Shown piece after piece: positions 1-64,000 of a DNA stretch of 64,000 nucleotides (the first letter of the stretch is position 1; each line of letters starts with the position of its first letter). The stretch covers positions 128 through 64,127 of the forward strand of contig SVGX01000003.1 of assembly GCA_015056105.1 (NCBI GenBank). Direction: 5' to 3'. A program made the position numbers and the translations under genes. The stretch comes from Clostridiales bacterium. Its GTDB lineage: Bacteria; Bacillota; Clostridia; Christensenellales; CAG-138. The notes beneath the pieces are model-generated. The model made no database searches and was not told where the DNA came from. It saw only the letters and a program-made list of their open reading frames with translations.

Positions 1-1069
1 CTTGCTGTTGAAAAATGCCACAAGCCCCGGTGCAAAGGCGATCACGGGCAGCATCAGAAGAAGCGTTGTCACAACGCCGATGCGCACCGCCGTTCCCACG
101 CCCTTTTTCGCCCGGGCAATATCGTTGATGCCGAGGTTCTGTCCCACGAAGGTGGTGGAAGCAAGGGCGATGGACTGCGCCGGCAGCAGGATAAACTGGT
201 CGATCTTCGCATAGGCGGTCCAGCCTGCCATGCAGTCCGCACCGAAATGGTTGATGTAGGACTGTACGAAAATGTTGGAGAAGGCGGTCACCGCCATCTG
301 CAGCGCCGCGGGGAAGCCCACCTTGATGATCTTGCCGAGGATGGCAAAATCCGGCTTGAGGTACTGGGGCGAAAGCTTGATGCAGGAATCGGTGCGCGCA
401 AGCACATAAAGCACCAATGCCGCGCTGATCGCCTGGGCAACGACGGTAGCAAGGGCAACGCCTTTTACGCCCATGTGGAACACCAGAACGAACAGAAGGT
501 CAAGCACGGTGTTGAGCAGCGCGGATACGATCAGGAAATAGAAGGGGCGTTTTGAATCGCCCACCGCGCGGAGGATGCCCGCGCCCATGTTGTAGACCAT
601 GAGCCCAAGGATACCGGCGAAATAGATGGTCAGGTAAGCGGAGGATTCCGGGAATACGGTTTCCGGCGTTTTCATCAGCCGCAGCATGGCCGGCGTCATC
701 AGAATGCCGATAGCGGTGAACAGCACGCCGAGCACCAATGTCATCAGAATGGCGGTATGCACCGTGGAGCGGACCTTGTCGTACCGCTTTGCCCCATAGT
801 ATTGGGAGATCACAACGCCGCTGCCCGTTGCAAGACCCGTGAAAAAGCCGATGAGCATGTTGATGATGGGCCCCACTGTGCCCACGGCGGAAAAGGCTTC
901 ATTGCTGACATAATTGCCCACCACCCAGGTATCCACGGTGTTATATAGCTGCTGGAACAGGTTGCCGAGCATCAGCGGCAGCGCAAAGCGGATGATATGC
1001 CCCATAATGGAGCCTTGGGTCATATCCACATCGCTGCGCTTTGCCCGGGACATGCGGCTGCTTGCCATG
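1..1069 (-). CDS. MATE family efflux transporter (N-terminal part; 3' end runs off the window)
   Basis: Absent from the ORF track because it has no in-window stop. Manual reverse translation from the ATG at 1069..1067 gives MASSRMSRAKRSDVDMTQGSIMGHIIRFALPLMLGNLFQQLYNTVDTWVVG..., a typical MATE N-terminus, open to position 1. AAGGAGA RBS lies upstream. Confidence 0.8.
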
Positions 1070-1256
1070 GTGTTCTCCTTTCAGCGTATCAAAACAGTGC
1101 GGGGGGAGGGTCGGCCTTTCCGCCCCATATTTTCATTATAGCACATTTGCCGCGGTTTTTCACAGCAAGGGGCGGATAAGGGCAAACAAAAGCAACATTT
1201 ATGCGGCTTCGTCACCTTTTTCCATAAAAAACCCGGCTTTGCAGCCGGGAAAGGGA

Positions 1257-1772
1257 TCAGTCTTTTTGTGTCATGTCCGGAAAAACGGCCTTTCCGGGTT
1301 CCGGGAGCCTGCCTTCCATGCCGCCGGTGTAAAAGGTGCCGGCGGCGGAGGCGATGGGCTTGCTTTCTTCGCCTTCCATATAGGCCTCTGCGGTAACGCT
1401 TGCAAGGGTGCTGCCGATGTGCAGCGCCCGTGCGCGCACGTGCAGCCTTTCGCCGATCCTTGCCGGGCGAAGGTAGGTCACGTTCAGGTTCACCGTAGGG
1501 GTGATGCTTTTTCCGGGGGAGCAGGCACGCACAAGAAGACCCATGCTCTGGTCGAGCAGCGTGGCGGTGATGCCGCCGTGTACCACGCCCGCCGGGTTGC
1601 GCATCCAGGGCTGTGTGATGTAAACGAGTTCAAGGGTACGGTGTTCATAATCCGCGCAGACAAGGGCAGGTTCCGTCATGCCGTGCACGGCGTCCGCCAT
1701 ATCCTCCGCAAAAAAGCGGATCCAGGCGTCAAGAAGCGCGCTGAATTCCGCAGGGCTGTTGATGCTGCTCAT
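1257..1772 (-). CDS. PaaI-type hotdog-fold thioesterase
   Basis: 171-aa ORF. The NPAGVVHGGITATLLD motif and its size are typical of PaaI/YbgC-like thioesterases. GGAGAA RBS. Confidence 0.7.
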   Translation of the reverse strand: MSSINSPAEFSALLDAWIRFFAEDMADAVHGMTEPALVCADYEHRTLELVYITQPWMRNPAGVVHGGITATLLDQSMGLLVRACSPGKSITPTVNLNVTYLRPARIGERLHVRARALHIGSTLASVTAEAYMEGEESKPIASAAGTFYTGGMEGRLPEPGKAVFPDMTQKD

Positions 1773-1808
1773 GGATGTTTCTCCGTTTCGTGTTCGGTGC
1801 GGCGGGTC

Positions 1809-2258
1809 TTATTTTCTTCCGGTGGAGCCGTAGCCGCCGTCGCCCCGCTTCGTATTGGAAAGGGTATCCGCTTCTTCAAAGGCGGCGGAAACATAGGGTG
1901 CGATAAGAAGCTGTGCCACCCGCTCGCCGTCGGCGATGGTCTCGGGCATATTGCTGTGGTTGTGGAGCGCCACAAGGATCTCGCCCCGGTAATCCGGGTC
2001 GATCACGCCGACCTTGTTGGCGGGGGCAAGGCCGCGCTTGGTGCTAAGGCCGCTTCGCGCATACACAAAACCTGCAAGCCCCGTGGGCAGCTCGAGGGCG
2101 ATGCCGGTGTGGATCAGTTTCGTTTCGCCGGGCAGGATGACCTCTTCCGGCGCATCAAGCAGCGCGTAAAGGTCAGCCCCCGCGGCAGCGCTTGTGCCGT
2201 ATGTGGGCAAAACGGCTTTTTCCTGCAGCTTTTTGATACGGATCGTTAGGTTTTCCAT
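1809..2258 (-). CDS. dut: dUTP diphosphatase
   Basis: MENLTIRIKKLQEKAVLPTYGTSAAAGADLYA...GVIDPDYRGEI...RGDGGYGSTGR are canonical trimeric dUTPase motifs. Start trimmed to the ATG at 2258. Confidence 0.9.
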   Translation of the reverse strand: MENLTIRIKKLQEKAVLPTYGTSAAAGADLYALLDAPEEVILPGETKLIHTGIALELPTGLAGFVYARSGLSTKRGLAPANKVGVIDPDYRGEILVALHNHSNMPETIADGERVAQLLIAPYVSAAFEEADTLSNTKRGDGGYGSTGRK

Positions 2259-2275
2259 GGGGATCTCCATTTGTC

Positions 2276-2809
2276 TTAGGTAAAACATTCAATATTGAGG
2301 GCGGTATGGGTGGCTACATCCTTCAGCGCGGTTACATATTCCGCAGGGGAGAGGATGGGGCTTGCATGCAGCCAGCGCAGCAGTGAACAGAAGAAGGCAT
2401 CCAGATAATAGCTCTCAAAGAAGGGGCTTTTTCCGGCGTTCGCCTCATATTTGGGCAGAAAAAATGGCGCTGCCACCGGACGGAGGAGCAGGTAGAACTG
2501 CTCAGCAAAGGCATTCTGCCCGCAGACGGTAAAGGCATTCAGATAAAAGGCTCTGTTTGCAAACAGATATTCGCACAGGGCGTGAACAAAATCCCACAGG
2601 GAGGAAAAGGTGGCCTGCTTTGCGGGAAGAACGAATTCCGTTTCAAAGATCCACCCAAGCAGTTCATATTTATCGCGGAAATGGTAATAGAAGCTTTTGC
2701 GGCTCATGCCGCATGCTTCGCAGATATCCCCCACTGTGATGCGGGTGAAGGGGATCTTGGCCATCAGTGTATGCATTGCGCTGCCAAAGGCATGTTTGGT
2801 ATCGTGCAT
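2276..2809 (-). CDS. TetR/AcrR family transcriptional regulator
   Basis: N-terminal HTH FTRITVGDICEACGMSRKSFYYHFRDKYELL. Start set at MHDTKH (2809), which has a GAGGAG RBS. Confidence 0.8.
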   Translation of the reverse strand: MHDTKHAFGSAMHTLMAKIPFTRITVGDICEACGMSRKSFYYHFRDKYELLGWIFETEFVLPAKQATFSSLWDFVHALCEYLFANRAFYLNAFTVCGQNAFAEQFYLLLRPVAAPFFLPKYEANAGKSPFFESYYLDAFFCSLLRWLHASPILSPAEYVTALKDVATHTALNIECFT

Positions 2810-2910
2810 GCGGTTCTCCTCGGGAAAAAAGCTTAAAATATGCAATAATATAATATGTTTCTTGCATTGTACACCTAAGGAAGCTTCGCTTCAAGCGCAT
2901 TGTGCGAAAA

Positions 2911-3891
2911 TTATCGATTTTTTTCGGAAACCGCGGCGCGAAGCGTTTCTGCGCGTACAAAAAAGGCAAGCAGTGCGGCCTGATACCGTTCAGGCTCCAT
3001 CAAAAAGCCCAATCCGTGCTCTGCTTCCGGGGAAAGGATCAGCTGCTTTTCCGCTGCTGCGGCGGCATGGTTCAAAAGAGTCATCTCCTTGGGTACAAAA
3101 CCATCCTTTTCCCCATGGGCAAACAGGATGGGCAGGGTGGTATTTTCTTTCAGGATCGAAGGTGCATGGCAATCCTCGAACCGAAAACCTGCAAGAAATC
3201 CTGCAAAATGGGAGGAAAGACGAAGGAGCGCTTTCGGGCAGCGCCCGAGCACCTCATCCGCCACCTTTTCGATGATCGCCATGGGGGAGGTGTAGCCGCT
3301 GTCTGCGATGATGCCGGCGGTGTTTTCGGGCAGGGGGCGCTCCAGCGCAAACAGCACCGTGGCCGCACCCATGGAAATGCCGTCAAGGTAAAGGGGCAGG
3401 TCAGTGCCGAAGCGGTTTGCGGCGTATTCCGCCCAAAGGCAGCAGTCTTCCCGTTCCTTTACGCCGAAGGTGATGTATGTTCCCTCGCTGCGGCCGCAGG
3501 CGCGCTGGTCCGGCAGCACGATATGGTAGCCCTCATGATGGTAGAAGGGCAGCACGCAGGAAAAATCCCGGGTACCGGCAGCCCGGTAGCCATGCATAAG
3601 CACCAGCATGCCTTTCGCTTCCTTTGCGGGCAGCACATAGGCGGAAAGGCGAAGACCATCCGCCGAGGTGATGGAAACGGTTTCCGGGTCCCTGGAAAGA
3701 AACCATTCCTTGCCGGCGTCCATTTGGGGGAAAAAGGGCTCATAGATCGCCCGGTTGACGGTAAAGGCTTCCTGCCCCTTCCGCCGGCGGCAGGCGATCA
3801 GAAAGACGGCCAAAGCGGCGGCTGCAAAGCACACCCCCGCAAGGATGGCGAGCGTAAGCACAACGGTCAGAACGGTGCGGATGAGCGGCAT
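2911..3891 (-). CDS. membrane-anchored alpha/beta hydrolase
   Basis: N-terminal TM helix, then LVLMHGY...GISMGAA (GxSxG nucleophile elbow). ATG at 3891 sits 8 nt after AAGGAG; the track's GTG start at 3900 has no spacing. Confidence 0.75.
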   Translation of the reverse strand: MPLIRTVLTVVLTLAILAGVCFAAAALAVFLIACRRRKGQEAFTVNRAIYEPFFPQMDAGKEWFLSRDPETVSITSADGLRLSAYVLPAKEAKGMLVLMHGYRAAGTRDFSCVLPFYHHEGYHIVLPDQRACGRSEGTYITFGVKEREDCCLWAEYAANRFGTDLPLYLDGISMGAATVLFALERPLPENTAGIIADSGYTSPMAIIEKVADEVLGRCPKALLRLSSHFAGFLAGFRFEDCHAPSILKENTTLPILFAHGEKDGFVPKEMTLLNHAAAAAEKQLILSPEAEHGLGFLMEPERYQAALLAFFVRAETLRAAVSEKNR

Positions 3892-3985
3892 ATGAAACAC
3901 TCCTTTTGCTGGCGGCCCTTTTTGCGGCCGATGAACGGATTATATCACATTTTTTGCAAAGGGCGAAGCATGCGCCCGGTGCGGA

Positions 3986-4018
3986 TAAAAAATCGCTGTG
4001 CACAGCATGCGCACAGCG
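3986..4018 (-). terminator. rho-independent terminator after proC
   Basis: 8-bp stem cgctgtgc/gcacagcg (3994-4001 / 4011-4018). The A-run at 3987-3992 is a T-run on the minus strand. Confidence 0.65.
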
Positions 4019-4039
4019 AAACAGTGAAAACCGTGTCCT

Positions 4040-4855
4040 TTATTCCGCATCGAACATGGCGGTCATGGCGTCGCTCTTTTCCACGGCGCGCCGGTAGCCC
4101 GCCGCCACGGATTCCATGAAGCCGGTCTCCGCCATCCTGTTGATGGCAGCTTCCGTGGTGCCTTTTTTGGAGGAGATGCGCCTGCGAAGCTCCGCCGGGG
4201 AAAGGTCGGCATCCGCCTTGAGGATCTCCGCCGTGCCGATAAAGGCTTCCCGGGCGAAGGACGCTGCGGAAACTTCATCCATACCGTCCGCCTTTGCTGC
4301 CGCCGCAAGGGCTTCGATGAGGAAGCAGAAATAGGCGGGGCTTGAACCTGCCGCGCCGATGACCTTGGCGATCTCATCCTCGCTTCCAAGGCGGATCGCC
4401 GTGCCGCCTGCCGCGCAGAGGGCGTGCATGAAGTTTGCTTCCGCTTCGGTGACGTTCTCACCGAGGGCATAGCCGGTCACGCCGCGCAAAACGCCCACGC
4501 CCATGTTGGGCATGCTGCGGACAAAGTGCATGTCTCCAAGCTCTTTTTTGAGCTTTTTGAAGCTGATGCCCGCCATCATGGAAAGCACAAGCTGCCCTTC
4601 CCGGAAATACTGCCGGTACATTGCGGCAGCTGCCGCAAAATCCTGGGGTTTTACGCCCAGCATCACCGCATCCGCGGCTGCGATCTCCTCCGGCGCCATA
4701 CAGGTAACGCCCAGCTTTTCCGCCGCCTGTATGCCGTGTTCCGGGCTGCGCGCATTGACGATGCCGATCTCGCTGCCCTGAAGAAGACCGGCAGCGAGAG
4801 CACTTTTGATCACCGCGCCCGCCATGTTGCCGGCGCCGATGCATGCAAGTTTCAT
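4040..4855 (-). CDS. proC: pyrroline-5-carboxylate reductase
   Basis: MKLACIGAGNMAGAVI Rossmann N-terminus, conserved C-terminal SSKKGTTEAAI motif, and position at the end of the pro operon. Confidence 0.9.
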   Translation of the reverse strand: MKLACIGAGNMAGAVIKSALAAGLLQGSEIGIVNARSPEHGIQAAEKLGVTCMAPEEIAAADAVMLGVKPQDFAAAAAMYRQYFREGQLVLSMMAGISFKKLKKELGDMHFVRSMPNMGVGVLRGVTGYALGENVTEAEANFMHALCAAGGTAIRLGSEDEIAKVIGAAGSSPAYFCFLIEALAAAAKADGMDEVSAASFAREAFIGTAEILKADADLSPAELRRRISSKKGTTEAAINRMAETGFMESVAAGYRRAVEKSDAMTAMFDAE

Positions 4856-4868
4856 TTCTTTCTCCTTT

Positions 4869-6116
4869 TCAGCCGCGGATCTGGCCGCTGCCGAGCACGA
4901 TGTATTTATAGGATGTCATTTCCCGAAGGCCGAGGGGCCCGCGGGCATGGAGCTTTTGGGTGCTGATGCCCATTTCCGCGCCGAAGCCGAACTCAAAGCC
5001 ATCGGTAAAGCGGGAGGAGGCGTTGTGGTATACCGCCGCCGCATCCACGCCGCGCAGGAAGAAGGCGGCGTTTTCCGCATCCTCCGTCAAAATGACCTCC
5101 GTGTGTTTGGTGCCGTGGGCGGCGATGTGGGCCATGGCAGCATCAAGGTTATCCACAACCTTCACCGCAAGCTCCGGCGCAAGGTATTCCTTGTCCCAAT
5201 CCTCATCCACAGCCGGGATGGCAAGGGGATCCATATCCTGCACCGTTTTGTCGCCGTGTACGGTGACGCCGAGGGTGTGCAGCTTCGCCAGCAGTTTTGC
5301 AAGATTGCCCGTGGCCCATACGGAATGGACCAGCAGCGTTTCCATGGCATTGCAGACGCTGGGGCGCTGCGTCTTGGCATTGACGACGATGCGCTCCGCC
5401 ATATCGTATTTTGCGCTTTCATCCACAAAGATATGGCAGTTGCCCACGCCCGTTTCGAGCACCGGCACGCTGGCGGTCTCCATCACCCGGCGGATGAGGC
5501 CTGCACCGCCCCGGGGGATGAGCACATCCACGCAGTCGTTCATGCGCACAAGCTCATCCACGCTCTTGTGGGCGGTATCTTCCACCACGGCGATCACATC
5601 TTCCGGAATGCCCTCTGCCCGAAGGGCATCGCGCATCACCTTCGCAAGGGCCATGTTGGAGCGAAGGGCATTGGCGCTGCCCCGAAGCAGGATGCCGTTG
5701 CCGGTCTTGAAGGCGATGGCAGCGGTATCCACCGTTACGTTGGGCCTTGCTTCATAGATCATGCCGATCACGCCGAGAGGCACCCGCACCTTGCGGATGC
5801 GAAGGCCGTTGGGCCTTGTGAATTCCTCCACCGTTTCGCCGATGGGGTCGGGCAGGGCGGCAAGCTGGCGTACGCCCTCCGCCATGCCTTCGATGCGGCT
5901 TTCGGAAAGGGCAAGCCTGTCGAGCAGCGAATCGCTCATGCCGTTTTCACGGCCCGCCGCCACATCAAGGGCGTTTTCGGAAAGGATCTCTTCCGTATGG
6001 TCGGTGAGCGCATCCGCAATGGCAAAAAGCGCTTTGTTTTTCTTTTCCGTATCCAGCAGCGCCAGTACCGCGCTGGCTTTTTTTACCGCAAGGGCCGTTT
6101 CACGAAGTTCTCTCAT
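4869..6116 (-). CDS. proA: glutamate-5-semialdehyde dehydrogenase
   Basis: 415 aa with GMIYEARPNVTVD, NAKTQRPSVCNAMETLLVH and STQKLHARGP, all characteristic of ProA. ATGA overlap with the proB stop. Confidence 0.92.
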   Translation of the reverse strand: MRELRETALAVKKASAVLALLDTEKKNKALFAIADALTDHTEEILSENALDVAAGRENGMSDSLLDRLALSESRIEGMAEGVRQLAALPDPIGETVEEFTRPNGLRIRKVRVPLGVIGMIYEARPNVTVDTAAIAFKTGNGILLRGSANALRSNMALAKVMRDALRAEGIPEDVIAVVEDTAHKSVDELVRMNDCVDVLIPRGGAGLIRRVMETASVPVLETGVGNCHIFVDESAKYDMAERIVVNAKTQRPSVCNAMETLLVHSVWATGNLAKLLAKLHTLGVTVHGDKTVQDMDPLAIPAVDEDWDKEYLAPELAVKVVDNLDAAMAHIAAHGTKHTEVILTEDAENAAFFLRGVDAAAVYHNASSRFTDGFEFGFGAEMGISTQKLHARGPLGLREMTSYKYIVLGSGQIRG

Positions 6117-7204
6117 CGGTTTTCCTCCACCCAGTTATCCCTGTGGATCGCCACAGCATTTTTGCCGCTGTCTTCCGGCGCATAGGTGCGCCTGAGCAGC
6201 TCTTCCTTATCGAACGCCACTTCGCCCCGGCCAAGGAGCACGTTGGTGCCCTGCCGGTAAACGCGGACGATGTCGCCTGCACGGAAATCGCCTTCCGCAG
6301 CTGCGATGCCGGAGGGAAGCAGGCTCTTTCCATGGTGAACGAGGGCTTCTTCCGCGCCGGCGTCGATGTAAAGGTTGCCCCGGGTCTCCGCATAGAAGGC
6401 CATCCACTGCCTGCGGTTGCGCATGCCCGTTTCGCTGGCGGCGAAATAGGTGCCGACGCTTTCCCCCGCCGCCGCAAGCTGCAGCGCATGGGGCTTATCG
6501 GTCTTTGTGATGACTACCGGCACGCCTGCCGCCGTGGCAAGCTTTGCAGCGCTCAGCTTTGTTGCCATGCCGCCGGTGCCGTTTTTCGTGCCGGCGCTGC
6601 CGCCAAGGGCCATCACTTCCGGCGTGATGTGCTCCACCCGCCCGATGGGCTTTGCATCGTCTGCGGTGCGCGGGTCGGCGGTATAAAGGCCGTCCATATC
6701 CGTCAGCAGCACAAGCAGCCCCGCATGCATCATGGCAGCCACCTGTGCGGAAAGGGTATCGTTGTCGCCAAGGCGCAGCTCATCGATGGAGACCGTATCG
6801 TTTTCGTTGATGATAGGCACCGCCCGCCGCTGCAGGATGATCTCAAGCGCGTTGAAGGCGTTCTTGTAGCGCCTGCGGTCCCGGAAATCATCCCTTGTGA
6901 GGAGGATCTGGGCACTGACGATATTTCTGGCCGCAAAAAAGCGGGTATACTCCTCAAGCAGCAGCCCCTGACCTACGGCGGCGCAGGCCTGCTTGGCGGA
7001 AATGCCCGTGGGCCGCTTTGTGTAGCCGATGCGGCGAAAGCCCGCCGCCACCGCGCCGGATGTGACAAGAATGACGTTGTGACCGCTGTCGTGCAGCGCT
7101 GCGATCTCATTGACGATATATTCGATTTTTCCGGCATTGATGCTGCCGTCGGCATCCGTCAGCGAGCTTGTGCCCACCTTGACGGTAATGAGTTTCTTTT
7201 CCAT
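6113..7204 (-). CDS. proB: glutamate 5-kinase (with C-terminal PUA domain)
   Basis: MEKKLITVKVGTSSLT...VTSGAVAAG...INENDTV...GTGGMATKL motifs. Start trimmed to the ATG at 7204. Confidence 0.9.
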   Translation of the reverse strand: MEKKLITVKVGTSSLTDADGSINAGKIEYIVNEIAALHDSGHNVILVTSGAVAAGFRRIGYTKRPTGISAKQACAAVGQGLLLEEYTRFFAARNIVSAQILLTRDDFRDRRRYKNAFNALEIILQRRAVPIINENDTVSIDELRLGDNDTLSAQVAAMMHAGLLVLLTDMDGLYTADPRTADDAKPIGRVEHITPEVMALGGSAGTKNGTGGMATKLSAAKLATAAGVPVVITKTDKPHALQLAAAGESVGTYFAASETGMRNRRQWMAFYAETRGNLYIDAGAEEALVHHGKSLLPSGIAAAEGDFRAGDIVRVYRQGTNVLLGRGEVAFDKEELLRRTYAPEDSGKNAVAIHRDNWVEENR

Positions 7205-7250
7205 AAGGGCCTCATCCCCCATGATGAGGGGGTATCTTGATTTTGTGTTT

Positions 7251-7279
7251 ATGATACGGGGTATCGCCTGCTTTGTCAA
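7251..7279 (-). promoter_or_regulatory. sigma-A type promoter for proBAC
   Basis: The minus strand reads TTGACA (7279..7274), a 17-nt spacer, then TATCAT (7256..7251), about 47 nt upstream of the proB ATG. Confidence 0.55.
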
Positions 7280-7508
7280 CTTTGGGAAGCTGACGAAGGA
7301 TGAAAACAGCGCCATGATGCAATGCCCGCAGCAAAGTTGACCGAAGGAGAGCCTTTGCCTTCGCTTCTTTCCCTCCGGTTTTGCTGCGCAAAACCACCTC
7401 CCTCATCAAAGGGAGGCTTGTTGAATTGCAGCAGCAAAGGAGGCACCCGCGGCGGCTCTGTTTCTTCATTCCACGCATCCGCACAGCCTTTTCAAACCGC
7501 TTTTCGCA

Positions 7509-7546
7509 GAAAAAAGCGCGCTGTGTGCGTTGCCGCACACAGCGCA
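7509..7546 (-). terminator. rho-independent terminator after the ACT-domain gene
   Basis: The minus strand reads gcgctgtgtgcg-gcaa-cgcacacagcgc followed by TTTTTT. Confidence 0.8.
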
Positions 7547-7551
7547 GGATG

Positions 7552-7989
7552 TTATTCGATGTCGATCAGTCCCGCCTTGTCCACGCCTTCCATGGCAAGC
7601 AGGTCTTCGAGGGTCTCGCTGAGACCCGTTTCAATGCCCGTGATGTCCATGGAGATGACCACGCTGGCCCTGTCGCCGATGGGCGGGTTCTGCATGATGG
7701 TCAGGATGTTGGCGCCAAGTTCGCTCAAGCGGTTCAGCACCCGGCTCAAAATGCCCTTTTCGTGGTTGAGGATGAGGGAGATGACCGCTTTTTTGCAGGC
7801 GCTGCCTTCGGAAGGGGTGAACACATAGTCCTTATATTTATAGTAGGTGCTGCGGGAGATGCCCACATGGCGGGCGGCCTCGCTCACCTCGCGGATCACG
7901 CCCCGGCGAAGGAGTTCCCGCGCTTCCACCACCTTTTCAAAATAGTCCGGCAGTATTTTTTTGTGTACGATCAGGTAATCGCTTTTCAT
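7552..7989 (-). CDS. ACT domain protein (UPF0735/PheB-like) with N-terminal HTH-like segment
   Basis: MKSDYLIVHKKILPDYFEKVVEAR...ISLILNHEKGILSRVLNRLSELGANILTI (ACT fold signature). Lies directly downstream of thrC. Confidence 0.7.
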   Translation of the reverse strand: MKSDYLIVHKKILPDYFEKVVEARELLRRGVIREVSEAARHVGISRSTYYKYKDYVFTPSEGSACKKAVISLILNHEKGILSRVLNRLSELGANILTIMQNPPIGDRASVVISMDITGIETGLSETLEDLLAMEGVDKAGLIDIE

Positions 7990-8017
7990 GGCCGTTCTCC
8001 TTTTGCGGGGGGGGATG

Positions 8018-9484
8018 TTACCGCCAGCTTTCCTGCAGGGACTTTTCCTCCACATAGGAAAGCATGGCCTTGGGGTCGATCACGTCTTTGTGGCGCACAG
8101 CCTTTTCCTTCAGGGAAGCGAGGCCCGCGGGCACGGGCACTCCCGTCCTTTCGTGGAGAAGCTCCATGGCACGGAAGCCGCTTTCCGGCACCTCGATGTG
8201 AAGGGCGGTCAGCATGGCAGGCGCGAACTTGTAGGGGGAGGCGGTGGAAAGGATCACCGCGCGGCGGCCTTCGCTCTTTTTGCGGTAGTCCTCATACACG
8301 CGCCATGCCACGGCGGTGTGGGGATCCATCAGATACTGTTCCTCTTCCCACACCCTGCGGATGGCATCGAAGGCCTGAGCATCATCCGCCTTGCCGCAGG
8401 CAAATTCGCTTTGGATCTTTTGGAGCAGCGCATCGGGCACCTTGTAGAAGCCCTTTTCGCTGAGGTCTTTCATCAGGGAAGCAACAAGGGCATCGTCCCC
8501 ATCGGAAGCGAAGTAGAGGAGCCTTTCAAGGTTGCTCGAAACGAGGATATCCATGGAGGGGGAGGCGGTCTTGTGGAAGGTGCGGCGGCGGTCATAAACA
8601 CCGGTCTGCAGGAACTCCGTCAGCACATCGTTTTCGTTGGAAGCGCAGACGAGGGTACCCACGGGCAGCCCCATCTTTTTGGCGATATAGCCCGCAAGGA
8701 TATTGCCGAAGTTGCCGGTGGGGACTACGAAATCCACCTGTTCGCCGGCTTTGACGGTGCCCTGCCGCCGAAGATCCGCATAGGCCTTGAAATAATAAGC
8801 CACCTGCGGTGCAAGACGGCCGATGTTGATGGAATTGGCGCTCGAAAGCCGCACATGGGTGCCCTTGAAGGCGGAAAACACTTCCTTGACGCCGCGCTGC
8901 GCATCGTCAAAGTTACCCTTAACCGCCGCAACGCAGACGTTATCGCCTTCTTGGGTGACCATCTGCGCCCGCTGTACTTCGCTGACACCGCCATCGGGGT
9001 AGAACACCATCACCCGGGTATGGGGTGCATTTGCAAAGCCTGCGAGGGCTGCCTTGCCCGTGTCGCCGCTCGTGGCGGTAAGCACGAGAACATCTTCCTT
9101 CTGCCCAACGGCCTTGCCGGATTCCGCCACAAGGTAGGGCAGCAAACAAAGGGCCATATCCTTGAATGCGCTGGTGGGGCCGTGGTACAGTTCAAGAACA
9201 TGCGCGTTTTGGACCGGCACCGTGGGGGTCAGGTCTTCCCCTTCGAACTTGCCGCGGTAGCCCGCTTCCACCGATGCGGCGATGTTCGGTACGCCGGGCA
9301 GAAGCTTCTTTAAAATATGCGCGGTGAGCGCGTATTGGTCAAGGGAAAGAAGCGCGGCGTCATCAAGCTGCGCATCGGGAATGGCTGCAGGCACATACAG
9401 GCCGCCGTCGGGCGCAAGGCCCTGCAGGATCGCTTCGGCTGCTGCGGCGGTTTCTGTTTTGCTGCGCGTGCTGAAATATTGCAT
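8018..9484 (-). CDS. thrC: threonine synthase
   Basis: MQYFSTRS...GGLYVP...HGPTSAFKDMAL (PLP-lysine motif)...TSGDTG. Start trimmed to the ATG at 9484, which has a GGAGAA RBS. Confidence 0.9.
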   Translation of the reverse strand: MQYFSTRSKTETAAAAEAILQGLAPDGGLYVPAAIPDAQLDDAALLSLDQYALTAHILKKLLPGVPNIAASVEAGYRGKFEGEDLTPTVPVQNAHVLELYHGPTSAFKDMALCLLPYLVAESGKAVGQKEDVLVLTATSGDTGKAALAGFANAPHTRVMVFYPDGGVSEVQRAQMVTQEGDNVCVAAVKGNFDDAQRGVKEVFSAFKGTHVRLSSANSINIGRLAPQVAYYFKAYADLRRQGTVKAGEQVDFVVPTGNFGNILAGYIAKKMGLPVGTLVCASNENDVLTEFLQTGVYDRRRTFHKTASPSMDILVSSNLERLLYFASDGDDALVASLMKDLSEKGFYKVPDALLQKIQSEFACGKADDAQAFDAIRRVWEEEQYLMDPHTAVAWRVYEDYRKKSEGRRAVILSTASPYKFAPAMLTALHIEVPESGFRAMELLHERTGVPVPAGLASLKEKAVRHKDVIDPKAMLSYVEEKSLQESWR

Positions 9485-9520
9485 GGTCGTATTCTCCGTA
9501 AAACTTTTTAAAAATAGGGC

Positions 9521-9549
9521 TTGCATTCCCCCTGCCAATATGATATATT
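9521..9549 (+). promoter_or_regulatory. sigma-A type promoter (extended -10) for hom
   Basis: TTGCAT (9521-9526), 17-nt spacer, TGaTATATT (9541-9549). Confidence 0.5.
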
Positions 9550-9626
9550 GTCCGCAACGAAAAAACAAGTGTTTTTTTCTGAAAAACACATTTTCCATAA
9601 AATGTTTTTGAAAGGCAGATTTTTCC

Positions 9627-10784
9627 ATGAAGATTGCACTCCTTGGTTTCGGTACGGTAGGTAAAGGCACCTACGAGCTTTCCCTTCTTCGCTCGGAGCA
9701 TGGCATCGAAGTGACCCGTGTTTTCGTGCGGCGGGACCACAAGCGCGTACTCGATCTCCAGACTTATGATATCAACGACATCATCTCCGATCCTTCCATC
9801 GATACCGTGGTGGAAGTGATGGGAGGTGACGAACCCGCCTTTTCCTATGTTAAGGCCGCTCTTCGCGCAAAGAAGAACGTTGTTACCGCCAACAAGCTCA
9901 TGCTCTCCCTTCATTACGAAGAGCTGATCTCCCTTGCCCGCGAAAACGGCGTGCATATCGCCTTCAGCGCGGCCGTGGGCGGCGGCATCCCCTTCCTTGC
10001 AAGCCTTCTTCGCGTGGGCCGGGTGGATACCGTGGACAGCCTCGGCGGCATCATGAACGGCACCACCAACTATATCCTCACCGCCATGCAGCAGGAAGGT
10101 GCCGATTTTGTGGAGACACTCAAAAAGGCACAGCAGATGGGCTATGCGGAAGCCGATCCCACCGCCGATATCGATGGCCTCGATGTGCGCGCAAAGCTGG
10201 CGCTGAGCGTGGATGTGGCCTTCGGCAAAATGGCCGATCCCGCCGCCGTTCCCGCCCTCGGCATCCGCCATATCAGCGCGGAGGATGTGGCCATCTTCAA
10301 ACAGCTTGGCCTGATCTGCCGCCTGATCGGCAAGGCGGAGCGCACCGTGAAGGGCGCTGCCGCCTATGTGGAACCCGCCCTGTTCGGGCAGGATGTGCCG
10401 GAAGCCGGCGTCAACGGCACGGGCAATGTGATCTCCTACCGCTGCCGCAGGCTCGGTATGCAGAACTTCTTCGGCCTTGGCGCGGGCATGAATCCCACCG
10501 CCTCCGCCGTGATGCATGACCTGATCGATATCTCCCTTGGCTTCTCCGCCTTCGACCTTGCCGCCTGCAAGGGCAGCTTCGTGCCCGATGCGGCGGAATC
10601 CGTGCACGGCTATTACCTTCGTACCGATGCGCCCGTCCCCGCCGGGTTTGTTTCCCGTACGCTGGGCGAAACCGCGGAAGGCACCGCATACATCACCACC
10701 ACCCTTTCCGTGGAAGCGATGCACGCATTCGTGAACGAAACGCTTGCAAAGGGCGGCAAAGCCTTCGCGGCGGCGCTTGCATAA
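9627..10784 (+). CDS. hom: homoserine dehydrogenase
   Basis: MKIALLGFGTVGKG NAD-binding N-terminus, GIMNGTTNYIL, and AQQMGYAEADPTADIDGLDVRAKLA, the catalytic-domain signature. Confidence 0.88.
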   Translation: MKIALLGFGTVGKGTYELSLLRSEHGIEVTRVFVRRDHKRVLDLQTYDINDIISDPSIDTVVEVMGGDEPAFSYVKAALRAKKNVVTANKLMLSLHYEELISLARENGVHIAFSAAVGGGIPFLASLLRVGRVDTVDSLGGIMNGTTNYILTAMQQEGADFVETLKKAQQMGYAEADPTADIDGLDVRAKLALSVDVAFGKMADPAAVPALGIRHISAEDVAIFKQLGLICRLIGKAERTVKGAAAYVEPALFGQDVPEAGVNGTGNVISYRCRRLGMQNFFGLGAGMNPTASAVMHDLIDISLGFSAFDLAACKGSFVPDAAESVHGYYLRTDAPVPAGFVSRTLGETAEGTAYITTTLSVEAMHAFVNETLAKGGKAFAAALA

Positions 10785-10801
10785 AAAACGGACCGCACAC
10801 A

Positions 10802-10833
10802 AATCCCCCGGGCAATCCGCCAGGGGGATTTTC
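10802..10833 (+). terminator. terminator-like hairpin after hom
   Basis: aatccccc / gggggatt 8-bp stem followed by TTTT. Confidence 0.5.
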
Positions 10834-10949
10834 ATATGCTCCTGCCGCTGCAGGGTTTGACAATGCGTATCGCATGCCCGTATAATAAATCTGTATGGTT
10901 TTCATTTCTTTGGTTGTAATCTCATATATCAAAAAGGAGAGCGATCGGT

Positions 10950-11789
10950 ATGTTTGAATTCTACAAAAAAGGCGTAAAGAAAGTTTTGAGCATCGGTGCA
11001 CACCCCGACGATGCGGATACGAGCGCCGGCGGCCTTGTGATGAAGCTGATTGAGGCGGGCTGGGATGCGCGTTTCGTTTCCGTTACCAACGGCTGCAGCG
11101 GCACATACCATGCGGATGTTCCCCCGGAAGAGCTCACCCTGCAGCGCCGGGCGGAAGCAGCGGCAAGCGCCCGGCTTTTCGGCGAAGGGATCCGCTATGA
11201 TCTTCTTCACCACACCGACGGCAGGCTGATGCCCACCCTTGAGGCCCGCGAGCACCTGATGCGCTATATCCGCCGCTATTCTCCGGATCTCATCATCACC
11301 AACCGCCCCAACGATTACCACGCGGATCACCGCAATACCTCCATCCTTGTGCAGGATTGTTCCTATCTTCTTACCGTGCCGAAGCTCTGTGAGGATACCC
11401 CGGCCATGGAGCATATGCCCGTCATCATCTACTGGAGCGACGGTTTCCACAATCCTCCCTTCCGCACGGATTACATCGTTCCCGTCACCGAGGAAAAGGT
11501 GAACCTGCTTGCGGAGCATGCTGCCTGCCACGAGTGCCAGTATTTTGACTGGATGCTCTGGCCCGATAACCTTGACAGGAAGAAGCTGCCCAAGGAGCAG
11601 CTGGTGGAAGACCTGAAGGCCCGTTTCCGCCGTTCCATGTCCCGCCAGGCCGATGAAAAGCGCGAAGCGCTTATCGCAAAGCACGGCGAGGCCGGCAAAG
11701 CCGTCAAGTATATCGAGCAGTATGAGCTTTGCGAGTTCGGCGCTGATATGACGGATGAGATCCTTGCGATCATCGAAAAGCCCGAATAA
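10950..11789 (+). CDS. PIG-L/LmbE family N-acetylglucosaminyl deacetylase
   Basis: VLSIGAHPDDADTSAGG (AHPDD motif) and HADHRNT zinc-ligand motif. Good RBS. Confidence 0.8.
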   Translation: MFEFYKKGVKKVLSIGAHPDDADTSAGGLVMKLIEAGWDARFVSVTNGCSGTYHADVPPEELTLQRRAEAAASARLFGEGIRYDLLHHTDGRLMPTLEAREHLMRYIRRYSPDLIITNRPNDYHADHRNTSILVQDCSYLLTVPKLCEDTPAMEHMPVIIYWSDGFHNPPFRTDYIVPVTEEKVNLLAEHAACHECQYFDWMLWPDNLDRKKLPKEQLVEDLKARFRRSMSRQADEKREALIAKHGEAGKAVKYIEQYELCEFGADMTDEILAIIEKPE

Positions 11790-11815
11790 AAATATAAAAG
11801 GAAGAGCGAACCGAT

Positions 11816-12538
11816 ATGAAGCTTACCCGAAAAGAAAACTACGAAGCCCTTTCCGCTGCGGCGGCAAAGGTGATTATCGATACCGTGAAGGCGAAGCCGG
11901 ACGCCGTTCTTGGCCTTGCCACCGGCTCGACACCCATCGGCACCTACAAATGCCTTGTGGCGGCTGCAAAGGCAGGCGAGGTGGATTTTTCCCGCGTGAA
12001 GACGGTAAACCTTGACGAATACCTCGGCCTTACCGGCGACCATCCCCAGAGCTACCGCTATTTCATGGAAACGAACCTGTTCCGCGAGGCCGGTTTTACG
12101 GCGGAAAACACCAACCTGCCCAACGGTGCCGCCGCGGATGCGGATGCGGAATGCAGGCGCTATGATGCCCTTGTGGAAGCGCTTGGCGGGATCGACCTGC
12201 AGCTTCTCGGCATCGGCAACAATGGCCACATCGGCTTCAATGAGCCGGATGATGTGTTTACCGTGAACACCCACACCGTGGACCTTGCTCCCGGCACCAT
12301 TGCCGCCAACGCACGCCTCTTTGCGGGCGGTGAAGCGGAAGTGCCGCGCCGCGCCGTCACCATCGGCATGGGTGCCATCATGAAGGCGAAAAAGGTGCTG
12401 CTCATCGCTTCCGGTGAAGGCAAGAAGGATGCCGTCCGCGGCATGCTTTACGGCCCTGTTACCCCGAAGATGCCTGCAAGCGTCCTGCAGCTGCACGGCG
12501 ATGCGGAAGCCATCGTGGATTTCGATACGGAAGCGTAA
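11816..12538 (+). CDS. nagB: glucosamine-6-phosphate deaminase
   Basis: LGLATGSTP...VNLDEY...LLGIGNNGHIGFNEP are canonical NagB motifs. Confidence 0.9.
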   Translation: MKLTRKENYEALSAAAAKVIIDTVKAKPDAVLGLATGSTPIGTYKCLVAAAKAGEVDFSRVKTVNLDEYLGLTGDHPQSYRYFMETNLFREAGFTAENTNLPNGAAADADAECRRYDALVEALGGIDLQLLGIGNNGHIGFNEPDDVFTVNTHTVDLAPGTIAANARLFAGGEAEVPRRAVTIGMGAIMKAKKVLLIASGEGKKDAVRGMLYGPVTPKMPASVLQLHGDAEAIVDFDTEA

Positions 12539-12549
12539 GGGGCGACACC

Positions 12550-13119
12550 ATGCGAAGGAAGCTGAAACTCACAGAGGGCATTTTTCCCATGCCCGTGCTG
12601 CTGGTGGCGACTTATAATGCCGACGGCACCGTGAATGTGATGAATGCCGCCTGGGGCATGATGCAGGAAAGCGGCTATGTGGCGCTGAACCTGACGGAGA
12701 CCCACAAGACCGTCGGGAACATCAAAGCCCGCGGCGGCTTTACCGTCAGCATTGCCGATGCGGCCCATGTGGCGGAAGCGGATTATTTCGGCATCGTTTC
12801 CGGCAAAACGGTGGCGAACAAGCTGGAAAGCGCCGGCCTTACCACAAGCAAAGCGGAAACGGTGGATGCGCCTGTGATCAACGAATTCCCGCTTTGCCTT
12901 GAGTGCGAATTTGTGGAATACCAAAGCAACGCTTTCGGCTGCGGCGTCATCGGCAAAGTGCTTTCCGTCACGGCGGATGAAAGCGTGATGGATGGCGACA
13001 AGGTGGATATTTCCCGGGTAAACGCCATTGCCTTCGATCCCTATACCCACGGCTATTACCGCGTGGGCGAGCGGGTGGGCGAAGCCTTCCGGGATGGGCG
13101 CAGGCTCATAACAAAATAA
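12550..13119 (+). CDS. flavin reductase-like (FMN-binding split barrel) protein
   Basis: The PMPVLLVATYNADGTVNVMNAAWG pattern is typical of the flavin reductase domain family. Confidence 0.7.
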   Translation: MRRKLKLTEGIFPMPVLLVATYNADGTVNVMNAAWGMMQESGYVALNLTETHKTVGNIKARGGFTVSIADAAHVAEADYFGIVSGKTVANKLESAGLTTSKAETVDAPVINEFPLCLECEFVEYQSNAFGCGVIGKVLSVTADESVMDGDKVDISRVNAIAFDPYTHGYYRVGERVGEAFRDGRRLITK

Positions 13120-13143
13120 AGCGCAGCAGGTTTTGCGTCAGAG

Positions 13144-13178
13144 AAAAGCCGTGTCCCTCAAGCGGCTTTTCTTTTTTG
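13144..13178 (+). terminator. rho-independent terminator
   Basis: aaaagccg / cggctttt stem followed by cTTTTTT. Confidence 0.65.
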
Positions 13179-13347
13179 TATTGCGGCTGCGCCCAACCTT
13201 CTTTTCCATTGCCTTTGCCGCGGCTCTGTGCGATAATAAAATGTAAGCCCAATCGCTGTTCACGGTTTGTTTGCTTTTCTTTTGTCCGGTTTTGCGGTAT
13301 ACTGCCGCTTGTTTTCCGATATGTTTCCATGAAGGAGGTTTTTCGTT

Positions 13348-13938
13348 ATGGCAGCTTTTTTTGAAGTGTTTTCCGATTTTCTCGCCAACTGCGGTCCCTG
13401 GGTGTATGTGATCATCTTCGCCGGCAAGATCGTGGAGGTATCTCTCGGCACGCTGCGCCTTGTGCTGATCAACAGGGGCGAGCGTGTGGTGGGCAGCGTC
13501 ATTGCGCTCATTGAGATCCTTCTTTGGCTCATCATCGCCGGCAATGTGCTTTCCGATTACCAGTCCGATCCCTTCAAGATGCTTTCCTATGCCTTTGCCT
13601 ATGCCCTCGGCAACTACCTCGGCAGCTGGCTGGAAGAGCGCCTTGCCTTCGGTCTGAGCAGCGTGCAGATCGTGGTGGTGGATAAGGAGACCAACGACCT
13701 GATCAGCGAAGCGCTTCGCAAAAACGGCTTCGGTGTTACGGAGCTTACTGCCCAGGGCAGGGATGATGAGACCCGCTATATGCTGCTTTCCACCCTGCGC
13801 CGCAAGCTTGCGGATGAAGCCATCGCCCATGTGCAGAAAATCGCCCCGAAGGCGATGATCACCGTCAGCGATGTAAAGAGCCAGCGCAGCGGCTATCTTC
13901 GCACAGCGCCTTCCCGGAAAAAGCGCAAAGGGCTTTGA
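13348..13938 (+). CDS. UPF0316/DUF2179 family membrane protein
   Basis: Three N-terminal TM helices (IIFAGKIVEVSLGTLRLVLINRGER) and a C-terminal soluble DUF2179-like domain. Confidence 0.65.
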   Translation: MAAFFEVFSDFLANCGPWVYVIIFAGKIVEVSLGTLRLVLINRGERVVGSVIALIEILLWLIIAGNVLSDYQSDPFKMLSYAFAYALGNYLGSWLEERLAFGLSSVQIVVVDKETNDLISEALRKNGFGVTELTAQGRDDETRYMLLSTLRRKLADEAIAHVQKIAPKAMITVSDVKSQRSGYLRTAPSRKKRKGL

Positions 13939-13962
13939 TGAAAACCGCATAAAAGAAAAACG

Positions 13963-14000
13963 GATCCGCCCTGTGTGCAAAAGCGCAGGGCGGATCTTTT
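13963..14000 (+). terminator. rho-independent terminator
   Basis: 11-bp stem gatccgccctg / cagggcggatc followed by TTTT. Confidence 0.75.
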
Positions 14001-14130
14001 GTGGGGCGGGTGCTGTCATGCTTTCCCCATGAGGGGAAGCCTTGGGGGGAAGCGTTTTCTCCCTTTAAAGGCCACGCTGCAATTCGCTGACAATCTGCCG
14101 GCTGCCATTTTGCTGTGCTCCACGGGCGGC

Positions 14131-14162
14131 AAAAAAAGCCGCTCCCGAAGGAGCGGCTTTTT
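14131..14162 (-). terminator. terminator after the nhaC-like gene (hairpin flanked by A- and T-runs, potentially bidirectional)
   Basis: agccgctcc-cgaa-ggagcggct stem-loop flanked by AAAAAAA and TTTTT. Confidence 0.8.
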
Positions 14163-14178
14163 GATGGCGCTAAGGTTT

Positions 14179-15804
14179 TTATGCCTTCTTGGAAGCGGCC
14201 TTCTTGTCGGTCAGGAACTTGATCAGGAAGATCACGCCGACCATGACAGCGATGGCGATCGGGAGAACGATGACGCTCTGCACGAAACCGGCCACGATGT
14301 ACATGACGAAGGATACGCCCGCAACGAGGAGCGCGTAGGGCAGCTGGGTGGAAACGTGGTTGATGTGGTTGCACTTGCCGCCCGCAGATGCCATGATGGT
14401 GGTATCGGAGATGGGGGAGCAGTGGTCACCGCAAACAGCACCGGCCATGCAGGCGGAGATGGCGATGATCATGATGGTAGAACCGTCCGCACCGAATACG
14501 CTTACCACAATGGGGATCAGGATGCCGAAGGTGCCCCAGGAGGTACCGGTGGCGAATGCAAGGCCGCAGGCCACGATGAAGACGATGGCGGGCAGGAAGT
14601 TCATGAAGCCGGCAGCACCGGATTCAACGAGAGCCGCAACATAGTCCGCAGCGCCAAGGCTGTCGGTCATGGCCTTCAGGGTCCATGCGAAGGTGAGGAT
14701 CAGGATGGCGGGGACCATGGCCTTGAAGCCTTCGGGGATGCAGTCCATCGCGTCCTTGAAGTTGATGACGCGGCGGCAGAGCAGGTAAACGATGGTGAAC
14801 AGAAGACCGATGGAGGAGCCGAACACGAGGCCCACGGAAGCATCGGAGCCGGAGAACGCTTCGACGAAGCTGGCACCGCTGAAGAAGCCGCCGGTGTAGA
14901 TCATGCCGACAACGCAGGCAGCGATGAGGACAACGATGGGGAGAACGAGGTCAAGAACCTTCGCATTGGTCTCAACTTCTTCCACGTTGCTCTCGGAGTA
15001 GGGACGGTCGGGAGTGGTGTAAAGGTCGCCCTTTTCAATGGCGTTCTTTTCATGGGTAGCCATGGGGCCGAAGTCCACCTTCAGAAGAACGATGGTGATC
15101 ATCATGGCGATGGTCAGCAGGGCGTAGAAGTTATAGGGGATGGCGTCGATGAAGAGGGAGAGGCCATCGTAACCATCGACAAAGCCGGTAACGGCAGCGG
15201 CCCAGGAGCTGATGGGCGCGATGATGCAGACAGGGGCTGCAGTGGCGTCGATCAGGTAGGAGAGCTTCGCACGGGAAATGTTGTGCTTATCGGTCACGGG
15301 CTGCATAACGGAACCGACGGTGAGGCAGTTGAAGTAGTCATCGATGAAGATGAGGCAGCCGAGGGCGATGGTGGCAAGCTGTGCGCCGGTACGGGTCTTG
15401 ATGTTCTTCGAAGACCACTTACCGAATGCAGCGGCGCCGCCCGCCTTGTTCATCAGGGCAACAACAGCGCCCAGCATGACGAGGAAAATCAGGATGCCGA
15501 CGTTCCAGCCGTCGGAAAGCTGTGCGATCATGCCATCCACGAACAGGTGGTTCATGATGCCTTCAAAATTGAAGTTGGCATAGAAGCATGCACCGACAAA
15601 GATACCGGCAAAGAGAGAAGAGTAAACTTCCTTGGTGATGAGCGCAAGGCCGATAGCGACGATCGGCGGCACCAGCGCCCAGAAGCTGTTGGCAAAGGGG
15701 CTTACGACTTCTTCACCCTCTGCAAAGACGGTGGCGGCGATCAGAACGGTAGCGATAAGCAGCACCGCAAGGATCGCTCTCCTTTTCTTGGAGATGTTTT
15801 TCAT
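14179..15804 (-). CDS. Na+/H+ antiporter NhaC family
   Basis: About 12 TM helices. The FIDDYFNCLTVG and SPISDTTI motifs are typical of NhaC-type carriers. Start at MKNISKK (15804) has a GAGGAGG RBS. Confidence 0.8.
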   Translation of the reverse strand: MKNISKKRRAILAVLLIATVLIAATVFAEGEEVVSPFANSFWALVPPIVAIGLALITKEVYSSLFAGIFVGACFYANFNFEGIMNHLFVDGMIAQLSDGWNVGILIFLVMLGAVVALMNKAGGAAAFGKWSSKNIKTRTGAQLATIALGCLIFIDDYFNCLTVGSVMQPVTDKHNISRAKLSYLIDATAAPVCIIAPISSWAAAVTGFVDGYDGLSLFIDAIPYNFYALLTIAMMITIVLLKVDFGPMATHEKNAIEKGDLYTTPDRPYSESNVEEVETNAKVLDLVLPIVVLIAACVVGMIYTGGFFSGASFVEAFSGSDASVGLVFGSSIGLLFTIVYLLCRRVINFKDAMDCIPEGFKAMVPAILILTFAWTLKAMTDSLGAADYVAALVESGAAGFMNFLPAIVFIVACGLAFATGTSWGTFGILIPIVVSVFGADGSTIMIIAISACMAGAVCGDHCSPISDTTIMASAGGKCNHINHVSTQLPYALLVAGVSFVMYIVAGFVQSVIVLPIAIAVMVGVIFLIKFLTDKKAASKKA

Positions 15805-16090
15805 GGGGAGCCTCCTCAATAAAGATTGATATTGGCAGCCGGTAAAAAGATGATAGCAAAAGCCGGATGCCGAATTTCCGCCCGTAAAAGCGGAAAATGT
15901 GATTCATTTTATTGTGTGTTTGCGCTGTTTATTTCGATTTCGCGAAGATAATAAATAAGAAAAACAAAGTTTGTGAATCAGTACAACAATGTTATCAAAT
16001 TGTGAGCGGAATGTAAACAGGGAAAATTCGAAAACCCGTAAGGCAGGATGAAAAATTTTCGGGAAAAAGCCGGAAAACGCCCTGTTTTCC

Positions 16091-16121
16091 TGAAAAAACC
16101 GCAGCGGATGGAACGCTGCGG
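16091..16121 (-). terminator. rho-independent terminator after the binding-protein gene
   Basis: ccgcagcg / cgctgcgg 8-bp stem. The plus-strand A-run at 16093-16098 is a T-run on the minus strand. Confidence 0.7.
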
Positions 16122-16174
16122 CGAAAAAATATATTATTTGAGTTTCACGGTGCGTAAAATTGCGGCGAACGGTA

Positions 16175-17128
16175 TTACCCTTTGAGCCCGTGCTGCGCAT
16201 ACAGCCTTGAAAGGGTGCCGTTTTGACGAAGCTCCTCAAGCAGCACATCCATGAGCGATGTCAGGGCGGGGGTGGCGCTTGATGCGGCAGCGGCATAGGA
16301 GATATTGCCGAGGGTCACGGCGCTGCGGTCGAACTCCCCTTCGCCGTCCAGCTTGTTCAGCGTAAGGTCATTGAGCACGATGGCGTCCACCTCTCCATCC
16401 CGCAGGGCATCGAAGAGCTCATCGTAGGAGGCGTAGGACAAGTCAATGGTATCCTCGTTGTATTTGTAGGTGGTGATAAGCCCATCCTCCGGGTGGGTTT
16501 CGAGATAGCTGTCGAGCATCGTTTCGTAAACACCCGTGGGCACATACAGGCCGGATGTGGAGGCGGACTGCAGGAAGCCGACCTTGATGTTCTTCACCGC
16601 CCTTTGCCCTTCGCCCTTTCGGAATACGAAGCGGCAGGGGTCTTCATAATAGGAAGAAGAATAGGCAAAACCGGTGCTGCCGCCCTTTGGCATCATGCAA
16701 AAAAGCATATCCACAGTGCCGTCGGTGAGCTTTGCAGCGGCAGTCATGGGGGTAACGGGAATAAATTTTACCGCATCCTGTCGCCTGTCCCATTTTTCAT
16801 CGGCGCTGAGGATCCTCTCGCCGAGAAGCTCCGCAAGGGCATACTCAAGGCCATCGCCATCAAGGCTCATGCCAGGCATATCCGTGCGAACGCCCACCTT
16901 CAAAATGCCGTTATCGTGAACGGTGGCTACCTCTGCGCTCGAGAGCAGTGAGGGCTCTACCCTCAGGGCGTTCGCCAGCAGAATAAGCAGCACAAATACG
17001 CCTGCGCCGATCAAAACCTGCCGCGGGCGTTTGCCTTCCTCTCCCTTAAAGGTGATGAGCGGGCGGTGCTGCTTTTTGCCGTTTGTGACGGTGCGCCGCC
17101 CGTGTCTTGTAAAAAGCCGGAATTTCAT
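16175..17128 (-). CDS. membrane-anchored periplasmic-binding-protein family 3 (amino-acid binding type) domain protein
   Basis: 318 aa from MKFRLF. TM anchor VLIGAGVFVLLILLANAL, then an SBP_bac_3-like domain (ILKVGVRTDMPGMS...DMLFCMM...VDAIVLNDL). The track's upstream extension would overlap the alaS promoter and gene. Confidence 0.65.
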   Translation of the reverse strand: MKFRLFTRHGRRTVTNGKKQHRPLITFKGEEGKRPRQVLIGAGVFVLLILLANALRVEPSLLSSAEVATVHDNGILKVGVRTDMPGMSLDGDGLEYALAELLGERILSADEKWDRRQDAVKFIPVTPMTAAAKLTDGTVDMLFCMMPKGGSTGFAYSSSYYEDPCRFVFRKGEGQRAVKNIKVGFLQSASTSGLYVPTGVYETMLDSYLETHPEDGLITTYKYNEDTIDLSYASYDELFDALRDGEVDAIVLNDLTLNKLDGEGEFDRSAVTLGNISYAAAASSATPALTSLMDVLLEELRQNGTLSRLYAQHGLKG

Positions 17129-17134
17129 GCTTCG

Positions 17135-17163
17135 ATTATACCCCGCCCGGGGCGCGTTGACAA
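17135..17163 (-). promoter_or_regulatory. sigma-A type promoter placing the transcription start at or next to the ATG of the binding-protein gene (leaderless candidate)
   Basis: The minus strand reads TTGTCA (17163..17158), a 17-nt spacer, TATAAT (17140..17135), then only 6 nt (cgaagc) before the ATG at 17128. Confidence 0.5.
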
Positions 17164-17186
17164 GGCGGCAGGGGCTGGGATATAAT
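17157..17186 (+). promoter_or_regulatory. sigma-A type promoter for alaS
   Basis: TTGACA (17157-17162), 18-nt spacer, TATAAT (17181-17186). Its -35 overlaps the divergent promoter's -35. Confidence 0.6.
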
Positions 17187-17261
17187 AACTTGATATGTAA
17201 AATTTTATGGAAAGCCGGGCTTTTTTGCGCCGGGCTGCCGAAGATAAATGAGGTATATAAT

Positions 17262-19046
17262 ATGAAAAATCTCACTTCCAAGGAACTTCGCGATCTTTTC
17301 CTCGCCTTCTTCCGTGAGCGTGGCCATGCGGTCATTCCTTCCGCATCGCTGATCCCCGAAAATGATCCCACGGTGCTCTTCACCACTGCGGGCATGCATC
17401 CCCTTGTGCCCTACCTGATGGGCGAAAAGCATCCTGCCGGCACCCGCCTTGCGGATGTGCAGAAGTGCGTGCGCACCGGCGATATCGACGAGGTGGGCGA
17501 CAGCTCCCACTGCACCTTCTTCGAAATGCTGGGCAACTGGTCCCTGGGTGATTATTTCAAGCAGGAATCCATCGCCTGGAGCTGGGAATTCCTCACCGAT
17601 GAAAAATGGCTCGGCATCGATAAGGACAGGCTGTATTTCACCTGCTTCGAGGGCGATGACAACGCCCCCCGGGATACCGAATCCTACGACCGCTGGGTGG
17701 AAATGGGCGTGGATCCTTCCCACATCTTCTACCTTGGCGCTAAGAACAACTGGTGGATCCCCGGCAACGCCGGCCCCTGCGGCCCGGATACGGAGATCTT
17801 CTTCGATACCGGCAAGCCCAAGTGCTCCGAAGGCTGCAGCCCCGCCTGCGACTGCGGCAAATACCTTGAGATCTGGAACAACGTGTTCATGCAGTATCAC
17901 AAGACCGAGGGCGGCCCCGTGACCCCCCTTGCGCAGCGCAACGTGGATACCGGCATGGGCCTTGACCGCACCATCGCCACGCTGCAGGGCGTGGAGAGCG
18001 TCTACGATACCGACGCCTTCACCGGCATCATCGCCGCCATCGCACAGCTTTCCGGCAAAAACTACAAGGACAGCGCCGAGACCGTTCGCGCCTTCCGCAT
18101 CATTTCCGATCACGTCCGCTGCGCCACCTTTATCCTTGGCGATCCGCGCGGCGTGACCCCCTCCAACGTGGACCAGGGCTATATCCTTCGCCGCCTCATC
18201 CGCCGCGCCATCCGCTACGCCATGCAGCTTGGCATGCCGGAAGACAGCCTGAAGGCAGTCGCGGAAGCCGTCATCGCCCAGTACGGCGACTTCTATACGG
18301 AGCTCAACGCCAACAAGGATAAGATCATGACGGAGCTTTCCCGCGAGGAGCAGCGCTTCCAGAAGACCCTTAAGAACGGTATCCGCGAATTTGAGCGCAT
18401 CAAGGGCAGCTTTGCCGATGGCCGCATCGACGGCACCTCTGCTTTCCGCCTTTACGATACCTTCGGCTTCCCCATCGAGTTCACCGAGGAAATGGCTGCG
18501 GAAAACGGCCTCACAGTGGATGTGGAAGGCTTCAAGGCTGCCTTCCAGGAACACCAGAAGAAATCCCAGGCCGGCGCGGAGCAGCGCTTCAAGGGCGGCC
18601 TTGCCGACAGCGGCGAAGCCACCGCGAAGCTTCATACCGCCACCCACCTGCTGCAGGCATCCCTCCGCAAGGTGCTTGGCGACGGCGTTGCCCAGCGCGG
18701 CAGCAACATCACCCCGGAACGCCTGCGCTTCGACTTCAGCTTTGAGCGCAAGGTCGCGCCCGAAGAGCTCAAAGAGGTGGAACGCCTTGTCAATGAAGCC
18801 ATCGCCGCGGATGCGGAGATCACCTGCGTGGAGATGACCGTGGAGGAAGCCATGGCTTCCGGTGCCATCGGCCTTTTCGGCGACCGTTACGGCGAGCGTG
18901 TCAAGGTTTACACCATGGGCGAATTCTCCAAGGAGATCTGCGGCGGTCCCCATGCCGCCCGCACCGGCGAGCTCGGCACCTTCAAGATCAAGAAGGAAGA
19001 GGCTTCCTCTGCCGGCGTGCGCCGCATCAAGGCCGTGCTGCAGTAA
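17262..19046 (+). CDS. alaS: alanine--tRNA ligase, short form (594 aa; catalytic, tRNA-recognition and editing domains, no C-Ala domain)
   Basis: MKNLTSKELRDLFLAFFRERGHAVIPSASLIPENDPTVLFTTAGMHP..., FFEMLGNWSLGDYFK, and the editing-domain motifs HTATHLL and CGGPH. The ORF stops about 30 aa after CGGPH. Confidence 0.85.
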   Translation: MKNLTSKELRDLFLAFFRERGHAVIPSASLIPENDPTVLFTTAGMHPLVPYLMGEKHPAGTRLADVQKCVRTGDIDEVGDSSHCTFFEMLGNWSLGDYFKQESIAWSWEFLTDEKWLGIDKDRLYFTCFEGDDNAPRDTESYDRWVEMGVDPSHIFYLGAKNNWWIPGNAGPCGPDTEIFFDTGKPKCSEGCSPACDCGKYLEIWNNVFMQYHKTEGGPVTPLAQRNVDTGMGLDRTIATLQGVESVYDTDAFTGIIAAIAQLSGKNYKDSAETVRAFRIISDHVRCATFILGDPRGVTPSNVDQGYILRRLIRRAIRYAMQLGMPEDSLKAVAEAVIAQYGDFYTELNANKDKIMTELSREEQRFQKTLKNGIREFERIKGSFADGRIDGTSAFRLYDTFGFPIEFTEEMAAENGLTVDVEGFKAAFQEHQKKSQAGAEQRFKGGLADSGEATAKLHTATHLLQASLRKVLGDGVAQRGSNITPERLRFDFSFERKVAPEELKEVERLVNEAIAADAEITCVEMTVEEAMASGAIGLFGDRYGERVKVYTMGEFSKEICGGPHAARTGELGTFKIKKEEASSAGVRRIKAVLQ

Positions 19047-19067
19047 ACCCATAGTATAAAAGAAAGG

Positions 19068-19106
19068 AATGCGCATCCCTCTCTGCGTGAGGCGGTGCGC
19101 ATTTTA
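19068..19106 (+). terminator. terminator-like imperfect hairpin after alaS
   Basis: aatgcgca / tgcgcatt outer stem with an inner cctc/gagg pairing, then TTTT. Confidence 0.4.
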
Positions 19107-19121
19107 AAGAAAGGAGATGCA

Positions 19122-19871
19122 ATGGCCCATATGCCGCAGTGGTTTGAGTATGACTGGCCCCTTGACGGCCGTGATGCCCGGTTTCGGGTGGACCTTGCCC
19201 TTGCTTCCGCCCCGCGGGAAGGAAGGCCGGTGCTGCTGTATGTGAGCTGCGAAAGCAAGCGTGCAAAGGCGGAAAGCCTCAATGCCCTTGAGATCGGCCG
19301 CGCGGAAGCCCTGTGCAAAAAGTGCCTGAAAGCTCTTGCGCCTTATTATGCCGGTTTCATTGAGACCGGCGCCCAGCGCCAGTATTATTTCTACGTAAAG
19401 GAAGCGGAGTTGCTTGACGAGGCGGATCGCATTGCGGAAAAGGAGCTGTTTCTTGACTGCCGTGCGGGCATGCAGCAGGAGCCGGGCTGGGCGACTTACA
19501 AAAAGCTGCTTTACCCCGATGCCGCCAAACTGCAGACCGAGGATAACCGCAAGCGCATCGCCCTCATGGTGGAGCACGGCGACAATCCCGCCGCCGCAAG
19601 GCGCATCGCGCTGTTCCTTTTCTTCCGGACGGAAACCGCCATGCTGCTTTTTTCCGAGCAGGCGCGCCTTTCCGGCTTTGCGGTAGGCGATTCCGTCTTT
19701 ACGCCGGAATTCGACCGGGCTTACGGCGTGCGCATCATGCGCATCGCCCCGCTCAAAAAGCCGGAGCTTGATGAGCTGACCACCCGCGCCATCCGCATCG
19801 CGGAAAAATTCGACGGCGAGCTCCGCTATTGGGAAGCACCCATGGCGAAGCGGGGCGGTCCGCTGATGTAA
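19122..19871 (+). CDS. two-domain protein, DUF695-like N-terminus plus RraB-like (ribonuclease-regulator family) C-terminus
   Basis: Start at the ATG at 19122 after AAAGGAG. The C-terminal half (MVEHGDNPAAARRIALFLFFRTE...FSEQARLSGFAV) resembles the RraB/DUF1260 pattern. Function is uncertain. Confidence 0.5.
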   Translation: MAHMPQWFEYDWPLDGRDARFRVDLALASAPREGRPVLLYVSCESKRAKAESLNALEIGRAEALCKKCLKALAPYYAGFIETGAQRQYYFYVKEAELLDEADRIAEKELFLDCRAGMQQEPGWATYKKLLYPDAAKLQTEDNRKRIALMVEHGDNPAAARRIALFLFFRTETAMLLFSEQARLSGFAVGDSVFTPEFDRAYGVRIMRIAPLKKPELDELTTRAIRIAEKFDGELRYWEAPMAKRGGPLM

Positions 19872-19901
19872 AGCTACACGCCTCGCTCCGTAGGGTGACA
19901 A

Positions 19902-20026
19902 GTGAAATAGCGGCTTTGCCGCTGTGAATTTTTTTGCTGTGCAAAAAGTTGAAATTCGCCTGCGGCGAGTGAAATTGCACCCTGGGGGTGCAGTAGAGGA
20001 AGGTTTGCCTTGCGGCAAACCTTTTT
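19902..20026 (+). repeat. array of five consecutive short stem-loops separated by GTGAAAT-like spacers
   Basis: GTGAAAT-agcggcTTTGccgct, GTGAATTT-ttttgcTGTgcaaaa, GTTGAAAT-tcgccTGCggcga, GTGAAAT-tgcacccTGggggtgca, GTAGAGG-aaggtttgccTTGCggcaaacctt-TTTT. The last resembles an intrinsic terminator. Confidence 0.6.
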
Positions 20027-20137
20027 ATATAGGCGGCCGTTCCTTCGGCGAAAACTCCGACTGCGGCGGGCGGGCGCGCCCGCCCTGCCGGAGCGCCCGC
20101 CTCCGCCCTTCTTTCCAAAAACTTTCCCTATCCTCCC

Positions 20138-20166
20138 TTGACAAATATATCGCTTTACGATATACT
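20138..20166 (+). promoter_or_regulatory. sigma-A type promoter for the padR operon with embedded operator-like repeats
   Basis: TTGACA (20138-20143), 17-nt spacer, TATACT (20161-20166). Inverted repeat TATATCG-5-CGATATA (20146-20164) overlaps the spacer and -10. Confidence 0.6.
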
Positions 20167-20221
20167 TTTGTCACGATATAACGGAAACCGATATAACGAC
20201 AAACGATAGGAGGGATCCCCC

Positions 20222-20542
20222 TTGCCTGAAAACATCGTGCTGACGGAAGCAACATATTACATTCTTCTATCCCTTGCGGAGCCCCGCCACGGCTACGGCA
20301 TCATGCAGCGGACGGAAGAGCTTTCCTTTGGCAGGGTGCACCTTGCGGCGGGCACCCTTTACGGCGCCCTCAATTCCCTCTGCGAAAAGGGATGGATCCG
20401 TCCCCTGCCCGGGGCGGAGGGCAGCCGCAAAAAGGAATACGAACTGACAGAAAAAGGCCGCGGCGTGCTCCTTGATGAGTTGATGCGCCTGAAAGAGCTT
20501 GTGAATAACGGAGAAACGGTGCTGAAAGGAGAAGAGAAATGA
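20222..20542 (+). CDS. PadR family transcriptional regulator
   Basis: LTEATYYILLSLAEPRHGYGIMQ...AGTLYGALNSLCEKGWI winged-helix PadR signature. TTG start after GGAGGG. Confidence 0.85.
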   Translation: MPENIVLTEATYYILLSLAEPRHGYGIMQRTEELSFGRVHLAAGTLYGALNSLCEKGWIRPLPGAEGSRKKEYELTEKGRGVLLDELMRLKELVNNGETVLKGEEK

Positions 20543-21045
20543 GCGAACGGAAAAAGATCGCCCGCTGGTTCTGGGTGTGGGAATTTGAAAAGGAAGAGCT
20601 GTGGCTCAATTCCATGGCCCTTGAAGGCTGGACCCTTGACCGGGTGGGCTTCTGCAAATATGAGTTTATCCGCACGGAGGGCGGCGCATATACCGTCCGC
20701 CTTGAAATGCGGGAGAAGGATGCGGATTATACCGCCTTCATCGAGGAAACGGGCGCAGAGTATATCGGCCGCGTTGCCCAGTGGGCCTATTACCGCAAAA
20801 AGACGGAGCTTGGCAGCTTTGACCTTTTTTCCGATCTTGATTCCCGCATCGCCCATCTTGACCGCATCGGGAAAGCGCTTACCGTTGTGGCCGCTGCCAA
20901 CATCGTCATCGGTTTGGCCAATTCTTTCAATTATGTTAATATCGGCTGGATCAATCTGCTTGTTGCAAGTTTGCCGGCCTATTGCGTCGGCCGCATCCAC
21001 AGCAAAAAGGAAGTGCTGGAACGCGAACGGGCGGTAAGGGAATAA
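20539..21045 (+). CDS. DUF2812 family membrane protein (usual PadR partner)
   Basis: FEKEELWLNSMALEGWTLDRV is the N-terminal signature of DUF2812. ATGA overlap with padR. Confidence 0.75.
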   Translation: MSERKKIARWFWVWEFEKEELWLNSMALEGWTLDRVGFCKYEFIRTEGGAYTVRLEMREKDADYTAFIEETGAEYIGRVAQWAYYRKKTELGSFDLFSDLDSRIAHLDRIGKALTVVAAANIVIGLANSFNYVNIGWINLLVASLPAYCVGRIHSKKEVLERERAVRE

Positions 21046-21050
21046 AAACA

Positions 21051-21095
21051 AAAAGGCGCTGCCTTTCAACAAAGAAAGGCAGCGCCTTTTTCTTG
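21051..21095. terminator. bidirectional terminator between convergent genes
   Basis: Long perfect stem aaaaggcgctgccttt / aaaggcagcgcctttt flanked by A- and T-runs. Confidence 0.8.
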
Positions 21096-21098
21096 CTT

Positions 21099-21971
21099 TT
21101 AACCGCGGCGGTCATGGGGTTCCGCGCCCATTGTGACGATGCGGGTACGGTAATCCGTAGGCGACATACCGGTGATCTTGACGAAATTGCGGTAGAAAGT
21201 GGAAAAGTCCTCATAGCCGACCTTTTTTCCGATATCGTTCAGGGAAAGATTGCTCAGGGACATAAACTGTATGGCTTCCCGAATACGCTTTTCTGTCAGG
21301 TATTGCTTCACGGTGCGCCCTGTGTAAGCCTGAAATGCCTTGTAGAAGGCGGACTTCGACAGCATCACCATCCGTGCCAGCTCATCGCTGTTGACAGGCT
21401 CGTCATAGTGGGCGTCGATATACTCAAGGCAGCGGAGCATGCTGGAAAAATCATCCTGCTTCGGGCGGATATCCGTCAAAAACAGCTCCACATAGACATC
21501 GCGCAGCATCATCATCAGCGCGGATACGGCAAGAAGATGCCCCGTGCAGTAATAGGGCACTTCCGCATAGGTCTGCTCCTCGATCAGGCAGGCGAGGGAT
21601 TGCTTCACGGCGGCATCGGTTTTTTCCGAAAGGCGCATGAGGGCGGGGAAGTTGGAAAAATCCGCCTTCAGCCGCGGGAAATAGGAAAGCAGCATATCCG
21701 CCACATTGCGTGAAAAGGAAAGGCAATAGTATCTCGTGCCTTCCGCGATATCAAGGCTGTGGGTCACGCCCGGGGCGGTGATAAAAACCTCCCCCGGGGA
21801 CTGCAGCACATCCTCGCCGTTCTGGTGCTGCACGATGCTGCCGGAGATCAGCAGGAGCACATGGTAAAAGCTGTGGTGATGGGGCGCAACAGTGCCCTGA
21901 AAACCGCTGCCGATGTAAACGTGATAGTCTTTTTTGTTGTCGAAAAGGAATTTGCGGAACCAGCTGTTCAT
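21099..21971 (-). CDS. AraC family transcriptional regulator (cupin sensor plus HTH)
   Basis: C-terminal LARMVMLSKSAFYKAFQAYTGRTVKQYLTEKRIREA...IGKKVGYEDFSTFYRNFVKITGMSPTDYR. Divergent from the peptide-transport operon. Confidence 0.85.
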   Translation of the reverse strand: MNSWFRKFLFDNKKDYHVYIGSGFQGTVAPHHHSFYHVLLLISGSIVQHQNGEDVLQSPGEVFITAPGVTHSLDIAEGTRYYCLSFSRNVADMLLSYFPRLKADFSNFPALMRLSEKTDAAVKQSLACLIEEQTYAEVPYYCTGHLLAVSALMMMLRDVYVELFLTDIRPKQDDFSSMLRCLEYIDAHYDEPVNSDELARMVMLSKSAFYKAFQAYTGRTVKQYLTEKRIREAIQFMSLSNLSLNDIGKKVGYEDFSTFYRNFVKITGMSPTDYRTRIVTMGAEPHDRRG

Positions 21972-22254
21972 GAAAACGTTCCCTCCCGGAATGGGGGCTA
22001 TGCCGCACATTCTGCAATGTATTTATACTGCTATGATACTGCCGGCGGAGAAAAAATGCAATGTCATTTGCGTGCGGTTTGGAGAAACTGCAATTGCCTG
22101 CTGTGCCGCAGAACGGATAGAATAATAAAACAGAGATTTTTGTCAAACCGTGTTATTAATGGAAAAGCAGACCCTAAATCAAACAGAATACCCCATCGTT
22201 TTTATTTGCGATACCGTAAAACAGAATAAACAGAGGAAAGGAAGAAGATTGCGG

Positions 22255-23100
22255 ATGAGAGTTTATATTTCCATGGATGCGGAAGGTATTTCCGGCATTT
22301 ACAAGCTCGGACAGGTCATGCCTTCCAACAAGGAATACGATTATGCAAGAAAGCTGATGGCGGGGGATATCAACGCTGCCGTGGCAGGTGCCTTCGATGC
22401 CGGTGCGGAAGAGGTATTCGTCAACGATGCACACAACGGCGGCGACAACCTGCACATCACCGATCTTGATGAGCGCATGATCCTCTGCTCCGGCGGGGAC
22501 AGGCCCCTCACCATGGCGGAAGGCTGCCAGGGCGAATATGACTGTGCGCTGCTCATCGGCTACCACACCCGTAAGGGCTCCAAGGGCGTCATCAGCCACA
22601 GCTACGCCTACGGTTCCATGATCGAGCTTCGGCTCAACGGCAAGATCATCTCCGAATATGAACTCATCGGCCATATGATCGGCCATTACGGCACCCCTGT
22701 GGTGTTCCTTTCCGGCGATGATATCGTCACCGCCGACGCAAGGGAAAACGTGCCCGGCATCCATACCGTGGCGACAAAGCGCGCCATCAGCAACGGCAGC
22801 GCCGCCTGTCTCCACCCGAACGTCACCGCCCGCATGATCCGCGAAGGTGTTAAGAAGGCCGTTGAAGATTACAGGAACATCAAGCCCATGCGGGTGGAAG
22901 GCCCCGTGCGGCTCGACTGCCGCTACAGCGCGGAAGCGCAGGCATGGAAAGCGATGATGGTGGGCGAAGGCAGGGCAGAGCGCCTTGATGAGGTCACCGT
23001 CCGCTTCCACGGCAAGGATTACAAAGAGGCCTATGAAGCCTTTGTTGCCGCCGCCGCCCTTGCGGGTACCTTCCGCGACGATGCGGAGCTTTACAGGTAA
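22255..23100 (+). CDS. dppA: M55 family D-aminopeptidase (DppA type)
   Basis: MRVYISMDAEGISGI...VNDAHNGG...GYHTRKG motifs of peptidase M55. First gene of the transporter operon, as in the B. subtilis dpp operon. Confidence 0.8.
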   Translation: MRVYISMDAEGISGIYKLGQVMPSNKEYDYARKLMAGDINAAVAGAFDAGAEEVFVNDAHNGGDNLHITDLDERMILCSGGDRPLTMAEGCQGEYDCALLIGYHTRKGSKGVISHSYAYGSMIELRLNGKIISEYELIGHMIGHYGTPVVFLSGDDIVTADARENVPGIHTVATKRAISNGSAACLHPNVTARMIREGVKKAVEDYRNIKPMRVEGPVRLDCRYSAEAQAWKAMMVGEGRAERLDEVTVRFHGKDYKEAYEAFVAAAALAGTFRDDAELYR

Positions 23101-23141
23101 AACCGTTTCTTTGAATCTGAAAAGAGAGGAGAGCGTCCACC

Positions 23142-24554
23142 ATGCAAGAAAAGCAGAGTCTGCTCAAACGCTTTGCCGCCAATTCGGCAAGAACGTTCGG
23201 CAGAATGTGGAATAACCGCATTTACTTCATTCTGATGTGGCTGTGCGGTTTCCTGACCCTGATCCCCGCTGCCGTGGTCAACCTGACAAAATACGGCATG
23301 CAGGGAAAGGGTGGAAAAGCCCGGCAAATGGCAGAATTCACCGCGACACCGGAAGCGAAAGCGTTAAAGGAAGAGGTGCGCGGGGAGATCCGCCGGAAAA
23401 ACGAATACTTCGACAAGCCTGTTTCCGGCGAAGAATTCGAAAAGGAAGTGGAAAAGGAATTTTCCCGTCAGGCACAGGCGCTGCTGGTGCAGAAGCACGG
23501 CCGCGGCAAAAAGGTCAGCGAAACGCTGGGGGAAATGCTGGAGAGCACGCCTTTCCTGCTTTATTCCGTGATCGTATCGCTGCCGATGTACATCGTCGGG
23601 GCGGTGTTCCAGCGGCCTTACCTCAAGTACATCCTTGAACGCATCGCCATGATGGCCTTTGTGCTCATGGGCGTTACCATCGTGGTGTTCAGCATCATTT
23701 ACATCTCCCCCACGGATCCCGCGGCCAGCGTTCTCGGCCCCGAAGCCACCAAGGAAGCGGTGGAAAACTTCCGCGAAGCTTACGGCCTGAACGATCCTTA
23801 TCTGGTGCAGCTTTGGAACACCTTCCGCAAGGTCATCACCTTCGACCTTGGCAACTCCTATGTGGGCAATCAGGATATTGCCGAAGCCATCGGCAGAAAG
23901 TTCCCGCCTACGCTGATCGTGGGTATTGCATCGCTGGCGGTGGCGCTGCTGATCGCCATGCCGGCGGGCATCATTTCCGCCATCAAGCAGTACAGCGGCC
24001 TTGATTATGCGCTGATGCTCATTGCGCTTCTGGGCCTTTCCATCCCGAACTTCTGGCTGGGCCTCATCATGATCCTGGAATTCTCCATCCAGCTCAAGTG
24101 GGTGCCGGCCATGTATCAGCCGGAAAATCTCATCACCATCATCATGCCCGCCATCGTGGTCGGCACGGGCATGAGCGCGCAGATCGCCCGCATGACCCGC
24201 TCCTCCATGCTGGAAGTTGCAAGGCAGGATTACGTCATGATGGCCCGCGCCAAGGGCCTGCAGGAAAGCAAGGTGGTCATGCGCTACATCCTTAAAAATG
24301 CGCTGCTGCCCATCATCACCGTTATCGGCATGTCCTTTGCGGCAACGCTCAGCGGCGCTGCTACCACGGAAAAGGTGTTCAACATCAAGGGTATGTGCGA
24401 ATACATCTCCTCGAGCACGTTGCTGCCGGATACCCCGGTGGTCATCGGCGGCGTTATCTACATCGCCGCAGCGATCTCCATTTCCAATCTGATCGTTGAC
24501 CTGATCTATACTTTTGTTGACCCGCGCCTTAAAACAAGGCTGCGCAACTATTAA
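23142..24554 (+). CDS. peptide ABC transporter permease (DppB/OppB type) with about 130-aa N-terminal extension
   Basis: C-terminal 330 aa match the BPD_transp_1 pattern (YVMMARAKGLQESKVVMRYILKNALLPIITV). Confidence 0.85.
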   Translation: MQEKQSLLKRFAANSARTFGRMWNNRIYFILMWLCGFLTLIPAAVVNLTKYGMQGKGGKARQMAEFTATPEAKALKEEVRGEIRRKNEYFDKPVSGEEFEKEVEKEFSRQAQALLVQKHGRGKKVSETLGEMLESTPFLLYSVIVSLPMYIVGAVFQRPYLKYILERIAMMAFVLMGVTIVVFSIIYISPTDPAASVLGPEATKEAVENFREAYGLNDPYLVQLWNTFRKVITFDLGNSYVGNQDIAEAIGRKFPPTLIVGIASLAVALLIAMPAGIISAIKQYSGLDYALMLIALLGLSIPNFWLGLIMILEFSIQLKWVPAMYQPENLITIIMPAIVVGTGMSAQIARMTRSSMLEVARQDYVMMARAKGLQESKVVMRYILKNALLPIITVIGMSFAATLSGAATTEKVFNIKGMCEYISSSTLLPDTPVVIGGVIYIAAAISISNLIVDLIYTFVDPRLKTRLRNY

Positions 24555-24571
24555 GAAAGGAGGAAAGCGGA

Positions 24572-26107
24572 ATGAAAAACAAAAAAACGGGCCATGGCAA
24601 GAAAACCGTTTCCGAGTTTTACAAGCGGTTCAAGAAGCAAATGGTGAACATGCACACGGAAAACCGTGCGCTCTCCATTGCCTGCGGCGCCACCGGCGTG
24701 TTCCTGCTGATCTTCCTTTTCAGCGCATACGACTTTTTCACCAAGACCTTCAGCACTTTCTTTGTTGCCATGGCCGGCATTTATGTGCTTGAACTGCTCT
24801 ACCTGCTCTTCGTCATGAAAAAGGTGCAGAAAGAGATCGTAAACGGCGGCATCAAAAAAGGCACCCGCTATCTTGGCATCCCCATGCTGCTTTTCCTCGT
24901 TTCGGGCAACTTCATGGCCTTTGCGGCGGGCGGCATCATGCTCAAGAAAGATCCCACCATCGAGTATCAGCTCTGCGTTTACATGATCATGACCAACCTT
25001 GCCTGCGCGCTGGTCAGCTGCCTGAACCTCTTCAAAGAGTATGTGGCGGGCACCTTCTTCCTGGGCCTGGGGCTTCTGGCGGCGCTTACGGTGTTCTACA
25101 TCGTGGCAACGGTGTTCGTGTGGCGCGGCATCACCCAGAAGGATATCGACAAGAAGCTTATCTGGCTCTCCGTTCCCCTGGCAGCCTCCGTCGTTTCGGG
25201 CAACATATTTGCCCTTGCGCTGGCGCTCATCATCTTCCGCCGCTGCAGGCAGGAAAACAAGGATGTTTCCATTAAATGGGTGGATATCGTCCGTCGCCTG
25301 TTCAAAAACCAGATGGCCGTTGCGGGCGCCTTCATTGTGGTGTTCCTGATCGCCATGAGCGTTTGGAGCTCCCTTACCTTCGAGGATTATGTGATCTTCG
25401 ATAACGATTATTACAACCTGCTGGTCAAGCCCTGCCTGCGCTATCCCTTCGGCACGGATGAATTCGGCCGCTGCGTGTTCTCCCGCATCATCTACGGCGC
25501 ACGCATCTCCCTGCTCATCGGCATTGCCTCCATCACCTACCCGATCTTCATCGGCGGTGCGCTGGGCGCGCTGGCCGGCTATTACGGCGGCAAGCTGGAT
25601 GATGCCATCATGCGCGTGATGGACGTGATCTACGCCATCCCGGGCGTGCTGCTCTCCATGGTCATCATCGCATCCTTCGGCGCAACGGTGCCAAACCTCA
25701 TCATTGCCCTCGGCGTGGGTCGCATCGCATCCTATGCCCGTGTGACCCGCGCAACGGTGCTCAACATGGCCAACGCGGAGTTCGTTGAAGCGGCAAAGGC
25801 CTGCGGTGCCAACGATACGGTCATCATCTTCAAGCACATCATCCTGAACTCCCTGTCTCCCATCATCGTCAACGCGACGATCGGCATCGGCGGCGTGGTA
25901 CTTTCCACCAGCTCCCTTTCCTACCTCGGCATCGGCATCCCCTCCCACATCCCGGAATGGGGCAACGTGCTTCGTGCCGGCAGCACCTACCTTGAGACCC
26001 AGCCCTATCTTGCGATCTTCCCGGGCATTGCGATCATCGTGCTGGTGCTGGCATTCAACTTTTTCGGCGACGGTGTGCGCGATGCGCTCGACCCGAAGCT
26101 GAAGTGA
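24572..26107 (+). CDS. peptide ABC transporter permease (DppC/OppC type) with about 210-aa polytopic N-terminal extension
   Basis: The C-terminal part carries FGTDEFGRCVFSRIIYGARISL and EFVEAAKACGANDTVIIFKHIILNSLSPI. The N-terminal part has several extra hydrophobic helices. Confidence 0.85.
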   Translation: MKNKKTGHGKKTVSEFYKRFKKQMVNMHTENRALSIACGATGVFLLIFLFSAYDFFTKTFSTFFVAMAGIYVLELLYLLFVMKKVQKEIVNGGIKKGTRYLGIPMLLFLVSGNFMAFAAGGIMLKKDPTIEYQLCVYMIMTNLACALVSCLNLFKEYVAGTFFLGLGLLAALTVFYIVATVFVWRGITQKDIDKKLIWLSVPLAASVVSGNIFALALALIIFRRCRQENKDVSIKWVDIVRRLFKNQMAVAGAFIVVFLIAMSVWSSLTFEDYVIFDNDYYNLLVKPCLRYPFGTDEFGRCVFSRIIYGARISLLIGIASITYPIFIGGALGALAGYYGGKLDDAIMRVMDVIYAIPGVLLSMVIIASFGATVPNLIIALGVGRIASYARVTRATVLNMANAEFVEAAKACGANDTVIIFKHIILNSLSPIIVNATIGIGGVVLSTSSLSYLGIGIPSHIPEWGNVLRAGSTYLETQPYLAIFPGIAIIVLVLAFNFFGDGVRDALDPKLK

Positions 26108-26122
26108 TCCGGAGGTGATCCT

Positions 26123-27091
26123 ATGAGCGAAGCTCCCCTTCTGAAAATCGAAGACCTCAGCGTGCAGTATATGACCGATGAGGATGTGGTCTATGCGGTA
26201 AACGGCCTCAGTGCAGAACTTTACCGGGGCGAAAGCCTTGGCTTCGTGGGTGAGACCGGCGCCGGCAAAACCACCACCGCCCTTTCCATCATTCAGCTTC
26301 TGCCGGAGCCTGCCGGCATCATCACCGGCGGCAGCATCTGGTTCAACGGCAGGAATCTGATCGAAAACAAAGAGAAGGAAAACCAGCTGATGCGCGGCGA
26401 CGGTATTTCCATGATCTTCCAGGATCCCATGAGCGCGCTGAACCCCACCCTCAGGATCAGCCGGCAGATGATGGAGGTCGTGGAATCCCACCGCAAGTGC
26501 TCCCGCAAGGAGGCGGAAGCCATCTGCATCGATATGCTCGAAAAGGTGGGCATCAAGCGGGACCGTTTCGATGATTATCCCCATCAGCTTTCCGGCGGCA
26601 TGAAGCAGCGCGTGGTCATAGCGATGGCGCTTCTGTGCAATCCTGAGGTGCTCATTGCCGATGAGCCCACCACCGCCCTTGATGTGACCATTCAGGCGCA
26701 GATCCTTGAGATCATCAAGCGGCTTATCAAGGAATCCAACATGTCCATGATGCTCATCACCCATGATCTTGGCATCGTGGCGGAGACCTGCGACCGCATT
26801 GCCGTTATCTACGGCGGCAGCGTTGTGGAAAGCGGCACCGTGCGCGAGGTCTACAAAAACCCGCGCCATCCTTACACCCGCGGCCTTTTCGCTTCCATCC
26901 CGAAGCTTGATACGGAAGAGGAAGAACTGCATCCCATCGAGGGCGAACCGCCGAACCCGGCACGCATGCCCTCCGGCTGCGCCTTCCATCCCCGCTGCCG
27001 CTACTGCAAGGACATCTGCCGGCAGGAGAAGCCCCCTGTACGGGGCGAAAGCCATCAGGTGCGCTGCCATTTTGACATAGAGGAGGAATAA
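26123..27091 (+). CDS. peptide ABC transporter ATP-binding protein (OppD/DppD type)
   Basis: Walker A GETGAGKTT, signature LSGGMKQR, Walker B LIADEPTTALD, and a C-terminal oligopeptide-type Cys/His tail. Confidence 0.9.
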   Translation: MSEAPLLKIEDLSVQYMTDEDVVYAVNGLSAELYRGESLGFVGETGAGKTTTALSIIQLLPEPAGIITGGSIWFNGRNLIENKEKENQLMRGDGISMIFQDPMSALNPTLRISRQMMEVVESHRKCSRKEAEAICIDMLEKVGIKRDRFDDYPHQLSGGMKQRVVIAMALLCNPEVLIADEPTTALDVTIQAQILEIIKRLIKESNMSMMLITHDLGIVAETCDRIAVIYGGSVVESGTVREVYKNPRHPYTRGLFASIPKLDTEEEELHPIEGEPPNPARMPSGCAFHPRCRYCKDICRQEKPPVRGESHQVRCHFDIEEE

Positions 27092-27095
27092 GCCC

Positions 27096-28082
27096 ATGAC
27101 GGAACAGAAGACCATGCTTGAAGTCCGGGGGCTGAAGAAATACTTCAAAGTGCCCAACGGCGGCAACCTCCATGCGGTGGATAACGTATCCTTTACCATC
27201 AACGAAGGCGAGACCCTTGGCATCGTAGGCGAATCCGGCTGCGGCAAGTCTACCCTCGGCCGTGTGATTTTAAGGCTCCATGAGCCAACCGCCGGCAAAG
27301 TGCTTTTTGACGGCATGAACATCACTGCCTTCAACAAGCAGGAAATGCAGAAGATGCGCAGCAAGATGCAGATCATCTTCCAGGACCCCTTCTCCTCCCT
27401 CAACCCCCGTTACACCGTGGCGCAGGCCATCGAAGAGCCGCTCAAGCTCAACGGCATCGGCGCCAACAGCGCGGAGCGCAAACAGCGCATTGAGGAGATG
27501 ATGGACCTTGTGGGCCTTGCGAAGCGCACCTACAACGCTTACCCCCATGAGTTTGACGGCGGCCGCCGCCAGCGTATCGTGATCGCCCGCGCGCTGGCGC
27601 TCAACCCGAAGTTCATCGTCTGCGACGAGCCCGTATCCGCCCTTGATATGTCCATTCAGGCGCAGATCCTCAACCTGATGATCAGCCTGCAGAAGCAGAT
27701 GGGCCTTACCTACATGTTCATTTCCCACGACCTGAGCGTGGTGAAGCACATTTCCACCGATGTGGGCGTTATGTACCTCGGCCAGATGGTGGAAAAGGCC
27801 CCGAAGGATGCGCTTTACAAAAAGCCGCTCCATCCCTATACGGTGGCGCTCCTGAGCGCGATTCCCATCCCGGATCCGGATGCCAACAGGAAAAAGATCA
27901 TCCTGCAGGGCGAGATCGCATCCCCCATCAACCCGAAACCCGGCTGCCGCTTTGCGCTCAGGTGTCCCTTTGCAAACGATACCTGCCGCAGCATTACCCC
28001 CGATCTTATCGAGGTGCAGCCCAGGCACTTTGTGGCCTGCCACCGCAGCGCCGAAATGCAGGAAGGCATCCTGCAGTACTGA
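27096..28082 (+). CDS. peptide ABC transporter ATP-binding protein (OppF/DppF type)
   Basis: Walker A GESGCGKST and Walker B FIVCDEPVSALD. The signature position reads FDGGRRQR (divergent). Confidence 0.9.
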   Translation: MTEQKTMLEVRGLKKYFKVPNGGNLHAVDNVSFTINEGETLGIVGESGCGKSTLGRVILRLHEPTAGKVLFDGMNITAFNKQEMQKMRSKMQIIFQDPFSSLNPRYTVAQAIEEPLKLNGIGANSAERKQRIEEMMDLVGLAKRTYNAYPHEFDGGRRQRIVIARALALNPKFIVCDEPVSALDMSIQAQILNLMISLQKQMGLTYMFISHDLSVVKHISTDVGVMYLGQMVEKAPKDALYKKPLHPYTVALLSAIPIPDPDANRKKIILQGEIASPINPKPGCRFALRCPFANDTCRSITPDLIEVQPRHFVACHRSAEMQEGILQY

Positions 28083-28153
28083 GTACCATTGCGTTTTTCC
28101 CAAAAGGAGAACGTGTGGATAAAACCCATGAAATATCATAAGGAGGAAAAAAC

Positions 28154-30010
28154 ATGAAAAAGAGGATCGCAATCCTTCTGTGCCTCGCACTGCTCGTAAG
28201 TGTTTTTGCAGGCTGCAACACGCAGACCCGTGAAGAAGCACAGAACCCTGTTACCAGCACTGCTCCCGAAAGCTCCGGCAGCAGCTCCGGCACCGCCGCC
28301 GAGCCCGCTCCTGCCCGTGAACCCGTTGAGCTGTCCCTTGTTACCCTTGCCTCTGACGAGAAGGTCGCCAACGTTATCCGCGACCAGCTCAAAAAGGCCG
28401 GCTTTGACGTGACCGTCAACGTCTTCCCGGACAGCGGTACCTTCAACGCTGCCGTTGAGACCGGTGAGCATGACCTTTCCATCTCCAGCCACTCCGGTTC
28501 CGGTTCCCCCGACGCCAACGTCCGCGGACCCTTCCACAGCGAAGGCGCCTGGAACCGCTACGGCTATAAGGATGCCGAGATCGACGCTTTGATCGATGAA
28601 GCTTCCGCTGCTGACGGTGAGCCTTCCCTTGATGCTTACAAGCGCTTCGAGATCGCCATGGTGGAAGAGAAGGCGTACATCACGCCTCTCTACAGCGCTC
28701 TTAAGACCTTCGCCGTCAACAAGAACGTTGTGGATGCGGATTCCATCGAGGCTTCCGTCGGCGGTGCCCGCTGGGTATGGAGCACCAAGTATGCCGATAT
28801 GTCCCAGGCTGAGACCCGCCATTACAAGATGGGTATCAACTGGGCCGGCCCCAACAGCTTTGACTGCTGCCAGGGCAGCAACGGTACCACCTATTATCAG
28901 CGTACCAACATCAACGTTCCCCTCATTCAGGTCGCCCAGGGCGGCGTTGTGACCACCCGCGGCTCCCTCACCAGGGCTTACACCGTCGGTGAAGGCAGCC
29001 AGGACCTCTATTTCGCTCTTCGTACCGATGTTAACTTCGGCGCCATGCAGAACGGCGAAGCCATCGACACCGGCCTGCCGGTAGCCGCTGAAGACGTGAA
29101 GTACACCTACGAGCGCGCCATGGACGGCTCCGTTCCCAACGGCGTCGGCGCCAGCTACCTTTCCTATGTTGATACCGTGAACATCGTTTCCGATATCGAG
29201 CAGCTGAAGTCCGCCAAGGCTTCCGACGGTTCCACCAGCGTTCTCGATGCCCTCAACGCGGGCCTCAAGACCCCCATCAGCAGCATCGCCGCGGATAAGT
29301 ATGCCGCCGATGAAGATGCCGGTGTTTACGAAGTTCTCCATATCCACCTGAAGTCCCAGTATCCGCAGCAGCTCCAGACCCTGTCCTCCGGCCAGATCTC
29401 CATCGTCTGCAAGCAGCAGATCGAAAAGATCAACGAAGGCATCACCGCTGAGAACTATGACCCCAACACCCATGTGCTCTACGGCGATCCTTCCACCCTG
29501 AAGGAAGGCGAAGACAGCGGCATGTACTTCTCCGGCCCCTATGTGCTCAGCCATGTTGACGATTACGGCTCCTACCTGGTCCGTAACCCCGGCTGGAACC
29601 CCGAGTCCGAAGATGCCGGCCAGATCAAGTACATCGACATGCTTGCCATTGCCGACAACAGCACCCAGACCGCTGCGTTCCGCAACGGCGAGCTTGACGA
29701 AGCAATGCCCGGCGGCGAAAACATCGCCCTCTGCGAAGCGGATGAGAACATCAACATGCTCAAGCGTCCCTCCGTTGGCGTATACTTCCTTGCCAACCTG
29801 CAGCTTGGCAACAGCAAGATGGTGGATGAGAACCTCCGCAAGGCCGTTCTCTACGCCGTCAACACCGATGAGATTCTCGCCGTTCTCGGCACCGAAAACT
29901 ATGTGCCTGCCGGCTCCACCCTCATCATGCTCAACACCGGCTTCCGCGTGATGGCCGATGCCGCCAAGAGCGCAGAATACCTGAACGCCTACTATGAGAG
30001 CCAGGAGTAA
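28154..30010 (+). CDS. peptide ABC transporter substrate-binding lipoprotein (family 5)
   Basis: Lipobox LLVSVFAGC, an S/A/P-rich linker, and a 600-aa SBP_bac_5-like body. Last gene of the operon. Confidence 0.8.
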   Translation: MKKRIAILLCLALLVSVFAGCNTQTREEAQNPVTSTAPESSGSSSGTAAEPAPAREPVELSLVTLASDEKVANVIRDQLKKAGFDVTVNVFPDSGTFNAAVETGEHDLSISSHSGSGSPDANVRGPFHSEGAWNRYGYKDAEIDALIDEASAADGEPSLDAYKRFEIAMVEEKAYITPLYSALKTFAVNKNVVDADSIEASVGGARWVWSTKYADMSQAETRHYKMGINWAGPNSFDCCQGSNGTTYYQRTNINVPLIQVAQGGVVTTRGSLTRAYTVGEGSQDLYFALRTDVNFGAMQNGEAIDTGLPVAAEDVKYTYERAMDGSVPNGVGASYLSYVDTVNIVSDIEQLKSAKASDGSTSVLDALNAGLKTPISSIAADKYAADEDAGVYEVLHIHLKSQYPQQLQTLSSGQISIVCKQQIEKINEGITAENYDPNTHVLYGDPSTLKEGEDSGMYFSGPYVLSHVDDYGSYLVRNPGWNPESEDAGQIKYIDMLAIADNSTQTAAFRNGELDEAMPGGENIALCEADENINMLKRPSVGVYFLANLQLGNSKMVDENLRKAVLYAVNTDEILAVLGTENYVPAGSTLIMLNTGFRVMADAAKSAEYLNAYYESQE

Positions 30011-30050
30011 GAATACTTTGTTCTCCGAATGATGGGGATGCATCATCCCC

Positions 30051-30086
30051 TGCACAGACGCCCCTTCGGGGCGTTTGTGCATTTTT
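30051..30086 (+). terminator. rho-independent terminator of the peptide transport operon
   Basis: tgcacagacgcccc-ttcg-gggcgtttgtgca followed by TTTTT. Confidence 0.8.
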
Positions 30087-30174
30087 GGGGGAAAACGGGA
30101 GCGGACTGCGCCTTGCGTCTGCCGCGCCGGGGTGTTATGCTAAAGCCGGACGCATAATAAGGAGCATTATCCCA

Positions 30175-31506
30175 ATGAACGATTTTTCCCAGGGTTCGAT
30201 CAAACGGTGTATCATATCCCAGACGATCCCGCTGACGGTGGCGCAGGTGGTGCACCTTCTTTATAACGTGGTGGACCGCATCTATATCGGGCATCTGCCG
30301 GAAATAGGCGAACTGGCGCTGACGGGTGTTGGCGTCACATTCCCCATTACGGTGCTTATTGCCGCCTTTACGGGGCTTTTTGGCAATGGCGCCATCCCCA
30401 TCTTTTCCATCCTGCGCGGCAAAAAGCAGGAGGCTGCGGCGCAGGAGATCATGGGCAATGCCTTTGTGCTGCTGCTTCTTGCATCCGTTGGGCTGTTCGG
30501 CTTCTGCTTTGCGCTGAGAAGGCCCATTCTCTTCCTGTTCGGCGCCAGCGAAGCATCCTGCTTTTACGCAAACCAGTATCTTGAAATATACCTCTTCGGC
30601 ACCGCCTTTACCATGCTCGCCACGGGCATGAACGGCTTTGTGAACGCACAGGGCTTCCCCAAAGTGGGCATGGTGACGATGATGCTCGGCGCGGCGCTGA
30701 ACATCCTTCTCGATCCGCTTTTCATCTATGTCTTTCATATGGGCGTCCGGGGCGCGGCCATCGCCACGGTCATCAGCCAGGCGGTCTCTGCCGCATGGGT
30801 GCTCGCCTTCCTGTTCGGAAAAAAACCGTCCCTCCGGCTCAAAAAAAGCTGCTTCCGTCTGCGGGCAGCCAATGTGAAGGAGATCACCGCCATGGGCGCC
30901 ACTTCCTTTGTGATGCAGGGCTCCAACTGCCTTGTGCAGGTAACTTGCAACAACATGCTGCAATCCTTCGGCGGCGACCTCTATGTGGGGATCATGACGA
31001 TCCTCAATTCCGTCCGCGAGGTGGTGATGCTGCCCGTCAGCGGCGTTTCAAGCGGCGCGCAGCCCGTGCTGGGCTTCAACTACGGCGCCGGCGAAAACGA
31101 AAGGCTGAAGGAAGGTGTCCGGTTCATGACGCTCATTCAGGGCACCTATACGCTTTTTGCCTGGCTTCTTATTATGCTGATCCCGAAAGCGATGTTCCGC
31201 ATCTTTACCACAGATCCGGAGACTGTTGCTGTGGGCGCAAAGATGCTTAACATTTACTTCTTTGGCTTTGTATTCATGACATTTCAGTTTGCGGGGCAGA
31301 CCACCTTTCAGGCCCTCGGCAGGAAAAAGAAGGCGATATTCTTTTCCATGCTCCGCAAGGTGATCATCGTGGTGCCGCTGACGCTGCTGCTTCCGCATTT
31401 CGGCCTTGGGGTCAGGGGCGTATTTCTGGCGGAACCCATCTCCAACGCCGTGGGCGGTACGCTTTGCTTTGTGACCATGTATCTGACAGAATACCGAAAA
31501 CTGTAG
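30175..31506 (+). CDS. MATE family efflux transporter
   Basis: MNDFSQGSIKRCIISQTIPLTVAQVVHLLYNVVDRIYIGH... with 12 TM helices. Start trimmed to the ATG at 30175. Confidence 0.85.
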   Translation: MNDFSQGSIKRCIISQTIPLTVAQVVHLLYNVVDRIYIGHLPEIGELALTGVGVTFPITVLIAAFTGLFGNGAIPIFSILRGKKQEAAAQEIMGNAFVLLLLASVGLFGFCFALRRPILFLFGASEASCFYANQYLEIYLFGTAFTMLATGMNGFVNAQGFPKVGMVTMMLGAALNILLDPLFIYVFHMGVRGAAIATVISQAVSAAWVLAFLFGKKPSLRLKKSCFRLRAANVKEITAMGATSFVMQGSNCLVQVTCNNMLQSFGGDLYVGIMTILNSVREVVMLPVSGVSSGAQPVLGFNYGAGENERLKEGVRFMTLIQGTYTLFAWLLIMLIPKAMFRIFTTDPETVAVGAKMLNIYFFGFVFMTFQFAGQTTFQALGRKKKAIFFSMLRKVIIVVPLTLLLPHFGLGVRGVFLAEPISNAVGGTLCFVTMYLTEYRKL

Positions 31507-31518
31507 GGGGAAACAAAC

Positions 31519-32163
31519 ATGAAACTTCTTTTGACCGCCTTTGACCCCTTCGGCGGGGCGGATGTGAACCCGGCGGAACGGGCGGTATCCCTTGTCGCCG
31601 AAAAGGTGGGCGCTGTGTCGGTAACAAAGCTCACCGTACCCACCGTGTTTTACAGGAGCATCGAGACCGTTGCTGCCGCCATTGTGCGGGAAAAGCCGGA
31701 TGCGGTGCTTTGCATCGGGCAGGCAGGGGGCTGTGCCGGCCTTGCGGTGGAACGCGTGGGCATCAACATCGACGACGCCCGCATCCCGGATAATGCCGGT
31801 GCGCAGCCCGTCGACAGGCCCATCTTCCCGGATGGTGAAAACGCCTATTTCGCTACGCTGCCCATCAAAGCCATGGTGAAAAATATCCGCGCGGCGGGGC
31901 TTCCCGCCACCGTTTCCAACAGCGCGGGCACGTTTGTCTGCAACCACCTGCTTTACGGCCTTCTTTATACCCTTGCAAAAAACAGTTCCCATATCCGGGG
32001 CGGCTTTATCCATGTGCCGTACCTGCCGGAGCAGGCTGCCGCCCTTTCATCGCCCGCATCGTCCATGAGCGCTGCCGATATCGCCCGGGGCATCGAAGCC
32101 GCCATCGCCGCCATTGGGGAATGCGAAAAGGATATTGCAGCGGCGGAAGGCGCATTGCATTGA
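31519..32163 (+). CDS. pcp: pyroglutamyl-peptidase I
   Basis: MKLLLTAFDPFGG...NPAE...SNSAGTFVCNHLLY (catalytic Cys) ...FIHVP. Confidence 0.9.
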   Translation: MKLLLTAFDPFGGADVNPAERAVSLVAEKVGAVSVTKLTVPTVFYRSIETVAAAIVREKPDAVLCIGQAGGCAGLAVERVGINIDDARIPDNAGAQPVDRPIFPDGENAYFATLPIKAMVKNIRAAGLPATVSNSAGTFVCNHLLYGLLYTLAKNSSHIRGGFIHVPYLPEQAAALSSPASSMSAADIARGIEAAIAAIGECEKDIAAAEGALH

Positions 32164-32236
32164 TCCCGCAAAAATTCCCCCTTGACCATGACGCTGCGTT
32201 ATGGTTTACAGTGGTATCACCGGGGAGGGATGATAC

Positions 32237-32974
32237 ATGATGACGGTACACGAGGTCAGCGAACTGACGGGGGTCAGCATCCGTACGCTGCGGTATTACG
32301 ACAAGATCGGCCTTCTGCACCCATCGGGGCGCACGGAAGCGGGCTACCGCCTTTACGGCGGGAGGGATCTTCAAAGGCTGCAGCGGATATTGCTCTTTCG
32401 CGCGGTGGAATTTCCGCTTAGGGAGATCAAAGCCATCATGGAAGATCCGGATTTTGACCGCACCGCTGTCCTTGAACAGCAGATCGAGCTTTTGACCCTT
32501 GAGAAGGAGCACATCGAAAATCTGATCTCCCTTGCCCGGGGGATCAAACTGTTGGGGGAGAATTATATGAACTTTACCGCATTCGACAGGAAGAAACTGG
32601 ACGATTACGCCAGAGAAGCAAAGGCTGCCTGGGGCAACACCGCCGCCCATAAAGAGTTTGAAGAAAAGAAGAAGGGCAGGTCGGAAGAAAAGGAGCAGGC
32701 CCTCGGCGCGGAGCTGATGGCGATCTTTGCGGAGCTGGGGCGGATCCGCCACAGTGATCCTGCCGCCGAAGAGGCGCAGCGCCTTGTAAAGAAGCTGCAG
32801 GATTTCATCGGCGAACACTATTATACCTGTACGGATACCATCCTGCTGGGCCTTGGAAAAATGTACGCTGCCGGCGGTGAATTCACGGAAAACATCGACC
32901 GCTGCTGCGGTGAAGGCACCGCGGTTTTTGTCTGCAGGGCCATTGAGGCAAAATGTGCCGCAAAAGGAAAATGA
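32237..32974 (+). CDS. MerR family regulator with TipAS-like C-terminal domain
   Basis: VHEVSELTGVSIRTLRYYDKIGLL HTH and a C-terminal TipAS-type helical domain (HKEFEEK...HYYTCTDTILLGLGKMY). Confidence 0.85.
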   Translation: MMTVHEVSELTGVSIRTLRYYDKIGLLHPSGRTEAGYRLYGGRDLQRLQRILLFRAVEFPLREIKAIMEDPDFDRTAVLEQQIELLTLEKEHIENLISLARGIKLLGENYMNFTAFDRKKLDDYAREAKAAWGNTAAHKEFEEKKKGRSEEKEQALGAELMAIFAELGRIRHSDPAAEEAQRLVKKLQDFIGEHYYTCTDTILLGLGKMYAAGGEFTENIDRCCGEGTAVFVCRAIEAKCAAKGK

Positions 32975-32990
32975 CCGGCGAAAAGCCCGA

Positions 32991-33022
32991 TAAAAAAGAC
33001 CCCAGAGGTCTTTTTTTTGTTT
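32991..33022 (+). terminator. rho-independent terminator
   Basis: aaaaaagacc-ccaga-ggtctttttt followed by a T-run. Confidence 0.75.
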
Positions 33023-33353
33023 TGGTCAATCCCGGGTTTCAAGCCGTTTTCCGTTGTTTGCATCCGCGGCGGTCAGGGCCCTGCCGTTGCCGGCGGCCGC
33101 GGTTCCGTGAAATCAGCCGCTTTGGTTTTTTGATATTACGAAGGCATTGATACCGTTCCGCAAAGGACCGCAAAATATATCACGCCGGATTTTTACCAGA
33201 TATGCATAAACAAGACAGCGGCGGCATATATTTGAAACAGTGCTGCCGCACAAATCGCAGCATCCGTTTGCCGCGGTGTGAACACCGTTCAAAACCCCGG
33301 CCTGCGGGGGAAAACCATAACATCGTCTTAACACTTTGCGGGAGGATAAAATC

Positions 33354-35498
33354 ATGGTAAAAACGCTCCGAAAGATCTTTGCAGCCGTAACGGTACTTTG
33401 CCTGAGCATCGCGGCTCTGCCGATCCCGGCTTTGGCTGCCGGGGACAGCCTTGCAACGACTGCCGCTGCCACGACCAGCACCGTGACCGATGAGGATGGC
33501 AATACCGTTGTGACCGTGACCGTTGAAAAGATAACCCATGGCACAACTGCCGAAGGTGTAACCGTGGAGAGGAAGGAAACCCACTCCGATATCACGAAAA
33601 CCGATCCCGACGGCAATGTGCTGGGCACAGGCTGTATGGATGAGGGTGTGGAGCACAGGAAATGGGATGAAGCGGTGAAGCCCGGCGAAGAGATGCGCGA
33701 AGTGAACGTGGAACTCAAGCCGGGAGAGATCACTGCGGGCTCCGCAGAGGAGACTGTCATCGGTGTCACGGGCGATGAACAGCAGGGCCCGGATGATAAA
33801 GACTATGACTTCACCACCACCGCCGCCACGGTCGATCGCACTGTTACGGCAGAGACCGCGGAGGCAGACATCACCGTGGATAAAGTCACTACAGATCTTG
33901 AGTCCGTTGCGGCGGATGATTATGAGGGAAAGGATCCCAATGTAATGGGCCCTGCCCTGAACTTTGTGGCGGGCACGGCCGATACCGTTCCCAAGCCTGA
34001 GGAGGAAGGCTACGACTACCAGCTCGTAGGCTTTGGCGATGCAACCAATGAGCTTAAGGTGCTGCGCGATTATATTACTTACAAGAAGGTCGACGGCAAG
34101 CCGGTGACCGATGCGGACGGCAACTTCATCATTGAGAAAATCGAAACGAAAGTGGATAATACGCCGATGCAGATCGCCCTTCGCAAGGATGAAAACGGAG
34201 AATATGCGTATTTCTTCGGATACTGTATCGATTCGGATACCGAAACCAAGGATGGCGCATGGTATAAAGTCTCCAATCTGGAGGACAATGATTATTACCC
34301 GGATCCGGATTCCGCTGCCAAGCTTCGCACCATTGTGTCCAACGGCTACTGGGGCACAGAAAACGGCATGGGTTCCATTGCGCAAATCAAGATGTTGATG
34401 AAAGAAGCCTGCGGTCCGGATGCTGTTATTACGGTTGAAACGGATGACAAGGGCGGTAAAGCTACCTATAAAATTGCGGATATTATCGACGGCTTGACCG
34501 AATCGGAAGCGCTGGCCGCCACGCAGGCTGCCATCTGGTGTTTTGCCAACGGCGATTCAAACACAAGGGATGGCAAAGATGGTTTCATTGCCCATGGCCC
34601 CGTCAATGTATATAAACCCAATCCGAACAGAAACGCCTATGCGCGGGAATATGTACCGGAAAGCGATGCCAGGGCAATGGCCGTGTTCAACTGGCTGCGC
34701 AGCCTTGATCCCGTTGCCGACACCGCAGAAGATATTGCCACCGTTATTAATGAGAAAAATGCTGTGGACAATATGTCGCTGACCGTGCACGACAAAGCGG
34801 AGGATCATGCCTGCAATATGGATGACAATGCCGATAACGATGTTTACAATGCCGATCTGAATTTTACACTGGCGTTTGTGCCGGATCCGGAAAAGGATGA
34901 TCTGCTGGTGTATCTGCTGGATAAGGATGGCAATCCCATCAATGATATGGATGGCGATCCTGTCATCAGGCGCCTTGCAGGCAGGAATTCCGAGGGCAGA
35001 ACCGCCGATTCCATCGAGCCCGATGAAAACGGCGTTTACACCCTGACGGATCTGCAGCTGAGCGAGAATGCAGATCTCAAATTTGATCTGCGCCTTGAAG
35101 GTACCCAGTACCTGAAGGAAGGCGTTTATATCTATACCGCACACGGCGGCAGCGACAAGTCCCAGTCCATCGTCGGCATAGCGCAAGGCACGCAAACGGT
35201 GGATATTTCCTTCGGCATGACCGTAAAGTTCGAGGTGGATGAAACCAGGCATGTTGTTGCGGAACGCGTTTGGCATACCGAAAGCGACCTTGGGAGCGAA
35301 ACGCCCGGGCCCGATGAAGCACCACCCGCACCCCCGGAGGAAGAACCTTCCCGCCTCGGTGAGACAGACAAAGAAGTGTATCTGGCAGATCCCGCAAAGA
35401 CCGGCGATGCGTCCTTTGTGTTTCTGGGCATGGCGGCTGCCGGTGCGGTAGGGCTGGCGGTCACCTGCATCCCGGGCCGCAAAGCGAAGGAAAACTGA
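33354..35498 (+). CDS. Cys-Gln thioester-domain (TED) surface adhesin with sortase sorting signal
   Basis: Signal peptide MVKTLRKIFAAVTVLCLSIAALPIPALA. GYCIDSD (thioester Cys context) and TQAAIWCF (TQxA[IV]W Gln motif). The C-terminus is PAKTGD plus hydrophobic FVFLGMAAAGAVGLAV plus RKAKEN. Confidence 0.8.
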   Translation: MVKTLRKIFAAVTVLCLSIAALPIPALAAGDSLATTAAATTSTVTDEDGNTVVTVTVEKITHGTTAEGVTVERKETHSDITKTDPDGNVLGTGCMDEGVEHRKWDEAVKPGEEMREVNVELKPGEITAGSAEETVIGVTGDEQQGPDDKDYDFTTTAATVDRTVTAETAEADITVDKVTTDLESVAADDYEGKDPNVMGPALNFVAGTADTVPKPEEEGYDYQLVGFGDATNELKVLRDYITYKKVDGKPVTDADGNFIIEKIETKVDNTPMQIALRKDENGEYAYFFGYCIDSDTETKDGAWYKVSNLEDNDYYPDPDSAAKLRTIVSNGYWGTENGMGSIAQIKMLMKEACGPDAVITVETDDKGGKATYKIADIIDGLTESEALAATQAAIWCFANGDSNTRDGKDGFIAHGPVNVYKPNPNRNAYAREYVPESDARAMAVFNWLRSLDPVADTAEDIATVINEKNAVDNMSLTVHDKAEDHACNMDDNADNDVYNADLNFTLAFVPDPEKDDLLVYLLDKDGNPINDMDGDPVIRRLAGRNSEGRTADSIEPDENGVYTLTDLQLSENADLKFDLRLEGTQYLKEGVYIYTAHGGSDKSQSIVGIAQGTQTVDISFGMTVKFEVDETRHVVAERVWHTESDLGSETPGPDEAPPAPPEEEPSRLGETDKEVYLADPAKTGDASFVFLGMAAAGAVGLAVTCIPGRKAKEN

Positions 35499-35663
35499 AA
35501 AACCGCGTGAAAAGGGATCATTTTAAGAGGATTGCGTTTTTCGCAGTCCTCTGCTCCGTTGGGAAACATGGAGCGTGACGGAATATGCCGCATCAAAAGC
35601 GTTCGGGATACCGCGTACAAGCGGCAGCGCCGCTGCGCGGGGCTATGCGGTTTTCGGGAGGTT

Positions 35664-36506
35664 ATGAATGGAAACATGATTCGAAAGATAATGATTGCTG
35701 TGTTCGGTTTGATGCTGGCAGTGAGCCTTACCCGGTTAGCGGCAATAGAAAGGCAGGAAAATGTGAGCAGCAGGGATTATGCGGAGGCGGTACGGCTTGT
35801 GCAGGCCCCGTCCCCCACTGTACCGGCACATTTGCCGGCGTCTGCGGCCGTGCCCGGCAGGACGGCCGGCCCGGAGCCCGGGCCAGCCGTGGCCGATGAT
35901 GCTGCCGATCCCGAGATCCATGCGCTGCAGCTTATGGATATTGAGGCGCTGCGGGAGGTAAACCGGGATGTGATGGGCTGGATCCGTATCCCCGATACGG
36001 ATATCAACTATCCTTTGCTTCGCGGGGAGGACAATGCACATTATCTCAAATATAACTGGAAGAATAAACCCAGCGCCGCCGGCGCCATCTTTATGGAGCA
36101 TGAAAATGCGGCGGATTTCAGTGATTTCAACACCATCATTTACGGCCATAATATGCGCAGCGGATCCATGTTCGGCGGCCTCAAAGCGTATCGCAGCCGA
36201 TCTTACTGGGAGGCACATCCGTCGATTTATATTCGCCATGACCATGGCGTTTGGCGTTATGATATCTTTGCTGCCCACAGGGTCCGGGTGGGAACGATCA
36301 CATACGCCATGCAAATCAAAGAATCCGATCAGCGGGAGGAATTCATTCGCTTTGCGTTGGATCATTCCGAAATCGATACGGGGATCGAGCCTGCTGCCGG
36401 GGATCACATTCTGACATTGTCGACCTGTACCGGCGATTACAGCACCCGATGGGTCGTACAGGGTGTGCTCAATGAAGCGCAGTCTTATGACGGGGAAACA
36501 CCTTAA
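35664..36506 (+). CDS. srtB: class B sortase
   Basis: TM anchor, NRDVMGWIRIPDTDINYPLLRGEDNAHYL, IYGHNMRSGSMF and TLSTC catalytic Cys motifs. Start at the ATG at 35664 after GGGAGG. Confidence 0.85.
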   Translation: MNGNMIRKIMIAVFGLMLAVSLTRLAAIERQENVSSRDYAEAVRLVQAPSPTVPAHLPASAAVPGRTAGPEPGPAVADDAADPEIHALQLMDIEALREVNRDVMGWIRIPDTDINYPLLRGEDNAHYLKYNWKNKPSAAGAIFMEHENAADFSDFNTIIYGHNMRSGSMFGGLKAYRSRSYWEAHPSIYIRHDHGVWRYDIFAAHRVRVGTITYAMQIKESDQREEFIRFALDHSEIDTGIEPAAGDHILTLSTCTGDYSTRWVVQGVLNEAQSYDGETP

Positions 36507-36921
36507 ATACGGTGGGATGGCAGGATACGGCTTCTGCGCCTGCAAAAGCCGTTCGCCGGTCATGCTGCGCCCGCGGTCGGTTCTCTGATCGTCCCCGCGG
36601 CACCTGAGAATGCACGCTGCACACGCGGTGATGCGGCGATCTTCGCTCTGCTTTTCTCCGTTTTGTGTGTGAAGAGCTGAATAAAAAATGAATAACAAAA
36701 TGAAACGATATTGCCCGCAGCAAAACGCTGCGGGCATATTGTCGTAAAAACGGGACTCTTTTGCACGTTTTGTCCCGCGGTACTTGCTTTCGGCACGAGC
36801 GCTGTAGTATGATGCAAAAGGGGATTTCTGCCGAAAATATGCTGCCCTTGGCGGCTTTTGCCCGGGGAACATCCTCTTGTATTTCGGAATATCATCATCT
36901 TTTTTTAAGGAACAGATCTCT

Positions 36922-38532
36922 ATGAAAAAAATCGTTGCCGCAAGTATCGTCCTCTGCCTTCTTCTTTGCCCGTTAACCGCTCTTGCCGCCGCCCTTACCG
37001 GCGTGAACATCAGCCAGACGGCACAGGCGGAGGATGCGCTTTATGTGTTCTTCGATGTGACCGATGAAACCGGCGCGCCCATTGCGGGCATCGGCGCGGA
37101 GGATGTGAGCATCTCCCTCGGCGGCCGGGATTTCGCGTCCAAAGTCGGCACGGTGGGCGGCAGCGGCCTTGGCGTGGGCTATGTGTTCGCGGTGGATATC
37201 TCCCGCTCGCTGAATGAAAAGCAGTTTGCCTATGTGCGCGAAGCCATCGGTGCGTGGATCGGCGCCATGGGCGAAAAGGATATGGCATCCATCCTCACCT
37301 TCGGGGATGAGATCACCATGCTCACCGATTTTACCGCCGATACCGATGCGCTTCTTTCCACCGTGGAGGGGATCTCCCCCACCGACGGCACAACGCAGCT
37401 GTATAACGGCATCATCCGCGCGCTGGATGTGGCAAAGCGCCAGAGTGCGGAGCTGCCTCTTCGCCGGGTGCTCGTCATCCTTTCCGACGGTATGGATGAC
37501 TATCCCGCCGGTGCCACCATGGCGGAGGTGACCGCCAAAGCGGAAGATGCGGGTGTTCCCATCTATGCGGTGGGCGTAAAGGGAAAAAACAACCAGAGCG
37601 AGCTCAACGAGCTTGGCAGCGTGGCAAGGCTTTCCGGCGGCGAGCTGTACCTGACGGAGCAGGACCAGCTGCGGGGTGGTTATGAGACCGTGTTTGACCG
37701 CATCCTGAACGGCTATGTGGCGGCTGTCGCCCTTGATGGCGCCGCAGCCGACGGCAGCGAGCAGGGGCTCATCCTTTCCGTGAAGCAGGGCAGCGTGTTT
37801 GTGGAGGATGGCGTGGATGTGCGTCTGAAGGCAGTGGCGGCAGCCACCGCAGCGCCGACGGAAGCGCCGGCAAATACTCCCGCGCCCACAAAGACGCCTG
37901 CGGCGATACCCACGACCGCGCCTTCGGCCCAAACGCCCAAGGCAAAGGGCGGCATGGCGCTGCCTGTTATTATTGCCGTTGCTGCGGCAGCGGCGGCAGG
38001 CATCGTGGTGCTCATCCTTTCCGCCAAAAAGCGCGGGGCGAAAAAGGCGGAGCAGGAGAAGCTGGAGGAGATCCGCCGCCGGCAGAAGCTGGATGAGCTG
38101 ATCGATGTGAAGGCGCCAAGGTCCGGCGGCAGCGCAACGGGTGTCCTTACGGACCGCACCGTGGCCCTTGATGATGAAAAGACCGTATCGCTGGGCGGCC
38201 CGCGGCAGCGGCGGCTCATGCTTTCCCTGGAGGATACGCGCAGCGGCGGCGAGCGCCGCTACACAGCGCCCATCGGCCGGGAACTGACGGTGGGCAGAAA
38301 GGCCGGCGAGGTGGATATCGAGATCCGTGACCGCTCCGTCAGCGGGCGGCACTGCGCCTTTGCGCTCAGAAATGAGCGGCTCTTCCTTTGGGATCTTAAT
38401 TCCACCAACGGCACTTATCTGATGACGCCGAAAGGAAAACAGCGCATCGGCGGCGAGGGCGCCCCGGTGAAAAACGGCGATGTGATCCTGCTTGGCGAAA
38501 CGGAGCTGGCGATTATCGTTTACGAGGATTGA
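36922..38532 (+). CDS. bitopic membrane protein: extracellular vWA domain (intact MIDAS), TM helix, cytoplasmic FHA domain
   Basis: Signal peptide; VFAVDISRS (DxSxS), GTTQLY and LSDGMDD for vWA; a P/T/A-rich linker; TM ALPVIIAVAAAAAAGIVVLIL. The FHA reads LTVGRKAGEVDIEIRDRSVSGRHCAF...DLNSTNGTYL, with the canonical GR, SxxH and NG residues. Confidence 0.8.
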   Translation: MKKIVAASIVLCLLLCPLTALAAALTGVNISQTAQAEDALYVFFDVTDETGAPIAGIGAEDVSISLGGRDFASKVGTVGGSGLGVGYVFAVDISRSLNEKQFAYVREAIGAWIGAMGEKDMASILTFGDEITMLTDFTADTDALLSTVEGISPTDGTTQLYNGIIRALDVAKRQSAELPLRRVLVILSDGMDDYPAGATMAEVTAKAEDAGVPIYAVGVKGKNNQSELNELGSVARLSGGELYLTEQDQLRGGYETVFDRILNGYVAAVALDGAAADGSEQGLILSVKQGSVFVEDGVDVRLKAVAAATAAPTEAPANTPAPTKTPAAIPTTAPSAQTPKAKGGMALPVIIAVAAAAAAGIVVLILSAKKRGAKKAEQEKLEEIRRRQKLDELIDVKAPRSGGSATGVLTDRTVALDDEKTVSLGGPRQRRLMLSLEDTRSGGERRYTAPIGRELTVGRKAGEVDIEIRDRSVSGRHCAFALRNERLFLWDLNSTNGTYLMTPKGKQRIGGEGAPVKNGDVILLGETELAIIVYED

Positions 38533-38601
38533 TGCGCCTGTGCCTGAAAGGCAATGCGCAGGAACATAACGATGCAATACCATTCTTTAGGAGGATGATC
38601 C

Positions 38602-41600
38602 ATGCGGTTTGTGATCATGGCCTATGCAAACGGCGCGTATGAGGAGTTTCGTTTGCCCGCGCTGAACGATGCGGATCATGAAATCCTGCTTTCTGCGGTG
38701 CGCTTTGGTTTGAAAAAAGACATTGCCCTGCGCTTTGAGGTGCTTTCCGGGGAGTGGAAAGTGCTTGGCGGCAAGGGCTATGCCCTGTTTGACCGGCAGG
38801 AGCAAAAGGAACAGCTGCCCCTTGCGGACGAGCTGACCTTCGGCGTCATCAGCGGTGCGGATCATGTGACGCTGATCGTGACCGGCGAGGCGGAAAGTCT
38901 GCCCTGCTTCCAGAAAATCGATATCTCCCGCCTGCGGGAGCTCACGGTGGGAAAACAGGAGGGCTGCCATATCCGCTATGATTTCCGTGGCCTTGTGAGC
39001 AAGCGCCATGCGGTGCTGGCAAGGGAGGCGGATGGTTCCATGCGCCTTACGGACCAAAGCACCAACGGCGTGTATGTGAACGGACAGCGGATACAGGGGG
39101 CAAGGCGCCTTGCTTTTGGCGATGTGATCAACATCCTCGGCCTGAAGCTCGTCTTCCTTGGCGATGCCCTCGGCGTGTATGCCCTTGGCAGGCAAGTGGA
39201 GATCGATCCGCGCATCCATATGCCCTATGTGCTGCCCCAAAGCGGCGAAAAGCAGCCCCCGGCGGAGGAGAGCCGCTTCAAGCGCGCCCCCCGCGCGGTG
39301 GAGGAGCTGCACCGGGAGCCGGTGGAGATCGAAGCGCCGCCGCCGCCCAACAAGCCGAAAAAGCAGCCGCTGCTGCTGACCATCGGCCCTGCCTTTACTA
39401 TGATGATCCCCATGCTGCTCGGTTCCGGCATGGCGATCTTCAGCGCCGGTGCCACCGGTATGGGAAGAAGTCCCTTCATGTTCACCGGCATTATCACGGC
39501 GGTATCCTCCGCTGCCATCGGCGTGATGTGGGCGCTCATCAACATGCGCCATGCGAAAAAGCAGCTTCGGGAGGATGAACTGCACCGCTTCAATGCTTAC
39601 CGGGATTATCTTGTCAGGATCGCGGATGAACTTAACGAGCAGTATCGGGATAACGCAAAGACCCTTAATGACCGCTATCCCTCCGCGGAGGCCTGTCTTC
39701 GTTACGGGGCGGATCCCACAAGGCTCTGGAACCGTAACTTTACCCATGATGACCTTCTTTTTGTGCGCCTTGGCATGGGCAGCATGCCCTTCCAGGTTCC
39801 CATCGGCATCCCTAAGGAGCGCTTTACGCTGGTGGATGATTCCCTTTCCGAAAAACCGAAGCAGATCTTTGATAGTTTCAGCACCCTGAGGGATGTGCCC
39901 GTGGGGGTGGACCTTGGGGCCGATCCCCTCTGGGGCATTTACGGCGGCGGCAGCATGGCGGAGGGCATCTCCGTGGCCCGCAGCATGGCTGTGCAGCTTG
40001 CGGCCAATACCTGCTATACGGATGTGAAGCTCGTCTTCCTTTACGAGAAGCAGTATGAGCGGGAATTTGCATTTGCAAAGTGGCTTCCCCATGTCTGGTC
40101 GGAGGATAAGAAGGTCAGGTATGTGGCTTCCGATAAAAACGAAGTCAGCGATGTGCTCTATGCCCTCGGCAGCACCCTCCGCATCCGTGCAGAGCAGGAA
40201 AACAGGCGCGGCGCCGCCCGCCCGCACTATGTGGTCTTTGTGTGCGACCCCGATCTTCTTGAAGGGGAACCGGCGGCAAAATATCTTCTTGAACCTGTGG
40301 AGGGGCTGGGCGTATCCACGGTGCTCATCGCGCCGGGCTATGAAGCGCTGCCCAACAGCTGCACCAACCTCATCGAACGGGATAAGCATTTTTGCGGTTT
40401 CTACGATGTGAGCACCGTGGAATCGAAAAAACGCGCCGTTGCCTTTGATGATGTAAGCGCCTTTGAGGCGGAGCGCTTTGCCCGCTGGCTTTCCGGCATT
40501 CGGGTAAAGGAGCTTGAGAGCGGCGGCGAGCTGGCGGATGCCGTTACCTTCTTCGATCTGTACGGCGTGCAGTCGTTGGCGGAGTTTGGCGTCATCGACC
40601 GTTGGCGCAAAAACAGAACTTATGAAAACATGCGCGCGCTGGTGGGCCAAAAGGCCGGCGGTGCCGATCTGTACCTTGATATCCACGAAAAATACCACGG
40701 ACCCCACGGCCTTGTGGCGGGCACCACGGGCAGCGGCAAAAGCGAAACGCTGCAGACCTATATGCTCTCCCTTGCCCTCAATTTCAGTCCGCTGGATGTG
40801 GGCTTCTTCGTCATCGACTACAAGGGCGGCGGCATGGCCAACCTGTTTTCCGACCTGCCTCACATGCTCGGGCAGATCTCCAACCTTTCCGGTAACCAGG
40901 TGCGCCGCGCCATGGTCAGCATCAAGAGCGAGATCAAGCGCCGCCAGCGCATTTTCGGCGAGTATGATGTGAACCATCTCGATCAGTATACGCGGCTGCT
41001 CAAAAACGGCGAAGCCGCCGTGCCGATCCCGCACATGGTCATTGTGATCGATGAGTTTGCGGAGCTCAAACGGGAAGAACCCGACTTTATGCGGGAACTG
41101 ATCAGCGTGGCGCAGGTGGGCCGAAGCCTGGGCATCCACCTGATCCTTGCCACCCAGAAGCCTGCCGGCACCGTGGATGACAACATCTGGAGCAACTCAA
41201 AATTCAAGCTCTGCCTCCGGGTACAGGATAAGCAGGACAGCATGGATATGCTCAAAAAGCCGGACGCTGCCTATATCACCCGGGCGGGCCGCTGCTACCT
41301 GCAGGTGGGCAACGATGAGATTTTCGAGCTTTTCCAGTCCGGCTGGAGCGGCGCGGCCTATGATGAGGATATGGCTGCCGCCAAGGCGGAAGTTGCCACC
41401 ATGCTTTCCAAAACGGGCCAGCCCAGCCTTGTAGGCAACCGCAGCAAGCTAAAATGGAAGGAGCAGAAGCGCCTCGGTTGGTTCAGCGAGATCTACGATT
41501 GCATCCTTGCCGCCGCCAAAGCGGAGAATAAGTCCCTTGATGCCATCCTTAAGGATGCACACGATAAGGATGCGGCGGTGGAAGCGGTGTTTGCCATGCT

Positions 41601-43566
41601 GGCCAATAAGGGGTATGAATACCCCGTCAGCCGGTATAACGCCAAGCGGCTGGAGGATTTCATGCTGCTGGCCGCCAAGGCGCAGGGCGTTGGTGATAAG
41701 GCAAAAACCCTTGATATCATCCGCAAAACCGCAGCCCTTGGCGGAATCAAACTGCCGGAGCTGAAGGAAAAGACCCAGCTTGCGGCGGTGGTGGAATACC
41801 TGAAGGAGCAGGCGGAAAAAAGCGGCATGAAGGCGGATCTGACGCTGTGGTTGCCGGTGCTGCCGGCGCGGCTGCACCTTGCGGAGCTTCAGGGCTTTGC
41901 GGGCGGTGCCTTCCGCAATGGCTGGCAGCCTGTTCTGCCCGGCCGCGAGTGGGAGCTGCGAGCCCCCGTGGGCCTTTGTGATGACCCGGTGAACCAGGCG
42001 CAGACGCCGGTGGAGGTGAACTTTGCGACCGATGGCCACATCGCCGTGTGCGGCATGGTGGTGAGCGGCAAAAGCACCTTCCTGCAGACGCTGCTCTACT
42101 CGCTGGCAAACCGCTATTCGCCGGAATATGTCAACTTCTATATCCTTGATTACAGCAGCAGGATGCTCGGCTGCTTCAAGGATCTCAAGCATTGCGGCGG
42201 CGTGGTCTTTGAAGACCGGAGCGACCGTACCGGCAAGCTCTTCGCCATGCTCAAAAAGGAGCTGGAACGCCGCAAAAAGCGCTTTGAGGGCGGCAACTAC
42301 GCCCAGTATGTGCGTGCCAACGGCCCCGTGGAGCCGGCGCTGCTGCTTGTGATCGACGGCTTTGCCAACTTTAAGGAAAAAACCGATAACCGCTATGAAG
42401 ATATGCTCATCGAGCTTTCCCGCGAGGGTGCCAATTACGGCATCTTCCTCGTGCTGTCGGCGGGCGGCTTTGGCGCGGCGGAGATCCAGAACCGCATCGG
42501 CGAAAACATCAAGACCGTGTTTGCGCTGCAGCTTGGCGACAGGCTCAAATACAGCGATACGCTGCGCCAGCGGGTGGATGTGATGCCGGAGGCGGATACC
42601 CTTGGCCGCGGCCTTGCGCTGGTGCAGGGAACGCCCCTTGAATTCCAGACCGCCCTTGCCCTTCCCGCAGAGGATGATTACGAACGGGCGGAGAAGATGG
42701 CGGCGGTGTTCGCGCGGATGAACGAAGCGTATCCGGGCAGGGGCGCAAAGCCCATCCCGGAGATCCCGGAAAAGCCCACTTTTGCTCTCCTGCGGGAAAA
42801 TGAGGGCTACAAAGTGCTGCTTGAAACGCCGGACCGCCTGCCCCTCGGCTACGTGGCGGCGGATGCGGATATTGCCGGCATCGATCTCAAACAATGCTTT
42901 ACGTACCTTGTGGCGGGGCAGGGCCGCACCGGCAAGAGCAATGCCCTTGCCTGCCTGATGCAGGCCGCCCATGACCGGGGCGGCAGCATCGCCGTGATCG
43001 ACAGCCGCAAAGGCGAGCTTGCCGCCATGGCGAAGGAGCTTGGCGCGCGCTATGTTTCCACCGAGGAAGAGCTTGCCGCCTTTGCGGGCGAGCTGTTTGA
43101 GCAGATGCGCGAGCGCAACAGCCTGAAGCGGGCGCTGCGGGCAAAGGGCGCGTCGGATGAGGAGATCTATGCGGCGATGCTCCAGTATCCCGCCTGCTAT
43201 CTCTTCATCGATGACATGGCGGAGCTGACGGAAACGCTGTATTCCGGCTCTGCGCAGATGCAGAACATCATCGGCTTTATGGAGAATTTCTTCGATAAGG
43301 GCGCGCTGCATAACATGTATGTGTTCGGCGCCGTGCCGCTTTCCGGCTACAGCATGGCCCTTGGCTACCGGGCTTTCCGCCTTGCGGCGGAACGGAAGAC
43401 CGGCCTGCTGCTTGGCGGCGATGCGGCGCGCCAGCAGCTGTTCGATCTTTCCGCGCTGCCCTATTCCGAGCAGACGAAGAAGTTCAGGCCGGGCATCGCG
43501 CTGCTGCCGCAGGACCATGAGCGGGAGCGGCCCGAAAAGATCGTGCTGCCCATTGCAAGAGGATGA
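38602..43566 (+). CDS. essC: type VII secretion FtsK/SpoIIIE-family ATPase EssC (YukB-like)
   Basis: 1654 aa. N-terminal FHA-like modules (LTVGKQEGCHIRYDFRGLVSKRHAVL...STNGVYVNG), 2 TM helices and three P-loop domains: GTTGSGKSE with VIVIDEFAEL, GMVVSGKST, and GQGRTGKSN with LFIDDMAEL. Confidence 0.9.
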   Translation: MRFVIMAYANGAYEEFRLPALNDADHEILLSAVRFGLKKDIALRFEVLSGEWKVLGGKGYALFDRQEQKEQLPLADELTFGVISGADHVTLIVTGEAESLPCFQKIDISRLRELTVGKQEGCHIRYDFRGLVSKRHAVLAREADGSMRLTDQSTNGVYVNGQRIQGARRLAFGDVINILGLKLVFLGDALGVYALGRQVEIDPRIHMPYVLPQSGEKQPPAEESRFKRAPRAVEELHREPVEIEAPPPPNKPKKQPLLLTIGPAFTMMIPMLLGSGMAIFSAGATGMGRSPFMFTGIITAVSSAAIGVMWALINMRHAKKQLREDELHRFNAYRDYLVRIADELNEQYRDNAKTLNDRYPSAEACLRYGADPTRLWNRNFTHDDLLFVRLGMGSMPFQVPIGIPKERFTLVDDSLSEKPKQIFDSFSTLRDVPVGVDLGADPLWGIYGGGSMAEGISVARSMAVQLAANTCYTDVKLVFLYEKQYEREFAFAKWLPHVWSEDKKVRYVASDKNEVSDVLYALGSTLRIRAEQENRRGAARPHYVVFVCDPDLLEGEPAAKYLLEPVEGLGVSTVLIAPGYEALPNSCTNLIERDKHFCGFYDVSTVESKKRAVAFDDVSAFEAERFARWLSGIRVKELESGGELADAVTFFDLYGVQSLAEFGVIDRWRKNRTYENMRALVGQKAGGADLYLDIHEKYHGPHGLVAGTTGSGKSETLQTYMLSLALNFSPLDVGFFVIDYKGGGMANLFSDLPHMLGQISNLSGNQVRRAMVSIKSEIKRRQRIFGEYDVNHLDQYTRLLKNGEAAVPIPHMVIVIDEFAELKREEPDFMRELISVAQVGRSLGIHLILATQKPAGTVDDNIWSNSKFKLCLRVQDKQDSMDMLKKPDAAYITRAGRCYLQVGNDEIFELFQSGWSGAAYDEDMAAAKAEVATMLSKTGQPSLVGNRSKLKWKEQKRLGWFSEIYDCILAAAKAENKSLDAILKDAHDKDAAVEAVFAMLANKGYEYPVSRYNAKRLEDFMLLAAKAQGVGDKAKTLDIIRKTAALGGIKLPELKEKTQLAAVVEYLKEQAEKSGMKADLTLWLPVLPARLHLAELQGFAGGAFRNGWQPVLPGREWELRAPVGLCDDPVNQAQTPVEVNFATDGHIAVCGMVVSGKSTFLQTLLYSLANRYSPEYVNFYILDYSSRMLGCFKDLKHCGGVVFEDRSDRTGKLFAMLKKELERRKKRFEGGNYAQYVRANGPVEPALLLVIDGFANFKEKTDNRYEDMLIELSREGANYGIFLVLSAGGFGAAEIQNRIGENIKTVFALQLGDRLKYSDTLRQRVDVMPEADTLGRGLALVQGTPLEFQTALALPAEDDYERAEKMAAVFARMNEAYPGRGAKPIPEIPEKPTFALLRENEGYKVLLETPDRLPLGYVAADADIAGIDLKQCFTYLVAGQGRTGKSNALACLMQAAHDRGGSIAVIDSRKGELAAMAKELGARYVSTEEELAAFAGELFEQMRERNSLKRALRAKGASDEEIYAAMLQYPACYLFIDDMAELTETLYSGSAQMQNIIGFMENFFDKGALHNMYVFGAVPLSGYSMALGYRAFRLAAERKTGLLLGGDAARQQLFDLSALPYSEQTKKFRPGIALLPQDHERERPEKIVLPIARG

Positions 43567-46196
43567 AAAAACATGATGCGGCGCCTTTACAGGCGCCGCA
43601 GCGGAGGATCACTGTGACAAAGCGTTATATCGCCGCCGCTTTGGCGGCATGCATGCTGCTGCTTGCGGGCTGCAGGAAGGGGCCGGAGCCGGCAGAGAAC
43701 CCATTCGATGCGGCAGCGGAGCTTGGCAAGGCCGAGCAGCTGTTTCTCGAAGGAAACTATGAAGAGGTGATCCTCACCCTTGAAACGGTGCTGGAGATCG
43801 AGCCTGCAAACGTGCAGGGTTATCTGCGCCTTTCGGACGCCTATCTGCTCCGCGGCGACAGGGAAAAAGCGCTGCAGCTTCTGCAAAAGGGCTTTGAATT
43901 AACGGGAGATGAGCAGATCGCCCAGCGCATCAAGGGCATGACGGAAGCGATCGAAGGCATTGTGCAGGTTTCCGGCGGCGATGAGGCATCAGCGCGGCAT
44001 ACGCTTCTTCTTAACGATAAGGGAGAGGTTTTCTTCATCGGCAATATGCAGCAGCGTGTCGGCGGCATCACCTATGATAACTTTGCCATGACGCCGAAAA
44101 AGATAGAGGGCCTGAGCAACATCCGCCGGGTCTTTGCGGGCAACCGCGGCTTCTTTGTGGGCAACTATGTGGATCTTGCCATCACCGAAAACGATGAGCT
44201 TTATATCTGGGGCCTTGATGCGGACAGGTTTTTTTCCGCCGATGACCACAACGGCAGCAAGCCTGCCCGGCTGATGGGGGATGTAAAGGATGCCTTCGTG
44301 GCGGATCACAACATTTATGTGATCAAAAACAGCGGCGAGCTTGTGGCCTTCGGCACAAACCATGACGGCCAGAAGGGCACCGGCAGCGCATATACGGAAG
44401 AGTTTTACGACCAGCAATGGATGCACGATTATGAGGAGTATCTGCGTGCCGCGCATGTGATGGACGGCGTTCAGAAAGTAAAGGCGGGCTTTGGGCGTTT
44501 TCAGGATGAACTTCTTGGCGATTCGGAAGGTTACTTCGCCTTTGCCCTTGATGAAGCAAACACCCTTTACGGCTGGGGTACCTTCGGCATTCGCGATGAG
44601 GGCGGCCGCATCGTAAAATGCTGCCTCAACGAGCCCACGGTGCTTGCAAGCGATGTGAAGGATATGGATGCCACCGGAAGCGATCTTTATATCGTGACCG
44701 CGGAGGGCAAACTGCAGAAAACGGAGCTTGAAGCCATCGGCAGGGATGGCCCCCTGTGGCAGGATATTGAGACCGGCACCGTGCCCATGGAAAAGGTATC
44801 CTGCGGCACTGCCCATTTTGTGGCGATGGATGCCCTCGGCGTGGTCTATACCGGCGGCGAAAACACGCTGGGCCAGCTTGGCGTGCCGGCAGAGACCACC
44901 GTGATGACCTATGAAGGCGAAAGCCTGAAGCCCCTTGGGGAAACGCGCTTTCTTGATGCGGTGGCATCGGATGAAAGCAGCTATGCCATCGATGGGAACG
45001 GCATGCTCCACTCCTGGGGCAACAACGATTGCGGGCAGCTTGGCAACGGCCGCAGGGGTCTGCAGAAAAATGCGGCCGAACCCACATTTTTGATGAGCGG
45101 CGTGAAAAGCACGCACGCCTACGGCGCGCGGGAAGTCTTTATCCTGATGGAAAACGGCGATCTCTATATTGCCGGCAGCGGCCATGTTGTGGAAAAGGTC
45201 ACCGGCGGCATGACGGAGGAAGCCTTTACCCCCGTTAAGATCATGGAGCAGGTCGCCATGGTGGAGCCGCAGGACGGCGGCGTGGTAAAAACCGACAACA
45301 CCCTTTGGCTTCCTACGGAAACCGGCTATGAAATGACCATGGAGGATGTGATCTTCTACACATCTTCCGATGAAAACAGCTTTGTGATCCGCGGCGACAA
45401 CAGCCTTTGGGGCTGGGGTAAAAACTATGGCGGGCAGCTGGGCCTTGGCTGGTACAACGATGTGGGCGCGGTGGAGGACAACTCCGTTTCGGAGCCCACG
45501 CACATCATGGACAACGTTGCCTCGGTATCGCTGATGTACAACGGCCCCTCCTCTATCGTGCAGGGCGGCGCCACCTTTATCCTCACGCTGGATGGTGCGC
45601 TGTACCATTGCGGCTACAGGGGGAACGCCACCATGTCAACGCCGGAAAATTACTGGGAACTTCCGACGGAAGCCATGTTTGCCCTTACACCGGAAAAGCT
45701 GGATGAGGATGTTGCCTATGTGTTCGGCTTCCGCGGTACCGATAAGATGTTTTATGTGAAGGAAAACGGCGAGCTCATCAGCTGGTCGGATTATACGGGC
45801 GGCATCTTCTATGACAGCGGGGCGCAAGATTATATGGAGAATGAGCACCGCAGCAGCATCCGCAGCAATGTCGCCATGGCGCAGGAGAGCATCCTTGTTG
45901 ACAGGGACGGAAAATGCTATATCTTCGGCGGACAGGTGATGGTAGGGTTCCTCGGCCTTGATGAAACGAAGTGGAAAGAAAAGGCAGCGGAATACGGCGA
46001 GGGCAAGCTCATCTGCCAGCTGATGCTGGAGGATGTGAAAGCTGTGGCCACATCCTGGGGCGGCGATGATGAAAGCTATTATGCCGTCAAAACCAACGGC
46101 GATCTTTATGTTTGGGGCAACAATATTTACGGCCAGCTGGGCCTTGGCGAAGCGGGCATCACCGAAAATATCTTTGCGGTGGCGCTCCCCGAATAA
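43563..46196 (+). CDS. lipoprotein with N-terminal TPR repeats and RCC1-type beta-propeller repeats
   Basis: ATGA overlap with the essC stop. Lipobox LLLAGC. TPR (EGNYEEVILTLETVLEIEPANVQGYLRLSDAYLLRGD). RCC1 signatures WGNNDCGQLGNG, WGWGKNYGGQLGLG, VWGNNIYGQLGLG and GENTLGQLG. Confidence 0.8.
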   Translation: MKKHDAAPLQAPQRRITVTKRYIAAALAACMLLLAGCRKGPEPAENPFDAAAELGKAEQLFLEGNYEEVILTLETVLEIEPANVQGYLRLSDAYLLRGDREKALQLLQKGFELTGDEQIAQRIKGMTEAIEGIVQVSGGDEASARHTLLLNDKGEVFFIGNMQQRVGGITYDNFAMTPKKIEGLSNIRRVFAGNRGFFVGNYVDLAITENDELYIWGLDADRFFSADDHNGSKPARLMGDVKDAFVADHNIYVIKNSGELVAFGTNHDGQKGTGSAYTEEFYDQQWMHDYEEYLRAAHVMDGVQKVKAGFGRFQDELLGDSEGYFAFALDEANTLYGWGTFGIRDEGGRIVKCCLNEPTVLASDVKDMDATGSDLYIVTAEGKLQKTELEAIGRDGPLWQDIETGTVPMEKVSCGTAHFVAMDALGVVYTGGENTLGQLGVPAETTVMTYEGESLKPLGETRFLDAVASDESSYAIDGNGMLHSWGNNDCGQLGNGRRGLQKNAAEPTFLMSGVKSTHAYGAREVFILMENGDLYIAGSGHVVEKVTGGMTEEAFTPVKIMEQVAMVEPQDGGVVKTDNTLWLPTETGYEMTMEDVIFYTSSDENSFVIRGDNSLWGWGKNYGGQLGLGWYNDVGAVEDNSVSEPTHIMDNVASVSLMYNGPSSIVQGGATFILTLDGALYHCGYRGNATMSTPENYWELPTEAMFALTPEKLDEDVAYVFGFRGTDKMFYVKENGELISWSDYTGGIFYDSGAQDYMENEHRSSIRSNVAMAQESILVDRDGKCYIFGGQVMVGFLGLDETKWKEKAAEYGEGKLICQLMLEDVKAVATSWGGDDESYYAVKTNGDLYVWGNNIYGQLGLGEAGITENIFAVALPE

Positions 46197-46217
46197 AAGA
46201 AAGAGAGGAAATGCGTT

Positions 46218-46466
46218 ATGATCATGGTGGATGTGCAGGTGCCGGCGCTGGATGCGTCCTATGATTTTTCCCTTTCGGAGCATGTGCGGGTCAGCGAGCT
46301 CATTGAGGAGATCGCCGAGATGATCTGCCAGCGGGAGAGGCTTCTTGCCCCGCGGGATATGGAAGGCTTCGCCCTTTGCGCCCCCGGCACGGGAGCTGTT
46401 CTGCCCAAGGGGCTCACCCTTTCCGAGTGCGGCGTGACAACGGGCAGCAAGCTGATGCTGCTTTAA
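46218..46466 (+). CDS. esaB: YukD/EsaB-like ubiquitin-fold T7SS protein
   Basis: 82 aa. VDVQVPALDASYDFSLSEHVRVSELIEEI...LSECGVTTGSKLMLL fits the EsaB/YukD pattern in size, beta-grasp periodicity and context. Confidence 0.7.
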   Translation: MIMVDVQVPALDASYDFSLSEHVRVSELIEEIAEMICQRERLLAPRDMEGFALCAPGTGAVLPKGLTLSECGVTTGSKLMLL

Positions 46467-46569
46467 TCCACTGCCGGCGAAAAAAGTTTATTCGTTTTAT
46501 TCGAATGATACCGACAAAATATATACATTTTAACGGAAGCAGGATATAATTTCCTTATGAGGTGCATCA

Positions 46570-46863
46570 ATGGATGTTTTTTTCTCGGCACATACCGGCG
46601 GTTTGCTGCAGGCGCAGGCGGAGTATGCCCGCTGCAGCGGCGTGCTGAGCGAAAAACTGCAGGAAGTTGAGCTTCTGAGCCGTCGCCTTGTCCCGATGAG
46701 GGGGCTGGAGGACTGCGCTGCGCAGCTGATCAAAAGCAAGGCGCAGCTGGAGGAAGCGCTTTTTACCCTTGGGCGGCTGCATGCCGTGCTGGAGGATGCG
46801 CTTACATCCTACCACGCCGCGGAGCGCAGCATCCAAGCGCGTTGCACCGATGGGGAAAGATGA
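46570..46863 (+). CDS. small helical-hairpin protein without WxG (T7SS-associated candidate)
   Basis: 97 aa with GAGGTG RBS, predicted all-helical with heptad-like pattern, and a C-proximal SYHAAE motif shared with neighbours. Confidence 0.55.
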   Translation: MDVFFSAHTGGLLQAQAEYARCSGVLSEKLQEVELLSRRLVPMRGLEDCAAQLIKSKAQLEEALFTLGRLHAVLEDALTSYHAAERSIQARCTDGER

Positions 46864-46923
46864 ACCGGTGGCGCAGCAAATGCGGCAGACACACAGGGAA
46901 CCAAGCAAAAAAGGAGAGAATCG

Positions 46924-47229
46924 ATGGCAGGAGTCTTTGTTGAAGTCGATACAGCGCAGATGGAGCGGGATATTGAATCCGTAAAAGAGCGGCTTCAAGC
47001 GGTGCGCAGTGCGCTTGAAGCGGTATATGCGCAGATAGAAGAGCTGGACGCCATGTGGGATGGCCCCGCAAACGATGCATTCCGCAAACAGTTTGCGTCC
47101 GACCGGGAGGAGTTTGCTGCCATGTGCAAGGAGATGGACAGCCTCGTGGAAAGCCTGACTTACGCCAAGTGGGAATACGAAAAGTGCGAAAGCCGGGTGA
47201 ATGCAGCGGTGGCTGCTATTCGGGTCTAA
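46924..47229 (+). CDS. WXG100 family protein
   Basis: 101 aa with central MWDGPANDAF and C-proximal EYEKCE. Strong RBS. Confidence 0.75.
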   Translation: MAGVFVEVDTAQMERDIESVKERLQAVRSALEAVYAQIEELDAMWDGPANDAFRKQFASDREEFAAMCKEMDSLVESLTYAKWEYEKCESRVNAAVAAIRV

Positions 47230-47239
47230 GGAGGAAAGC

Positions 47240-47671
47240 ATGGAACACAAAGAGATCAACATCCCCTTTACCAACCCCGATTCCGGCAAGAGCCTGCTGT
47301 GGTTCCCGGAAAACCTGCTGGAGCAGATCGGCTCTGCCCTTACACACCTGAAAACAGCCACGATGACCATCCGTACCTCTCCTGAGGTAATGCAGGCAAA
47401 GGCTGCCGAGGTGCATACCGCTGCGGCGGAGATCCGCCGGGAGTTTGAAGATCTGATCCGCGCTGTGGAAAGAACATCCGCCTATTGGAACGGCAACGCG
47501 GCAGAGCAGCACCGCCGGCGCGCCGCTGCCATGAAACCCAAAGCGGAGGATATGATCGCCTGCCTTGAGCAGCATGCGGCAAACCTGCAGCAAATCGCAG
47601 GCCTTTATACGGCGGCGGAAACAAAGGCGAAAAGCACGAGCGCTGCACTGCCCACGGATGCCATCGAGTAG
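47240..47671 (+). CDS. WXG100-like protein with about 40-aa N-terminal extension
   Basis: Start after AAGGAGGAAAGC. YWNGNAAEQH motif, LYTAAE, and C-terminal tail ALPTDAIE. Confidence 0.7.
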   Translation: MEHKEINIPFTNPDSGKSLLWFPENLLEQIGSALTHLKTATMTIRTSPEVMQAKAAEVHTAAAEIRREFEDLIRAVERTSAYWNGNAAEQHRRRAAAMKPKAEDMIACLEQHAANLQQIAGLYTAAETKAKSTSAALPTDAIE

Positions 47672-47682
47672 GAGGAAAGCGG

Positions 47683-47997
47683 ATGAAAACGAAAGCCGAG
47701 ATCGAGTTCAATTTTGAACAGGCGCGCCGCAGGGCTGCAGAGCTGGAGGAGATCGCACAGGATCTTGAAAGCCTTGCCAAAAGGGATATGGAGAACACCA
47801 GGGCGGAGCTTGCCGCCGCCTGGAAGGGGGAGAGCGCACAGCTTTTCTGCGGCAAAAGCGATAAGCTGCAGCAGGATATCGCTTCAACGGCAAAGGAGCT
47901 TGCGGCCGTAGCCGGCTCCATCCGTGAGATCGCCCGCCTTGTTTATGAGGCGGAGATGCAGGCGCTTCAGATCGCCGCACAGCGGGACTATGTATAA
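47683..47997 (+). CDS. WXG100 family protein
   Basis: 104 aa with AWKGESAQLF motif. AGGAGGAAAGCGG RBS. Confidence 0.7.
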   Translation: MKTKAEIEFNFEQARRRAAELEEIAQDLESLAKRDMENTRAELAAAWKGESAQLFCGKSDKLQQDIASTAKELAAVAGSIREIARLVYEAEMQALQIAAQRDYV

Positions 47998-48094
47998 CGA
48001 TCGCTTCGGCGCGAAGCGATGAAGAGGAAACCGGCGCTCCTTTTAGGGGGCGTAACAATACAGAGACCATCAATCCAACAGGAGGAAGAGAACC

Positions 48095-48400
48095 ATGGCA
48101 AACGGATATGTTGTTACCACTGCAGCCCTTCGCCGCACGGCACAGGAGCTCAGGGATCTGAACAGCCAGTACAGGACCCGTGTGGAATCCCTTGCGGGCC
48201 TTGAGCAGGAGCTGCGCAGCATGTGGGAGGGCGAGGCAAACATCGCGTTTCAGCATGCATTTGCCAGCGATAAGGTAAACCTTGACAATTTCTATTCCGT
48301 CATTGAGCGGTATGTGCAGGCGCTTGAGACTGCTGCTGCGGAATATGAAAAGGCAGAAGCGCAGGCCACCCAGACCGCAACCACCCGCACCTATCGCTGA
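48095..48400 (+). CDS. WXG100 family protein
   Basis: 101 aa with MWEGEANIAF motif and EYEKAE. CAGGAGGAAG RBS. Confidence 0.75.
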   Translation: MANGYVVTTAALRRTAQELRDLNSQYRTRVESLAGLEQELRSMWEGEANIAFQHAFASDKVNLDNFYSVIERYVQALETAAAEYEKAEAQATQTATTRTYR

Positions 48401-48439
48401 TAGGGTGCAGCCGGAGCAACGAGCGAAAGGAGACAAATC

Positions 48440-48754
48440 ATGGATGGTATTTTGAAAGTAACGCCTGCTGCACTGCGGGCAAAATCCGGTGAATTCGATC
48501 AGAACAGGGCTGCTGTGCGCGGTCTCATCGAGCAGATGAATGCCAAGGTCAGCGGTATGAACTCCGTTTGGCAGGGCGATGCGGCCACGGCCTATCAGAC
48601 TTCCTATAACGGCCTTCGCGATGACATTGAGCGAATGGACCGCATGATCGCCGAGCATGTGCGCGATCTCAACGAGCTGGCGGATGTTTATGCCAGGGCG
48701 GAGAGCGCAGTGGAAGCTGCCGCGCAGGCGCTTCCCAAGGATGCGATCCAGTAA
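48440..48754 (+). CDS. WXG100 family protein (most EsxA-like member)
   Basis: 104 aa. ILKVTPAALRAKSGEF..., VWQGDAATAY with W at residue 44, VYARAE, and C-terminal tail ALPKDAIQ. Confidence 0.8.
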   Translation: MDGILKVTPAALRAKSGEFDQNRAAVRGLIEQMNAKVSGMNSVWQGDAATAYQTSYNGLRDDIERMDRMIAEHVRDLNELADVYARAESAVEAAAQALPKDAIQ

Positions 48755-48770
48755 AGGGTAAAAAACAGCA

Positions 48771-48800
48771 AAGGCTGCCTCCTACGTCGGGGGCAGCCTT
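48771..48800 (+). terminator. hairpin after the last WXG gene (attenuator/terminator candidate, weak T-run)
   Basis: aaggctgcc / ggcagcctt 9-bp stem followed by gtgtg. Confidence 0.4.
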
Positions 48801-48838
48801 GTGTGCATGTCGGGAAGGTATATTGGGGGAGTGAGCTG

Positions 48839-50743
48839 ATGAAACGGATGATCATAGCCGCCCTGCTGGCAGTGGCTGCGTTTCTTTGTGCTGCATGCGG
48901 CCTGTTTCGGCCATCGCCGGAAAAGCAGCTGGGACTGCTTCTGGAGGATGCGGAGCGGCTCGAGCTTGCGGGCAATTATGAAGAGGCCGTTCTCAAATAT
49001 GAAGCTGCCATTGTGATAGAGCCGAAAAATGCGGCGCTTTATGCTGCTGCGGCTGCCGCCTATACCGAGATCGGCGACCGGGAAAATGCCGAAAAACACT
49101 ACAAGAACGCGATCCAATGCGAACCCGGCGCTGCAGAGCATTACCTTGCGCTTTCAGCGCTCTATGCCGCCGATGGGGATACGGGCGGTGCGGCGAAGGT
49201 ACTTCAGGCGGCGCATGTCGCCATACCGGAGGATGCTGACATCGTAAAGGGCATCAATGCCCTTGCGGAGGCAGCCTTCAGCCATTATCTCAACGAGCGG
49301 CTTTTGCCGCAGCGGGGACTTTCCTCCTTCTTCACTGTGGATATGGGCGGTTGGTTTCCCTGGCGGGCAGACGGCCTGATCGGCGCCTGCCTGTTCGATC
49401 TTGATCTTGACGGCATCGATGAGATGCTGCTGTTTGAGCATACCCTTGCCAACGATAAGACCGCACCCGCGGCGGGATACCGCACGGGAGAGTATGCACA
49501 GTATCTGGACGAAGGCACCGTGATACGTGTTTATGCCTATGAAGGCGGCATGGTCACGCAGAAGTCCTATATTATCCTGCCCAATGATTATTCCATCCAT
49601 GCGGAGCTTTTCCTTATCAAAGGGCAGGGGAAATGCTGCTTTGCGTTTTACCGGGAGGACAGCGAACACTATGATGAAATGGAAGTCTTTGCCTATGCGG
49701 AGCGGGGGCTTGAAACCGTTGTGGGGTATACCGCTTACGCGGGCGGCGTCGAAGCCTGGACCACAGGCGCAGAGCTGTTTCCTGCGGATGCGGCACTTCT
49801 TCGGGAATTTCAGCCCGGGGATGGAGACAGCGCACCTTATCTGCTGTTTACGATGCGGCAGTCGGAGTATGACTGGGATGAGATCATGAGTTATGAAGAA
49901 TTTGAAGCATCGCAGAAATACCCGGGCGTGCAGTCTGCTCTTGATGCACTTCTTCGCCCCATCGGCTTGAAAGCGCATCGTGATGCGAACTATGGCAGCA
50001 GCGGCGAAGTGCGTTTTTCCGCAATGCAGGGATACCAAAGGATCGATCTTTTGCGTGAGGTGCGTCCGTCCGATCAAAGCTGGGATTTTATCACCGACGG
50101 GCACCGCGATGTGCTTGGCGATGCTGTGCGCTGGCTGCCCCTTGGATCGGCGTCGGCGGATCCCAAGGATATGCGCGGCCGTGCGCTTGCCGCTTATGCG
50201 GCGCTTCTTCGCAGCGGCCCGGAGCTTTATGAGGGGGAAGGCTATTCCTATTCCCTTCTGCTTGATGCTTTTGCCCTTGTGGATATCAACGGCGACGGGA
50301 TAGAAGAGCTGATCGCCGGCGAGGTGGACGATCACCCATACGACGGCGTCATTTCGCAAGAGCCGAATGTGGACAACGTCAACATCTATACCTATACGGA
50401 TACTGGCATTCGTTTGCTGGATTCGGTCTTTATCTGCGCGCTGGAGCATGAGGGTACGGATAAACTCGACCTTGTGGACGGCTGCAGGCTGCTCACTTAC
50501 AATTACGGCACTTCGGGCTATCAGGGCTACTATTTCGGCGAATGGGATGGGACGGGCGAGCTTGTCTGGACGAGGTACAGCACATACCTTTCCGGTGATT
50601 ATGATAACGAGGTGACGGTTTATGCCCTTAACGAAGAGCCCATCAGCGAGCAGGAATTCAACAGCATGCCAATGGGCGATACGGTGCCCGTCAGATTTTA
50701 TTACAACAACGAAACGACCCGCGCGGAACTGCTCGGGGAGTAA
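48839..50743 (+). CDS. lipoprotein with TPR repeats and DxDxDG-type (FG-GAP/VCBS-like) motifs
   Basis: Lipobox FLCAAC, TPR (AGNYEEAVLKYEAAIVIEPKNAALY...), then FDLDLDGIDEMLLF and VDINGDGIEELIAG. Start trimmed to the ATG at 48839 after GGGGGAG. Confidence 0.65.
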   Translation: MKRMIIAALLAVAAFLCAACGLFRPSPEKQLGLLLEDAERLELAGNYEEAVLKYEAAIVIEPKNAALYAAAAAAYTEIGDRENAEKHYKNAIQCEPGAAEHYLALSALYAADGDTGGAAKVLQAAHVAIPEDADIVKGINALAEAAFSHYLNERLLPQRGLSSFFTVDMGGWFPWRADGLIGACLFDLDLDGIDEMLLFEHTLANDKTAPAAGYRTGEYAQYLDEGTVIRVYAYEGGMVTQKSYIILPNDYSIHAELFLIKGQGKCCFAFYREDSEHYDEMEVFAYAERGLETVVGYTAYAGGVEAWTTGAELFPADAALLREFQPGDGDSAPYLLFTMRQSEYDWDEIMSYEEFEASQKYPGVQSALDALLRPIGLKAHRDANYGSSGEVRFSAMQGYQRIDLLREVRPSDQSWDFITDGHRDVLGDAVRWLPLGSASADPKDMRGRALAAYAALLRSGPELYEGEGYSYSLLLDAFALVDINGDGIEELIAGEVDDHPYDGVISQEPNVDNVNIYTYTDTGIRLLDSVFICALEHEGTDKLDLVDGCRLLTYNYGTSGYQGYYFGEWDGTGELVWTRYSTYLSGDYDNEVTVYALNEEPISEQEFNSMPMGDTVPVRFYYNNETTRAELLGE

Positions 50744-50775
50744 GAACACGATAAGCTTGCGGAAAGGGAATCGGG

Positions 50776-52119
50776 ATGGCTGAGTTTTATGTCAAATCGG
50801 AAGGCCTTGACGCCTGTGCTGTGCGGTATGGGAAGCATACCGTGCAGCTTATGCATGCGCAGGATCGGATCCGCACCGTCAGAAATAAGCTGAGCGGCGC
50901 CTTGTGGGAAAAGTCCGGCCTGCGGGACAGCCTGAAAAAAACCGCTTCCGCCTGCGGTGACGGCGCTGCGGCCGCAGGCAAAATGGGGGTGGCGCTTTCC
51001 AAAGCCGCTAATTTATACAGCAAATGCGAGCGCGGCATCATCGCCTATGAAAAGGTGCAAAGGGAGCAGGAAGCGCTGAACGGGAAACATGAGGAGCTGC
51101 TTGCCTTTGTCAACGATCCCTACAGCAGTATCCTTTTTATCGATTTTAACCGCTACAGCGAGGAGATCAGCAATCTTGGCTTTAGTGATGCGTTGCTGCT
51201 GGCCGTCAATAACGGCTTTGGCCTGGATATCCTCATCGGAAATCTGCAGGGCAAGGATTACGAGACGGAGGTCATCAAAAGTCAGCTGGCGCAGATCCTC
51301 TGCAATATGGAGGGGCGAAGCGGCACCCTTGAAGTGCCAGATGAGGTCAAACTCCTTGTGGAGGGGCTGCAGGCGGGCGCCGAAAAGGGCCTTGAAAACG
51401 CGGATGACATCGCGGCGTTCCTTGCGGAAGCGGGCTTGAAGGATATCGATCCGAAGATACTCAAACAATACGCGGATATCCTCGACAAAGTGGATATCGG
51501 CCTCATTCTCGAATCCGGCGAAAAAGGCGTGCAGCTTCTCCAGTATGCCTTGACCGATTACCGGGAAAGCATCAAGACCCTTGAAGCTTTCCGCCAATTC
51601 GGCGGGGAAGGAAGCGTCAACGCGGCGGTGGATGATATGATCGCCCTGTATCAGAACAAGTTTATCGGCAGCCTGCAGCAAACGGCGGAGTTCGTGCATG
51701 AAAAAGTGGTGGAAAAGGGCGCGGAACTGGCCTTTGACGCGATGACGGGCGGCCTTTACAGCGCGGTGGATTTCGGCACGGAGCTTTTGATGGAGTTTTC
51801 CGGCCTGAGCGACACTGCGGATGCGAAGGAGTCGCTTATGGGCAACGCGATCCTTGAATACGATGTTTCTTCGGCCTATTCCGAGGCGCTCGAAGCCCTG
51901 CGGGACGGCAGCTTTACCGAGGCGGATGTGGATACCGCAAAGCGCATGTTCGAAATGCAGAAATCCATCAAGATCGCACAGTATGAAAACCTGCTGACGA
52001 TTTGTGATGATGCGCCCAGGGAAACAAAAAATGCCATCAAAAGCGAACTGGAGTTTATCAAATCGCTGCAAATGGATGTGGAGAGCATCGGGGCGGTGAA
52101 GCAAAGAAGAAATCAATAA
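50776..52119 (+). CDS. 447-aa all-helical protein with WXG100/LXG-like N-terminal hairpin (candidate T7SS substrate or adaptor)
   Basis: No signal peptide. The N-terminal 100 aa are helical, with LYSKCE at the end of the hairpin. The rest has no motif I recognise. Confidence 0.5.
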   Translation: MAEFYVKSEGLDACAVRYGKHTVQLMHAQDRIRTVRNKLSGALWEKSGLRDSLKKTASACGDGAAAAGKMGVALSKAANLYSKCERGIIAYEKVQREQEALNGKHEELLAFVNDPYSSILFIDFNRYSEEISNLGFSDALLLAVNNGFGLDILIGNLQGKDYETEVIKSQLAQILCNMEGRSGTLEVPDEVKLLVEGLQAGAEKGLENADDIAAFLAEAGLKDIDPKILKQYADILDKVDIGLILESGEKGVQLLQYALTDYRESIKTLEAFRQFGGEGSVNAAVDDMIALYQNKFIGSLQQTAEFVHEKVVEKGAELAFDAMTGGLYSAVDFGTELLMEFSGLSDTADAKESLMGNAILEYDVSSAYSEALEALRDGSFTEADVDTAKRMFEMQKSIKIAQYENLLTICDDAPRETKNAIKSELEFIKSLQMDVESIGAVKQRRNQ

Positions 52120-52142
52120 GGCATTGCCGGAAAGTTGACCCC

Positions 52143-52958
52143 ATGAAGAAAAAAATATGCGCAGCTGTTTGCGCTTTGATCATATTATTGTTGGCGGCGG
52201 GCTGCGGCACGCTGCCGGAAACCTTTGAAAATGAGAAAGAGATCGGACAGGAGGACAATATGGAAACGGTAAAGCTGACCAACGAGGAAAAAGAACTGCT
52301 TTGCAGCATGTATTCCGGAGAGGAGCGTATCTGCCGGGGCGATCTGCTGGACCATGAGATCGCGCTGCTGGAGCAGCTTCGTTTCGGCATGTCCTACCTG
52401 TCGGAAAAATACCCGAAGCATCGCTTTGAAATGACCGCCTGCATCCCGCAGGGCAAAATGGAGACGCATACCACCGTGTCCGTCTGTGCCGAAGGGGTGG
52501 ATGGCGTTTACACGCTGCGCCTTGAGACGCTCCCGGACGGTACATACCTTGCGGAGGATGATTTTTATGCTGTCACCATCCGGGAGGAATATACCGCCAT
52601 GCTCCGGGCTGCCGCCAAAGCGGCCGTGGCCGGGACCCTTGGCGTGTGGGCGGAGTTTCCGGGCCTTTACGGCATGGAATGCGGCGCTGCAGGATATGAC
52701 CTTGCAGCCGCCGCAAAGGATGGCAGCATGGTGTTTGCGGAGTGCGCCGTGTATGTGGACGGCCGCAGCGATGCTGCGCCCGATGCCGTTTCGGCAGCGC
52801 TGAAACAGGCGCTGGCGGATAAAGGCTTCCGCGGTAACTTCTATGTCTATGTGCTGGAAGAAGTGCCCGAGGACGATATCACGGATGAAGCCCTTCGTGC
52901 CTTTGTGAAGGAAAACGTGGGCGCCGATGCTTATGTGCGCGAAAAGTTTTCGCTGTAA
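52143..52958 (+). CDS. lipoprotein of unknown function (candidate immunity protein)
   Basis: MKKKICAAVCALIILLLAAGC lipobox. Sits between the helical protein and the hydrolase gene. Confidence 0.6.
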   Translation: MKKKICAAVCALIILLLAAGCGTLPETFENEKEIGQEDNMETVKLTNEEKELLCSMYSGEERICRGDLLDHEIALLEQLRFGMSYLSEKYPKHRFEMTACIPQGKMETHTTVSVCAEGVDGVYTLRLETLPDGTYLAEDDFYAVTIREEYTAMLRAAAKAAVAGTLGVWAEFPGLYGMECGAAGYDLAAAAKDGSMVFAECAVYVDGRSDAAPDAVSAALKQALADKGFRGNFYVYVLEEVPEDDITDEALRAFVKENVGADAYVREKFSL

Positions 52959-52982
52959 GCGGCGGGAGAGGAGGGCTATACC

Positions 52983-54632
52983 ATGGCACTGAGCAAAGAA
53001 CAGCTGCTGCTGCTTAACAACCTTATGTATCTTCCGGATATAAAAGCGGAGGATGGGCACCCCGTCAGCTATCCGATCCATAAGCTGCCCGATGATTATC
53101 AGACCGTGGGGGATATCGTCAACAACCTGCAGGCGAATTATGCCCATGTCGACAACAAAGGGGAATACGGCTCCTATACCTCCGGAACGGACTGGAAAAA
53201 CCTCATCAATGCCATCTCGCAGGATGAAACGCTGATGAACATGCAGATCGTTGCCACCCATGTGGATAATGGCCCCACCGGAGGCGGCGGTAAAAGCGCC
53301 CTGTTTGTGGACCCTGCAAACGGCGAAGCGGTAGTCACCTTCCGTGGCACAGCCAGCGGCGAGTGGAAGGATAACTTCGTGGGCGGCACCGCCACCAACG
53401 CGGCGGATGGTGTATCCACCCCCCACCAGCAGAACGCCCTTGATTGGTATGAGAGCCTCGATCTGTCCGGCTATGAGACCGTTACCGTCACCGGCCATTC
53501 CAAGGGCGGCAACAAGGCGAAGTATATCACCCTGATGGATGATTCGGTGGACCGCTGCGTTTCCTTTGACGGGCAGGGCTTTTCCGATGAATTTATCGAG
53601 AAATACGGCGATGCCATCACCATGCGCCAGCATAAGATCGAAAACCACAACGTGGATGGCGACTATGTCAACATGCTCCTCAACGATGTGGGCGAGACCT
53701 ATTATTACGATGCCTTCCGCGGCACGGACAGCTTCCTTGAAAACCACTGCCCCAATACGTTTTTCAAGTTTGACGCAAACGGCAACCCCGTCATGGTGCC
53801 GGGTGAGCGCTCGCCGGTGATCGCGGCGGTGGATGAGTTCCTCAACAGCCTGCTGCGCTCCGCTTCCCCTGCTCTCAAGAAACAGCTTCTTACCTTTGCG
53901 GGCGAGCTTGCGGACTGCGCCCTTGCGGGTGATTTTTCCGTTGATGACCTGATGGTCATCCTGCGGGATGAGGATTCCGTGGAAGCTGCCGGTTATCTTA
54001 TTGCCTATTTGCTGGAATACCCCACGGCCAATGCGGCCCATGACATCAAACAGTTCCTTTCCGATGTGGGGCTTGGCGATCTCAACTGGATCATCAGCGG
54101 CGTGGAGAAGCTGCTTGATTCGGATATTGCCGCCTGGATCGTGGAGCAGATCGCCGATGGCGGGGCCTGGGCGGTGGATGCCATTCCCGACTGGCTGTAT
54201 AAAAAGATAACGGGCTTTTTCGGCATCGATCTCAAAAAAGAGGATATCGTGTTCGTGCTGCAGCTGGTGGGTGCCACCTTTGATGCCAAGCAGCAGATCG
54301 AAGTGGTACCGGATTCCGGCAAGGATATCAGCCTGCCTTCCCTCGGGGGCACGCCTGCCTGCTTCAGCGTATATGCGGATACTCTGCGTGCGGCGGCGGA
54401 AAAGCTGGGGGAGGCCTCCTTTGACCTTGCCCGCAGTGCGGATGCCGTAACGGTGCAGCGGAAAAAGACGAGCCTTTTCCTCGGCGTGATCCGCATCCGC
54501 CTCGGCAGCATTGCAAGAAAGCTCGACAAGCAGAGCACCAAAGCCCGCAAAATGCAGAATACCCTCGCAAGCGTGGCAGAGCTGTATGAGAAGGCGGAAA
54601 AAGCCGCCGCAGCCCACGCAAACACAAAATAA
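52983..54632 (+). CDS. DUF2974/Mbeg1-like alpha/beta hydrolase (lipase/esterase fold) with C-terminal WXG/LXG-like helical domain
   Basis: VVTFRGTASGEWKDNF...TVTGHSKGGNKAKY (GxSxG). No signal peptide. The C-terminal 110 aa are helical and end ...ASVAELYEKAEKAAAAHANTK. Confidence 0.7.
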   Translation: MALSKEQLLLLNNLMYLPDIKAEDGHPVSYPIHKLPDDYQTVGDIVNNLQANYAHVDNKGEYGSYTSGTDWKNLINAISQDETLMNMQIVATHVDNGPTGGGGKSALFVDPANGEAVVTFRGTASGEWKDNFVGGTATNAADGVSTPHQQNALDWYESLDLSGYETVTVTGHSKGGNKAKYITLMDDSVDRCVSFDGQGFSDEFIEKYGDAITMRQHKIENHNVDGDYVNMLLNDVGETYYYDAFRGTDSFLENHCPNTFFKFDANGNPVMVPGERSPVIAAVDEFLNSLLRSASPALKKQLLTFAGELADCALAGDFSVDDLMVILRDEDSVEAAGYLIAYLLEYPTANAAHDIKQFLSDVGLGDLNWIISGVEKLLDSDIAAWIVEQIADGGAWAVDAIPDWLYKKITGFFGIDLKKEDIVFVLQLVGATFDAKQQIEVVPDSGKDISLPSLGGTPACFSVYADTLRAAAEKLGEASFDLARSADAVTVQRKKTSLFLGVIRIRLGSIARKLDKQSTKARKMQNTLASVAELYEKAEKAAAAHANTK

Positions 54633-54654
54633 AACGGTCCCGAAAGGAACTTTT

Positions 54655-56958
54655 ATGTCGGATATTCGCGATTTTGAGCCGCTTTTTGGCGAGTGGAAAA
54701 TTGAAGAAAAGCTTGGTGCGGGCAGCTACGGCAGCGTGTACAGCGCCGTGCGCACGGAGTTTGGCCGGGAATACCGTTCCGCCATCAAGCATATCAGCAT
54801 CCCCATCGGTCGGGATGAGCTCAACAGCATTTATGAAGAGGGCTATGCTTACGATGAAAACAGCGCCCGGCGGTATTATCAGCAGGTGCTCGTAGGGCTG
54901 ATCGAAGAGATCGAGCTGATGGACAGGCTCAAGGGCAACACCAACATCGTGGCCTATGAAGATCACAAGATCATCGAGAAAAAGGATATGCCCGGTTACG
55001 ATGTGTTCATCCGCATGGAATTGCTCAAAAACCTGCACCGCGCGCTGGGCAGCGGCCCCATCACGCCTGCGGAGGTATGCCGCCTTGGCATCGATATCTG
55101 CACGGCACTGGAGGTGCTCGGTAAGGAGCATATCGTGCACCGCGACATCAAGCCTGCCAACATCCTTGTCAATAACCTTGGCGATTATAAGCTGGCGGAT
55201 TTCGGCGTGGCAAGAAAGATGGAGCGTACCACCACCGTGATGAGCGTGAAGGGTACCTATACCTACATGGCGCCGGAGGTCTTCAAGGGCGAAGCGGCAG
55301 GCCCGGGGGCGGATATCTATTCTCTCGGCATCGTGCTGTACCGCCTGCTCAACAACAACAGGGCGCCTTTTGTCAGCGTCAATGCGGCGGAGGTCACCCC
55401 CACGGATAACGAGACTGCACTTGGCCGCCGGATGCGGGGCGAACCGCTGCCAATGCCCGCCCATGCGGATTCATGGCTCGGCAGCATCATCCTTACTGCC
55501 TGCGCCTTCCGGAAAGAGGATCGCTTCCTGTCGCCTACCGCCTTTAAACGGGCGCTGCAGGAATATCTTGCAAGCGGCGCCGCAGGCAAGGCTGCCACAG
55601 CTGCCGCACCGGCGGAAACGCCCTACGATAAGACCACAAAGCTTGACCCTACTGCCTATGGGCAGCGGAGTGCGGCGGATGAAGCGAAGCACAGGGCAGC
55701 GGAAGCGAAGAGCAAGGCCGAAGAAGAGAAAGCCGCAAAAAAGAAAGCGGCCGCTGCACGGGCGCAAAAAGAGGAAGCGGAAAAAGCCCGCCGCTATGCG
55801 GCTGCGGCAGATGCCGCAAAGCTGAACCGCCCTTCAAAGGAGCCCCTTCGCAGGCCGCAAACGCCGGAGGATGCCGCTGCCTCTGCCAAAATAGAAGAAA
55901 CAAGAAACCGAAAGGCCAAAAGGACGATGCTTTGGGCCATGCTGCCCTGTGCGCTGTTTGTAGCGCTGATATTATTGGGGAGATTACTGGCACAGCATTT
56001 TTCGGATAACATGAAAACGGAAACGACTGCGGGGGCGGCAATATCCTTTACGCCTCCTTCACAGGCTGTCGAAGCACCTGTTTCCACACCCGAACAGCAG
56101 AAACCTGCATTCAGCATCGATGAAAACAGCATTGTGCTGGCCCGGGGGCAGGAGCATGCGGTGGGCCTCCGTGCGGACGGCACGGTGGTTGCAGTCGGCG
56201 GCAGCCATGGCCAGGATGAGGTAGATACCTGGCAGAATGTGGTTTCCGTTGCGGCAGGAACTTTCCACACGGCGGGCCTTCGTGGGGACGGCACGGTGGT
56301 TGCGGTGGGTTCTGAGTGGGCATGCAAAAATGTGGCGGACTGGGAAAACGTGACCGCCATTGCCGCAGGCGGGGATTATACCGTTGGCCTTAAAAAGGAT
56401 GGCACTGTGGTAGCTACCGACATGGAGGGCCACGGCGCATGCGATGTGGCGGACTGGCGGGATATCGTGGATGTGGCGGCTGGCTATTGCCACACGGTCG
56501 GCCTTCGCGCGGACGGTACCGTGGCAGCGGTAAGCAATATTGACAACGAAGCGTGTGATGTTGCCGCATGGCGGGATATCGTGGATGTGGCGGCGGGCGA
56601 ATTTTCTACCTTTGGTCTTCGTGCCGACGGCACCGTGGTCATGGTGGGAACCGCCACCGAGATGACCAAGGAGCAGATCGCAGCGCTGCAGGGCGTGGCG
56701 GCCATCCATGCGGATAGCGAGCATGTTTTCGCCCGGCTGCAGGACGGCACTTCCGTGATCATATCGGACAATAAAGAGATACAGCCGCTTTCCGGCAGAC
56801 AGGATGTTGCCTTTGTTGCGGGAAAGTATGATATCTCCCTCCTCCTTAAAACCGACGGCACGGTGGAGCTTCTTTGCAGCCAATATGTGACGGAGGAAGA
56901 AAAGGCATATTTTGCGGAAGTTCTGAACTGGCGGCTGGCCGTACCGGGCAACAACTGA
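54655..56958 (+). CDS. Hanks-type Ser/Thr protein kinase, TM helix, extracellular RCC1-like beta-propeller repeats
   Basis: GAGSYGSVY, AIKHI, HRDIKPANIL, DFG and MAPE; a K/A/E-rich linker; TM MLWAMLPCALFVALILLGRLLA. Then 5-6 repeats of AAGxxHTxGLRxDGTVVAVG. Confidence 0.85.
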   Translation: MSDIRDFEPLFGEWKIEEKLGAGSYGSVYSAVRTEFGREYRSAIKHISIPIGRDELNSIYEEGYAYDENSARRYYQQVLVGLIEEIELMDRLKGNTNIVAYEDHKIIEKKDMPGYDVFIRMELLKNLHRALGSGPITPAEVCRLGIDICTALEVLGKEHIVHRDIKPANILVNNLGDYKLADFGVARKMERTTTVMSVKGTYTYMAPEVFKGEAAGPGADIYSLGIVLYRLLNNNRAPFVSVNAAEVTPTDNETALGRRMRGEPLPMPAHADSWLGSIILTACAFRKEDRFLSPTAFKRALQEYLASGAAGKAATAAAPAETPYDKTTKLDPTAYGQRSAADEAKHRAAEAKSKAEEEKAAKKKAAAARAQKEEAEKARRYAAAADAAKLNRPSKEPLRRPQTPEDAAASAKIEETRNRKAKRTMLWAMLPCALFVALILLGRLLAQHFSDNMKTETTAGAAISFTPPSQAVEAPVSTPEQQKPAFSIDENSIVLARGQEHAVGLRADGTVVAVGGSHGQDEVDTWQNVVSVAAGTFHTAGLRGDGTVVAVGSEWACKNVADWENVTAIAAGGDYTVGLKKDGTVVATDMEGHGACDVADWRDIVDVAAGYCHTVGLRADGTVAAVSNIDNEACDVAAWRDIVDVAAGEFSTFGLRADGTVVMVGTATEMTKEQIAALQGVAAIHADSEHVFARLQDGTSVIISDNKEIQPLSGRQDVAFVAGKYDISLLLKTDGTVELLCSQYVTEEEKAYFAEVLNWRLAVPGNN

Positions 56959-56994
56959 TATTTCTTTTCTCATAGTTCCAAGGAGCAGAACAGC

Positions 56995-58956
56995 ATGAAA
57001 CCCTACGAACAAACTTATCAGATCCTCTCCACGCTGGGACGCGGCGGCATGGGCGCGGTGTATCTTGTAAAGCACCTGCGCCTCGGCACGCTGTGGGCCC
57101 TTAAGGAGATCGATAAAACAGCCGGCGGGCAGGTGGACCTGCTTGCGGAAGCCAACATGCTCAAGCGGCTTTCCCATCCGGCGCTGCCCCGCATCATCGA
57201 TATTTATGAGGATGCGGCGAGCATCTATATCGTGGAGGATTATATCGAGGGCGTCAGCCTGGATAAACGCCTTCGCGAAGCGGGCAGGTTCCCCGAAAGC
57301 ACCGTGCGCCTTTGGGCGGAGGAGCTTTGCGGCGTGCTTCGCTATCTGCACGAGCAGCAGCCCAACCCCATCATTTACCGGGATATGAAGCCCGGCAACG
57401 TGATGATCACGCCGGATAACAAGGTGAAGCTCATCGATTTCGGTATCGCCCGGGAATTCAAACAGGAAAGCAGCGGCGATACCACCAGCCTCGGCACCCT
57501 TGGCTATGCGGCGCCTGAGCAGTACGGCACCGCCCAGTCCGATGCAAGAACGGATATCTACAGCCTTGGCGTAACGCTTTACCATGCCGTGACCGGCAAA
57601 AGCCCCAAGGATCCACCCTATGAGCTTCTGCCCATCCGCCGCTGGGATGCTTCCTTCTCGGAAGGGCTTGAATACATCATCGCCAAATGCACCCGCACCA
57701 ACCCCAATGAGCGCTACCAAAGCATCGCGCAGCTGCAGGCGGATCTGAAGAATATCGACCGTTTTTCTGCTTCAAGCCGCAGACGAAAGGCGGTGGATGC
57801 GCTCAAACTCACCGCCTGCGCGCTCATGATCCTCGGCGGCGCTGCTTTTATGCTGGCGGGCTATGCCCAAAAAGGCGTTGAAGCGCAGGAAGCATACCGT
57901 GCCCGCTATGAAGAAGGTATTGCGCTGGTGGAAGCGGGGGATATGGATGCGGCCCGCCTTGCGCTGACGGATGCGGATGCTTCCCTGCCCGGCAGCACGG
58001 ACGGCCGCTGCGCTTATCTTGCGGCGCTCATCAATGCGGATGAAACAGCCGCTGCGGCTTCCTTCGGCGCGGAGGCTCTCTCTAAAGATGCCGCTCTTGA
58101 ACTGGATGCGCGCTTCAACTACTATTACGGCGTGGCGCTCGAAGCGGAGGGCAACATACACGGCGCTGTTGCGTGCTTTGAAAACGCAAACATGATGGAG
58201 CCCGGGCAGCTTCTCTATATGCGCTCCCTTGCCCGCGCCTACGCGGCGGCGGGAGAACTGGACCTTGCCAATGCGCTGTTCTCGGAGATCGCCATCATGG
58301 CGGATAACGGCACCACTGCCTTTGTTTATGCCGGCATTCTTGAGGCACAGGGCGAAGCGGAACAGGCGGAAACGGAATATCGCCGCGCCATTGAGAACGG
58401 CACGGATGAGGATATCCGCATCGCCGCGTTTAGGGCGCTTGCCACCATGCTGAGAAGCGGCCGCGAAGGGGATCCTGCCCTTGTGGAAAAGGAGATCGAA
58501 ACGCTGCTTTCCATGCAGCGCACCTTCCCCGATAAGGAGGAGGCCTTCATCCTTGAACGGCTGGGCGAAGCCTATTTCGCAAGAGGCGTTCTGAGCGGCG
58601 CGGAAGCGGATCTTGAAGCGGCGGCGGACAGCTTCCGCGCGCTGATCGACCTTGGCTACGGCCGCGCCAGCACCTATCTCAACATCGCCGTGATCGAACA
58701 GCGGCGCATGGATTACGCTGCGGCGGAGGAAACGCTGCTGACGCTTCTTGACCGCTATCCCAACAACGGGGATGGCTGCATCCAGATGGCGTTTCTCATC
58801 GCGGAGCGGGAGGGGCAGAAGCCCCAGAGCGAGCGCGATTATGCTCCCGTGGTGGAATATTACGAGCGGGCAAAGCTTTGCGGCGCAGCGGGTGCGAACC
58901 TGCAGCGGCTTGAAGGCGTGATAGAAGACCTGAAGTCCGGCGGCTGGATAGCGTAA
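56995..58956 (+). CDS. Hanks-type Ser/Thr protein kinase, TM helix, extracellular TPR repeats
   Basis: GRGGMGAVY, ALKEI, YRDMKPGNVMI, DFGIARE and AAPEQ; TM LTACALMILGGAAFMLAGYA; then TPR-like helical repeats. Confidence 0.85.
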   Translation: MKPYEQTYQILSTLGRGGMGAVYLVKHLRLGTLWALKEIDKTAGGQVDLLAEANMLKRLSHPALPRIIDIYEDAASIYIVEDYIEGVSLDKRLREAGRFPESTVRLWAEELCGVLRYLHEQQPNPIIYRDMKPGNVMITPDNKVKLIDFGIAREFKQESSGDTTSLGTLGYAAPEQYGTAQSDARTDIYSLGVTLYHAVTGKSPKDPPYELLPIRRWDASFSEGLEYIIAKCTRTNPNERYQSIAQLQADLKNIDRFSASSRRRKAVDALKLTACALMILGGAAFMLAGYAQKGVEAQEAYRARYEEGIALVEAGDMDAARLALTDADASLPGSTDGRCAYLAALINADETAAAASFGAEALSKDAALELDARFNYYYGVALEAEGNIHGAVACFENANMMEPGQLLYMRSLARAYAAAGELDLANALFSEIAIMADNGTTAFVYAGILEAQGEAEQAETEYRRAIENGTDEDIRIAAFRALATMLRSGREGDPALVEKEIETLLSMQRTFPDKEEAFILERLGEAYFARGVLSGAEADLEAAADSFRALIDLGYGRASTYLNIAVIEQRRMDYAAAEETLLTLLDRYPNNGDGCIQMAFLIAEREGQKPQSERDYAPVVEYYERAKLCGAAGANLQRLEGVIEDLKSGGWIA

Positions 58957-58989
58957 GGCTGCCCTTGCTGATCAAGAAAGGATACATGT

Positions 58990-59310
58990 ATGAGCGGAAA
59001 TACTCTTATGCTGATCGGGATCGCTATGGCGGCCCTTGGCGTGCTTCTGCTGTGTTTGCAGCTTGCTGCCATGAAAAACCGGGGAAAACGGGCAAAAAAA
59101 GCATCATCGGCGGCGGATCTGCCCGCGGCTCCCGTTGTGTCAGCCCCGCGCCGGGCCGAAAAACCGGCTGCTGCAGCTGTGGCGGATGAAGCCACCGTGA
59201 AGCTTTCCTATGCAGCGGATGAAGAGAAGAACGTGAAACTTTCTTCCGCGGCGGAAAATACCGCTGCAAGCGGGAATGAAGCGGATCAGACTGTCCGTCT
59301 GGAGGGATAA
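58990..59310 (+). CDS. small single-pass membrane protein with three [TN]V[KR]L repeats in a cytoplasmic tail
   Basis: 106 aa with good RBS. TM LMLIGIAMAALGVLLLCLQLAA, then KNRGKRAKK, then a low-complexity tail with EATVKLS, KNVKLSS and QTVRLEG. Confidence 0.55.
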   Translation: MSGNTLMLIGIAMAALGVLLLCLQLAAMKNRGKRAKKASSAADLPAAPVVSAPRRAEKPAAAAVADEATVKLSYAADEEKNVKLSSAAENTAASGNEADQTVRLEG

Positions 59311-59315
59311 GGCCG

Positions 59316-60116
59316 ATGAAGCTGAAGGTCAGCGCTGCGGTGTGCAGCCATAAAGGCAAAATACGGGGCAACAACGAGGATGCCTTCCTGCTCAACGGCG
59401 TTTATCTTCCTCTGGAGAAGATGGACGAAGGCGGGCTGTTTACGGCACAAACAGAGACTTCCTTCCAGCTTTATGCCGTTTGTGACGGCATGGGCGGCGA
59501 GGAGGCGGGGGAGCTTGCTTCCTTTGCAGCGGTGGAGACCTTTGCGAAGCTTCTAAAAGATGCTTCGCGAAAAACGGATGTCCGGCCTGCTATTGACAGC
59601 GCTGTGCAGCAGGCCAACGGGGCTGTGCTTGCCCTTGATAAAAATGCGGGCTGCACCATGACGCTCCTTTGCCTGCAGGGCGGAAAGGCGACCGTAACGT
59701 GGCTGGGCGACAGCCGTATTTACCTTCTGCGCTGCGGCGAACTGCTGCGTCTGAGCGAAGATCATACCCAGGCCCAGCGGCTGCTGAACATGGGCGTGTT
59801 CGATGCGCTGACTGCAAAAACGCATCCTTCAAGCCATGTGCTGACCCGCTATATCGGCATGGAAACGGAGGGCTTCGCGCTGCAAAGCGCCTACGGGGAA
59901 ACGCTGACCCTCAAGGCGGGGGATGTGTTCCTCCTTTGCAGCGATGGCCTTACCGACATGGTGGAAGAGACGGAGTTTGCCGCTCTTCTTAATAAAGATG
60001 CTAAGAGCGCTGCGGAAGAGCTTGTGAGCGCGGCGCTTGCAAACGGCGGCCGCGACAATGTGACCGCCATGGCAGTCAGGGTAGAGCAAGTGAAGAAAAA
60101 CATCTTTGGCCGGTAA
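59316..60116 (+). CDS. PP2C-family Ser/Thr phosphatase
   Basis: RGNNEDAF, AVCDGMGG, LLCSDGLTD and NGGRDNVTAM metal-binding motifs. Confidence 0.9.
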   Translation: MKLKVSAAVCSHKGKIRGNNEDAFLLNGVYLPLEKMDEGGLFTAQTETSFQLYAVCDGMGGEEAGELASFAAVETFAKLLKDASRKTDVRPAIDSAVQQANGAVLALDKNAGCTMTLLCLQGGKATVTWLGDSRIYLLRCGELLRLSEDHTQAQRLLNMGVFDALTAKTHPSSHVLTRYIGMETEGFALQSAYGETLTLKAGDVFLLCSDGLTDMVEETEFAALLNKDAKSAAEELVSAALANGGRDNVTAMAVRVEQVKKNIFGR

Positions 60117-60211
60117 CGGTTCGCCATAAAATCGAAACAACACCGATAAAGCAGCAATTTGTAACAGCAGAACTGTGGCGTTTGCAGCTTGATCATACAC
60201 GGAGGGATCCA

Positions 60212-62749
60212 ATGAAACACACCATGAAAAAAGCCAATGCACTGATACTGGCGGCGCTTTTCGTTTTTACACTGCTCCCCATGTCTGCCATGGCAGGCGT
60301 CAGCACCGAATATATCGGTATGACCGGCGTAAGCTTCAGCCATAACATGTTCATCGACGGCACATGTGAAACCGAGTGGGAGGGCAGTGCCGAGCAGCCC
60401 ATGCTGTCTCTTTTGGTGTACAGCACCGATACCCTTCCCACCGATGCATCGGGCAATTACCGTTTTCCCATCAACATCACGCTTCAAAAGCCTGCCGGCA
60501 TTTCTGAGGATGCGCTGCCATTCCTTCTTGAAAGCGATCATGCTTACTCCGCCTCCCCGCTGCCTTTCGGTTCCACATCGCAGCAGATCGATCTTATTGC
60601 CGACAAAGAGACTTTTACAGAAAGCTTCGTTGTCGGCGAACTGGTCATCCACTGGCTGGAAGGCACCGACATCGCCGCCGTTACCAAACTTTCCTACGGC
60701 ATATTCAACAAAACAGGCCCCGCTGTCAGCGCTCCCGATGGCAGCCGCGTCAGCTTCGCCTTCCCCATTGATGGCGTAGCGTCCGAGTACAGCAACGGCA
60801 CGCTGACGCTCACTTTGAACGAGACATCCGTTGATCAGATCGCCGCGGTGTATACCCCGGGACTTCAGTTCCTGCGCGGCACAGTCAGCGTGAGCGCACC
60901 CTCCGGCACCGAATCGTTCTGGGCCGGAAGCATGGACCATGCCTATTTTACAAACGGGTACATCAACAGCTCCAACTATAAAACCGGCAGCGGATATTCC
61001 CACGCCATCGACCTGCACCAGATCAATTCTTCCGATTCCGGCATAACCGTTATTCCCCTTGACAACGCAGGCAACAACAACGTCATCTCCCTGTATTTTG
61101 CATGGAAGGACAGCTCCGGCAGCATCACCGCCGAAAAAGTGAATGTTGTTGTCAAGCTCGGCACTGCAAAGGTTACGAAAGTGCCTTCCTCCGCATTGCC
61201 TGCCATTTGCGCAGTGCCCGCCGACCGCATGGCCCGCGCTTCGTTAATGATGGACCGTGCCGACGGCGCCGGCATCACCTTCAGCTATTCCGAGACCGAC
61301 GGCATTGCAAAGTTTTTCCACAGCAAAACGCCTGCCGCCATTTCGGAATATGCATTTTCAAAGGCCGGTGAGTGGGGCGATAAGGAAGCCCTCATCCCCC
61401 TGGGTGTACAGATCACGGCTCCCGATGGATTTGATACCTATGCCCTCATCATTAACGGCAGCGAAAGTGCCCCCTCGCCTGTTGACAGGAAGCTGAAGGC
61501 CATGTTTTACTCTACCGTGCTGTTTTCCGCGCGGAACGGCATTACGACAGATGATACGGATATCACCATAAAGTGGACGTCCACGACCTCCAATGCTGTG
61601 AAGTACGAGCTCTTCACTTTCTGCACCATCTTTGACAGCTTTACCTGGATGGATAAATACTGGGCACCAGCACCCGCTGCCGCTTTGGAGACCAAACCTA
61701 TTGTGGAAGCTTTGAAAGACGCAGGCCTTGAAGTGAAAGTTGAAACGGGAGCGATCAAGTGCTCCTTCAAAGAGGGCTACCTTCCCACCGTTGCGCAAAT
61801 GCAGAAGATCCGAGGTGCCGAGTTTACCGTCACAGCGCCTGCCAATGCCGCAGCCAAGCGCATTGCGGGTTCTTCCTACAATGATACCGCTTACAATGAC
61901 AGCCGTGCCAACAGCGCAAAATCTACCATAGACAGCACACCTGCTCTTGCTATCGACACCATGTGCGGCGGTATCTGCCCTATTCAGAAGGTTGAAATAG
62001 ACGGCATTTCCTACTACAACACGCTGAATGACGGTGCAAGGCAGGTGCTCGTTCAGTTTTATGATAATGCAGGCAATCTGATCACAGTTGACGGCGCAAA
62101 CGGTGAAAAGCTGAACGGCTATTATGTCCGCATCGAAGTTGAACCCTTTGAATACACGATCGAATCGGAAGTTGTGCCGGAGATAACCTCCCCTGCCGAT
62201 ATTCCCGTTATGGTATGCGAGCGTAAGCCCGGCAATAAATACAGCCTGTTCGTTAAGCTTTATCCCCAGGAAGGCAGCAACAAAAAGTACTTCCTTAAGC
62301 TTGAGACAGATCTGGAAGAGTCCGATATGCAAAACGGCGTTGATGTTTACATCCCCTATCACTACATCGACCCCAATATGACCTATGAAAAGGCCATTGC
62401 CGACAATACCGTCTTCAAGGTCAAGCATTATGACAAGCATAACACCTTCAAGGAGGAGCTTGTCGGTACACCCACGGAAAACGGCATCAAATTCACCGTT
62501 ACGGATCTCAGCCCCTTTGTGATTGAGGCTGCCGAAGGCTCCGGCAGCAACAGCGGATCCGGTCCGCTTTACGGAGATGCCAACTGCGATGGCGAATATA
62601 ACCTGCAGGACGTGGTATTTGTGGCTGTCTGTGCAAAAGGAAACGCTGCCATCACCGAGGCCGGCAGACTTAATGCGTCGATCGCAGCAGGTGCCGCACC
62701 TACCGCGCTTGATTCCCTACGGCTGGCAAAAGGACTGCTGTTCCAATAA
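60212..62749 (+). CDS. large secreted protein with C-terminal dockerin-like Ca-binding module
   Basis: Signal peptide MKHTMKKANALILAALFVFTLLPMSAMA. The body (about 780 aa) has no motif I recognise. The C-terminus has LYGDANCDGEYNLQDVV (DxNxDGxxxxxD loop), but the second loop is degenerate. Confidence 0.6.
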   Translation: MKHTMKKANALILAALFVFTLLPMSAMAGVSTEYIGMTGVSFSHNMFIDGTCETEWEGSAEQPMLSLLVYSTDTLPTDASGNYRFPINITLQKPAGISEDALPFLLESDHAYSASPLPFGSTSQQIDLIADKETFTESFVVGELVIHWLEGTDIAAVTKLSYGIFNKTGPAVSAPDGSRVSFAFPIDGVASEYSNGTLTLTLNETSVDQIAAVYTPGLQFLRGTVSVSAPSGTESFWAGSMDHAYFTNGYINSSNYKTGSGYSHAIDLHQINSSDSGITVIPLDNAGNNNVISLYFAWKDSSGSITAEKVNVVVKLGTAKVTKVPSSALPAICAVPADRMARASLMMDRADGAGITFSYSETDGIAKFFHSKTPAAISEYAFSKAGEWGDKEALIPLGVQITAPDGFDTYALIINGSESAPSPVDRKLKAMFYSTVLFSARNGITTDDTDITIKWTSTTSNAVKYELFTFCTIFDSFTWMDKYWAPAPAAALETKPIVEALKDAGLEVKVETGAIKCSFKEGYLPTVAQMQKIRGAEFTVTAPANAAAKRIAGSSYNDTAYNDSRANSAKSTIDSTPALAIDTMCGGICPIQKVEIDGISYYNTLNDGARQVLVQFYDNAGNLITVDGANGEKLNGYYVRIEVEPFEYTIESEVVPEITSPADIPVMVCERKPGNKYSLFVKLYPQEGSNKKYFLKLETDLEESDMQNGVDVYIPYHYIDPNMTYEKAIADNTVFKVKHYDKHNTFKEELVGTPTENGIKFTVTDLSPFVIEAAEGSGSNSGSGPLYGDANCDGEYNLQDVVFVAVCAKGNAAITEAGRLNASIAAGAAPTALDSLRLAKGLLFQ

Positions 62750-62847
62750 GAATAACACGGAAGGTGAATTGCCAAACTTCGTGCAACCGGCAGAAAGTTC
62801 AAAGCCACAGAGAAACTGAGCAGAGCGAAATGGAAGAACCTTACGGG

Positions 62848-62880
62848 ACCCGGCGGTGAGCAACGCCGGGTTCTTTTTTA
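62848..62880 (+). terminator. rho-independent terminator
   Basis: acccggcg / cgccgggt 8-bp stem followed by TCTTTTTT. Confidence 0.75.
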
Positions 62881-63027
62881 GCGCTCCGTGCCACGCAGAA
62901 AATGAGGCCCTTGAGGTAAAACATGCAAAGCGGTGCTGATCGCGTTGTTTATTTTTGTCATGCATGGCAGCATGGATCCCTTTCTGCAACTTCCATATAT
63001 GCACCAATATACGCGTTATTTTAAAAA

Positions 63028-63048
63028 TGCAGTAAATTTGTAGTAAAT
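63028..63048 (+). repeat. two direct TG(C/T)AGTAAAT repeats 11 bp apart
   Basis: tgcagtaaat (63028-63037) and tgtagtaaat (63039-63048). The same 9-mer is clustered at 63740-63783. Confidence 0.6.
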
Positions 63049-63434
63049 CGGCATGAATGTGTGAGAATTTGGGCCACAGATTTGAGAATAGAATCGAGGT
63101 AAAAGCACCCCGGTTTTTGCATCGCTGCAGCAGAATATGGCGTATAGTTCTGAAAAGCAAAAAACCGGAAAAGCGCTTGTTTCTCTGGTTTTTTACGCAC
63201 TTTGCACGATTATCCGCCCGCATTTTACCGCAAATAAAAAAGATATTGTGATGCATGCTGCGCCGCAGGCGCATGCCGCAAAAGGTTGGTAGCGCAGCGG
63301 AGGCGTTATGCCTGCGTTTACAAGGGCATAGCCGCAGCAAGCGTGACCTTTTGCGGAAAGGAGGAGCGACGGAACGGGTGAGAGATGATTTTTGATAAAA
63401 AATCGTCGCGAACTAAGAGTAGTCCGCGACGACG

Positions 63435-63453
63435 TGGCACACCCGGCGCGATT
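63435..63453 (-). repeat. 19-nt duplicate of the tRNA 3' end (secondary att-like repeat)
   Basis: tggcacacccggcgcgatt is identical to 63588-63606. Confidence 0.7.
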
Positions 63454-63562
63454 ACCCAAGGGTATCCCTCCGACTAACAAAAATTCATCGCCTAAGGCTC
63501 GAATTTTTGAAGTCTCCGGTATCTCACGGCGCGTTCTCATCTGCTGCCGCGGCAAACAAAAA

Positions 63563-63587
63563 AGCCATCGTAAGATGGCTCTTTTGT
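63563..63587. terminator. stem-loop flanked by A- and T-runs (bidirectional terminator-like)
   Basis: agccatc-gtaa-gatggct with AAAAAA upstream and cTTTTgTTT downstream. Confidence 0.6.
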
Positions 63588-63632
63588 TTGGCACACCCGG
63601 CGCGATTCGAACGCGCGACCTTCCGCTTAGGA
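63588..63632 (-). pseudogene. 3' half of a tRNA (anticodon loop to CCA; anticodon CCU, Arg-like), an att core remnant
   Basis: The minus strand reads ctCCTaa-gcgga-aggtc-gcgcg-TTCGAAT-cgcgc-cgggtgt-g-CCA. The upstream 31 nt cannot form the acceptor or D arms. Confidence 0.7.
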
Positions 63633-63739
63633 GGCACATGCCCTGCCATGGGCAAAACCATAGAGAATCACCGAAAAAATCCCTGTTTACGGGCTTTTTC
63701 TGCATTTCTATCCTGTCCATAGTTTCCATAAAAGTCGGG

Positions 63740-63783
63740 TTTACTACAGGATTTACTACAGCGTGTGTAGTAAAAATGTAGTA
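63740..63783. promoter_or_regulatory. cluster of four TGTAGTAAA sites (two inverted, two direct): candidate integrase arm-type or repressor sites
   Basis: tttactaca (63740-48) and tttactaca (63752-60), a 5-bp spacer, then tgtagtaaa (63766-74) and tgtagta (63777-83). The middle pair is a perfect 9-bp inverted repeat. Confidence 0.55.
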
Positions 63784-63796
63784 TAGCCACGGAAGA

Positions 63797-64000
63797 TTAC
63801 GGCTTATCCAGATGCGCGTTCAGCGAATCGATGGCGGCGTTCTGCTTGAAGCGGGAAAGATGGGTGTAGATGCCCAGCGTCATCTCAAGGCTTGCGTGAC
63901 CTAGGAACAACTGCGCACTTTTCACATCCACGCCCGCATCGTAGAGCATGGTTGCGTAGCTGTGCCGCAGCATGTGCGCGGTGATGTTGTCGATGACCTG
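63797..64000 (-). CDS. tyrosine recombinase/phage-type integrase (C-terminal 67 aa; 5' part outside the window)
   Basis: Manual reverse translation gives ...ITAHMLRHSYATMLYDAGVDVKSAQLFLGHASLEMTLGIYTHLSRFKQ...DKP*, with the HxLRH, GH and catalytic Y motifs. Confidence 0.85.
   Translation of the reverse strand, partial: QVIDNITAHMLRHSYATMLYDAGVDVKSAQLFLGHASLEMTLGIYTHLSRFKQNAAIDSLNAHLDKP

Follow-up and report, generated by a model that had tools for sequence, protein, structure and literature searches.

An operon-like array of WXG100-type hairpin genes with an inherited export motif in a type VII secretion cluster of Clostridia

[quoted passage not shown] The window analysed here, a stretch of 64,000 nucleotides of DNA from an uncultured member of the Clostridia, contains a T7SS cluster with six neighbouring genes for small helical proteins. 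A sequence-only reading had proposed that a short motif, Y-x-x-[A/C]-E, recurs in these proteins as a locus-wide shared targeting signal, and that the six paralogues might act as heterodimer partners or adaptors for larger substrates. Here we ask what the six proteins are, whether the motif is a signal or a chance pattern, and which of them may act as core components and which as adaptors.

The six genes (p1 to p6) all lie on the forward strand and appear to form an operon-like array of WXG100-superfamily hairpins. The first, p1 (46570..46863), encodes a 97-aa helical hairpin that has no WxG, carries Y81-x-x-x-E85 and has a shortened C-terminus. It is followed by p2 (46924..47229; 101 aa, W45 of the WxG, Y85-E-K-C-E89, tail AAIRV), p3 (47240..47671; 143 aa with an N-terminal extension of ~40 aa, W83, Y123-T-A-A-E127, tail ALPTDAIE), p4 (47683..47997; 104 aa, W47, V87-Y88-E-A-E91, tail QRDYV), p5 (48095..48400; 101 aa, W44, Y84-E-K-A-E88, tail TTRTYR) and p6 (48440..48754; 104 aa, W44, Y84-A-R-A-E88, tail QALPKDAIQ). 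Five of the six genes, p2 to p6, encode members of the Pfam family WXG100 (PF06013), scoring 44.5, 51.3, 27.9, 42.4 and 58.4 bits, respectively, p4 being barely over the gathering cut-off of 27.3 bits. They show the helix-turn-helix architecture of ~100 aa that defines the family; in those of 101-104 aa the WxG falls at residues 44-47. Neither PF06013 nor any other Pfam family matched p1, which is therefore not filed as a WXG100 member. The p6 profile matched 1945 representative proteins, and p6, the nearest paralogue of p3 (hhalign E 3e-27), is probably a core protein of the EsxA/TsxA type. In the paralogue tree the five labels required only the minimum of 4 changes; the orthogroups of p2 and p4 each formed one clade (support 96 and 99, respectively).

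The array is accompanied by EssC and YukD genes, the neighbours expected of WXG100 proteins. On its 5′ side it adjoins a gene for a YukD/EsaB-type ubiquitin-like T7SS component (46218..46466, forward strand; PF08817, 48.8 bits), and an ORF at 38602..43566 on the same strand encodes a 1654-aa EssC/TsxC-type FtsK/SpoIIIE ATPase, the presumed receptor and motor; the precomputed Pfam matches to FHA and FtsK_SpoIIIE are those of its orthologues in related loci, not of the window protein itself. In 61 distant loci with full flanks, homologues of EssC and YukD were found upstream of the array in 58 and 52 cases, respectively. A consensus scan predicted a promoter-like site in the gap between yukD and p1 (46522..46550, forward strand; TATACA-17-TATAAT, 10/12), and no terminator-like site was present on the forward strand between the six genes.

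All sequence strings on which the targeting proposal had been based were recovered: WxG in p2 to p6, SYHAAE, EYEKCE, LYTAAE, EYEKAE and VYARAE in five of the proteins, VYEAEM in the 47683 protein (p4), LYSKCE at residue 81 of a downstream 447-aa protein, LYEKAE 15 residues before the end of a downstream hydrolase, and the tails AALPTDAIE and QALPKDAIQ of the 47240 and 48440 proteins (p3 and p6). The proposal would have been refuted by non-equivalent positions of the motif or by its absence in orthologues; instead, the motif is in register in p2 to p6 and is conserved in orthologues of the six small proteins, the 447-aa protein and the hydrolase. The spacing from Trp to Tyr is exactly 40 residues in p2, p3, p5 and p6 and 41 in p4, and all five WXG100 proteins have Glu at W+44. 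In p4 only the Tyr is shifted, one residue late, leaving Val at W+40 and the acid in register. The spacing typical of the T7SS export motif, with a hydrophobic or aromatic residue at about W+40 and an acid at about W+44, exactly three residues lying between them on the C-terminal helix, is thus found in all five.

This register is kept across 32-82 members per orthogroup. Both Tyr at W+40 and Glu at W+44 were present in 82 of 82 members for p5 and in 77 of 78 for p6, and the p2 orthogroup showed Y at W+40 in 39, C at W+43 in 31 and E at W+44 in 47 of 48 members. In the p4 orthogroup the shifted arrangement is itself conserved, with I, M, V or T at W+40, Y at W+41 (45/52), A at W+43 (42/52) and E at W+44 (48/52). 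Y...E at W+40 was also found in 110 of 139 representative homologues. Across seven close loci Tyr is invariant at the motif positions of all six proteins, as is Glu except in p3, where four of the seven have Q. In shuffled proteins the motif appeared anywhere in 3-10% of trials and within the last 25 residues in 0.6-2.3%, which gives a chance probability for at least five of the six proteins of ~2e-6 and ~1e-9, respectively, values that refer to paralogues and hence not to independent events. Genome-wide the motif occurs 0.21 times per 1000 residues.

Its position in these alignments identifies Y-x-x-[A/C]-E with a known element, the half of the bipartite T7SS export signal that lies on helix 2, variously written as YxxxD/E, HxxxD/ExxhxxxH or ΦxxxD, of which HxxxD/ExxhxxxH has been described as a conserved helix-2 pattern common to all WXG100 proteins (Poulsen 2014, PMC3935865). 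In alignments to solved EsxA/EsxB proteins it falls on their VxxxD/YxxxE: p5 aligned without gaps to Thermomonospora curvata 4lws_A, with YEKAE opposite YEARE, and p6 aligned to Streptococcus intermedius EsxA (12fa_A) with a one-residue offset (query 6-87 on chain 5-86), so that E88 would fall on D87 if the match were ungapped and extended by one residue. The motif itself is therefore not new, being the family's known export signal. The part of the targeting proposal that stands is that a T7SS element sits at equivalent and conserved positions; its recurrence in five of six proteins, however, follows from their homology by common descent. The remark that the role of this signal in T7SSb is less clear is not borne out: in S. 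intermedius EsxA W43 and D87 form the bipartite motif and D87A abolishes export (Shah 2026, PMC13355648), and the FxxxD of Lap1 is likewise needed for export (Klein 2022/2024, quoted in PMC10801868).

What the array has in common with the two larger proteins downstream goes beyond five residues. The window p1 lacks ~25 C-terminal residues that are retained in all six of its orthologues (119-122 aa), and within its family of 20 members E85 is the sole invariant column, Y81 being present in at least 90%. An AF2 model of one p1 orthologue (L006) shows a hairpin of helices 10-41 and 47-106 with a mean pLDDT of 82.6. With deeper alignments p1 proved remotely homologous to p2 (hhalign E 4e-7) and p3 (E 8e-7); a shallow alignment of 7 p1 sequences gave no significant match to p2 and p6 (E 0.05-0.065). 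When the p1 model was compared with PDB structures by Foldseek, nothing fell below E 0.25, and since EsxA and PE25 rank there among generic hairpins, the fold alone cannot discriminate p1. The best match of the p1-family profile among PDB sequences was coiled-coil noise (IncA), with the LXG chain of TelA (8gmh_B) at E 0.027, and among the Pfam matches listed for the 20 members there were no Lap families.

The same domain was detected at the N-terminus of the 447-aa protein (50776..51060, forward strand; turn L39-S-G41, motif Y81-S-K-C-E85) and at the C-terminus of the 549-aa Mbeg1-like hydrolase (54345..54632, forward strand; turn F499-L-G501, motif Y535-E-K-A-E539). Compared with the p1 family, the former scored 54.2 against controls of at most 17.2 (hhalign probability 96.3, E 1.6e-9, 86 columns), with its Y81 and E85 aligned on Y81 and E85 of p1, and the latter 46.5 against at most 16.8 (probability 95.3, E 2.3e-8, 89 columns). 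When the whole genome was searched with the p1-family HMM, the 447-aa N-domain matched at E 8.9e-7; the hydrolase C-domain matched this HMM at E 4.1e-4. All 3 orthologues compared with the 447-aa protein retain its motif; of the AF2 model for this protein (3 sequences; mean pLDDT 45, residues 1-187 below 50) only the secondary structure is usable. In the hydrolase the Mbeg1-like domain (PF11187) covers residues 112-214, and its last 95 aa show homology to the p1 hairpin family. In related loci p1-type domains also form part of larger proteins, N-terminally in 20 cases and C-terminally in 19, and many loci have such cargo just downstream of the array. Hydrolase homologues were found downstream in 51 of 80 loci, 43 of the 51 having [YF]xxx[DE] within 30 residues of the C-terminus, although counts of their co-occurrence with the paralogues are confounded by the 6-kb flanks and by relatedness. 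The profile comparisons place p1 in an uncatalogued family of predicted WxG-less hairpins of ~90 aa, and it is this whole domain, not just the five residues, that p1 has in common with the 447-aa protein and the hydrolase. It is not an LXG domain as far as Pfam can tell: the 447- and 549-aa proteins had no PF04740 match at E <= 0.1, the domain measures ~90 aa versus ~190-200 aa for LXG, and the sole link to LXG is the weak 8gmh_B match amid coiled-coil noise.

Is the array a local curiosity? Forty genomes drawn from the organism's own genus, family and order yielded no match to p6 at E <= 0.001, so that metagenome contigs, together with GTDB genomes scanned for a pattern, had to supply the genomic context. 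The array order is kept in seven close loci and in 25 of 80 distant loci (17 of the 25 including p1), where p6 is present by design, since all 80 were found via p6, and where orthogroups were assigned with HMMs derived from the close loci, so that the counts are not independent. The array-bearing loci are mostly from Lachnospiraceae. Among the carriers, Anaeromicropila herbilytica TB5, Clostridium sp. chh4-2, Suilimivivens aceti and Parablautia muri are candidates for cultured and non-pathogenic representatives. The array is thus a fixed, ordered set in many Lachnospiraceae-type genomes and no local curiosity; a literature search on type VII secretion with WXG100 proteins in Lachnospiraceae found no paper.

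Within the array, two modules can be distinguished. The genes p5 and p6 are adjacent in nearly all loci, in some of them without p1-p4, and they are the most conserved genes of the array, the products of each showing 77-81% identity among the close loci (mean for p5 81%) versus 33-60% for p1-p4. Their distance matrices correlate with r 0.79 (partial 0.74), those of p2, p3 and p4 with r 0.85-0.89, and between the modules r is 0.36-0.55; for p1 and the cargo N-domains the corresponding distances to the paralogues were saturated at ~2.4. In some loci the p2-p4 and p5-p6 blocks are permuted as units. On these sequence comparisons p5 and p6 are the slowest-evolving and near-universal pair, and p2-p4 appear as a second, co-varying module.

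The C-termini fall into two mutually exclusive classes, L-x-x-[DN]-[VAI]-[IVL]-x in p3 and p6 and R-x-Y in p4 and p5, both of which are preserved in all seven close loci. The L-tail was found in 27 of 43 members of the p3 orthogroup, and the p6 orthogroup has L at position -7 in 76 of 81; the R-x-Y tail ends 36 of 75 members for p4 and 76 of 83 for p5. These tails would probably serve as second docking elements for EssC.

Taken with their neighbourhood, these data make it probable that the array encodes the WXG100 hairpins of a kinase- and FHA-associated T7SS subtype, with an inherited helix-2 export signal and composed of a core pair and an accessory module; the subtype would be one of gut and rumen Clostridia outside the published catalogue. 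All paralogues would have inherited from their common ancestor a motif made of a hydrophobic residue at W+40, a small one at W+43 and an acid at W+44. The hairpins would pack head-to-tail as dimers, bringing the WxG turn of each chain next to its partner's Y...E, and the composite signal formed in this way would be read by the EssC ATPase. In this arrangement p5 and p6 would be the core pair, the counterpart of EsxA or TsxA1/A2, p2-p4 the faster, co-varying accessory module, and p1 a free copy of the WxG-less domain that the 447-aa protein carries at its N-terminus and the hydrolase at its C-terminus. Having no WxG, p1 cannot form a complete signal alone; p1-type domains would probably need a WxG-bearing paralogue among p2-p4, as PE needs PPE and LXG needs Laps. 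S. intermedius EsxA does not bind LXG complexes, and the core pair here therefore need not touch the cargo. The suggested role as heterodimer partners or adaptors is accordingly plausible for p2-p4, because they co-vary and move as a block, and less likely for p5 and p6, because these resemble a core EsxA-type pair.

Like the EsxA/TsxA cores (S. intermedius 12FA, S. aureus 2VRZ and M. tuberculosis EsxA-EsxB 3FAV with YxxxD/E), p2-p6 belong to the same Pfam family of ~100-aa hairpins, and W44/E88 here corresponds to W43/D87 in S. intermedius EsxA, both beside EssC and YukD. Those systems have a single such protein (T7SSb) or a pair (T7SSa, e, g), whereas the array comprises, always in the same order, five WXG100 proteins together with a relative that lacks WxG, and it has conserved class-specific C-terminal tails. 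At the hydrophobic position it resembles mycobacterial substrates in having Tyr, where EsxA of streptococci and staphylococci has Val. As in PE-PPE and CFP-10/ESAT-6, adjacent genes would supply YxxxD/E from one chain and WxG from the other, and the tail resembles the signal of CFP-10/EsxB that docks on EccC; phylum and machinery, however, differ from those of PE/PPE (T7SSa), and only sub-threshold PPE matches were obtained. With T7SSc-T7SSj the locus shares an FHA-bearing EssC, YukD, a membrane Ser/Thr kinase, a separate FHA protein and, at some loci, reverse lipases (PMC11217815). Its combination of a vWA-FHA protein with an FHA-bearing EssC matches no variant exactly, T7SSc having a vWA protein but an EssC without FHA.

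A more far-reaching version, which we offer tentatively, would make the array a set of hetero-complexes: a p5:p6 core and a p2-p3-p4 trio clamping a minimal, orientation-independent targeting domain of ~90 aa, with the two tail classes docking at different EssC sites and so imposing a sequence or a hierarchy on export. Both the targeting domain and the T7SS subtype would then be new, the subtype being widespread among the Lachnospiraceae of the gut and using a WXG100 'code' of five parts.

It is doubtful, by comparison, that all six proteins are cargo-specific adaptors of the Lap/Tla type that escort only the 447-aa protein and the hydrolase, none of them being core. T7SSb offers precedents, as LXG toxins need two or three Laps, TslA needs TlaA1/A2 and TslM one WXG100 partner (PMC10730906, PMC13560087), and in many loci cargo with p1-type domains does follow the array directly. 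Lap1-4 and the EsaD partners EsxB/EsxC/EsxD are likewise small helical proteins encoded upstream of cargo, where one partner gives F/YxxxD/E and two or three stack on a helical targeting domain, partner sets which the p2-p4 trio resembles. Yet the gene after p6 differs by locus (a PdaC-domain protein, a 348-aa or a 454-aa protein, or the hydrolase) while the array stays constant, the most conserved pair occurs in some loci without p1-p4, and p6-type proteins number in the thousands. Moreover, no Lap family (Lap1 DUF3130, Lap2 DUF3958, Lap3 DUF5344, Lap4 DUF5082) was among the Pfam matches of any of the six at E <= 0.1, and, unlike Laps, p2-p6 are bona fide WXG100 proteins, kept independently of the toxin part of the cargo and found with a targeting domain half the length of LXG.

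The hydrolase itself combines an N-terminal catalytic part with a C-terminal, putatively targeting hairpin, an architecture known from reverse lipase toxins. It is in this respect like S. aureus TslA (with TlaA1/TlaA2) and TslM (with TlaM), which also have WXG100-type genes nearby, and its Φ-x-G turn reads FLG where TslM has LFG. It differs in its Mbeg1-like (PF11187) catalytic domain and in a clear C-terminal Y-x-x-A-E, absent in TlaA1/A2, and the domain occurs also N-terminally on other cargo and as free-standing p1.

We consider it decidedly unlikely that each paralogue is an independent homodimeric secreted effector, for instance ESAT-6-like and membrane-active or host-interacting, with only the export signal in common and no part to play as adaptor or in the machine. 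Bacillota EsxA homodimers carry both signal halves (PMC13355648, PMC3935865), and each of p2-p6 has both WxG and Y...E; the fixed order, the block-wise co-variation and the complementary tails of adjacent genes nevertheless point to hetero-complexes, and p1 is incomplete alone. Finally, a functionless chance pattern in Ala/Glu-rich helices can be rejected on the shuffle statistics and the orthologue conservation, for although the looser Y...[DE] is common (3.0 per 1000 residues genome-wide; 24-59% of shuffles per protein), it explains neither the exact register nor the near-invariance of the motif in orthologues and of E85 in the p1 family.

The number of core WXG100 genes described for catalogued T7SS subtypes does not exceed two (Garrett, Higginson and Palmer 2024, PMC11217815), and the array extends this 2024 catalogue of variants. 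New are the ordered multi-WXG100 array, its two tail classes and two modules, and the uncatalogued family of WxG-less hairpins of ~90 aa. The array represents a natural experiment, in which five paralogous WXG100 proteins combine one helix-2 signal with two tail classes, in a locus that also has a compact hairpin, presumably for targeting, used at either end of the cargo. The 80 genome loci fetched are mostly labelled Lachnospiraceae, and as this family is prominent in the human and animal gut, the array may bear on interbacterial competition there.

A type VII secretion (T7SS) locus is present in the window in the order vWA+FHA protein (36877-38532), EssC-type ATPase (38602-43566; its orthologues have FHA and FtsK_SpoIIIE Pfam hits), TPR/RCC1 protein and YukD (46218-46466), directly followed by six small plus-strand genes, p1 (46570-46863), p2 (46924-47229), p3 (47240-47671), p4 (47683-47997), p5 (48095-48400) and p6 (48440-48754). 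Downstream of p6 lie, in order, genes for a TPR protein, a 447-aa helical protein, a 271-aa protein, a 549-aa Mbeg1-like hydrolase and a membrane Ser/Thr kinase. Shine-Dalgarno-like sequences are found at 6/6 small genes, the intergenic gaps from p1 to p6 are 60, 10, 11, 97 and 39 nt, and sequence scans detected a promoter-like site 5′ of p1 and no terminator-like site inside the array. At 43563, EssC is directly followed by the TPR/RCC1 gene; the LytTR-domain gene and the ~225-aa gene following EssC in close orthologous loci L005-L012 (e.g. L006:1738-3125) were not found there. Among catalogued T7SS subtypes, a LytR-like regulator occurs only in T7SSi.

Metagenome assemblies hold proteins 68-84% identical to p6, and on seven contigs the same six genes follow YukD in the same order, with mean identities of 81% (p5), 77% (p6), 60% (p2), 58% (p4), 48% (p3) and 33% (p1). 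Glycine-rich runs have been added to differing array members or 447-aa homologues in different genomes, namely at the p4 C-terminus, in an N-terminal extension of p3 and at the C-terminus of the 447-aa family (L005:9250-9615, L007:8826-9308, L018, L035, L043, L052; L006:15905-17272, L007:10413-11777). More widely, a p6 profile matched 1945 representative proteins (E ≤ 0.001), and scanning species-representative genomes yielded 80 loci, mostly from Lachnospiraceae MAGs and isolates. Small ORFs were labelled with HMMs of the six orthogroups built from the close loci, all distant loci having been located through p6. The complete order p1-p2-p3-p4-p5-p6 was observed in 17/80 loci, p2-p3-p4-p5-p6 in 8/80 and p2-p4-p5-p6 in 19/80; p5 and p6 are adjacent in almost all of them. 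In the published T7SS variant catalogue each subtype has one or two core WXG100 genes and Lachnospiraceae go unmentioned (PMC11217815), and a full-text literature search combining Lachnospiraceae, type VII secretion and WXG100 found nothing. One locus labelled 'uncultured Bacteroides sp.' (L028, CAYUKT010000034.1) carries an array almost identical to those of Lachnospiraceae L025, L026 and L058, for which a binning error is likelier than a T7SS in a Bacteroides. Some p6 homologues are fused, as tandem double WXG100 proteins (P0047 and P0144, ~231-236 aa, two matched stretches each) or as WXG100 N-termini on longer proteins; P0026 has 375 aa, and the giant P0121 (2378 aa) contains ten WXG-like matched stretches.

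On a rapid maximum-likelihood tree built from 160 sequences, orthogroup labels change only the minimum four times, with support of 96 for p2, 99 for p4 and 82 for the grouping of p3 with p6; profile comparison likewise links p3 to p6 (E 3e-27) and p2 to p5 (E 1e-19). Both analyses indicate that the paralogues are older than the spread of these loci. The shared C-terminal tail proposed in the sequence-only reading for p3 and p6 is indeed kept in both as ALP[KTI][DN]AI[EQK] across the seven contigs, but it is one of two mutually exclusive tail classes: L-x-x-[DNE]-[VIA]-[IVL]-x ends p3 (27/43) and p6 (64/81) and never p2, p4 or p5, whereas R-x-Y is found in p5 (76/83), p4 (36/75) and one of 81 p6 proteins, and never in p2 or p3. 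The usual end of p2 is a hydrophobic I-x-I, and a variant of L-x-x-[DN]-[VI]-[IV]-x ends most of the 139 best p6-profile matches of ~104 aa. Over 32 loci, distance matrices correlated within {p2, p3, p4} (r 0.85-0.89, partial 0.35-0.71) and within {p5, p6} (r 0.79, partial 0.74) and more weakly across the two sets (r 0.36-0.55, partial ≤0.23); relatedness among the loci and near-saturated p2-p4 distances make this analysis exploratory. These correlations agree with the few loci in which the blocks [p5 p6] and [p2 p3 p4] are permuted, and p5 and p6 evolve at about half the rate of the other small genes. Compared with a conserved operon of two such modules, the proposal that all six small proteins are cargo-specific adaptors is less well supported, as is the proposal that they are independent homodimeric effectors.

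Every motif, WxG and tail string quoted earlier was found in the window. The Pfam WXG100 gathering score is exceeded by p2-p6 (5/5), while a Pfam search of p1 gave no match. Counted from the turn Trp of WxG, the register of the Y-x-x-[A/C]-E motif is strict, with Tyr at W+40 in p2, p3, p5 and p6 and at W+41 in p4, and Glu at W+44 in 5/5. The VYEAEM of p4, previously regarded as deviating, is thus an exception only in its displaced Tyr; the acid stays in register and Val takes the hydrophobic position. Across the seven contigs the Tyr is invariant at 6/6 small-protein positions and the Glu at all except p3, where Gln replaces it in 4/7 (L006, L008, L009, L012), which may mean that the signal of p3 has been relaxed in a particular lineage. 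In the wider orthogroups, Tyr at W+40, the W+43 residue and Glu at W+44 occur, respectively, in 39/48, 31/48 (Cys) and 47/48 for p2; 82/82, 75/82 (Ala) and 82/82 for p5; and 77/78, 75/78 (Ala) and 77/78 for p6. In p3 they are 28/32, none dominant (Ala 12, Thr 12 of 32) and 30/32, and p4 has I/M/V/T at W+40, Tyr at W+41 (45/52), Ala at W+43 (42/52) and Glu at W+44 (48/52). Y...E at W+40 was also present in 110/139 of the best ~104-aa p6 matches. Chance is a less well supported origin of the motif: shuffling each small protein produced it in 3-10% of trials, it occurs 0.21 times per 1000 residues across the genome, and at least five of six proteins would carry it with P ~2e-6 (~1e-9 for the last 25 residues), figures that show conservation rather than independent recurrence since the proteins are paralogues.

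Poulsen et al. (2014, PMC3935865) showed that HxxxD/ExxhxxxH, a C-terminal-helix pattern that includes the YxxxD/E signal of mycobacteria, is common to all WXG100 proteins. In the solved structure of S. intermedius EsxA the export motif is bipartite, comprising WxG (W43, G45) and VxxxD (D87); D87A abolishes export of EsxA and all LXG toxins, and LXG-Lap complexes build the same composite signal (Shah et al. 2026, PMC13355648). Together with the requirement of Lap1 FxxxD for export (PMC10801868), the D87A result renders outdated the earlier statement that the role of the motif in T7SSb is less clear. Residues 6-87 of p6 match residues 5-86 of EsxA chain 12fa_A; if the match is ungapped and extended by one residue, W44 falls on W43 and E88 on D87. 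Moreover, Y...E of p5 and p6 aligns with YEARE of T. curvata 4lws_A, and V-Y-A-R of p6 with A-V-Q-E of S. aureus EsxA. Judged by sequence, the motif of the array is the export signal of the WXG100 family itself.

Among 20 sequences of the p1 family, for which a Pfam search matched no family, E85 is the sole invariant column and Y81 is present in at least 90%. The AF2 model is a hairpin (H10-41 and H47-106, mean pLDDT 82.6), and p2 and p3 are remote relatives of the family (E ~5e-7). The window p1 is ~25 C-terminal residues shorter than 6/6 orthologues owing to a deletion and premature stop; at 46840-46923 the conserved tail W-G-x-x-D-L...G-F-x-L-F is missing through loss of ~45 nt and sequence divergence. 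This copy may represent a short form particular to its lineage, or it may be undergoing decay. Two larger families match the p1 family with superposed Y...E columns, the 447-aa family through its N-terminal 105 residues (hhalign prob 96.3, E 1.6e-9) and the hydrolase family through its C-terminal 95 (prob 95.3, E 2.3e-8); they score 54.2 and 46.5, compared to at most 17.2 for other helical segments and for reversed or column-shuffled controls. Across the entire 1.8-Mb assembly the p1-family HMM hits exactly three sites, p1 and these two termini, and in related loci 20 N-termini of 294-454-aa proteins, often encoded directly 3′ of p6, and 19 C-termini, mostly of hydrolase homologues. Orthologues of the 447-aa protein, whose predicted structure model was unreliable, retain the motif (LYSKCE, EYKKCE, LYRSAE), and so do those of the hydrolase (LYEKAE, QYRDAE). 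Hydrolase homologues lie downstream of the array in 51/80 loci, 43/51 having [YF]xxx[DE] within the last 30 residues. The hydrolase with its C-terminal hairpin (52983-54632) recurs next to the array and is not one-off cargo; its homologue is often directly 3′ of p6, and where all six array genes are present it usually lies >6 kb off or is missing. A locus-wide targeting signal, as first proposed, is borne out in that Y...E is shared with both larger proteins, but the p1-type domains at N- and C-termini indicate that the shared unit is the whole targeting hairpin, usable in either orientation.

The p1-p6 array is best read as a conserved WXG100 operon belonging to a T7SS subtype absent from the catalogue. 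Within it, p5:p6 would represent the EsxA-type core pair, and the C-terminal tails, by analogy, would serve as second docking elements. The p2-p4 genes would form an accessory module, probably completing the signal of the WxG-less p1-type domains, for which PE-PPE pairs, LXG-Lap complexes and the TslM-TlaM pair offer analogies.

Follow-up and report, generated by a model that had tools for sequence, protein, structure and literature searches.

Introduction

Two families of "reverse" lipases secreted by type VII secretion systems (T7SS) have been described. TslA of S. aureus, of the Tsl1 family, is a T7SSb lipase with the catalytic triad S164/D224/H251, the lipoprotein immunity protein TilA and the partners TlaA1 and TlaA2, which were reported to have no clear F/YxxxD/E motif (PMC10730906). 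TslM, of the Tsl2 family, represents the second reverse family, with the immunity protein TilM and the partner TlaM (PMC13560087, 2026). Moreover, Garrett et al. 2024 mentioned in passing candidate "reverse" lipases at T7SSe and T7SSg loci, and their supplement holds 74 entries for DUF2974 proteins among EssC neighbours (PMC11217815). DUF2974 domains also occur in antibacterial effectors of the T6SS Rhs and X-T4SS types (PMC11854122, PMC6536674).

Here, we analyzed a stretch of 64,000 nucleotides from a Clostridiales bacterium, referred to as the window, in which a hydrolase of 549 aa is encoded next to a lipoprotein and a helical protein. With a probability of about 0.6, we consider the hydrolase a reverse T7SS lipase-type effector resembling TslA and TslM, the lipoprotein its immunity protein, and the helical protein a separate substrate.

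Organization of the three genes

The sequence-only reading had singled out three ORFs, all of which are present on the + strand with matching coordinates:

50776–52119, + strand: ORF of the 447-aa protein (ORF call)
52143–52958, + strand: ORF of the 271-aa lipoprotein (ORF call)
52983–54632, + strand: ORF of the 549-aa hydrolase (ORF call)

The gaps between the ORFs are 23–24 bp, and the gene calls for the trio on the source contig in JGI metagenome 3300031555 are identical. The mechanical ORF list also contains an antisense ORF of 810 aa (52185–54617, minus strand). No support was found for it, and it is probably a by-product of the 55–58% GC content.

Enzyme domain of the hydrolase

The 549-aa protein contains the motifs FRGT and GHSKGG and ends in AELYEKAEKAAAAHANTK. 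Its features are as follows:

52983–53807, + strand: alpha/beta-hydrolase domain with class-3-lipase fold, residues 1–275 (AF2 and Foldseek)
53499–53501, + strand: codon of Ser173, predicted nucleophile in GHSKGG (invariance; residues checked in the window sequence)
53661–53663, + strand: codon of Asp227, predicted triad residue (same basis)
53745–53747, + strand: codon of His255, predicted triad residue (same basis)
53814–54290, + strand: compact helical middle domain, residues 278–436 (AF2)
54375–54626, + strand: C-terminal helix-turn-helix hairpin (HP), residues 465–548, without WxG (AF2, hhalign)
54585–54599, + strand: YxxxE export-type motif, Y535-E-K-A-E539 (conservation, alignment to the WXG100 profile)

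The N-terminal core had been proposed to be a hydrolase of the DUF2974/Mbeg1 type, and the data agree. The protein scores 35 bits against Pfam PF11187 (Mbeg1-like; curated cut-off 21.1), a match that exceeds the cut-off in all 68 aligned members of a family with more than 900 full-length homologues. In the same alignment (n = 68 sequences), G171–G176, D227, and H255 are invariant. The AF2 model (pLDDT 88.4, pTM 0.79) shows a lipase fold, for which Foldseek retrieved feruloyl esterase A (1uza, E 3e-5), mono/diacylglycerol lipase (5xk2), Yarrowia Lip2 (3o0d, reported as a template for both TslA and TslM), and the T6SS lipase effector 9cys (E 8e-4); another T6SS lipase effector, 7ubz, gave a weak sequence match. 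Collectively, the profile match and the model identify the 549-aa protein as a predicted Mbeg1-like/DUF2974 serine hydrolase with a class-3-lipase fold. A Kyte–Doolittle scan in 19-residue windows found no hydrophobic N-terminal segment (top mean 1.34, internal), as expected from the earlier claim that the protein lacks a signal peptide.

Similar to TslA, the protein begins with a lipase-fold enzyme whose triad spacing is close to that of TslA (S173/D227/H255 here), has no Sec signal, has at its C-terminus a helical, EsxA-related region for presumed targeting, and lies next to an extracytoplasmic lipoprotein. Unlike TslA, with which it was compared by description, it scores as PF11187 and not as a class-3 lipase, and it contains an additional helical domain of 160 residues. 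The analogy to TslA drawn from the sequence alone therefore concerns the working principle and not a shown membership, since the enzyme falls in another Pfam family than the lipase type reported for TslA. TslM is likewise a reverse lipase (536 aa, compared with 549 aa here) with a lipase domain at ~1–270 and one helical C-terminal targeting domain. However, the stretch that forms a folded helical domain in the 549-aa protein is an unstructured linker in TslM, which also differs by its LFG motif, by the single WXG100 partner next to it, and by being staphylococcal and island-borne. The DUF2974 Rhs and X-T4SS effectors and the T6SS Tle lipases (7ubz/9cys), which are delivered antibacterially and paired with immunity proteins, contain an identical or similar hydrolase domain; their secretion system, delivery domain, and immunity family all differ from those considered here.

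Across families, the hydrolase domain is 40–57% identical. It varies less than the domains of typical polymorphic toxins, which counts against a toxin reading. DUF2974 is also present in Sec/YSIRK surface proteins.

Middle domain and C-terminal tag

Based on the AF2 model, residues 278–436 form a domain of short helices (block pLDDT ~78–93, with a dip to ~61 near residues 391–400) that does not resemble the WXG100 profile (probability 0.5%). It is followed by the hairpin, formed by helices H465–495 and H498–548. In hhalign, the last 95 residues align with the WXG100 profile at a probability of 97% (E 4e-11), whereas reversed and shuffled controls reach at most 18%; residues 462–548 also show a weak match to Pfam EspC. 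Y535 and E539 are conserved to at least 90% while the remaining hairpin residues vary, the YxxxE lines up with that of the WXG100 profile, and it lies within the final 32 residues in 32 of 41 proteins of the 500–600-aa class. Judged by these profile comparisons, the hairpin is WXG100-derived, with the WxG lost and the YxxxE kept.

In other words, the helical hairpin anticipated for the C-terminus is present, but the domain is not LXG-like as had been suggested: it is a single WXG100-sized hairpin (465–548), separate from the helical domain 278–436. The proposed reverse arrangement, with the enzyme N-terminal and a helical export-type domain C-terminal, stands and is supported by the gene context. 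Similar to WXG100 proteins of the EsxA–EsxB type and to Lap partners, which bear a C-terminal YxxxD/E, the hairpin aligns end to end with the position of YxxxE kept; unlike in EsxA–EsxB, the WxG turn is deleted and the hairpin is fused to the C-terminus of a large enzyme. TslA, in contrast, was reported to be without WXG/LXG-type motifs (PMC10730906).

The lipoprotein partner

The N-terminus of the 271-aa protein, MKKKICAAVCALIILLLAAGC, reads as a signal peptide and lipobox with Cys21, consistent with its earlier assignment as a lipoprotein:

52143–52205, + strand: signal peptide and lipobox of the 271-aa lipoprotein (sequence reading)

The protein matches no Pfam family and is therefore not detectably DUF576, unlike the lipoprotein of the TslA system; TilM, in turn, is a signal-anchored DUF1433 membrane protein and not a lipoprotein. 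The pair differs from TslA and TslM in the family of its enzyme, in its tag, and in the family of its candidate immunity protein.

A homologue of the lipoprotein lies directly upstream in 39 of the 41 related hairpin-class hydrolases (500–600 aa). Furthermore, the location of the partner follows the tag: signal or anchor sequences are found on the partners of hairpin-bearing hydrolases but not on those of the hairpin-less ~812-aa class, a hydrophobic N-terminus being present in 41/50 partners of tagged hydrolases and in 0/9 partners of untagged long forms. The pairing of the hydrolase with an extracytoplasmic lipoprotein, noted earlier in this window, is hence co-inherited, as for an effector–immunity pair of the TslA kind. 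By analogy with such pairs, the lipoprotein is probably the immunity protein, or "antidote," of the hydrolase.

Another possibility is that the T7SS exports the hydrolase and that the lipoprotein, anchored in the membrane, serves as its foldase, activator, or docking protein, like the proteobacterial Lif lipase-specific foldases, while the enzyme works on host, dietary, or own envelope lipids. The conservation of the hydrolase, unusual for a toxin, fits this possibility, as do the strict one-to-one pairing with few immunity arrays (extra partner copies or duplicated pairs at 6 loci), the occurrence of DUF2974 in Sec/YSIRK proteins, and the origin of the founding member Mbeg1 in an NF-kB host-cell screen (PMC6867899); the cytoplasmic partner kept by the untagged long forms suits an obligate cofactor equally well. 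However, the lipoprotein changes faster than the enzyme (24–28% versus 40–45% identity), as immunity proteins do, and duplicated pairs and extra partner copies do occur. A post-export foldase would moreover be needless, because T7SS substrates are generally exported folded. In the nearest functional precedents, too, a reverse lipase is paired with an inhibitor located outside the cytoplasm (PMC10730906, PMC13560087). On balance, we regard a foldase or activator as unlikely.

The 447-aa protein

For the 447-aa protein, AF2 (pLDDT 74) predicts an all-helical structure whose N-terminus forms a helix-turn-helix, H8–38/H49–89; the model has no match in the PDB. The following features were assigned:

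50779–51048, + strand: N-terminal HP hairpin, residues 2–91 (hhalign, HP HMM)
51016–51030, + strand: Y81xxxE85, within the N-terminal HP hairpin

The WXG-like hairpin previously proposed for this N-terminus was recovered both with hhalign against the hydrolase C-terminal hairpin profile (probability 97%, E 7.6e-11, 30% identity over 88 columns) and with the HP HMM (E 1.5e-12). The homology of the two hairpins could indicate that the protein is a Lap/Tla-like helper, whose hairpin pairs with that of the hydrolase into a composite secretion signal. WXG100-type hairpins are typically dimeric, and in the closest relative the three genes are likewise syntenic. In contrast, the family is narrow and rare in databases; it adjoins the pair only in the window and in this one close relative and was not found at any other hydrolase locus or at 80 EssC-side loci, so most pairs manage without it. 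The remaining domain of 350 residues is also unlike the small cytoplasmic Lap partners: it has ~100 remote relatives, some of them in LRR, Cu_amine_oxidN1, or VWA surface proteins of the Sec type. The earlier view of the protein as a partner of the hydrolase is thus not sustained, and a helper role seems improbable. Since the family is not conserved with the pair and its C-terminal domain also occurs in Sec-type surface proteins, we take the 447-aa protein more probably for a further substrate of the T7SS, canonically oriented, than for a helper.

T7SS setting and gene neighbourhood

The placement of the hydrolase within a T7SS cluster is shown by the upstream genes:

38602–43566, + strand: EssC-type T7SS ATPase with N-terminal FHA domain (TIGR03928; Pfam FtsK_SpoIIIE, FHA)
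46218–46466, + strand: YukD/EsaB-like ubiquitin-fold T7SS protein (Pfam PF08817, E 1e-12)
46570–46863, + strand: stand-alone HP hairpin protein, 97 aa, first small gene after YukD (HP HMM E 1e-9)
46924–48754, + strand: five tandem WXG100 paralogues (Pfam PF06013), singly at 46924–47229, 47240–47671, 47683–47997, 48095–48400, and 48440–48754

The ATPase scores 1030 bits against NCBIfam TIGR03928 (cut-off 778). In related loci, the five WXG100 paralogues have one-to-one orthologues, and ~119-aa equivalents of the 97-aa gene hold the matching position in many. Unlike the T7SSb of TslA, this system is without EsaA, EssA, and EssB; it is non-canonical and comes with protein kinases, a phosphatase, and proteins bearing FHA domains. 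The candidate reverse lipases of PMC11217815, compared by description, similarly lie beside non-b T7SS with kinases, phosphatases, and FHA proteins, but for these no family was defined, no tag analyzed, and neither a lipoprotein partner nor a lineage of gut Clostridia described. Neither the window nor the stand-alone pairs have a small WXG-like partner gene beside the pair, unlike TslA and TslM, and the adjacent small-partner gene pair and large immunity arrays of the TslA system are absent here.

We surveyed the neighbourhoods of 41 distinct 500–600-aa relatives, 28 of them with at least 12 kb of flank. EssC, YukD, or WXG100 genes lie within 10 kb in 23/41, and in 19/28 with enough flank, against an expectation of well under 1% for a random gene; around the ~812-aa untagged relatives, T7SS genes were found within 10 kb in 0/27. 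It could be argued that the 549-aa protein is a cytoplasmic esterase with a coiled hairpin for oligomerization and that the proximity to T7SS genes is coincidental, given that it has no signal peptide and that, for ~1/3 of the pairs, the 10 kb of flank surveyed contains no T7SS gene. This is very unlikely in view of the 19/28 frequency, of a hairpin whose homology points specifically to WXG100 and extends to the export motif, and of partners that are extracytoplasmic with the hairpin (41/50) but not without it (0/9).

The association runs one way. In a survey of 44 loci with this type of T7SS, taken with 10-kb flanks, YukD is present in 44/44 and at least four WXG100 genes in 43/44, whereas the hydrolase lies within 10 kb in 3/44, a lower bound set by the flank (12 of 15 mapped hydrolase cases fall within 9 kb), with one further lipoprotein fragment at a locus edge. 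Because 19/28 hydrolases are near a T7SS but only ~3–4 of 44 loci have one, the lipoprotein–hydrolase pair is accessory cargo of the T7SS and not machinery. Identity to the nearest syntenic relative is 45–56% for the cargo genes, against 72–85% for EssC, four of the five WXG100 genes, and the TPR-type kinase. A structural or envelope-remodelling component like the mycosin of ESX, suggested by the fixed position of the pair directly behind the WXG100 array in many hydrolase-side loci and by a hydrolase divergence at about the EssC rate over long distances, is already largely refuted by these 44 loci and by pairs found far from any T7SS gene.

Proposed mechanism

In the effector–immunity reading, all three genes would be accessory cargo of this T7SS. 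The 549-aa protein, lacking a Sec signal, would be synthesized in the cytoplasm, and its C-terminal hairpin, with YxxxE, would probably pair with one of the small hairpin proteins of the locus. The hairpin would direct the protein to the EssC ATPase, so that the enzyme would leave by means of a tag at its tail, the reverse of the canonical orientation. Once exported, the class-3-lipase-type site Ser173–Asp227–His255 may cleave an ester substrate, with the membrane phospholipids of rival bacteria as the likeliest target. On the producer itself, the 271-aa lipoprotein would be anchored on the outward side of the membrane and would bind and block the enzyme, and the 447-aa protein would be exported separately by its N-terminal hairpin. 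If this is true, the hydrolase family would be a third family of "reverse" secreted T7SS lipases, in uncultured gut Clostridia.

Gene trio and the surrounding T7SS cluster

The three forward-strand ORFs named in the sequence-only reading are found where it put them; they encode proteins of 447, 271, and 549 aa and lie 23–24 bp apart, and the gene calls are identical on contig Ga0318466_10008281 (JGI metagenome 3300031555). The trio belongs to a closely packed region, 36877–62749, in which every gene is on the forward strand. HP denotes a WXG100-derived helix-turn-helix hairpin, residues 465–548 of the 549-aa hydrolase.

Genes of the T7SS cluster at 36877–62749, in order
First gene of the cluster, + strand: VWA-FHA protein
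After the VWA-FHA gene, + strand: EssC ATPase with FHA domain (NCBIfam TIGR03928, 1030 bits, cut-off 778)
After EssC, + strand: RCC1/TPR lipoprotein, then YukD-like protein
46570–46863, + strand: 97-aa HP protein, directly after YukD and followed by five WXG100 paralogues
Between the five WXG100 paralogues and the trio, + strand: TPR lipoprotein
50776–52119, + strand: 447-aa helical protein
52143–52958, + strand: 271-aa lipoprotein
52983–54632, + strand: 549-aa hydrolase
After the trio, + strand: two Ser/Thr kinases, the extracellular part carrying RCC1 repeats in one and TPR repeats in the other
After the kinases, at the cluster end, + strand: PP2C phosphatase, then an 855-aa protein without family match

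EssC, YukD, and WXG100 proteins are present, and no match to EssA, EssB, or EsaA was obtained among the cluster proteins scanned; therefore, the system is not a canonical T7SSb. Its association with kinase, phosphatase, and FHA proteins is similar to that of T7SSc-j (PMC11217815). Moreover, the cluster is characterized by one HP gene and five WXG100 paralogues with one-to-one orthologues in related loci.

Several features flank or overlap these genes. Immediately upstream, at 33336–36506, lie the genes of a 720-aa thioester-domain (TED) protein and, next to it, a sortase; these are probably a surface adhesin and its dedicated sortase. At 62000–64000, the GC content drops to about 0.50, and the window end is close to the start of a phage-type integrase gene (20815–21650 of L001, a metagenome contig matching the window; roughly window 63797 onward); an integrated element may have its edge here. 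On the minus strand, an 810-aa antisense ORF (52185–54617) runs across the lipoprotein and hydrolase genes, and similarly long ones are seen in other parts of the window. The 810-aa ORF is unsupported by homology and most likely a by-product of the 55–58% GC.

The 549-aa hydrolase

The 549-aa protein matches Pfam PF11187 over residues 112–214 with 35.0 bits (cut-off 21.1), which bears out its earlier assignment to the DUF2974/Mbeg1 type; the motifs FRGT, GHSKGG, and LYEKAE described for it are all in place, and, as had been claimed for a protein without a signal peptide, it has no N-terminal hydrophobic segment. PF11187 is also matched by all 68 aligned homologues, and full-length homologues of 520–590 aa make up more than 900 clusters of proteins, for the most part from Lachnospiraceae and other Clostridia. 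None of G171-H-S173-K-G-G176, D227, or H255 varies among the 68 sequences of the alignment. The protein has the GxSxG elbow, Asp, and His on an alpha/beta-hydrolase fold that define PF11187, with S173, D227, and H255 as the predicted catalytic triad. C192 and C256 (ENHCPN, beside the predicted His255) are likewise invariant or nearly so in the hydrolase domain.

The AF2 model of the protein (pLDDT 88.4, pTM 0.79) has four parts.

Parts of the 549-aa hydrolase in the AF2 model
Residues 1–275: alpha/beta hydrolase
Residues 278–436: compact helical domain
Between the compact helical domain and the hairpin: extended linker
Residues 465–495 and 498–548: the two helices of the helix-turn-helix hairpin

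In a Foldseek search, the enzyme domain resembled class-3-type lipases and esterases, namely feruloyl esterase A, mono/diacylglycerol lipases, and Yarrowia Lip2 (3o0d), as well as an Enterobacter T6SS lipase effector. A single-sequence search of the PDB gave only a weak, non-significant match, to a T6SS lipase effector.

The C-terminal hairpin

The helical nature of the C-terminal domain agrees with the earlier description, whereas its labeling as LXG-like is not supported, since neither the 549-aa nor the 447-aa protein has an LXG (PF04740) match. The hairpin is a tag of WXG100 size, whereas an LXG domain extends over about 200 residues and includes an LxG turn. The last ~95 residues of the hydrolase align end to end with a WXG100 profile built from these loci (hhalign probability 97%, E 4e-11), and the YxxxE of the hydrolase hairpin is aligned with that of the WXG100 proteins. 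The five W-x-G columns of the profile correspond to a gap, so that the WxG turn is deleted. As controls, reversed and column-shuffled profiles reached a probability of at most 18%, and the middle helical domain (278–436) proved unrelated to the WXG100 profile (0.5%). The profile match and the negative controls therefore identify the tag as a WXG100-derived hairpin and not an LXG domain. Judged by profile and model, residues 455–549 fit the WXG100 superfamily in having a helix-turn-helix of ~100 residues with YxxxD/E, and they lack the Trp-x-Gly.

The hairpin sequence varies except at Y535 and E539, both at least 90% conserved. In the tagged class, the hairpin-bearing hydrolases of 500–600 aa, 32 of 41 members have the YxxxE export-type motif. 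The Pfam WXG100 model matches one of the 68 family members, and the window hydrolase has a sub-threshold EspC match. A family-profile search of the PDB returned coiled-coil noise and weak end-to-end matches to EsxA/EsxB, which are not significant alone.

The same module recurs in the locus. The WXG-like N-terminal hairpin proposed for the 447-aa protein is recovered, since its residues 1–91 match the HP HMM (E 1.5e-12); this hairpin aligns with that of the hydrolase with an hhalign probability of 97% at 30% identity and contains Y81xxxE85. The 97-aa ORF (46570–46863), for which no Pfam match was obtained, is a stand-alone HP copy (HP HMM E 1e-9), and ~119-aa counterparts stand directly after YukD in many loci. 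According to the HP HMM, the module also occupies the N-termini of variable 270–490-aa proteins in related loci. Thus, HP occurs free-standing, N-terminally, and C-terminally within one single locus. The 97-aa protein is a candidate for the partner with which HP-tagged cargo would pair. At 2–6 kb upstream of the lipoprotein–hydrolase pair there are six small hairpin genes; none of them adjoins it, and stand-alone pairs have none.

The lipoprotein partner and the hydrolase classes

The 271-aa protein, starting MKKKICAAVCALIILLLAAGC, has a signal peptide and a lipobox with Cys21 (MKKK-hydrophobic-LAAGC), as expected of the lipoprotein that it had been taken to be. Pairing with it is obligatory: a homologue is directly upstream in 39 of 41 distinct 500–600-aa hydrolases from species-representative genomes and metagenomes. 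In the homologue contexts inspected, all with such a partner, the upstream proteins are 250–320 aa long and 24–28% identical to the 271-aa lipoprotein. A word-indexed search with the latter retrieved a 99%-identical copy as its sole match. No Pfam family was matched by the 271-aa lipoprotein or 35 homologues, so they are not detectably members of DUF576 (Til1) or DUF1433 (Til2), the families of the staphylococcal immunity proteins. Extra partner copies or tandem duplicated pairs occur in six loci (e.g., L033 and L046); L033 is from the cultured Anaerosporobacter faecicola KCTC 15857 and has two tandem pairs.

Tag and partner localization co-vary. Among partners of hairpin-bearing hydrolases, 41 of 50 have a lipobox or a hydrophobic N-terminus, the lipobox being strict in 24; among partners of the long class (~812-aa hairpin-less hydrolases), all nine lack a hydrophobic N-terminus. 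Partner localization tracks the hydrolase class, which argues that the lipoprotein and the tagged enzyme meet in one compartment and that the tagged enzyme would end up outside the cell. The long-class partner homologue, where present, has no signal peptide and is presumably cytoplasmic.

The ~812-aa Mbeg1-like class is found in Acholeplasmatales, Anaeroplasma, and some Lachnospiraceae (L051, L053-L060, L062-L064, L066, L068, L070-L072, L074-L076, L078-L084, L087); its C-terminus is different, without a YxxxE hairpin, and T7SS genes are absent nearby. Two Pseudobutyrivibrio loci (L073 and L086) encode ~473-aa members with a hydrophobic TM-like tail (...FLVFGAIMATVAWVIIWLLRL) in place of the hairpin, which suggests a tail-anchored variant.

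Association with the T7SS and its direction

EssC, YukD, or WXG100 genes lie within 10 kb of 23 of the 41 tagged-class hydrolases, and of 19 of the 28 whose flank extends over 12 kb or more; within 10 kb of the 27 long-class hydrolases there is no such gene. Of 15 mapped pairs, 12 are within 9 kb of EssC. From the EssC side, we sampled 80 metagenomic loci with an EssC 40–50% identical to that of the window, 44 of them with at least 8 kb downstream. YukD is present in all 44 and at least four WXG100 genes, usually five, in 43. A Mbeg1-like hydrolase occurs in three and a lipoprotein fragment at the locus edge in one, which is a lower bound given the 10-kb flank. The counts rest on simple ORF calling and HMM thresholds over fetched flanks. 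The association is one-way: the hydrolase depends on the T7SS, not the other way round, which is the asymmetry expected of cargo. We rejected the possibility that the pair is a core T7SS component, given the hydrolase in three of 44 loci scanned from the EssC side.

Relative to L008, the closest syntenic relative, the trio is 45–56% identical, compared with 72–85% for EssC, the TPR-type kinase, and all but one of the five WXG100 genes, the exception being at 56%. Two contigs with this Firmicutes-type T7SS and the pair (L039 and L045) are filed as 'Prevotella sp. CAG:279' and 'Alistipes onderdonkii', which is probably binning contamination rather than a T7SS in Bacteroidota.

The 447-aa protein

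A word-indexed search with the 447-aa protein found three relatives only, one of them at L008, where the locus is syntenic. For the C-terminal ~330 residues of the protein, exhaustive searching with HMMER gave about 100 remote relatives; some form the C-termini of BspA-LRR, Cu_amine_oxidN1, or VWA surface proteins, and the N-terminal hairpin with YxxxE is kept in many remote relatives. The AF2 model is all-helical (pLDDT 74), and a Foldseek search of it against the PDB gave nothing with E <0.2. Across 167 loci, the HMM of the C-terminal domain detected it in the window and L008 and in none of the other 165. Given this distribution, we rejected a role as a conserved helper of the hydrolase. Therefore, given also the C-terminal relatives in surface proteins, the most likely reading of the 447-aa protein is a T7SS substrate in its own right, in canonical orientation. 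In alignment A4, several of its homologues end in glycine-rich tails (GGGGGGRF, GGGGRF), which the window protein lacks.

Proposed mechanism and comparison with known systems

We propose, at a probability of roughly 0.4, that the hydrolases form a third widespread family of reverse T7SS effectors in gut Clostridia, lipase-like and with lipoprotein immunity families of their own, and that the portable YxxxE hairpin is an export tag that works regardless of its position. The hairpin would bring the folded enzyme to EssC, probably as the partner of a small hairpin protein; once exported, the enzyme would cleave membrane lipid or another ester extracellularly, and the lipoprotein at the surface of the producer would block it. 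If the tag is indeed position-independent, this T7SS variant would recognize it at either end of its cargo. The main rival keeps the export, and in it the lipoprotein would be a foldase, activator, or anchor and the enzyme would not be antibacterial; it is favored by how highly the enzyme is conserved and by the origin of Mbeg1 in a host-cell screen (PMC6867899).

The only reverse T7SS families described are the staphylococcal phospholipases TslA (2023, PMC10730906) and TslM (2026, PMC13560087), both secreted by T7SSb. Like them, the 549-aa protein combines an N-terminal lipase-fold enzyme with a C-terminal helical targeting-type domain and has no Sec signal. The only link in sequence or structure is an indirect one, a shared structural neighbor, Yarrowia Lip2 (3o0d), the reported template for TslA and TslM (PMC10730906, PMC13560087). 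The triad of TslA (S164/D224/H251) is spaced similarly to that predicted here (S173/D227/H255). To the NCBIfam staphylococcal 'SA1320 family', the match is weak and sub-threshold (16.9 bits vs 230) and does not amount to membership. The 271-aa protein resembles Til1 solely in being a lipoprotein. The proposed system would work like that of TslA, but it differs in enzyme family, extra helical domain, partner family, and T7SS type; its tag is also different, being WXG100-sized, with YxxxE and with neither LxG nor GxL.

Garrett et al. 2024 (PMC11217815) briefly mentioned reverse lipases at loci of the T7SSe and T7SSg types, and in their supplement DUF2974 proteins appear 74 times as neighbors of EssC. 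DUF2974 is an effector domain also in T6SS and X-T4SS (PMC11854122, PMC6536674). Our scan of species-representative genomes yielded 540 relatives of the hydrolase family, the tagged and the untagged class counted together. Shorter reverse hydrolases of 403–457 aa with C-terminal WXG/HP domains are present at T7SS loci of the same type (L102, 20176–21387; L121, 14818–16191; L124, 1015–2313). Those of L102 and L121 adjoin proteins with a hydrophobic N-terminus and extra small WXG-like genes, closer to the TslA/TslM layout.

A third family, if real, would have another hydrolase family, a simpler YxxxE tag, and a new lipoprotein partner, and would belong to the kinase/phosphatase/FHA-type T7SS of abundant gut anaerobes. 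It would give natural side-by-side cases of one tag at either protein end and sharpen the open puzzle of why reverse substrates are lipases. The cultured carrier A. faecicola KCTC 15857 renders the idea testable. Finally, such a family would point to Lachnospiraceae and Oscillospiraceae having an activity that targets the lipids of other bacteria or of the host.

Follow-up and report, generated by a model that had tools for sequence, protein, structure and literature searches.

Ser/Thr kinases, a PP2C phosphatase and FHA proteins in a type VII secretion locus of a Clostridiales bacterium: a candidate threonine phosphorylation switch

The window, that is, the whole 64,000-nucleotide stretch of DNA that was analyzed, contains a type VII secretion system (T7SS) locus that forms a 23-kb block with all genes on the + strand. 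The first gene encodes a vWA-TM-FHA protein (36877 to 38532; Pfam VWA 2.3e-18, FHA 3.6e-14) and is followed by the genes of an EssC-type T7SS ATPase of 1,654 aa (38602 to 43566; FtsK_SpoIIIE 9.4e-53, FHA 1.3e-12), a TPR-RCC1 lipoprotein (43563 to 46196; WD40_RLD 2.7e-71, RCC1_2, TPR_19) and a YukD/EsaB-like ubiquitin-fold protein, the TsxB equivalent (46218 to 46466; YukD 1.2e-12). Six small helical genes lie in tandem from 46570 to 48754 (46570-46863, 46924-47229, 47201-47671, 47683-47997, 48095-48400 and 48440-48754), five of which match Pfam WXG100 (2e-11 to 9e-16). A TPR lipoprotein (48803 to 50743), with Pfam TPR families at the N terminus and no family match in the remainder, precedes a candidate effector module of three genes (50776 to 54632). 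The end of the block is formed by the genes of kinase K1 (54655 to 56958; 767 aa), kinase K2 (56995 to 58956; 653 aa), a small single-pass membrane protein (58990 to 59310; 106 aa) and a PPM/PP2C phosphatase, the TsxF equivalent (59316 to 60116; 266 aa; Pfam PP2C 1.1e-17).

The block is spaced by gaps of 5 to 100 bp, plus one 4-bp overlap; the gaps between K1 and K2, K2 and the small protein, and the small protein and PP2C are 36, 33 and 5 bp, respectively. No strong internal terminator was found on the + strand between 36.9 and 60.1 kb, where no site was comparable to the strongest intrinsic-terminator-like site of that strand, a hairpin of 11 pairs followed by a T-run at 62845 to 62874. This hairpin sits 3' of an 855-aa ORF that comes after the PP2C gene. 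Upstream, a 720-aa TED protein and its sortase form a separate adhesin pair.

The generic components of a T7SS were all found in the window, namely an EssC/EccC FtsK-like ATPase, WXG100 proteins (five genes) and YukD. The ATPase scored 1030 bits against NCBIfam TIGR03928 (cut-off, 778) and carries an FHA domain at its N terminus as well as a TM region and three FtsK-like P-loop domains. Among the proteins scanned between 22 and 62.7 kb, there was no Pfam or NCBIfam match to EssA, YukC/EssB or EsaA, and L005 and L006, two related loci, did not show them either. Without EssA, the EssB/YukC pseudokinase and EsaA among the scanned proteins, the locus does not fit a canonical T7SSb.

The TPR-RCC1 lipoprotein has the lipobox LLAGC, an N-terminal TPR region and then a large RCC1-like beta-propeller, and it is translationally coupled to essC through a 4-bp overlap of its start with the essC stop. 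Its orthologue was found in L002/L003, where the effector trio also occurs, and its N-terminal TPR is related to that of the other lipoprotein (phmmer, 8.8e-9). The effector module encodes a 447-aa helical protein (50776 to 52119), a 271-aa lipoprotein (52143 to 52958) and a 549-aa Mbeg1-like alpha/beta-hydrolase (52983 to 54632; Pfam Mbeg1-like, 1.3e-8) with LYEKAE (YxxxE) in its helical C terminus. The hydrolase resembles the "reverse" T7SS lipase toxins, which have been described at T7SSe/g loci (PMC11217815).

Pfam detected Pkinase (1e-36) and RCC1_2 (4.9e-22) in K1 and Pkinase (1.8e-48) plus TPR families in K2. The best match of both kinases among solved structures was PknB of M. tuberculosis (K1, 1.2e-19; K2, 2.9e-31), and neither matched Pfam YukC. 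Sequence reading and a 65-sequence alignment located GAGSYG, AIK, the alphaC Glu, HRDIKPAN, DFG and APE in K1 and GRGGMG, ALK, Glu, YRDMKPGN (a YRD variant), DFG and APE in K2. With the Gly-loop, Lys, Glu, Asp, Asn, DFG and APE all there, both are predicted to be Hanks Ser/Thr kinases of the catalytically competent type, and their activation loops are Thr-rich (RTTTVMS in K1, GDTTSLGT in K2). A hydropathy scan found one TM segment in each kinase, at about residues 423 to 441 in K1 and 269 to 287 in K2, indicating that the kinase domains are cytoplasmic and that the RCC1 domain of K1 and the TPR domain of K2 are external. K1 is thus arranged as kinase, long Lys/Ala/Glu-rich linker, TM and extracellular RCC1-repeat beta-propeller, and K2 as kinase, TM and extracellular TPR domain. 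The claim of the first-pass annotation that two transmembrane kinases keep all catalytic motifs was confirmed by Pfam, the PknB alignments, the 65-sequence alignment and the hydropathy scan. The nearest non-self homologue of K1 shares only 45% identity, no close orthologue was found in the nearest related loci, and K1-family kinases are located in non-T7SS contexts; K1 is a locus-specific kinase. K2 has orthologues in T7SS loci with 60 to 98% identity and is the conserved kinase of near-relative loci.

All PP2C metal motifs that had earlier been read in the phosphatase (NEDA, DGMGG, SDGL and RDN) were found and aligned with those of PppA and PstP, and the metal-binding Asp of PPM/PP2C motifs 1, 2, 8 and 11 (xED, DGxGG, DG, DN) is present. 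The best PDB match was the T6SS phosphatase PppA (6jkv, 1.2e-28), followed by PstP (1.5e-27). The protein is predicted to be a cytoplasmic PPM/PP2C phosphatase with every metal motif. The small protein has a single TM segment and a disordered cytoplasmic tail with repeated [DE]xT[VA][KR]L motifs (EATVKL, and DQTVRLEG directly before the stop), an architecture that resembles TsxK/TsxH; a JGI gene call places its start at 59008, giving 100 aa. Its orthologues in L002 and L091 keep two to three copies of the motif in tails that have otherwise diverged. Candidate roles of this protein are those of a phospho-acceptor and of a docking site for FHA.

The vWA-FHA protein, whose true start is probably the ATG at 36919, starts with a signal peptide and crosses the membrane once, at about residues 358 to 376, which places vWA outside the cell and FHA in the cytoplasm. 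The MIDAS motif of the vWA domain is intact (DISRS...T...D), and the cytoplasmic linker carries DRTVAL and EKTVSL, followed by a canonical FHA domain (GR, SGRH, NG). The FHA domain of EssC (residues 115 to 178, 1.3e-12) has GK, SKRH and NG. Among 81 members of the EssC clade, the Arg of GR is not conserved, K (27) or S (18) being most frequent, and the other positions are kept (S in 70, H in 78, N in 81 and G in 80). The partner FHA proteins (n = 47) have GR in 39 and S, H and N in 44 each. The two neighboring FHA proteins noted in the first-pass annotation are both real by Pfam, but the FHA domain of EssC is without the conserved Arg, indicating that EssC is doubtful as a phosphothreonine reader. 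The canonical reader is predicted to be the vWA-FHA protein rather than EssC.

The [DE]xT[VA][KR]L repeats are kept in three small-protein orthologues, and the linkers of vWA-FHA proteins and a single kinase juxtamembrane region (L018, with four TVLL copies) hold motifs that resemble them. The frequency of TVx[LIVM] per 1,000 residues was 4.1 in FHA linkers, 2.0 in kinase juxtamembrane regions and 0.78 in the background (Fisher P = 8e-9), for a motif defined post hoc after the data had been seen, with some matches within TM segments and a modest enrichment in the broader set. The repeated [DE]xTVxL is a candidate marker of phosphosites.

The EssC of the window belongs to a clade that spans at least 80 Clostridia species (Lachnospiraceae, Oscillospiraceae and relatives), with 38 to 52% identity inside the clade. 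Its N-terminal half is 23 to 28% identical to representatives of EssC(b), TsdC, TseC, TsfC, TsiC and TsjC, which are 21 to 31% identical to each other, so that this EssC is about as far from every subtype tested as the subtypes are among themselves. In BLASTP, used in place of a tree and with N-terminal halves only, each subtype being represented by a single machine-read sequence that contains errors, the window EssC gave 28% identity and 209 bits with TsiC, 26% and 206 with TseC, 27% and 161 with TsdC, 25% and 152 with TsjC, and 23% and 160 with TsfC, and the comparison pair TsdC-TseC gave 29% and 261 bits. The RefSeq clade members WP_271715220, WP_167955908, WP_090815085 and WP_031547503 are missing from the accession lists of Garrett, Higginson and Palmer 2024 (microLife, PMC11217815). 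The clade appears to be a T7SS subtype outside the current T7SSc-j catalog that is common in Clostridia.

T7SSc-j were described in 2024 as having membrane kinases that are active, together with PPM phosphatases and FHA proteins, and the secretion-switch hypothesis and the analogies with EssB topology and the T6SS were already drawn there (PMC11217815). The headline of the first-pass annotation, a threonine phosphorylation switch inside a T7SS locus, is therefore no discovery. The locus shares with T7SSc-j an FHA-bearing EssC-type ATPase, YukD-like and WXG100 proteins and the absence of EssA, EssB and EsaA. The parts known from T7SSj/T7SSe are the TsxD kinase, TsxF PPM phosphatase, TsxJ FHA protein and TsxK small TM protein (PMC11217815), and the window likewise has active-type single-pass kinases with ectodomains (K1 and K2), a cytoplasmic PPM phosphatase (PP2C), an FHA protein apart from EssC, a small protein that crosses the membrane once and has a disordered cytoplasmic tail, and a reverse-lipase-like effector. 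The TPR ectodomain of K2 agrees with the one described for TsjD (PMC11217815). [quoted passage not shown] T7SSi has a TsiN LytTR protein and an EspG-like TsiG next to TsiC and no kinase (PMC11217815); the window block differs from this gene content in having kinases and no LytTR (TsiN) or p230 protein.

The surroundings of EssC were surveyed in 41 related loci, each from another species and flanked by 9 kb or more on either side, and kinases were counted within 10 kb of EssC. A Hanks kinase was found in 29 loci (71%) and PP2C in 24 (59%), and 38 (93%) had one or more of the three signaling genes (kinase, PP2C, FHA partner); in 12 loci the 10-kb range held no kinase, and 3 were devoid of signaling genes. 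The kinases of the window begin 11 kb past essC, indicating that these percentages are lower bounds. In the controls, a second kinase was found in 1 of 80 kinase-anchored loci. The kinase, PP2C and FHA genes are linked to the EssC-clade T7SS well beyond chance. The earlier placement of the kinases and PP2C inside a T7SS locus is upheld by this survey and by the same-strand block of the window.

The same cassette might instead be an independent envelope-signaling module that is adjacent by chance, for example on a shared island, and has another target. K1- and K2-family kinases with PP2C and FHA partners do occur in T7SS-free loci, and K2-family cassettes without T7SS neighbor an FHA-FHA-ABC transporter (Anaerobacillus) or an FHA-Trans_reg_C gene (L090, a Bacillota MAG); in a metagenome scan with K2, just 1 to 3 of 80 kinase loci were near a T7SS. 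Unrelated bacteria have vWA-STPK-FHA-PP2C operons, such as Deinococcus DRA0331-0334 (Deinococcus preprint). Against chance adjacency, the enrichment of kinase, PP2C and FHA genes around the EssC clade is strong and covers at least 80 species, and co-location persists while the order varies; in L006, whose EssC shares 61% identity, a K2-like kinase is followed by a small ORF, TPR, PP2C, vWA-FHA and essC. The packing is tight and on the same strand from the effector genes to the block end, and in the window, as in many relatives, an FHA membrane protein is encoded directly next to essC. An independent module is distinctly improbable. A generic FHA/PP2C/Hanks cassette is also found in actinobacteria as FhaA-FhaB-PstP-PknA-PknB. 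The window's cassette has the domain set of these generic ones but lies inside a T7SS locus, to which the comparison of loci also links it.

EssB is a catalytically dead, universal core subunit of T7SSb. The first-pass annotation had proposed that live kinases may occupy the EssB niche, and a structural core that replaces the pseudokinase and docks on the EssC FHA domain, with catalysis secondary, would agree with the cytoplasmic kinase fold, one TM segment and ectodomain of K1 and K2, the FHA-bearing EssC partner and the missing EssA, EssB and EsaA. It would also agree with an EssC FHA domain without the conserved Arg, as in T7SSb, whose FHA-EssB binding is independent of phosphorylation (PMC11217815). 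As an obligatory structural partner, however, the kinases fit this niche poorly: 12 of the 41 loci are kinase-less, copies range from 0 to 3 per locus, K1 is not kept even in the closest relatives, and the ectodomains are unrelated among loci (TPR, RCC1, PASTA, OmpA, SBP, NHL). PASTA domains were found on 2 of 10 large locus kinases scanned, and these two may be neighboring housekeeping PrkC genes. Unlike EssB, K1 and K2 keep every catalytic residue, come with a dedicated PP2C and have no YukC match. Among the 65 aligned kinases, the catalytic Asp is kept in 63, Asn in 65 and the DFG Asp in 64, indicating selection on enzyme activity. An EssB replacement is very improbable. The variation in kinase number and ectodomain indicates that the kinases look like accessory regulators, and the signaling genes appear to be modular accessories of EssC-clade loci.

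Another alternative is that the kinases act on T7SS gene expression via a transcription factor and not on the machine. A LytTR-domain protein with a receiver-like N terminus is encoded directly 3' of essC in 66 of 80 related loci, and L090 pairs its K2-like cassette with the FHA-Trans_reg_C regulator. The Esr1 of Schaalia works transcriptionally (PMC13622651), and IreK of E. faecalis activates T7SS transcription, as cited in PMC11217815. The window block, however, has no LytTR gene or DNA-binding protein among the proteins scanned, its sole FHA partner is a membrane protein encoded beside essC, and the Esx-adjacent Esr2 pathway is post-translational (PMC13622651). Control through expression is unlikely.

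The reading preferred here, with a confidence slightly above even, is that the region is the signaling end of the T7SS locus, which belongs to a Clostridia-wide EssC clade without EssA, EssB and EsaA, and in which the kinases phosphorylate, vWA-FHA reads, the EssC machine is promoted and PP2C resets. K2, the small membrane protein and PP2C would form a portable sensor cassette, with K1 as an additional sensor kinase specific to this locus. The TPR and RCC1 propeller domains outside the cell, probably with the TPR-RCC1 and TPR lipoproteins, would sense a cell-surface cue, upon which the kinase domains would phosphorylate Thr in [DE]xTVxL-type motifs of the small-protein tail and the vWA-TM-FHA juxtamembrane linker. 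The FHA domain of vWA-FHA, encoded immediately 5' of essC, would bind these phosphothreonines and increase assembly or activity of the EssC machine, and PP2C would reset the switch. What the analysis shows is which domains are present, that the catalytic and metal motifs are intact, how the proteins are oriented, how the genes are ordered and that they are linked to the EssC clade by comparison; the substrates, the direction of regulation and the level of control (assembly or activity versus expression) are what we infer. Kinase-less loci, K1/K2 families outside T7SS, possible PrkC kinases, the EssC FHA domain without Arg and the post hoc definition of the motif were counted against this explanation.

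In the H1-T6SS of P. aeruginosa, the threonine phosphorylation pathway consists of PpkA, PppA and Fha1, and in A. tumefaciens TssL is phosphorylated. PpkA bears a vWA domain on the outer face. The secretion locus of the window similarly encodes a Hanks kinase in the membrane, a PP2C, an FHA reader and a vWA domain outside, but the machine and envelope differ, and vWA is fused to the FHA protein, not the kinase. No T6SS genes are present in the window, and the likeness would be at the level of function and domain family, with no orthology implied.

Wang et al. (2026 preprint, PMC13622651) showed by experiment that a kinase, a phosphatase and an FHA protein control Esx in Actinomycetes. The Esx-adjacent Esr copy controls secretion of a substrate subset post-translationally, its sensor domains have diversified, and Esr is reported as effectively confined to Actinomycetes (PMC13622651). 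The window resembles Esr in having a beta-propeller surface sensor, vWA, Ser/Thr kinases, a phosphatase and an FHA output beside T7SS genes. It differs in its propeller, which is of RCC1 type and part of a kinase or a lipoprotein, in a single protein that joins vWA to FHA through the membrane, and in its Bacillota host; the EsrA Ig-filament sensor, MoxR and transglutaminase of Esr were not found among the scanned window proteins. The locus is therefore not an Esr member, and the relation is one of analogy. The regulatory model is not new, matching the hypothesis of PMC11217815 and the Actinomycete experiments of PMC13622651. The new elements of this analysis are the breadth of the EssC clade, the reader assignment and the [DE]xTVxL candidate phosphosites.

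It is possible, although we regard it as doubtful, that a propeller/TPR sensor-kinase cassette gates an uncataloged, gut-Clostridia-wide T7SS subtype via vWA-FHA reading [DE]xTVxL on the small protein, as a Bacillota counterpart of Esr. The occurrence of the EssC clade in at least 80 species presents the signaling genes as modular accessories across the subtype. The reader assignment and the [DE]xTVxL sites are concrete targets, making the firing trigger of a Gram-positive T7SS directly testable in abundant gut commensals. If the Bacillota counterpart is real, the coupling of propeller surface sensors to the T7SS via Thr phosphorylation would be a general Gram-positive strategy.

The two transmembrane kinases, K1 (RCC1 ectodomain) and K2 (TPR ectodomain), a small protein and a PP2C phosphatase are the last genes of a same-strand (+) T7SS block. 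Upstream of them, the block contains a vWA-FHA protein (36877-38532), which has a signal peptide, an extracellular vWA domain with intact MIDAS, a TM segment and a cytoplasmic FHA domain, and EssC (38602-43566), which combines an FHA domain with three P-loop domains and scored 1030 bits against NCBIfam TIGR03928 (cut-off 778). A TPR-RCC1 lipoprotein gene (43563-46196; lipobox LLAGC) shares its first 4 bp with the end of essC. It is followed by YukD (46218-46466), six small helical genes (46570-48754), five of which match WXG100, a TPR lipoprotein (48803-50743; lipobox LCAAC) and a candidate effector module (50776-54632). The intergenic gaps in the block are 5 to about 100 bp, and no strong + strand terminator was detected within 36.9-60.1 kb, the strongest being located at 62845-62874. 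The domain annotation thus bore out the earlier observation that two FHA-bearing proteins, EssC and vWA-FHA, share a block with the kinases. No protein matching EssA, EssB/YukC or EsaA was detected among the window proteins scanned.

The candidate effector module consists of a 447-aa helical protein (50776-52119), a 271-aa lipoprotein (52143-52958; lipobox LAAGC) and a 549-aa Mbeg1-like alpha/beta-hydrolase (52983-54632). The hydrolase carries GHSKGG and a helical C-terminus that contains a YxxxE motif and ends ...ELYEKAEKAAAA, and it is similar to 'reverse' T7SS lipase toxins; the lipoprotein encoded before it could be a partner protein or an immunity protein. Two related loci, L002 and L003, have the same trio. 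The 271-aa protein is one of three predicted lipoproteins in the block, and the other two have a related N-terminal TPR module in common. As the K2 ectodomain also consists of TPR repeats, the sequences give hints of an extracellular TPR-based complex.

The genes upstream of 33 kb are housekeeping genes (Opp transporter, MATE pump, pyroglutamyl peptidase, MerR regulator). Just upstream of the block, at 33336-36506, a 720-aa surface protein with a thioester (TED) domain, a PAKTG-like sorting signal and a C-terminal TM segment is encoded and followed by a sortase gene; the two resemble an adhesin/sortase pair that probably has no relation to the T7SS block. After the PP2C gene, an 855-aa secreted protein without a family match (60182-62749) precedes the strongest terminator. 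It has a single dockerin-like DxNxDG loop near its C-terminus, but Pfam gave no support for a dockerin reading. A phage-type integrase gene lies about 1 kb past this terminator, just outside the window end (source contig L001:16803-17924), and no tRNA gene that could serve as an integration site was found near the 3' end.

K1 (54655-56958, 767 aa) matched Pfam Pkinase (1e-36) and RCC1_2 (4.9e-22), and K2 (56995-58956, 653 aa) matched Pkinase (1.8e-48) and several TPR families. In a 65-sequence alignment of the locus kinases, the catalytic motifs were complete in both K1 (GAGSYG, AIK, alphaC Glu, HRDIKPAN, DFG, APE) and K2 (GRGGMG, ALK, Glu, YRDMKPGN, DFG, APE). Both belong to the RD type and have activation loops rich in Thr. 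A hydropathy scan found one TM segment in each, which puts the kinase domains in the cytoplasm and the RCC1 and TPR domains outside. The small protein (58990-59310) has 106 aa, or 100 aa in the JGI gene call on the source contig from JGI metagenome 3300031555, where the start is at 59008. The phosphatase (59316-60116, 266 aa; Pfam PP2C 1.1e-17) retained NEDA, DGMGG, SDGL and RDN, and its top solved-structure match was the T6SS phosphatase PppA (6jkv, 1.2e-28), with PstP second. For each kinase, M. tuberculosis PknB was the top solved-structure match. The Pfam matches, the PknB and PppA matches and the alignment together confirm that two transmembrane Ser/Thr kinases and a PP2C with intact motifs are present in a T7SS locus.

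The best 120 protein-database matches included full-length relatives of the window EssC (about 1660 aa, 46-80% identity); the named ones belong to Lachnospiraceae, Blautia, Eubacterium, Ruminococcaceae and Anaeromicropila. A partial EssC identical to that of the window has been deposited as 'MAG: Clostridia bacterium'. When one genome per species was scanned, at least 597 relatives were found, the best 80 of which had 38-52% full-length identity and were all from Clostridia. Blautia luti, Anaerosporobacter faecicola and Oribacterium sp. are among the carriers of the clade. The EssC was also compared with the T7SSc-j subtypes defined by Garrett, Higginson and Palmer (microLife 2024; PMC11217815), in pairwise comparisons of N-terminal halves with one machine-read representative per subtype from their Fig. 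S2. Identities were 28% for TsiC (209 bits), 26% for TseC (206 bits), 27% for TsdC (161 bits), 25% for TsjC (152 bits), 23% for TsfC (160 bits) and 23% for EssC of T7SSb (130 bits). The published representatives were 21-31% identical among themselves, with TsdC-TseC at 29% and 261 bits. Four pre-2024 RefSeq accessions of the clade were not in the complete accession lists of that study (PMC11217815). T7SSe and T7SSj have a DUF6382-FHA protein and a large Ig-like TsxI, whereas the window has neither and carries the vWA-TM-FHA protein instead. Judged by one machine-read representative per subtype, the window locus appears to be an uncatalogued T7SS subtype that is widespread in Clostridia, and the comparison indicates T7SSi and T7SSe as its nearest published relatives.

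The 80 best EssC loci were annotated by phmmer with the window domains as queries. The usual order was an optional kinase, EssC, LytTR, a soluble 230-aa protein, YukD, about four WXG100 proteins, vWA-FHA, PP2C and a kinase. For linkage, genes lying up to 10 kb from essC were counted in the 41 loci where essC is flanked by 9 kb or more on each side. A Hanks kinase was present in 29 of these loci (71%), PP2C in 24 (59%), an FHA partner in 21 (51%) and at least one of the three in 38 (93%); two or more kinases were found in 13 (32%). These percentages are lower bounds, as K1 of the window itself begins 11 kb past the essC end. A rough background was provided by a metagenome scan with K2, which recovered mostly generic PP2C-kinase pairs sharing a DMKPGNVM motif and yielded L091 as the sole new full-length K2 orthologue. 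The 80 metagenomic loci anchored on such generic Clostridial kinases held one additional kinase, and T7SS genes lay near only 1-3 of them.

Gene order in close relatives pointed the same way. In L006, whose EssC is 61% identical, a K2 orthologue, a small ORF, a TPR protein, PP2C and vWA-FHA are located directly upstream of essC. In L002, L003 and L091 (K2 71-72% identical), the trio of K2, small protein and PP2C lies beside WXG100, TPR-RCC1 and the same lipase module. The locus kinases kept the catalytic Asp in 63 of 65 sequences, the Asn in all 65 and the DFG Asp in 64. By the locus counts, the shared gene trios and this residue conservation, a functional linkage of the signalling set to the secretion genes is well supported at the sequence level. 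That the signalling genes are an independent module that happens to neighbour the T7SS is improbable, even with K2-like cassettes occurring elsewhere.

A LytTR protein of about 240 aa with a receiver-like N-terminus directly follows essC in 66 of the 80 related loci. In L005, L006, L011 and L014, LytTR is followed by the soluble protein of about 230 aa, which may be EspG-like, and then by YukD. The window lacks both, and the TPR-RCC1 lipoprotein occupies that position. Transcriptional control of the T7SS would fit the prevalence of LytTR regulators in relatives, but the absence of LytTR from the window makes it an unlikely, if conceivable, explanation here.

The first-pass annotation had also placed the kinases in the niche of EssB, and the published TsxD kinases do have EssB topology with the active site kept (PMC11217815). 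However, the Pfam YukC model did not match K1 or K2 at E <= 0.01. Some related loci lack kinases: of the 41 full loci, 12 were without one in the 10 kb around essC, and three had no signalling gene at all. The T7SS locus of Anaeromicropila herbilytica (L005, AP024169.1) has TM-FHA and vWA-FHA proteins and no kinase or PP2C nearby. Kinase ectodomains varied by locus (TPR, RCC1, PASTA, OmpA, SBP_bac_8, NHL or none recognisable), and those with PASTA domains could be housekeeping PrkC genes located nearby. An orthologue search found no K1 relative above 45% identity besides its own contig, other genes stand in its place at the closest orthologous loci, and the two family members examined lay in PP2C-FHA-FHA-kinase clusters or housekeeping contexts without T7SS. 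On these grounds, K1 does not qualify as a conserved component of the T7SS; it is a locus-specific extra. K2-family cassettes (about 40% identity) were paired with other FHA outputs. These absences, the variable ectodomains, the unconserved K1 and the K2-like cassettes elsewhere argue against the EssB niche: the kinases are probably regulators, a role as structural replacement of EssB is very doubtful, and the signalling genes are modular accessories of the T7SS subtype.

Two of the other K2 contexts were inspected. In Anaerobacillus alkalidiazotrophicus (L089), a K2-like TPR kinase, PP2C and a small downstream ORF accompany an FHA-FHA-ABC transporter beside EPS genes; in a Bacillota MAG (L090), the same three genes accompany an FHA-Trans_reg_C regulator and TPR, RCC1 and TPR-LRR secreted proteins. 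The idea that distant K2 homologues in Bacillus (such as that of Bacillus sp. OTU530) and Anaerobacillus represent TscD of T7SSc was rejected on one context, the Anaerobacillus EPS/ABC transporter neighbourhood, which has no T7SS. The pairings suggest a portable sensor module plugged into varied FHA-bearing outputs, the window T7SS being one of them. Two further Clostridial clusters (L004:16085-21977 and L087:284-10125) comprise (vWA-FHA), kinase-FHA, PP2C, FHA, FHA, kinase and kinase-RCC1, similar to the actinobacterial FhaA/FhaB/PstP/PknA/PknB arrangement; T7SS genes were absent from the stretches examined.

The two FHA classes differed in their phosphothreonine-binding motifs. In 81 clade EssC sequences, the Gly of 'GR' was kept in 79, but the Arg position was not conserved (most commonly Lys, 27, or Ser, 18); SxxH and NG were conserved (S 70, H 78, N 81, G 80). 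In TsdC, TseC and TsjC, GR is kept at 98-100% (PMC11217815). The separate FHA partners, in contrast, were canonical, with GR in 39 of 47 (GK in 5 more) and S, H and N in 44 each, and the window vWA-FHA has GR, SGRH and NG. This contrast indicates that the reader is likely the membrane vWA-FHA protein adjoining essC, and that the EssC FHA domain is a weak pThr reader at best, as in T7SSb.

Many FHA domains prefer pTxx(I/L), which agrees with a Thr that has an aliphatic residue at +3. The small protein carries EATVKL, DQTVRLEG-stop and a degenerate EKNVKL in its tail. In its orthologues, the motif was kept and the remainder had diverged (STVKL twice and QTVRLEG-stop in L002; DSTAKL, DSTVKL and DRTVKL in L091). 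The linker of the window vWA-FHA contains DRTVAL and EKTVSL roughly 40 residues ahead of the FHA domain, that of L006 has DRTTSL and DKTVPL, and other linkers carry sites of the GTVLL or KTVMI type. A K2-like kinase in an uncultured Clostridium T7SS locus (L018:394-2688) has four tandem GTVLL/DRTVLL copies just after the kinase domain, juxtamembrane repeats of the same motif class as in the window small protein and vWA-FHA linker. The density of TVx[LIVM] per 1000 residues was 4.1 in FHA linkers, 2.0 in kinase juxtamembrane segments and 0.78 in all other annotated proteins of the loci (Fisher p = 8e-9, with the motif defined after the data were seen and some matches in TM helices); the enrichment was modest in a broader set. 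The TVxL threonines are thus candidate phosphosites, to be taken as a lead.

The sequences show the domain content, motifs, topology and comparative linkage; from these we infer the substrates, direction and level of control. A surface cue would be sensed by the external TPR (K2) and RCC1 (K1) domains, possibly aided by the TPR-RCC1 lipoprotein, the TPR lipoprotein and the extracellular vWA domain. After autophosphorylation of their activation loops, the kinases would act on TVxL threonines of the small membrane protein, the vWA-FHA linker or both. The FHA domain of vWA-FHA would bind the phosphorylated motif and, via contact with EssC, promote assembly or activity, and PP2C would reverse the phosphorylation. 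Regulation of the T7SS at the protein level through such pThr/FHA signalling is the explanation we favour, with slightly better than even confidence.

Threonine phosphorylation control of T7SS assembly or activity, by analogy with T6SS, has been proposed before (PMC11217815). TsjD of T7SSj has a TPR ectodomain, as does K2, and TsxK and TsxH resemble the 106-aa protein of the window in being small and single-pass and in having a disordered cytoplasmic tail. An experimental demonstration in Schaalia was given by Wang et al. (September 2026 preprint; PMC13622651). Their 'Esr' pathway comprises a surface beta-propeller sensor, MoxR, vWA, kinases, a phosphatase and an FHA output protein; esx genes adjoin 40% of Esr pathways, and the Esx-adjacent copy exerts post-translational control over secretion of a subset of substrates (PMC13622651). 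The switch modelled on PpkA/PppA/Fha1 in the first-pass annotation is therefore reasonable but not new, being already in PMC11217815 and partly demonstrated in Actinomycetes (PMC13622651). What the present locus adds to the literature is an apparently uncatalogued subtype, signalling genes that are modular, a locus-specific K1, a likely vWA-FHA reader and a candidate phospho-motif.
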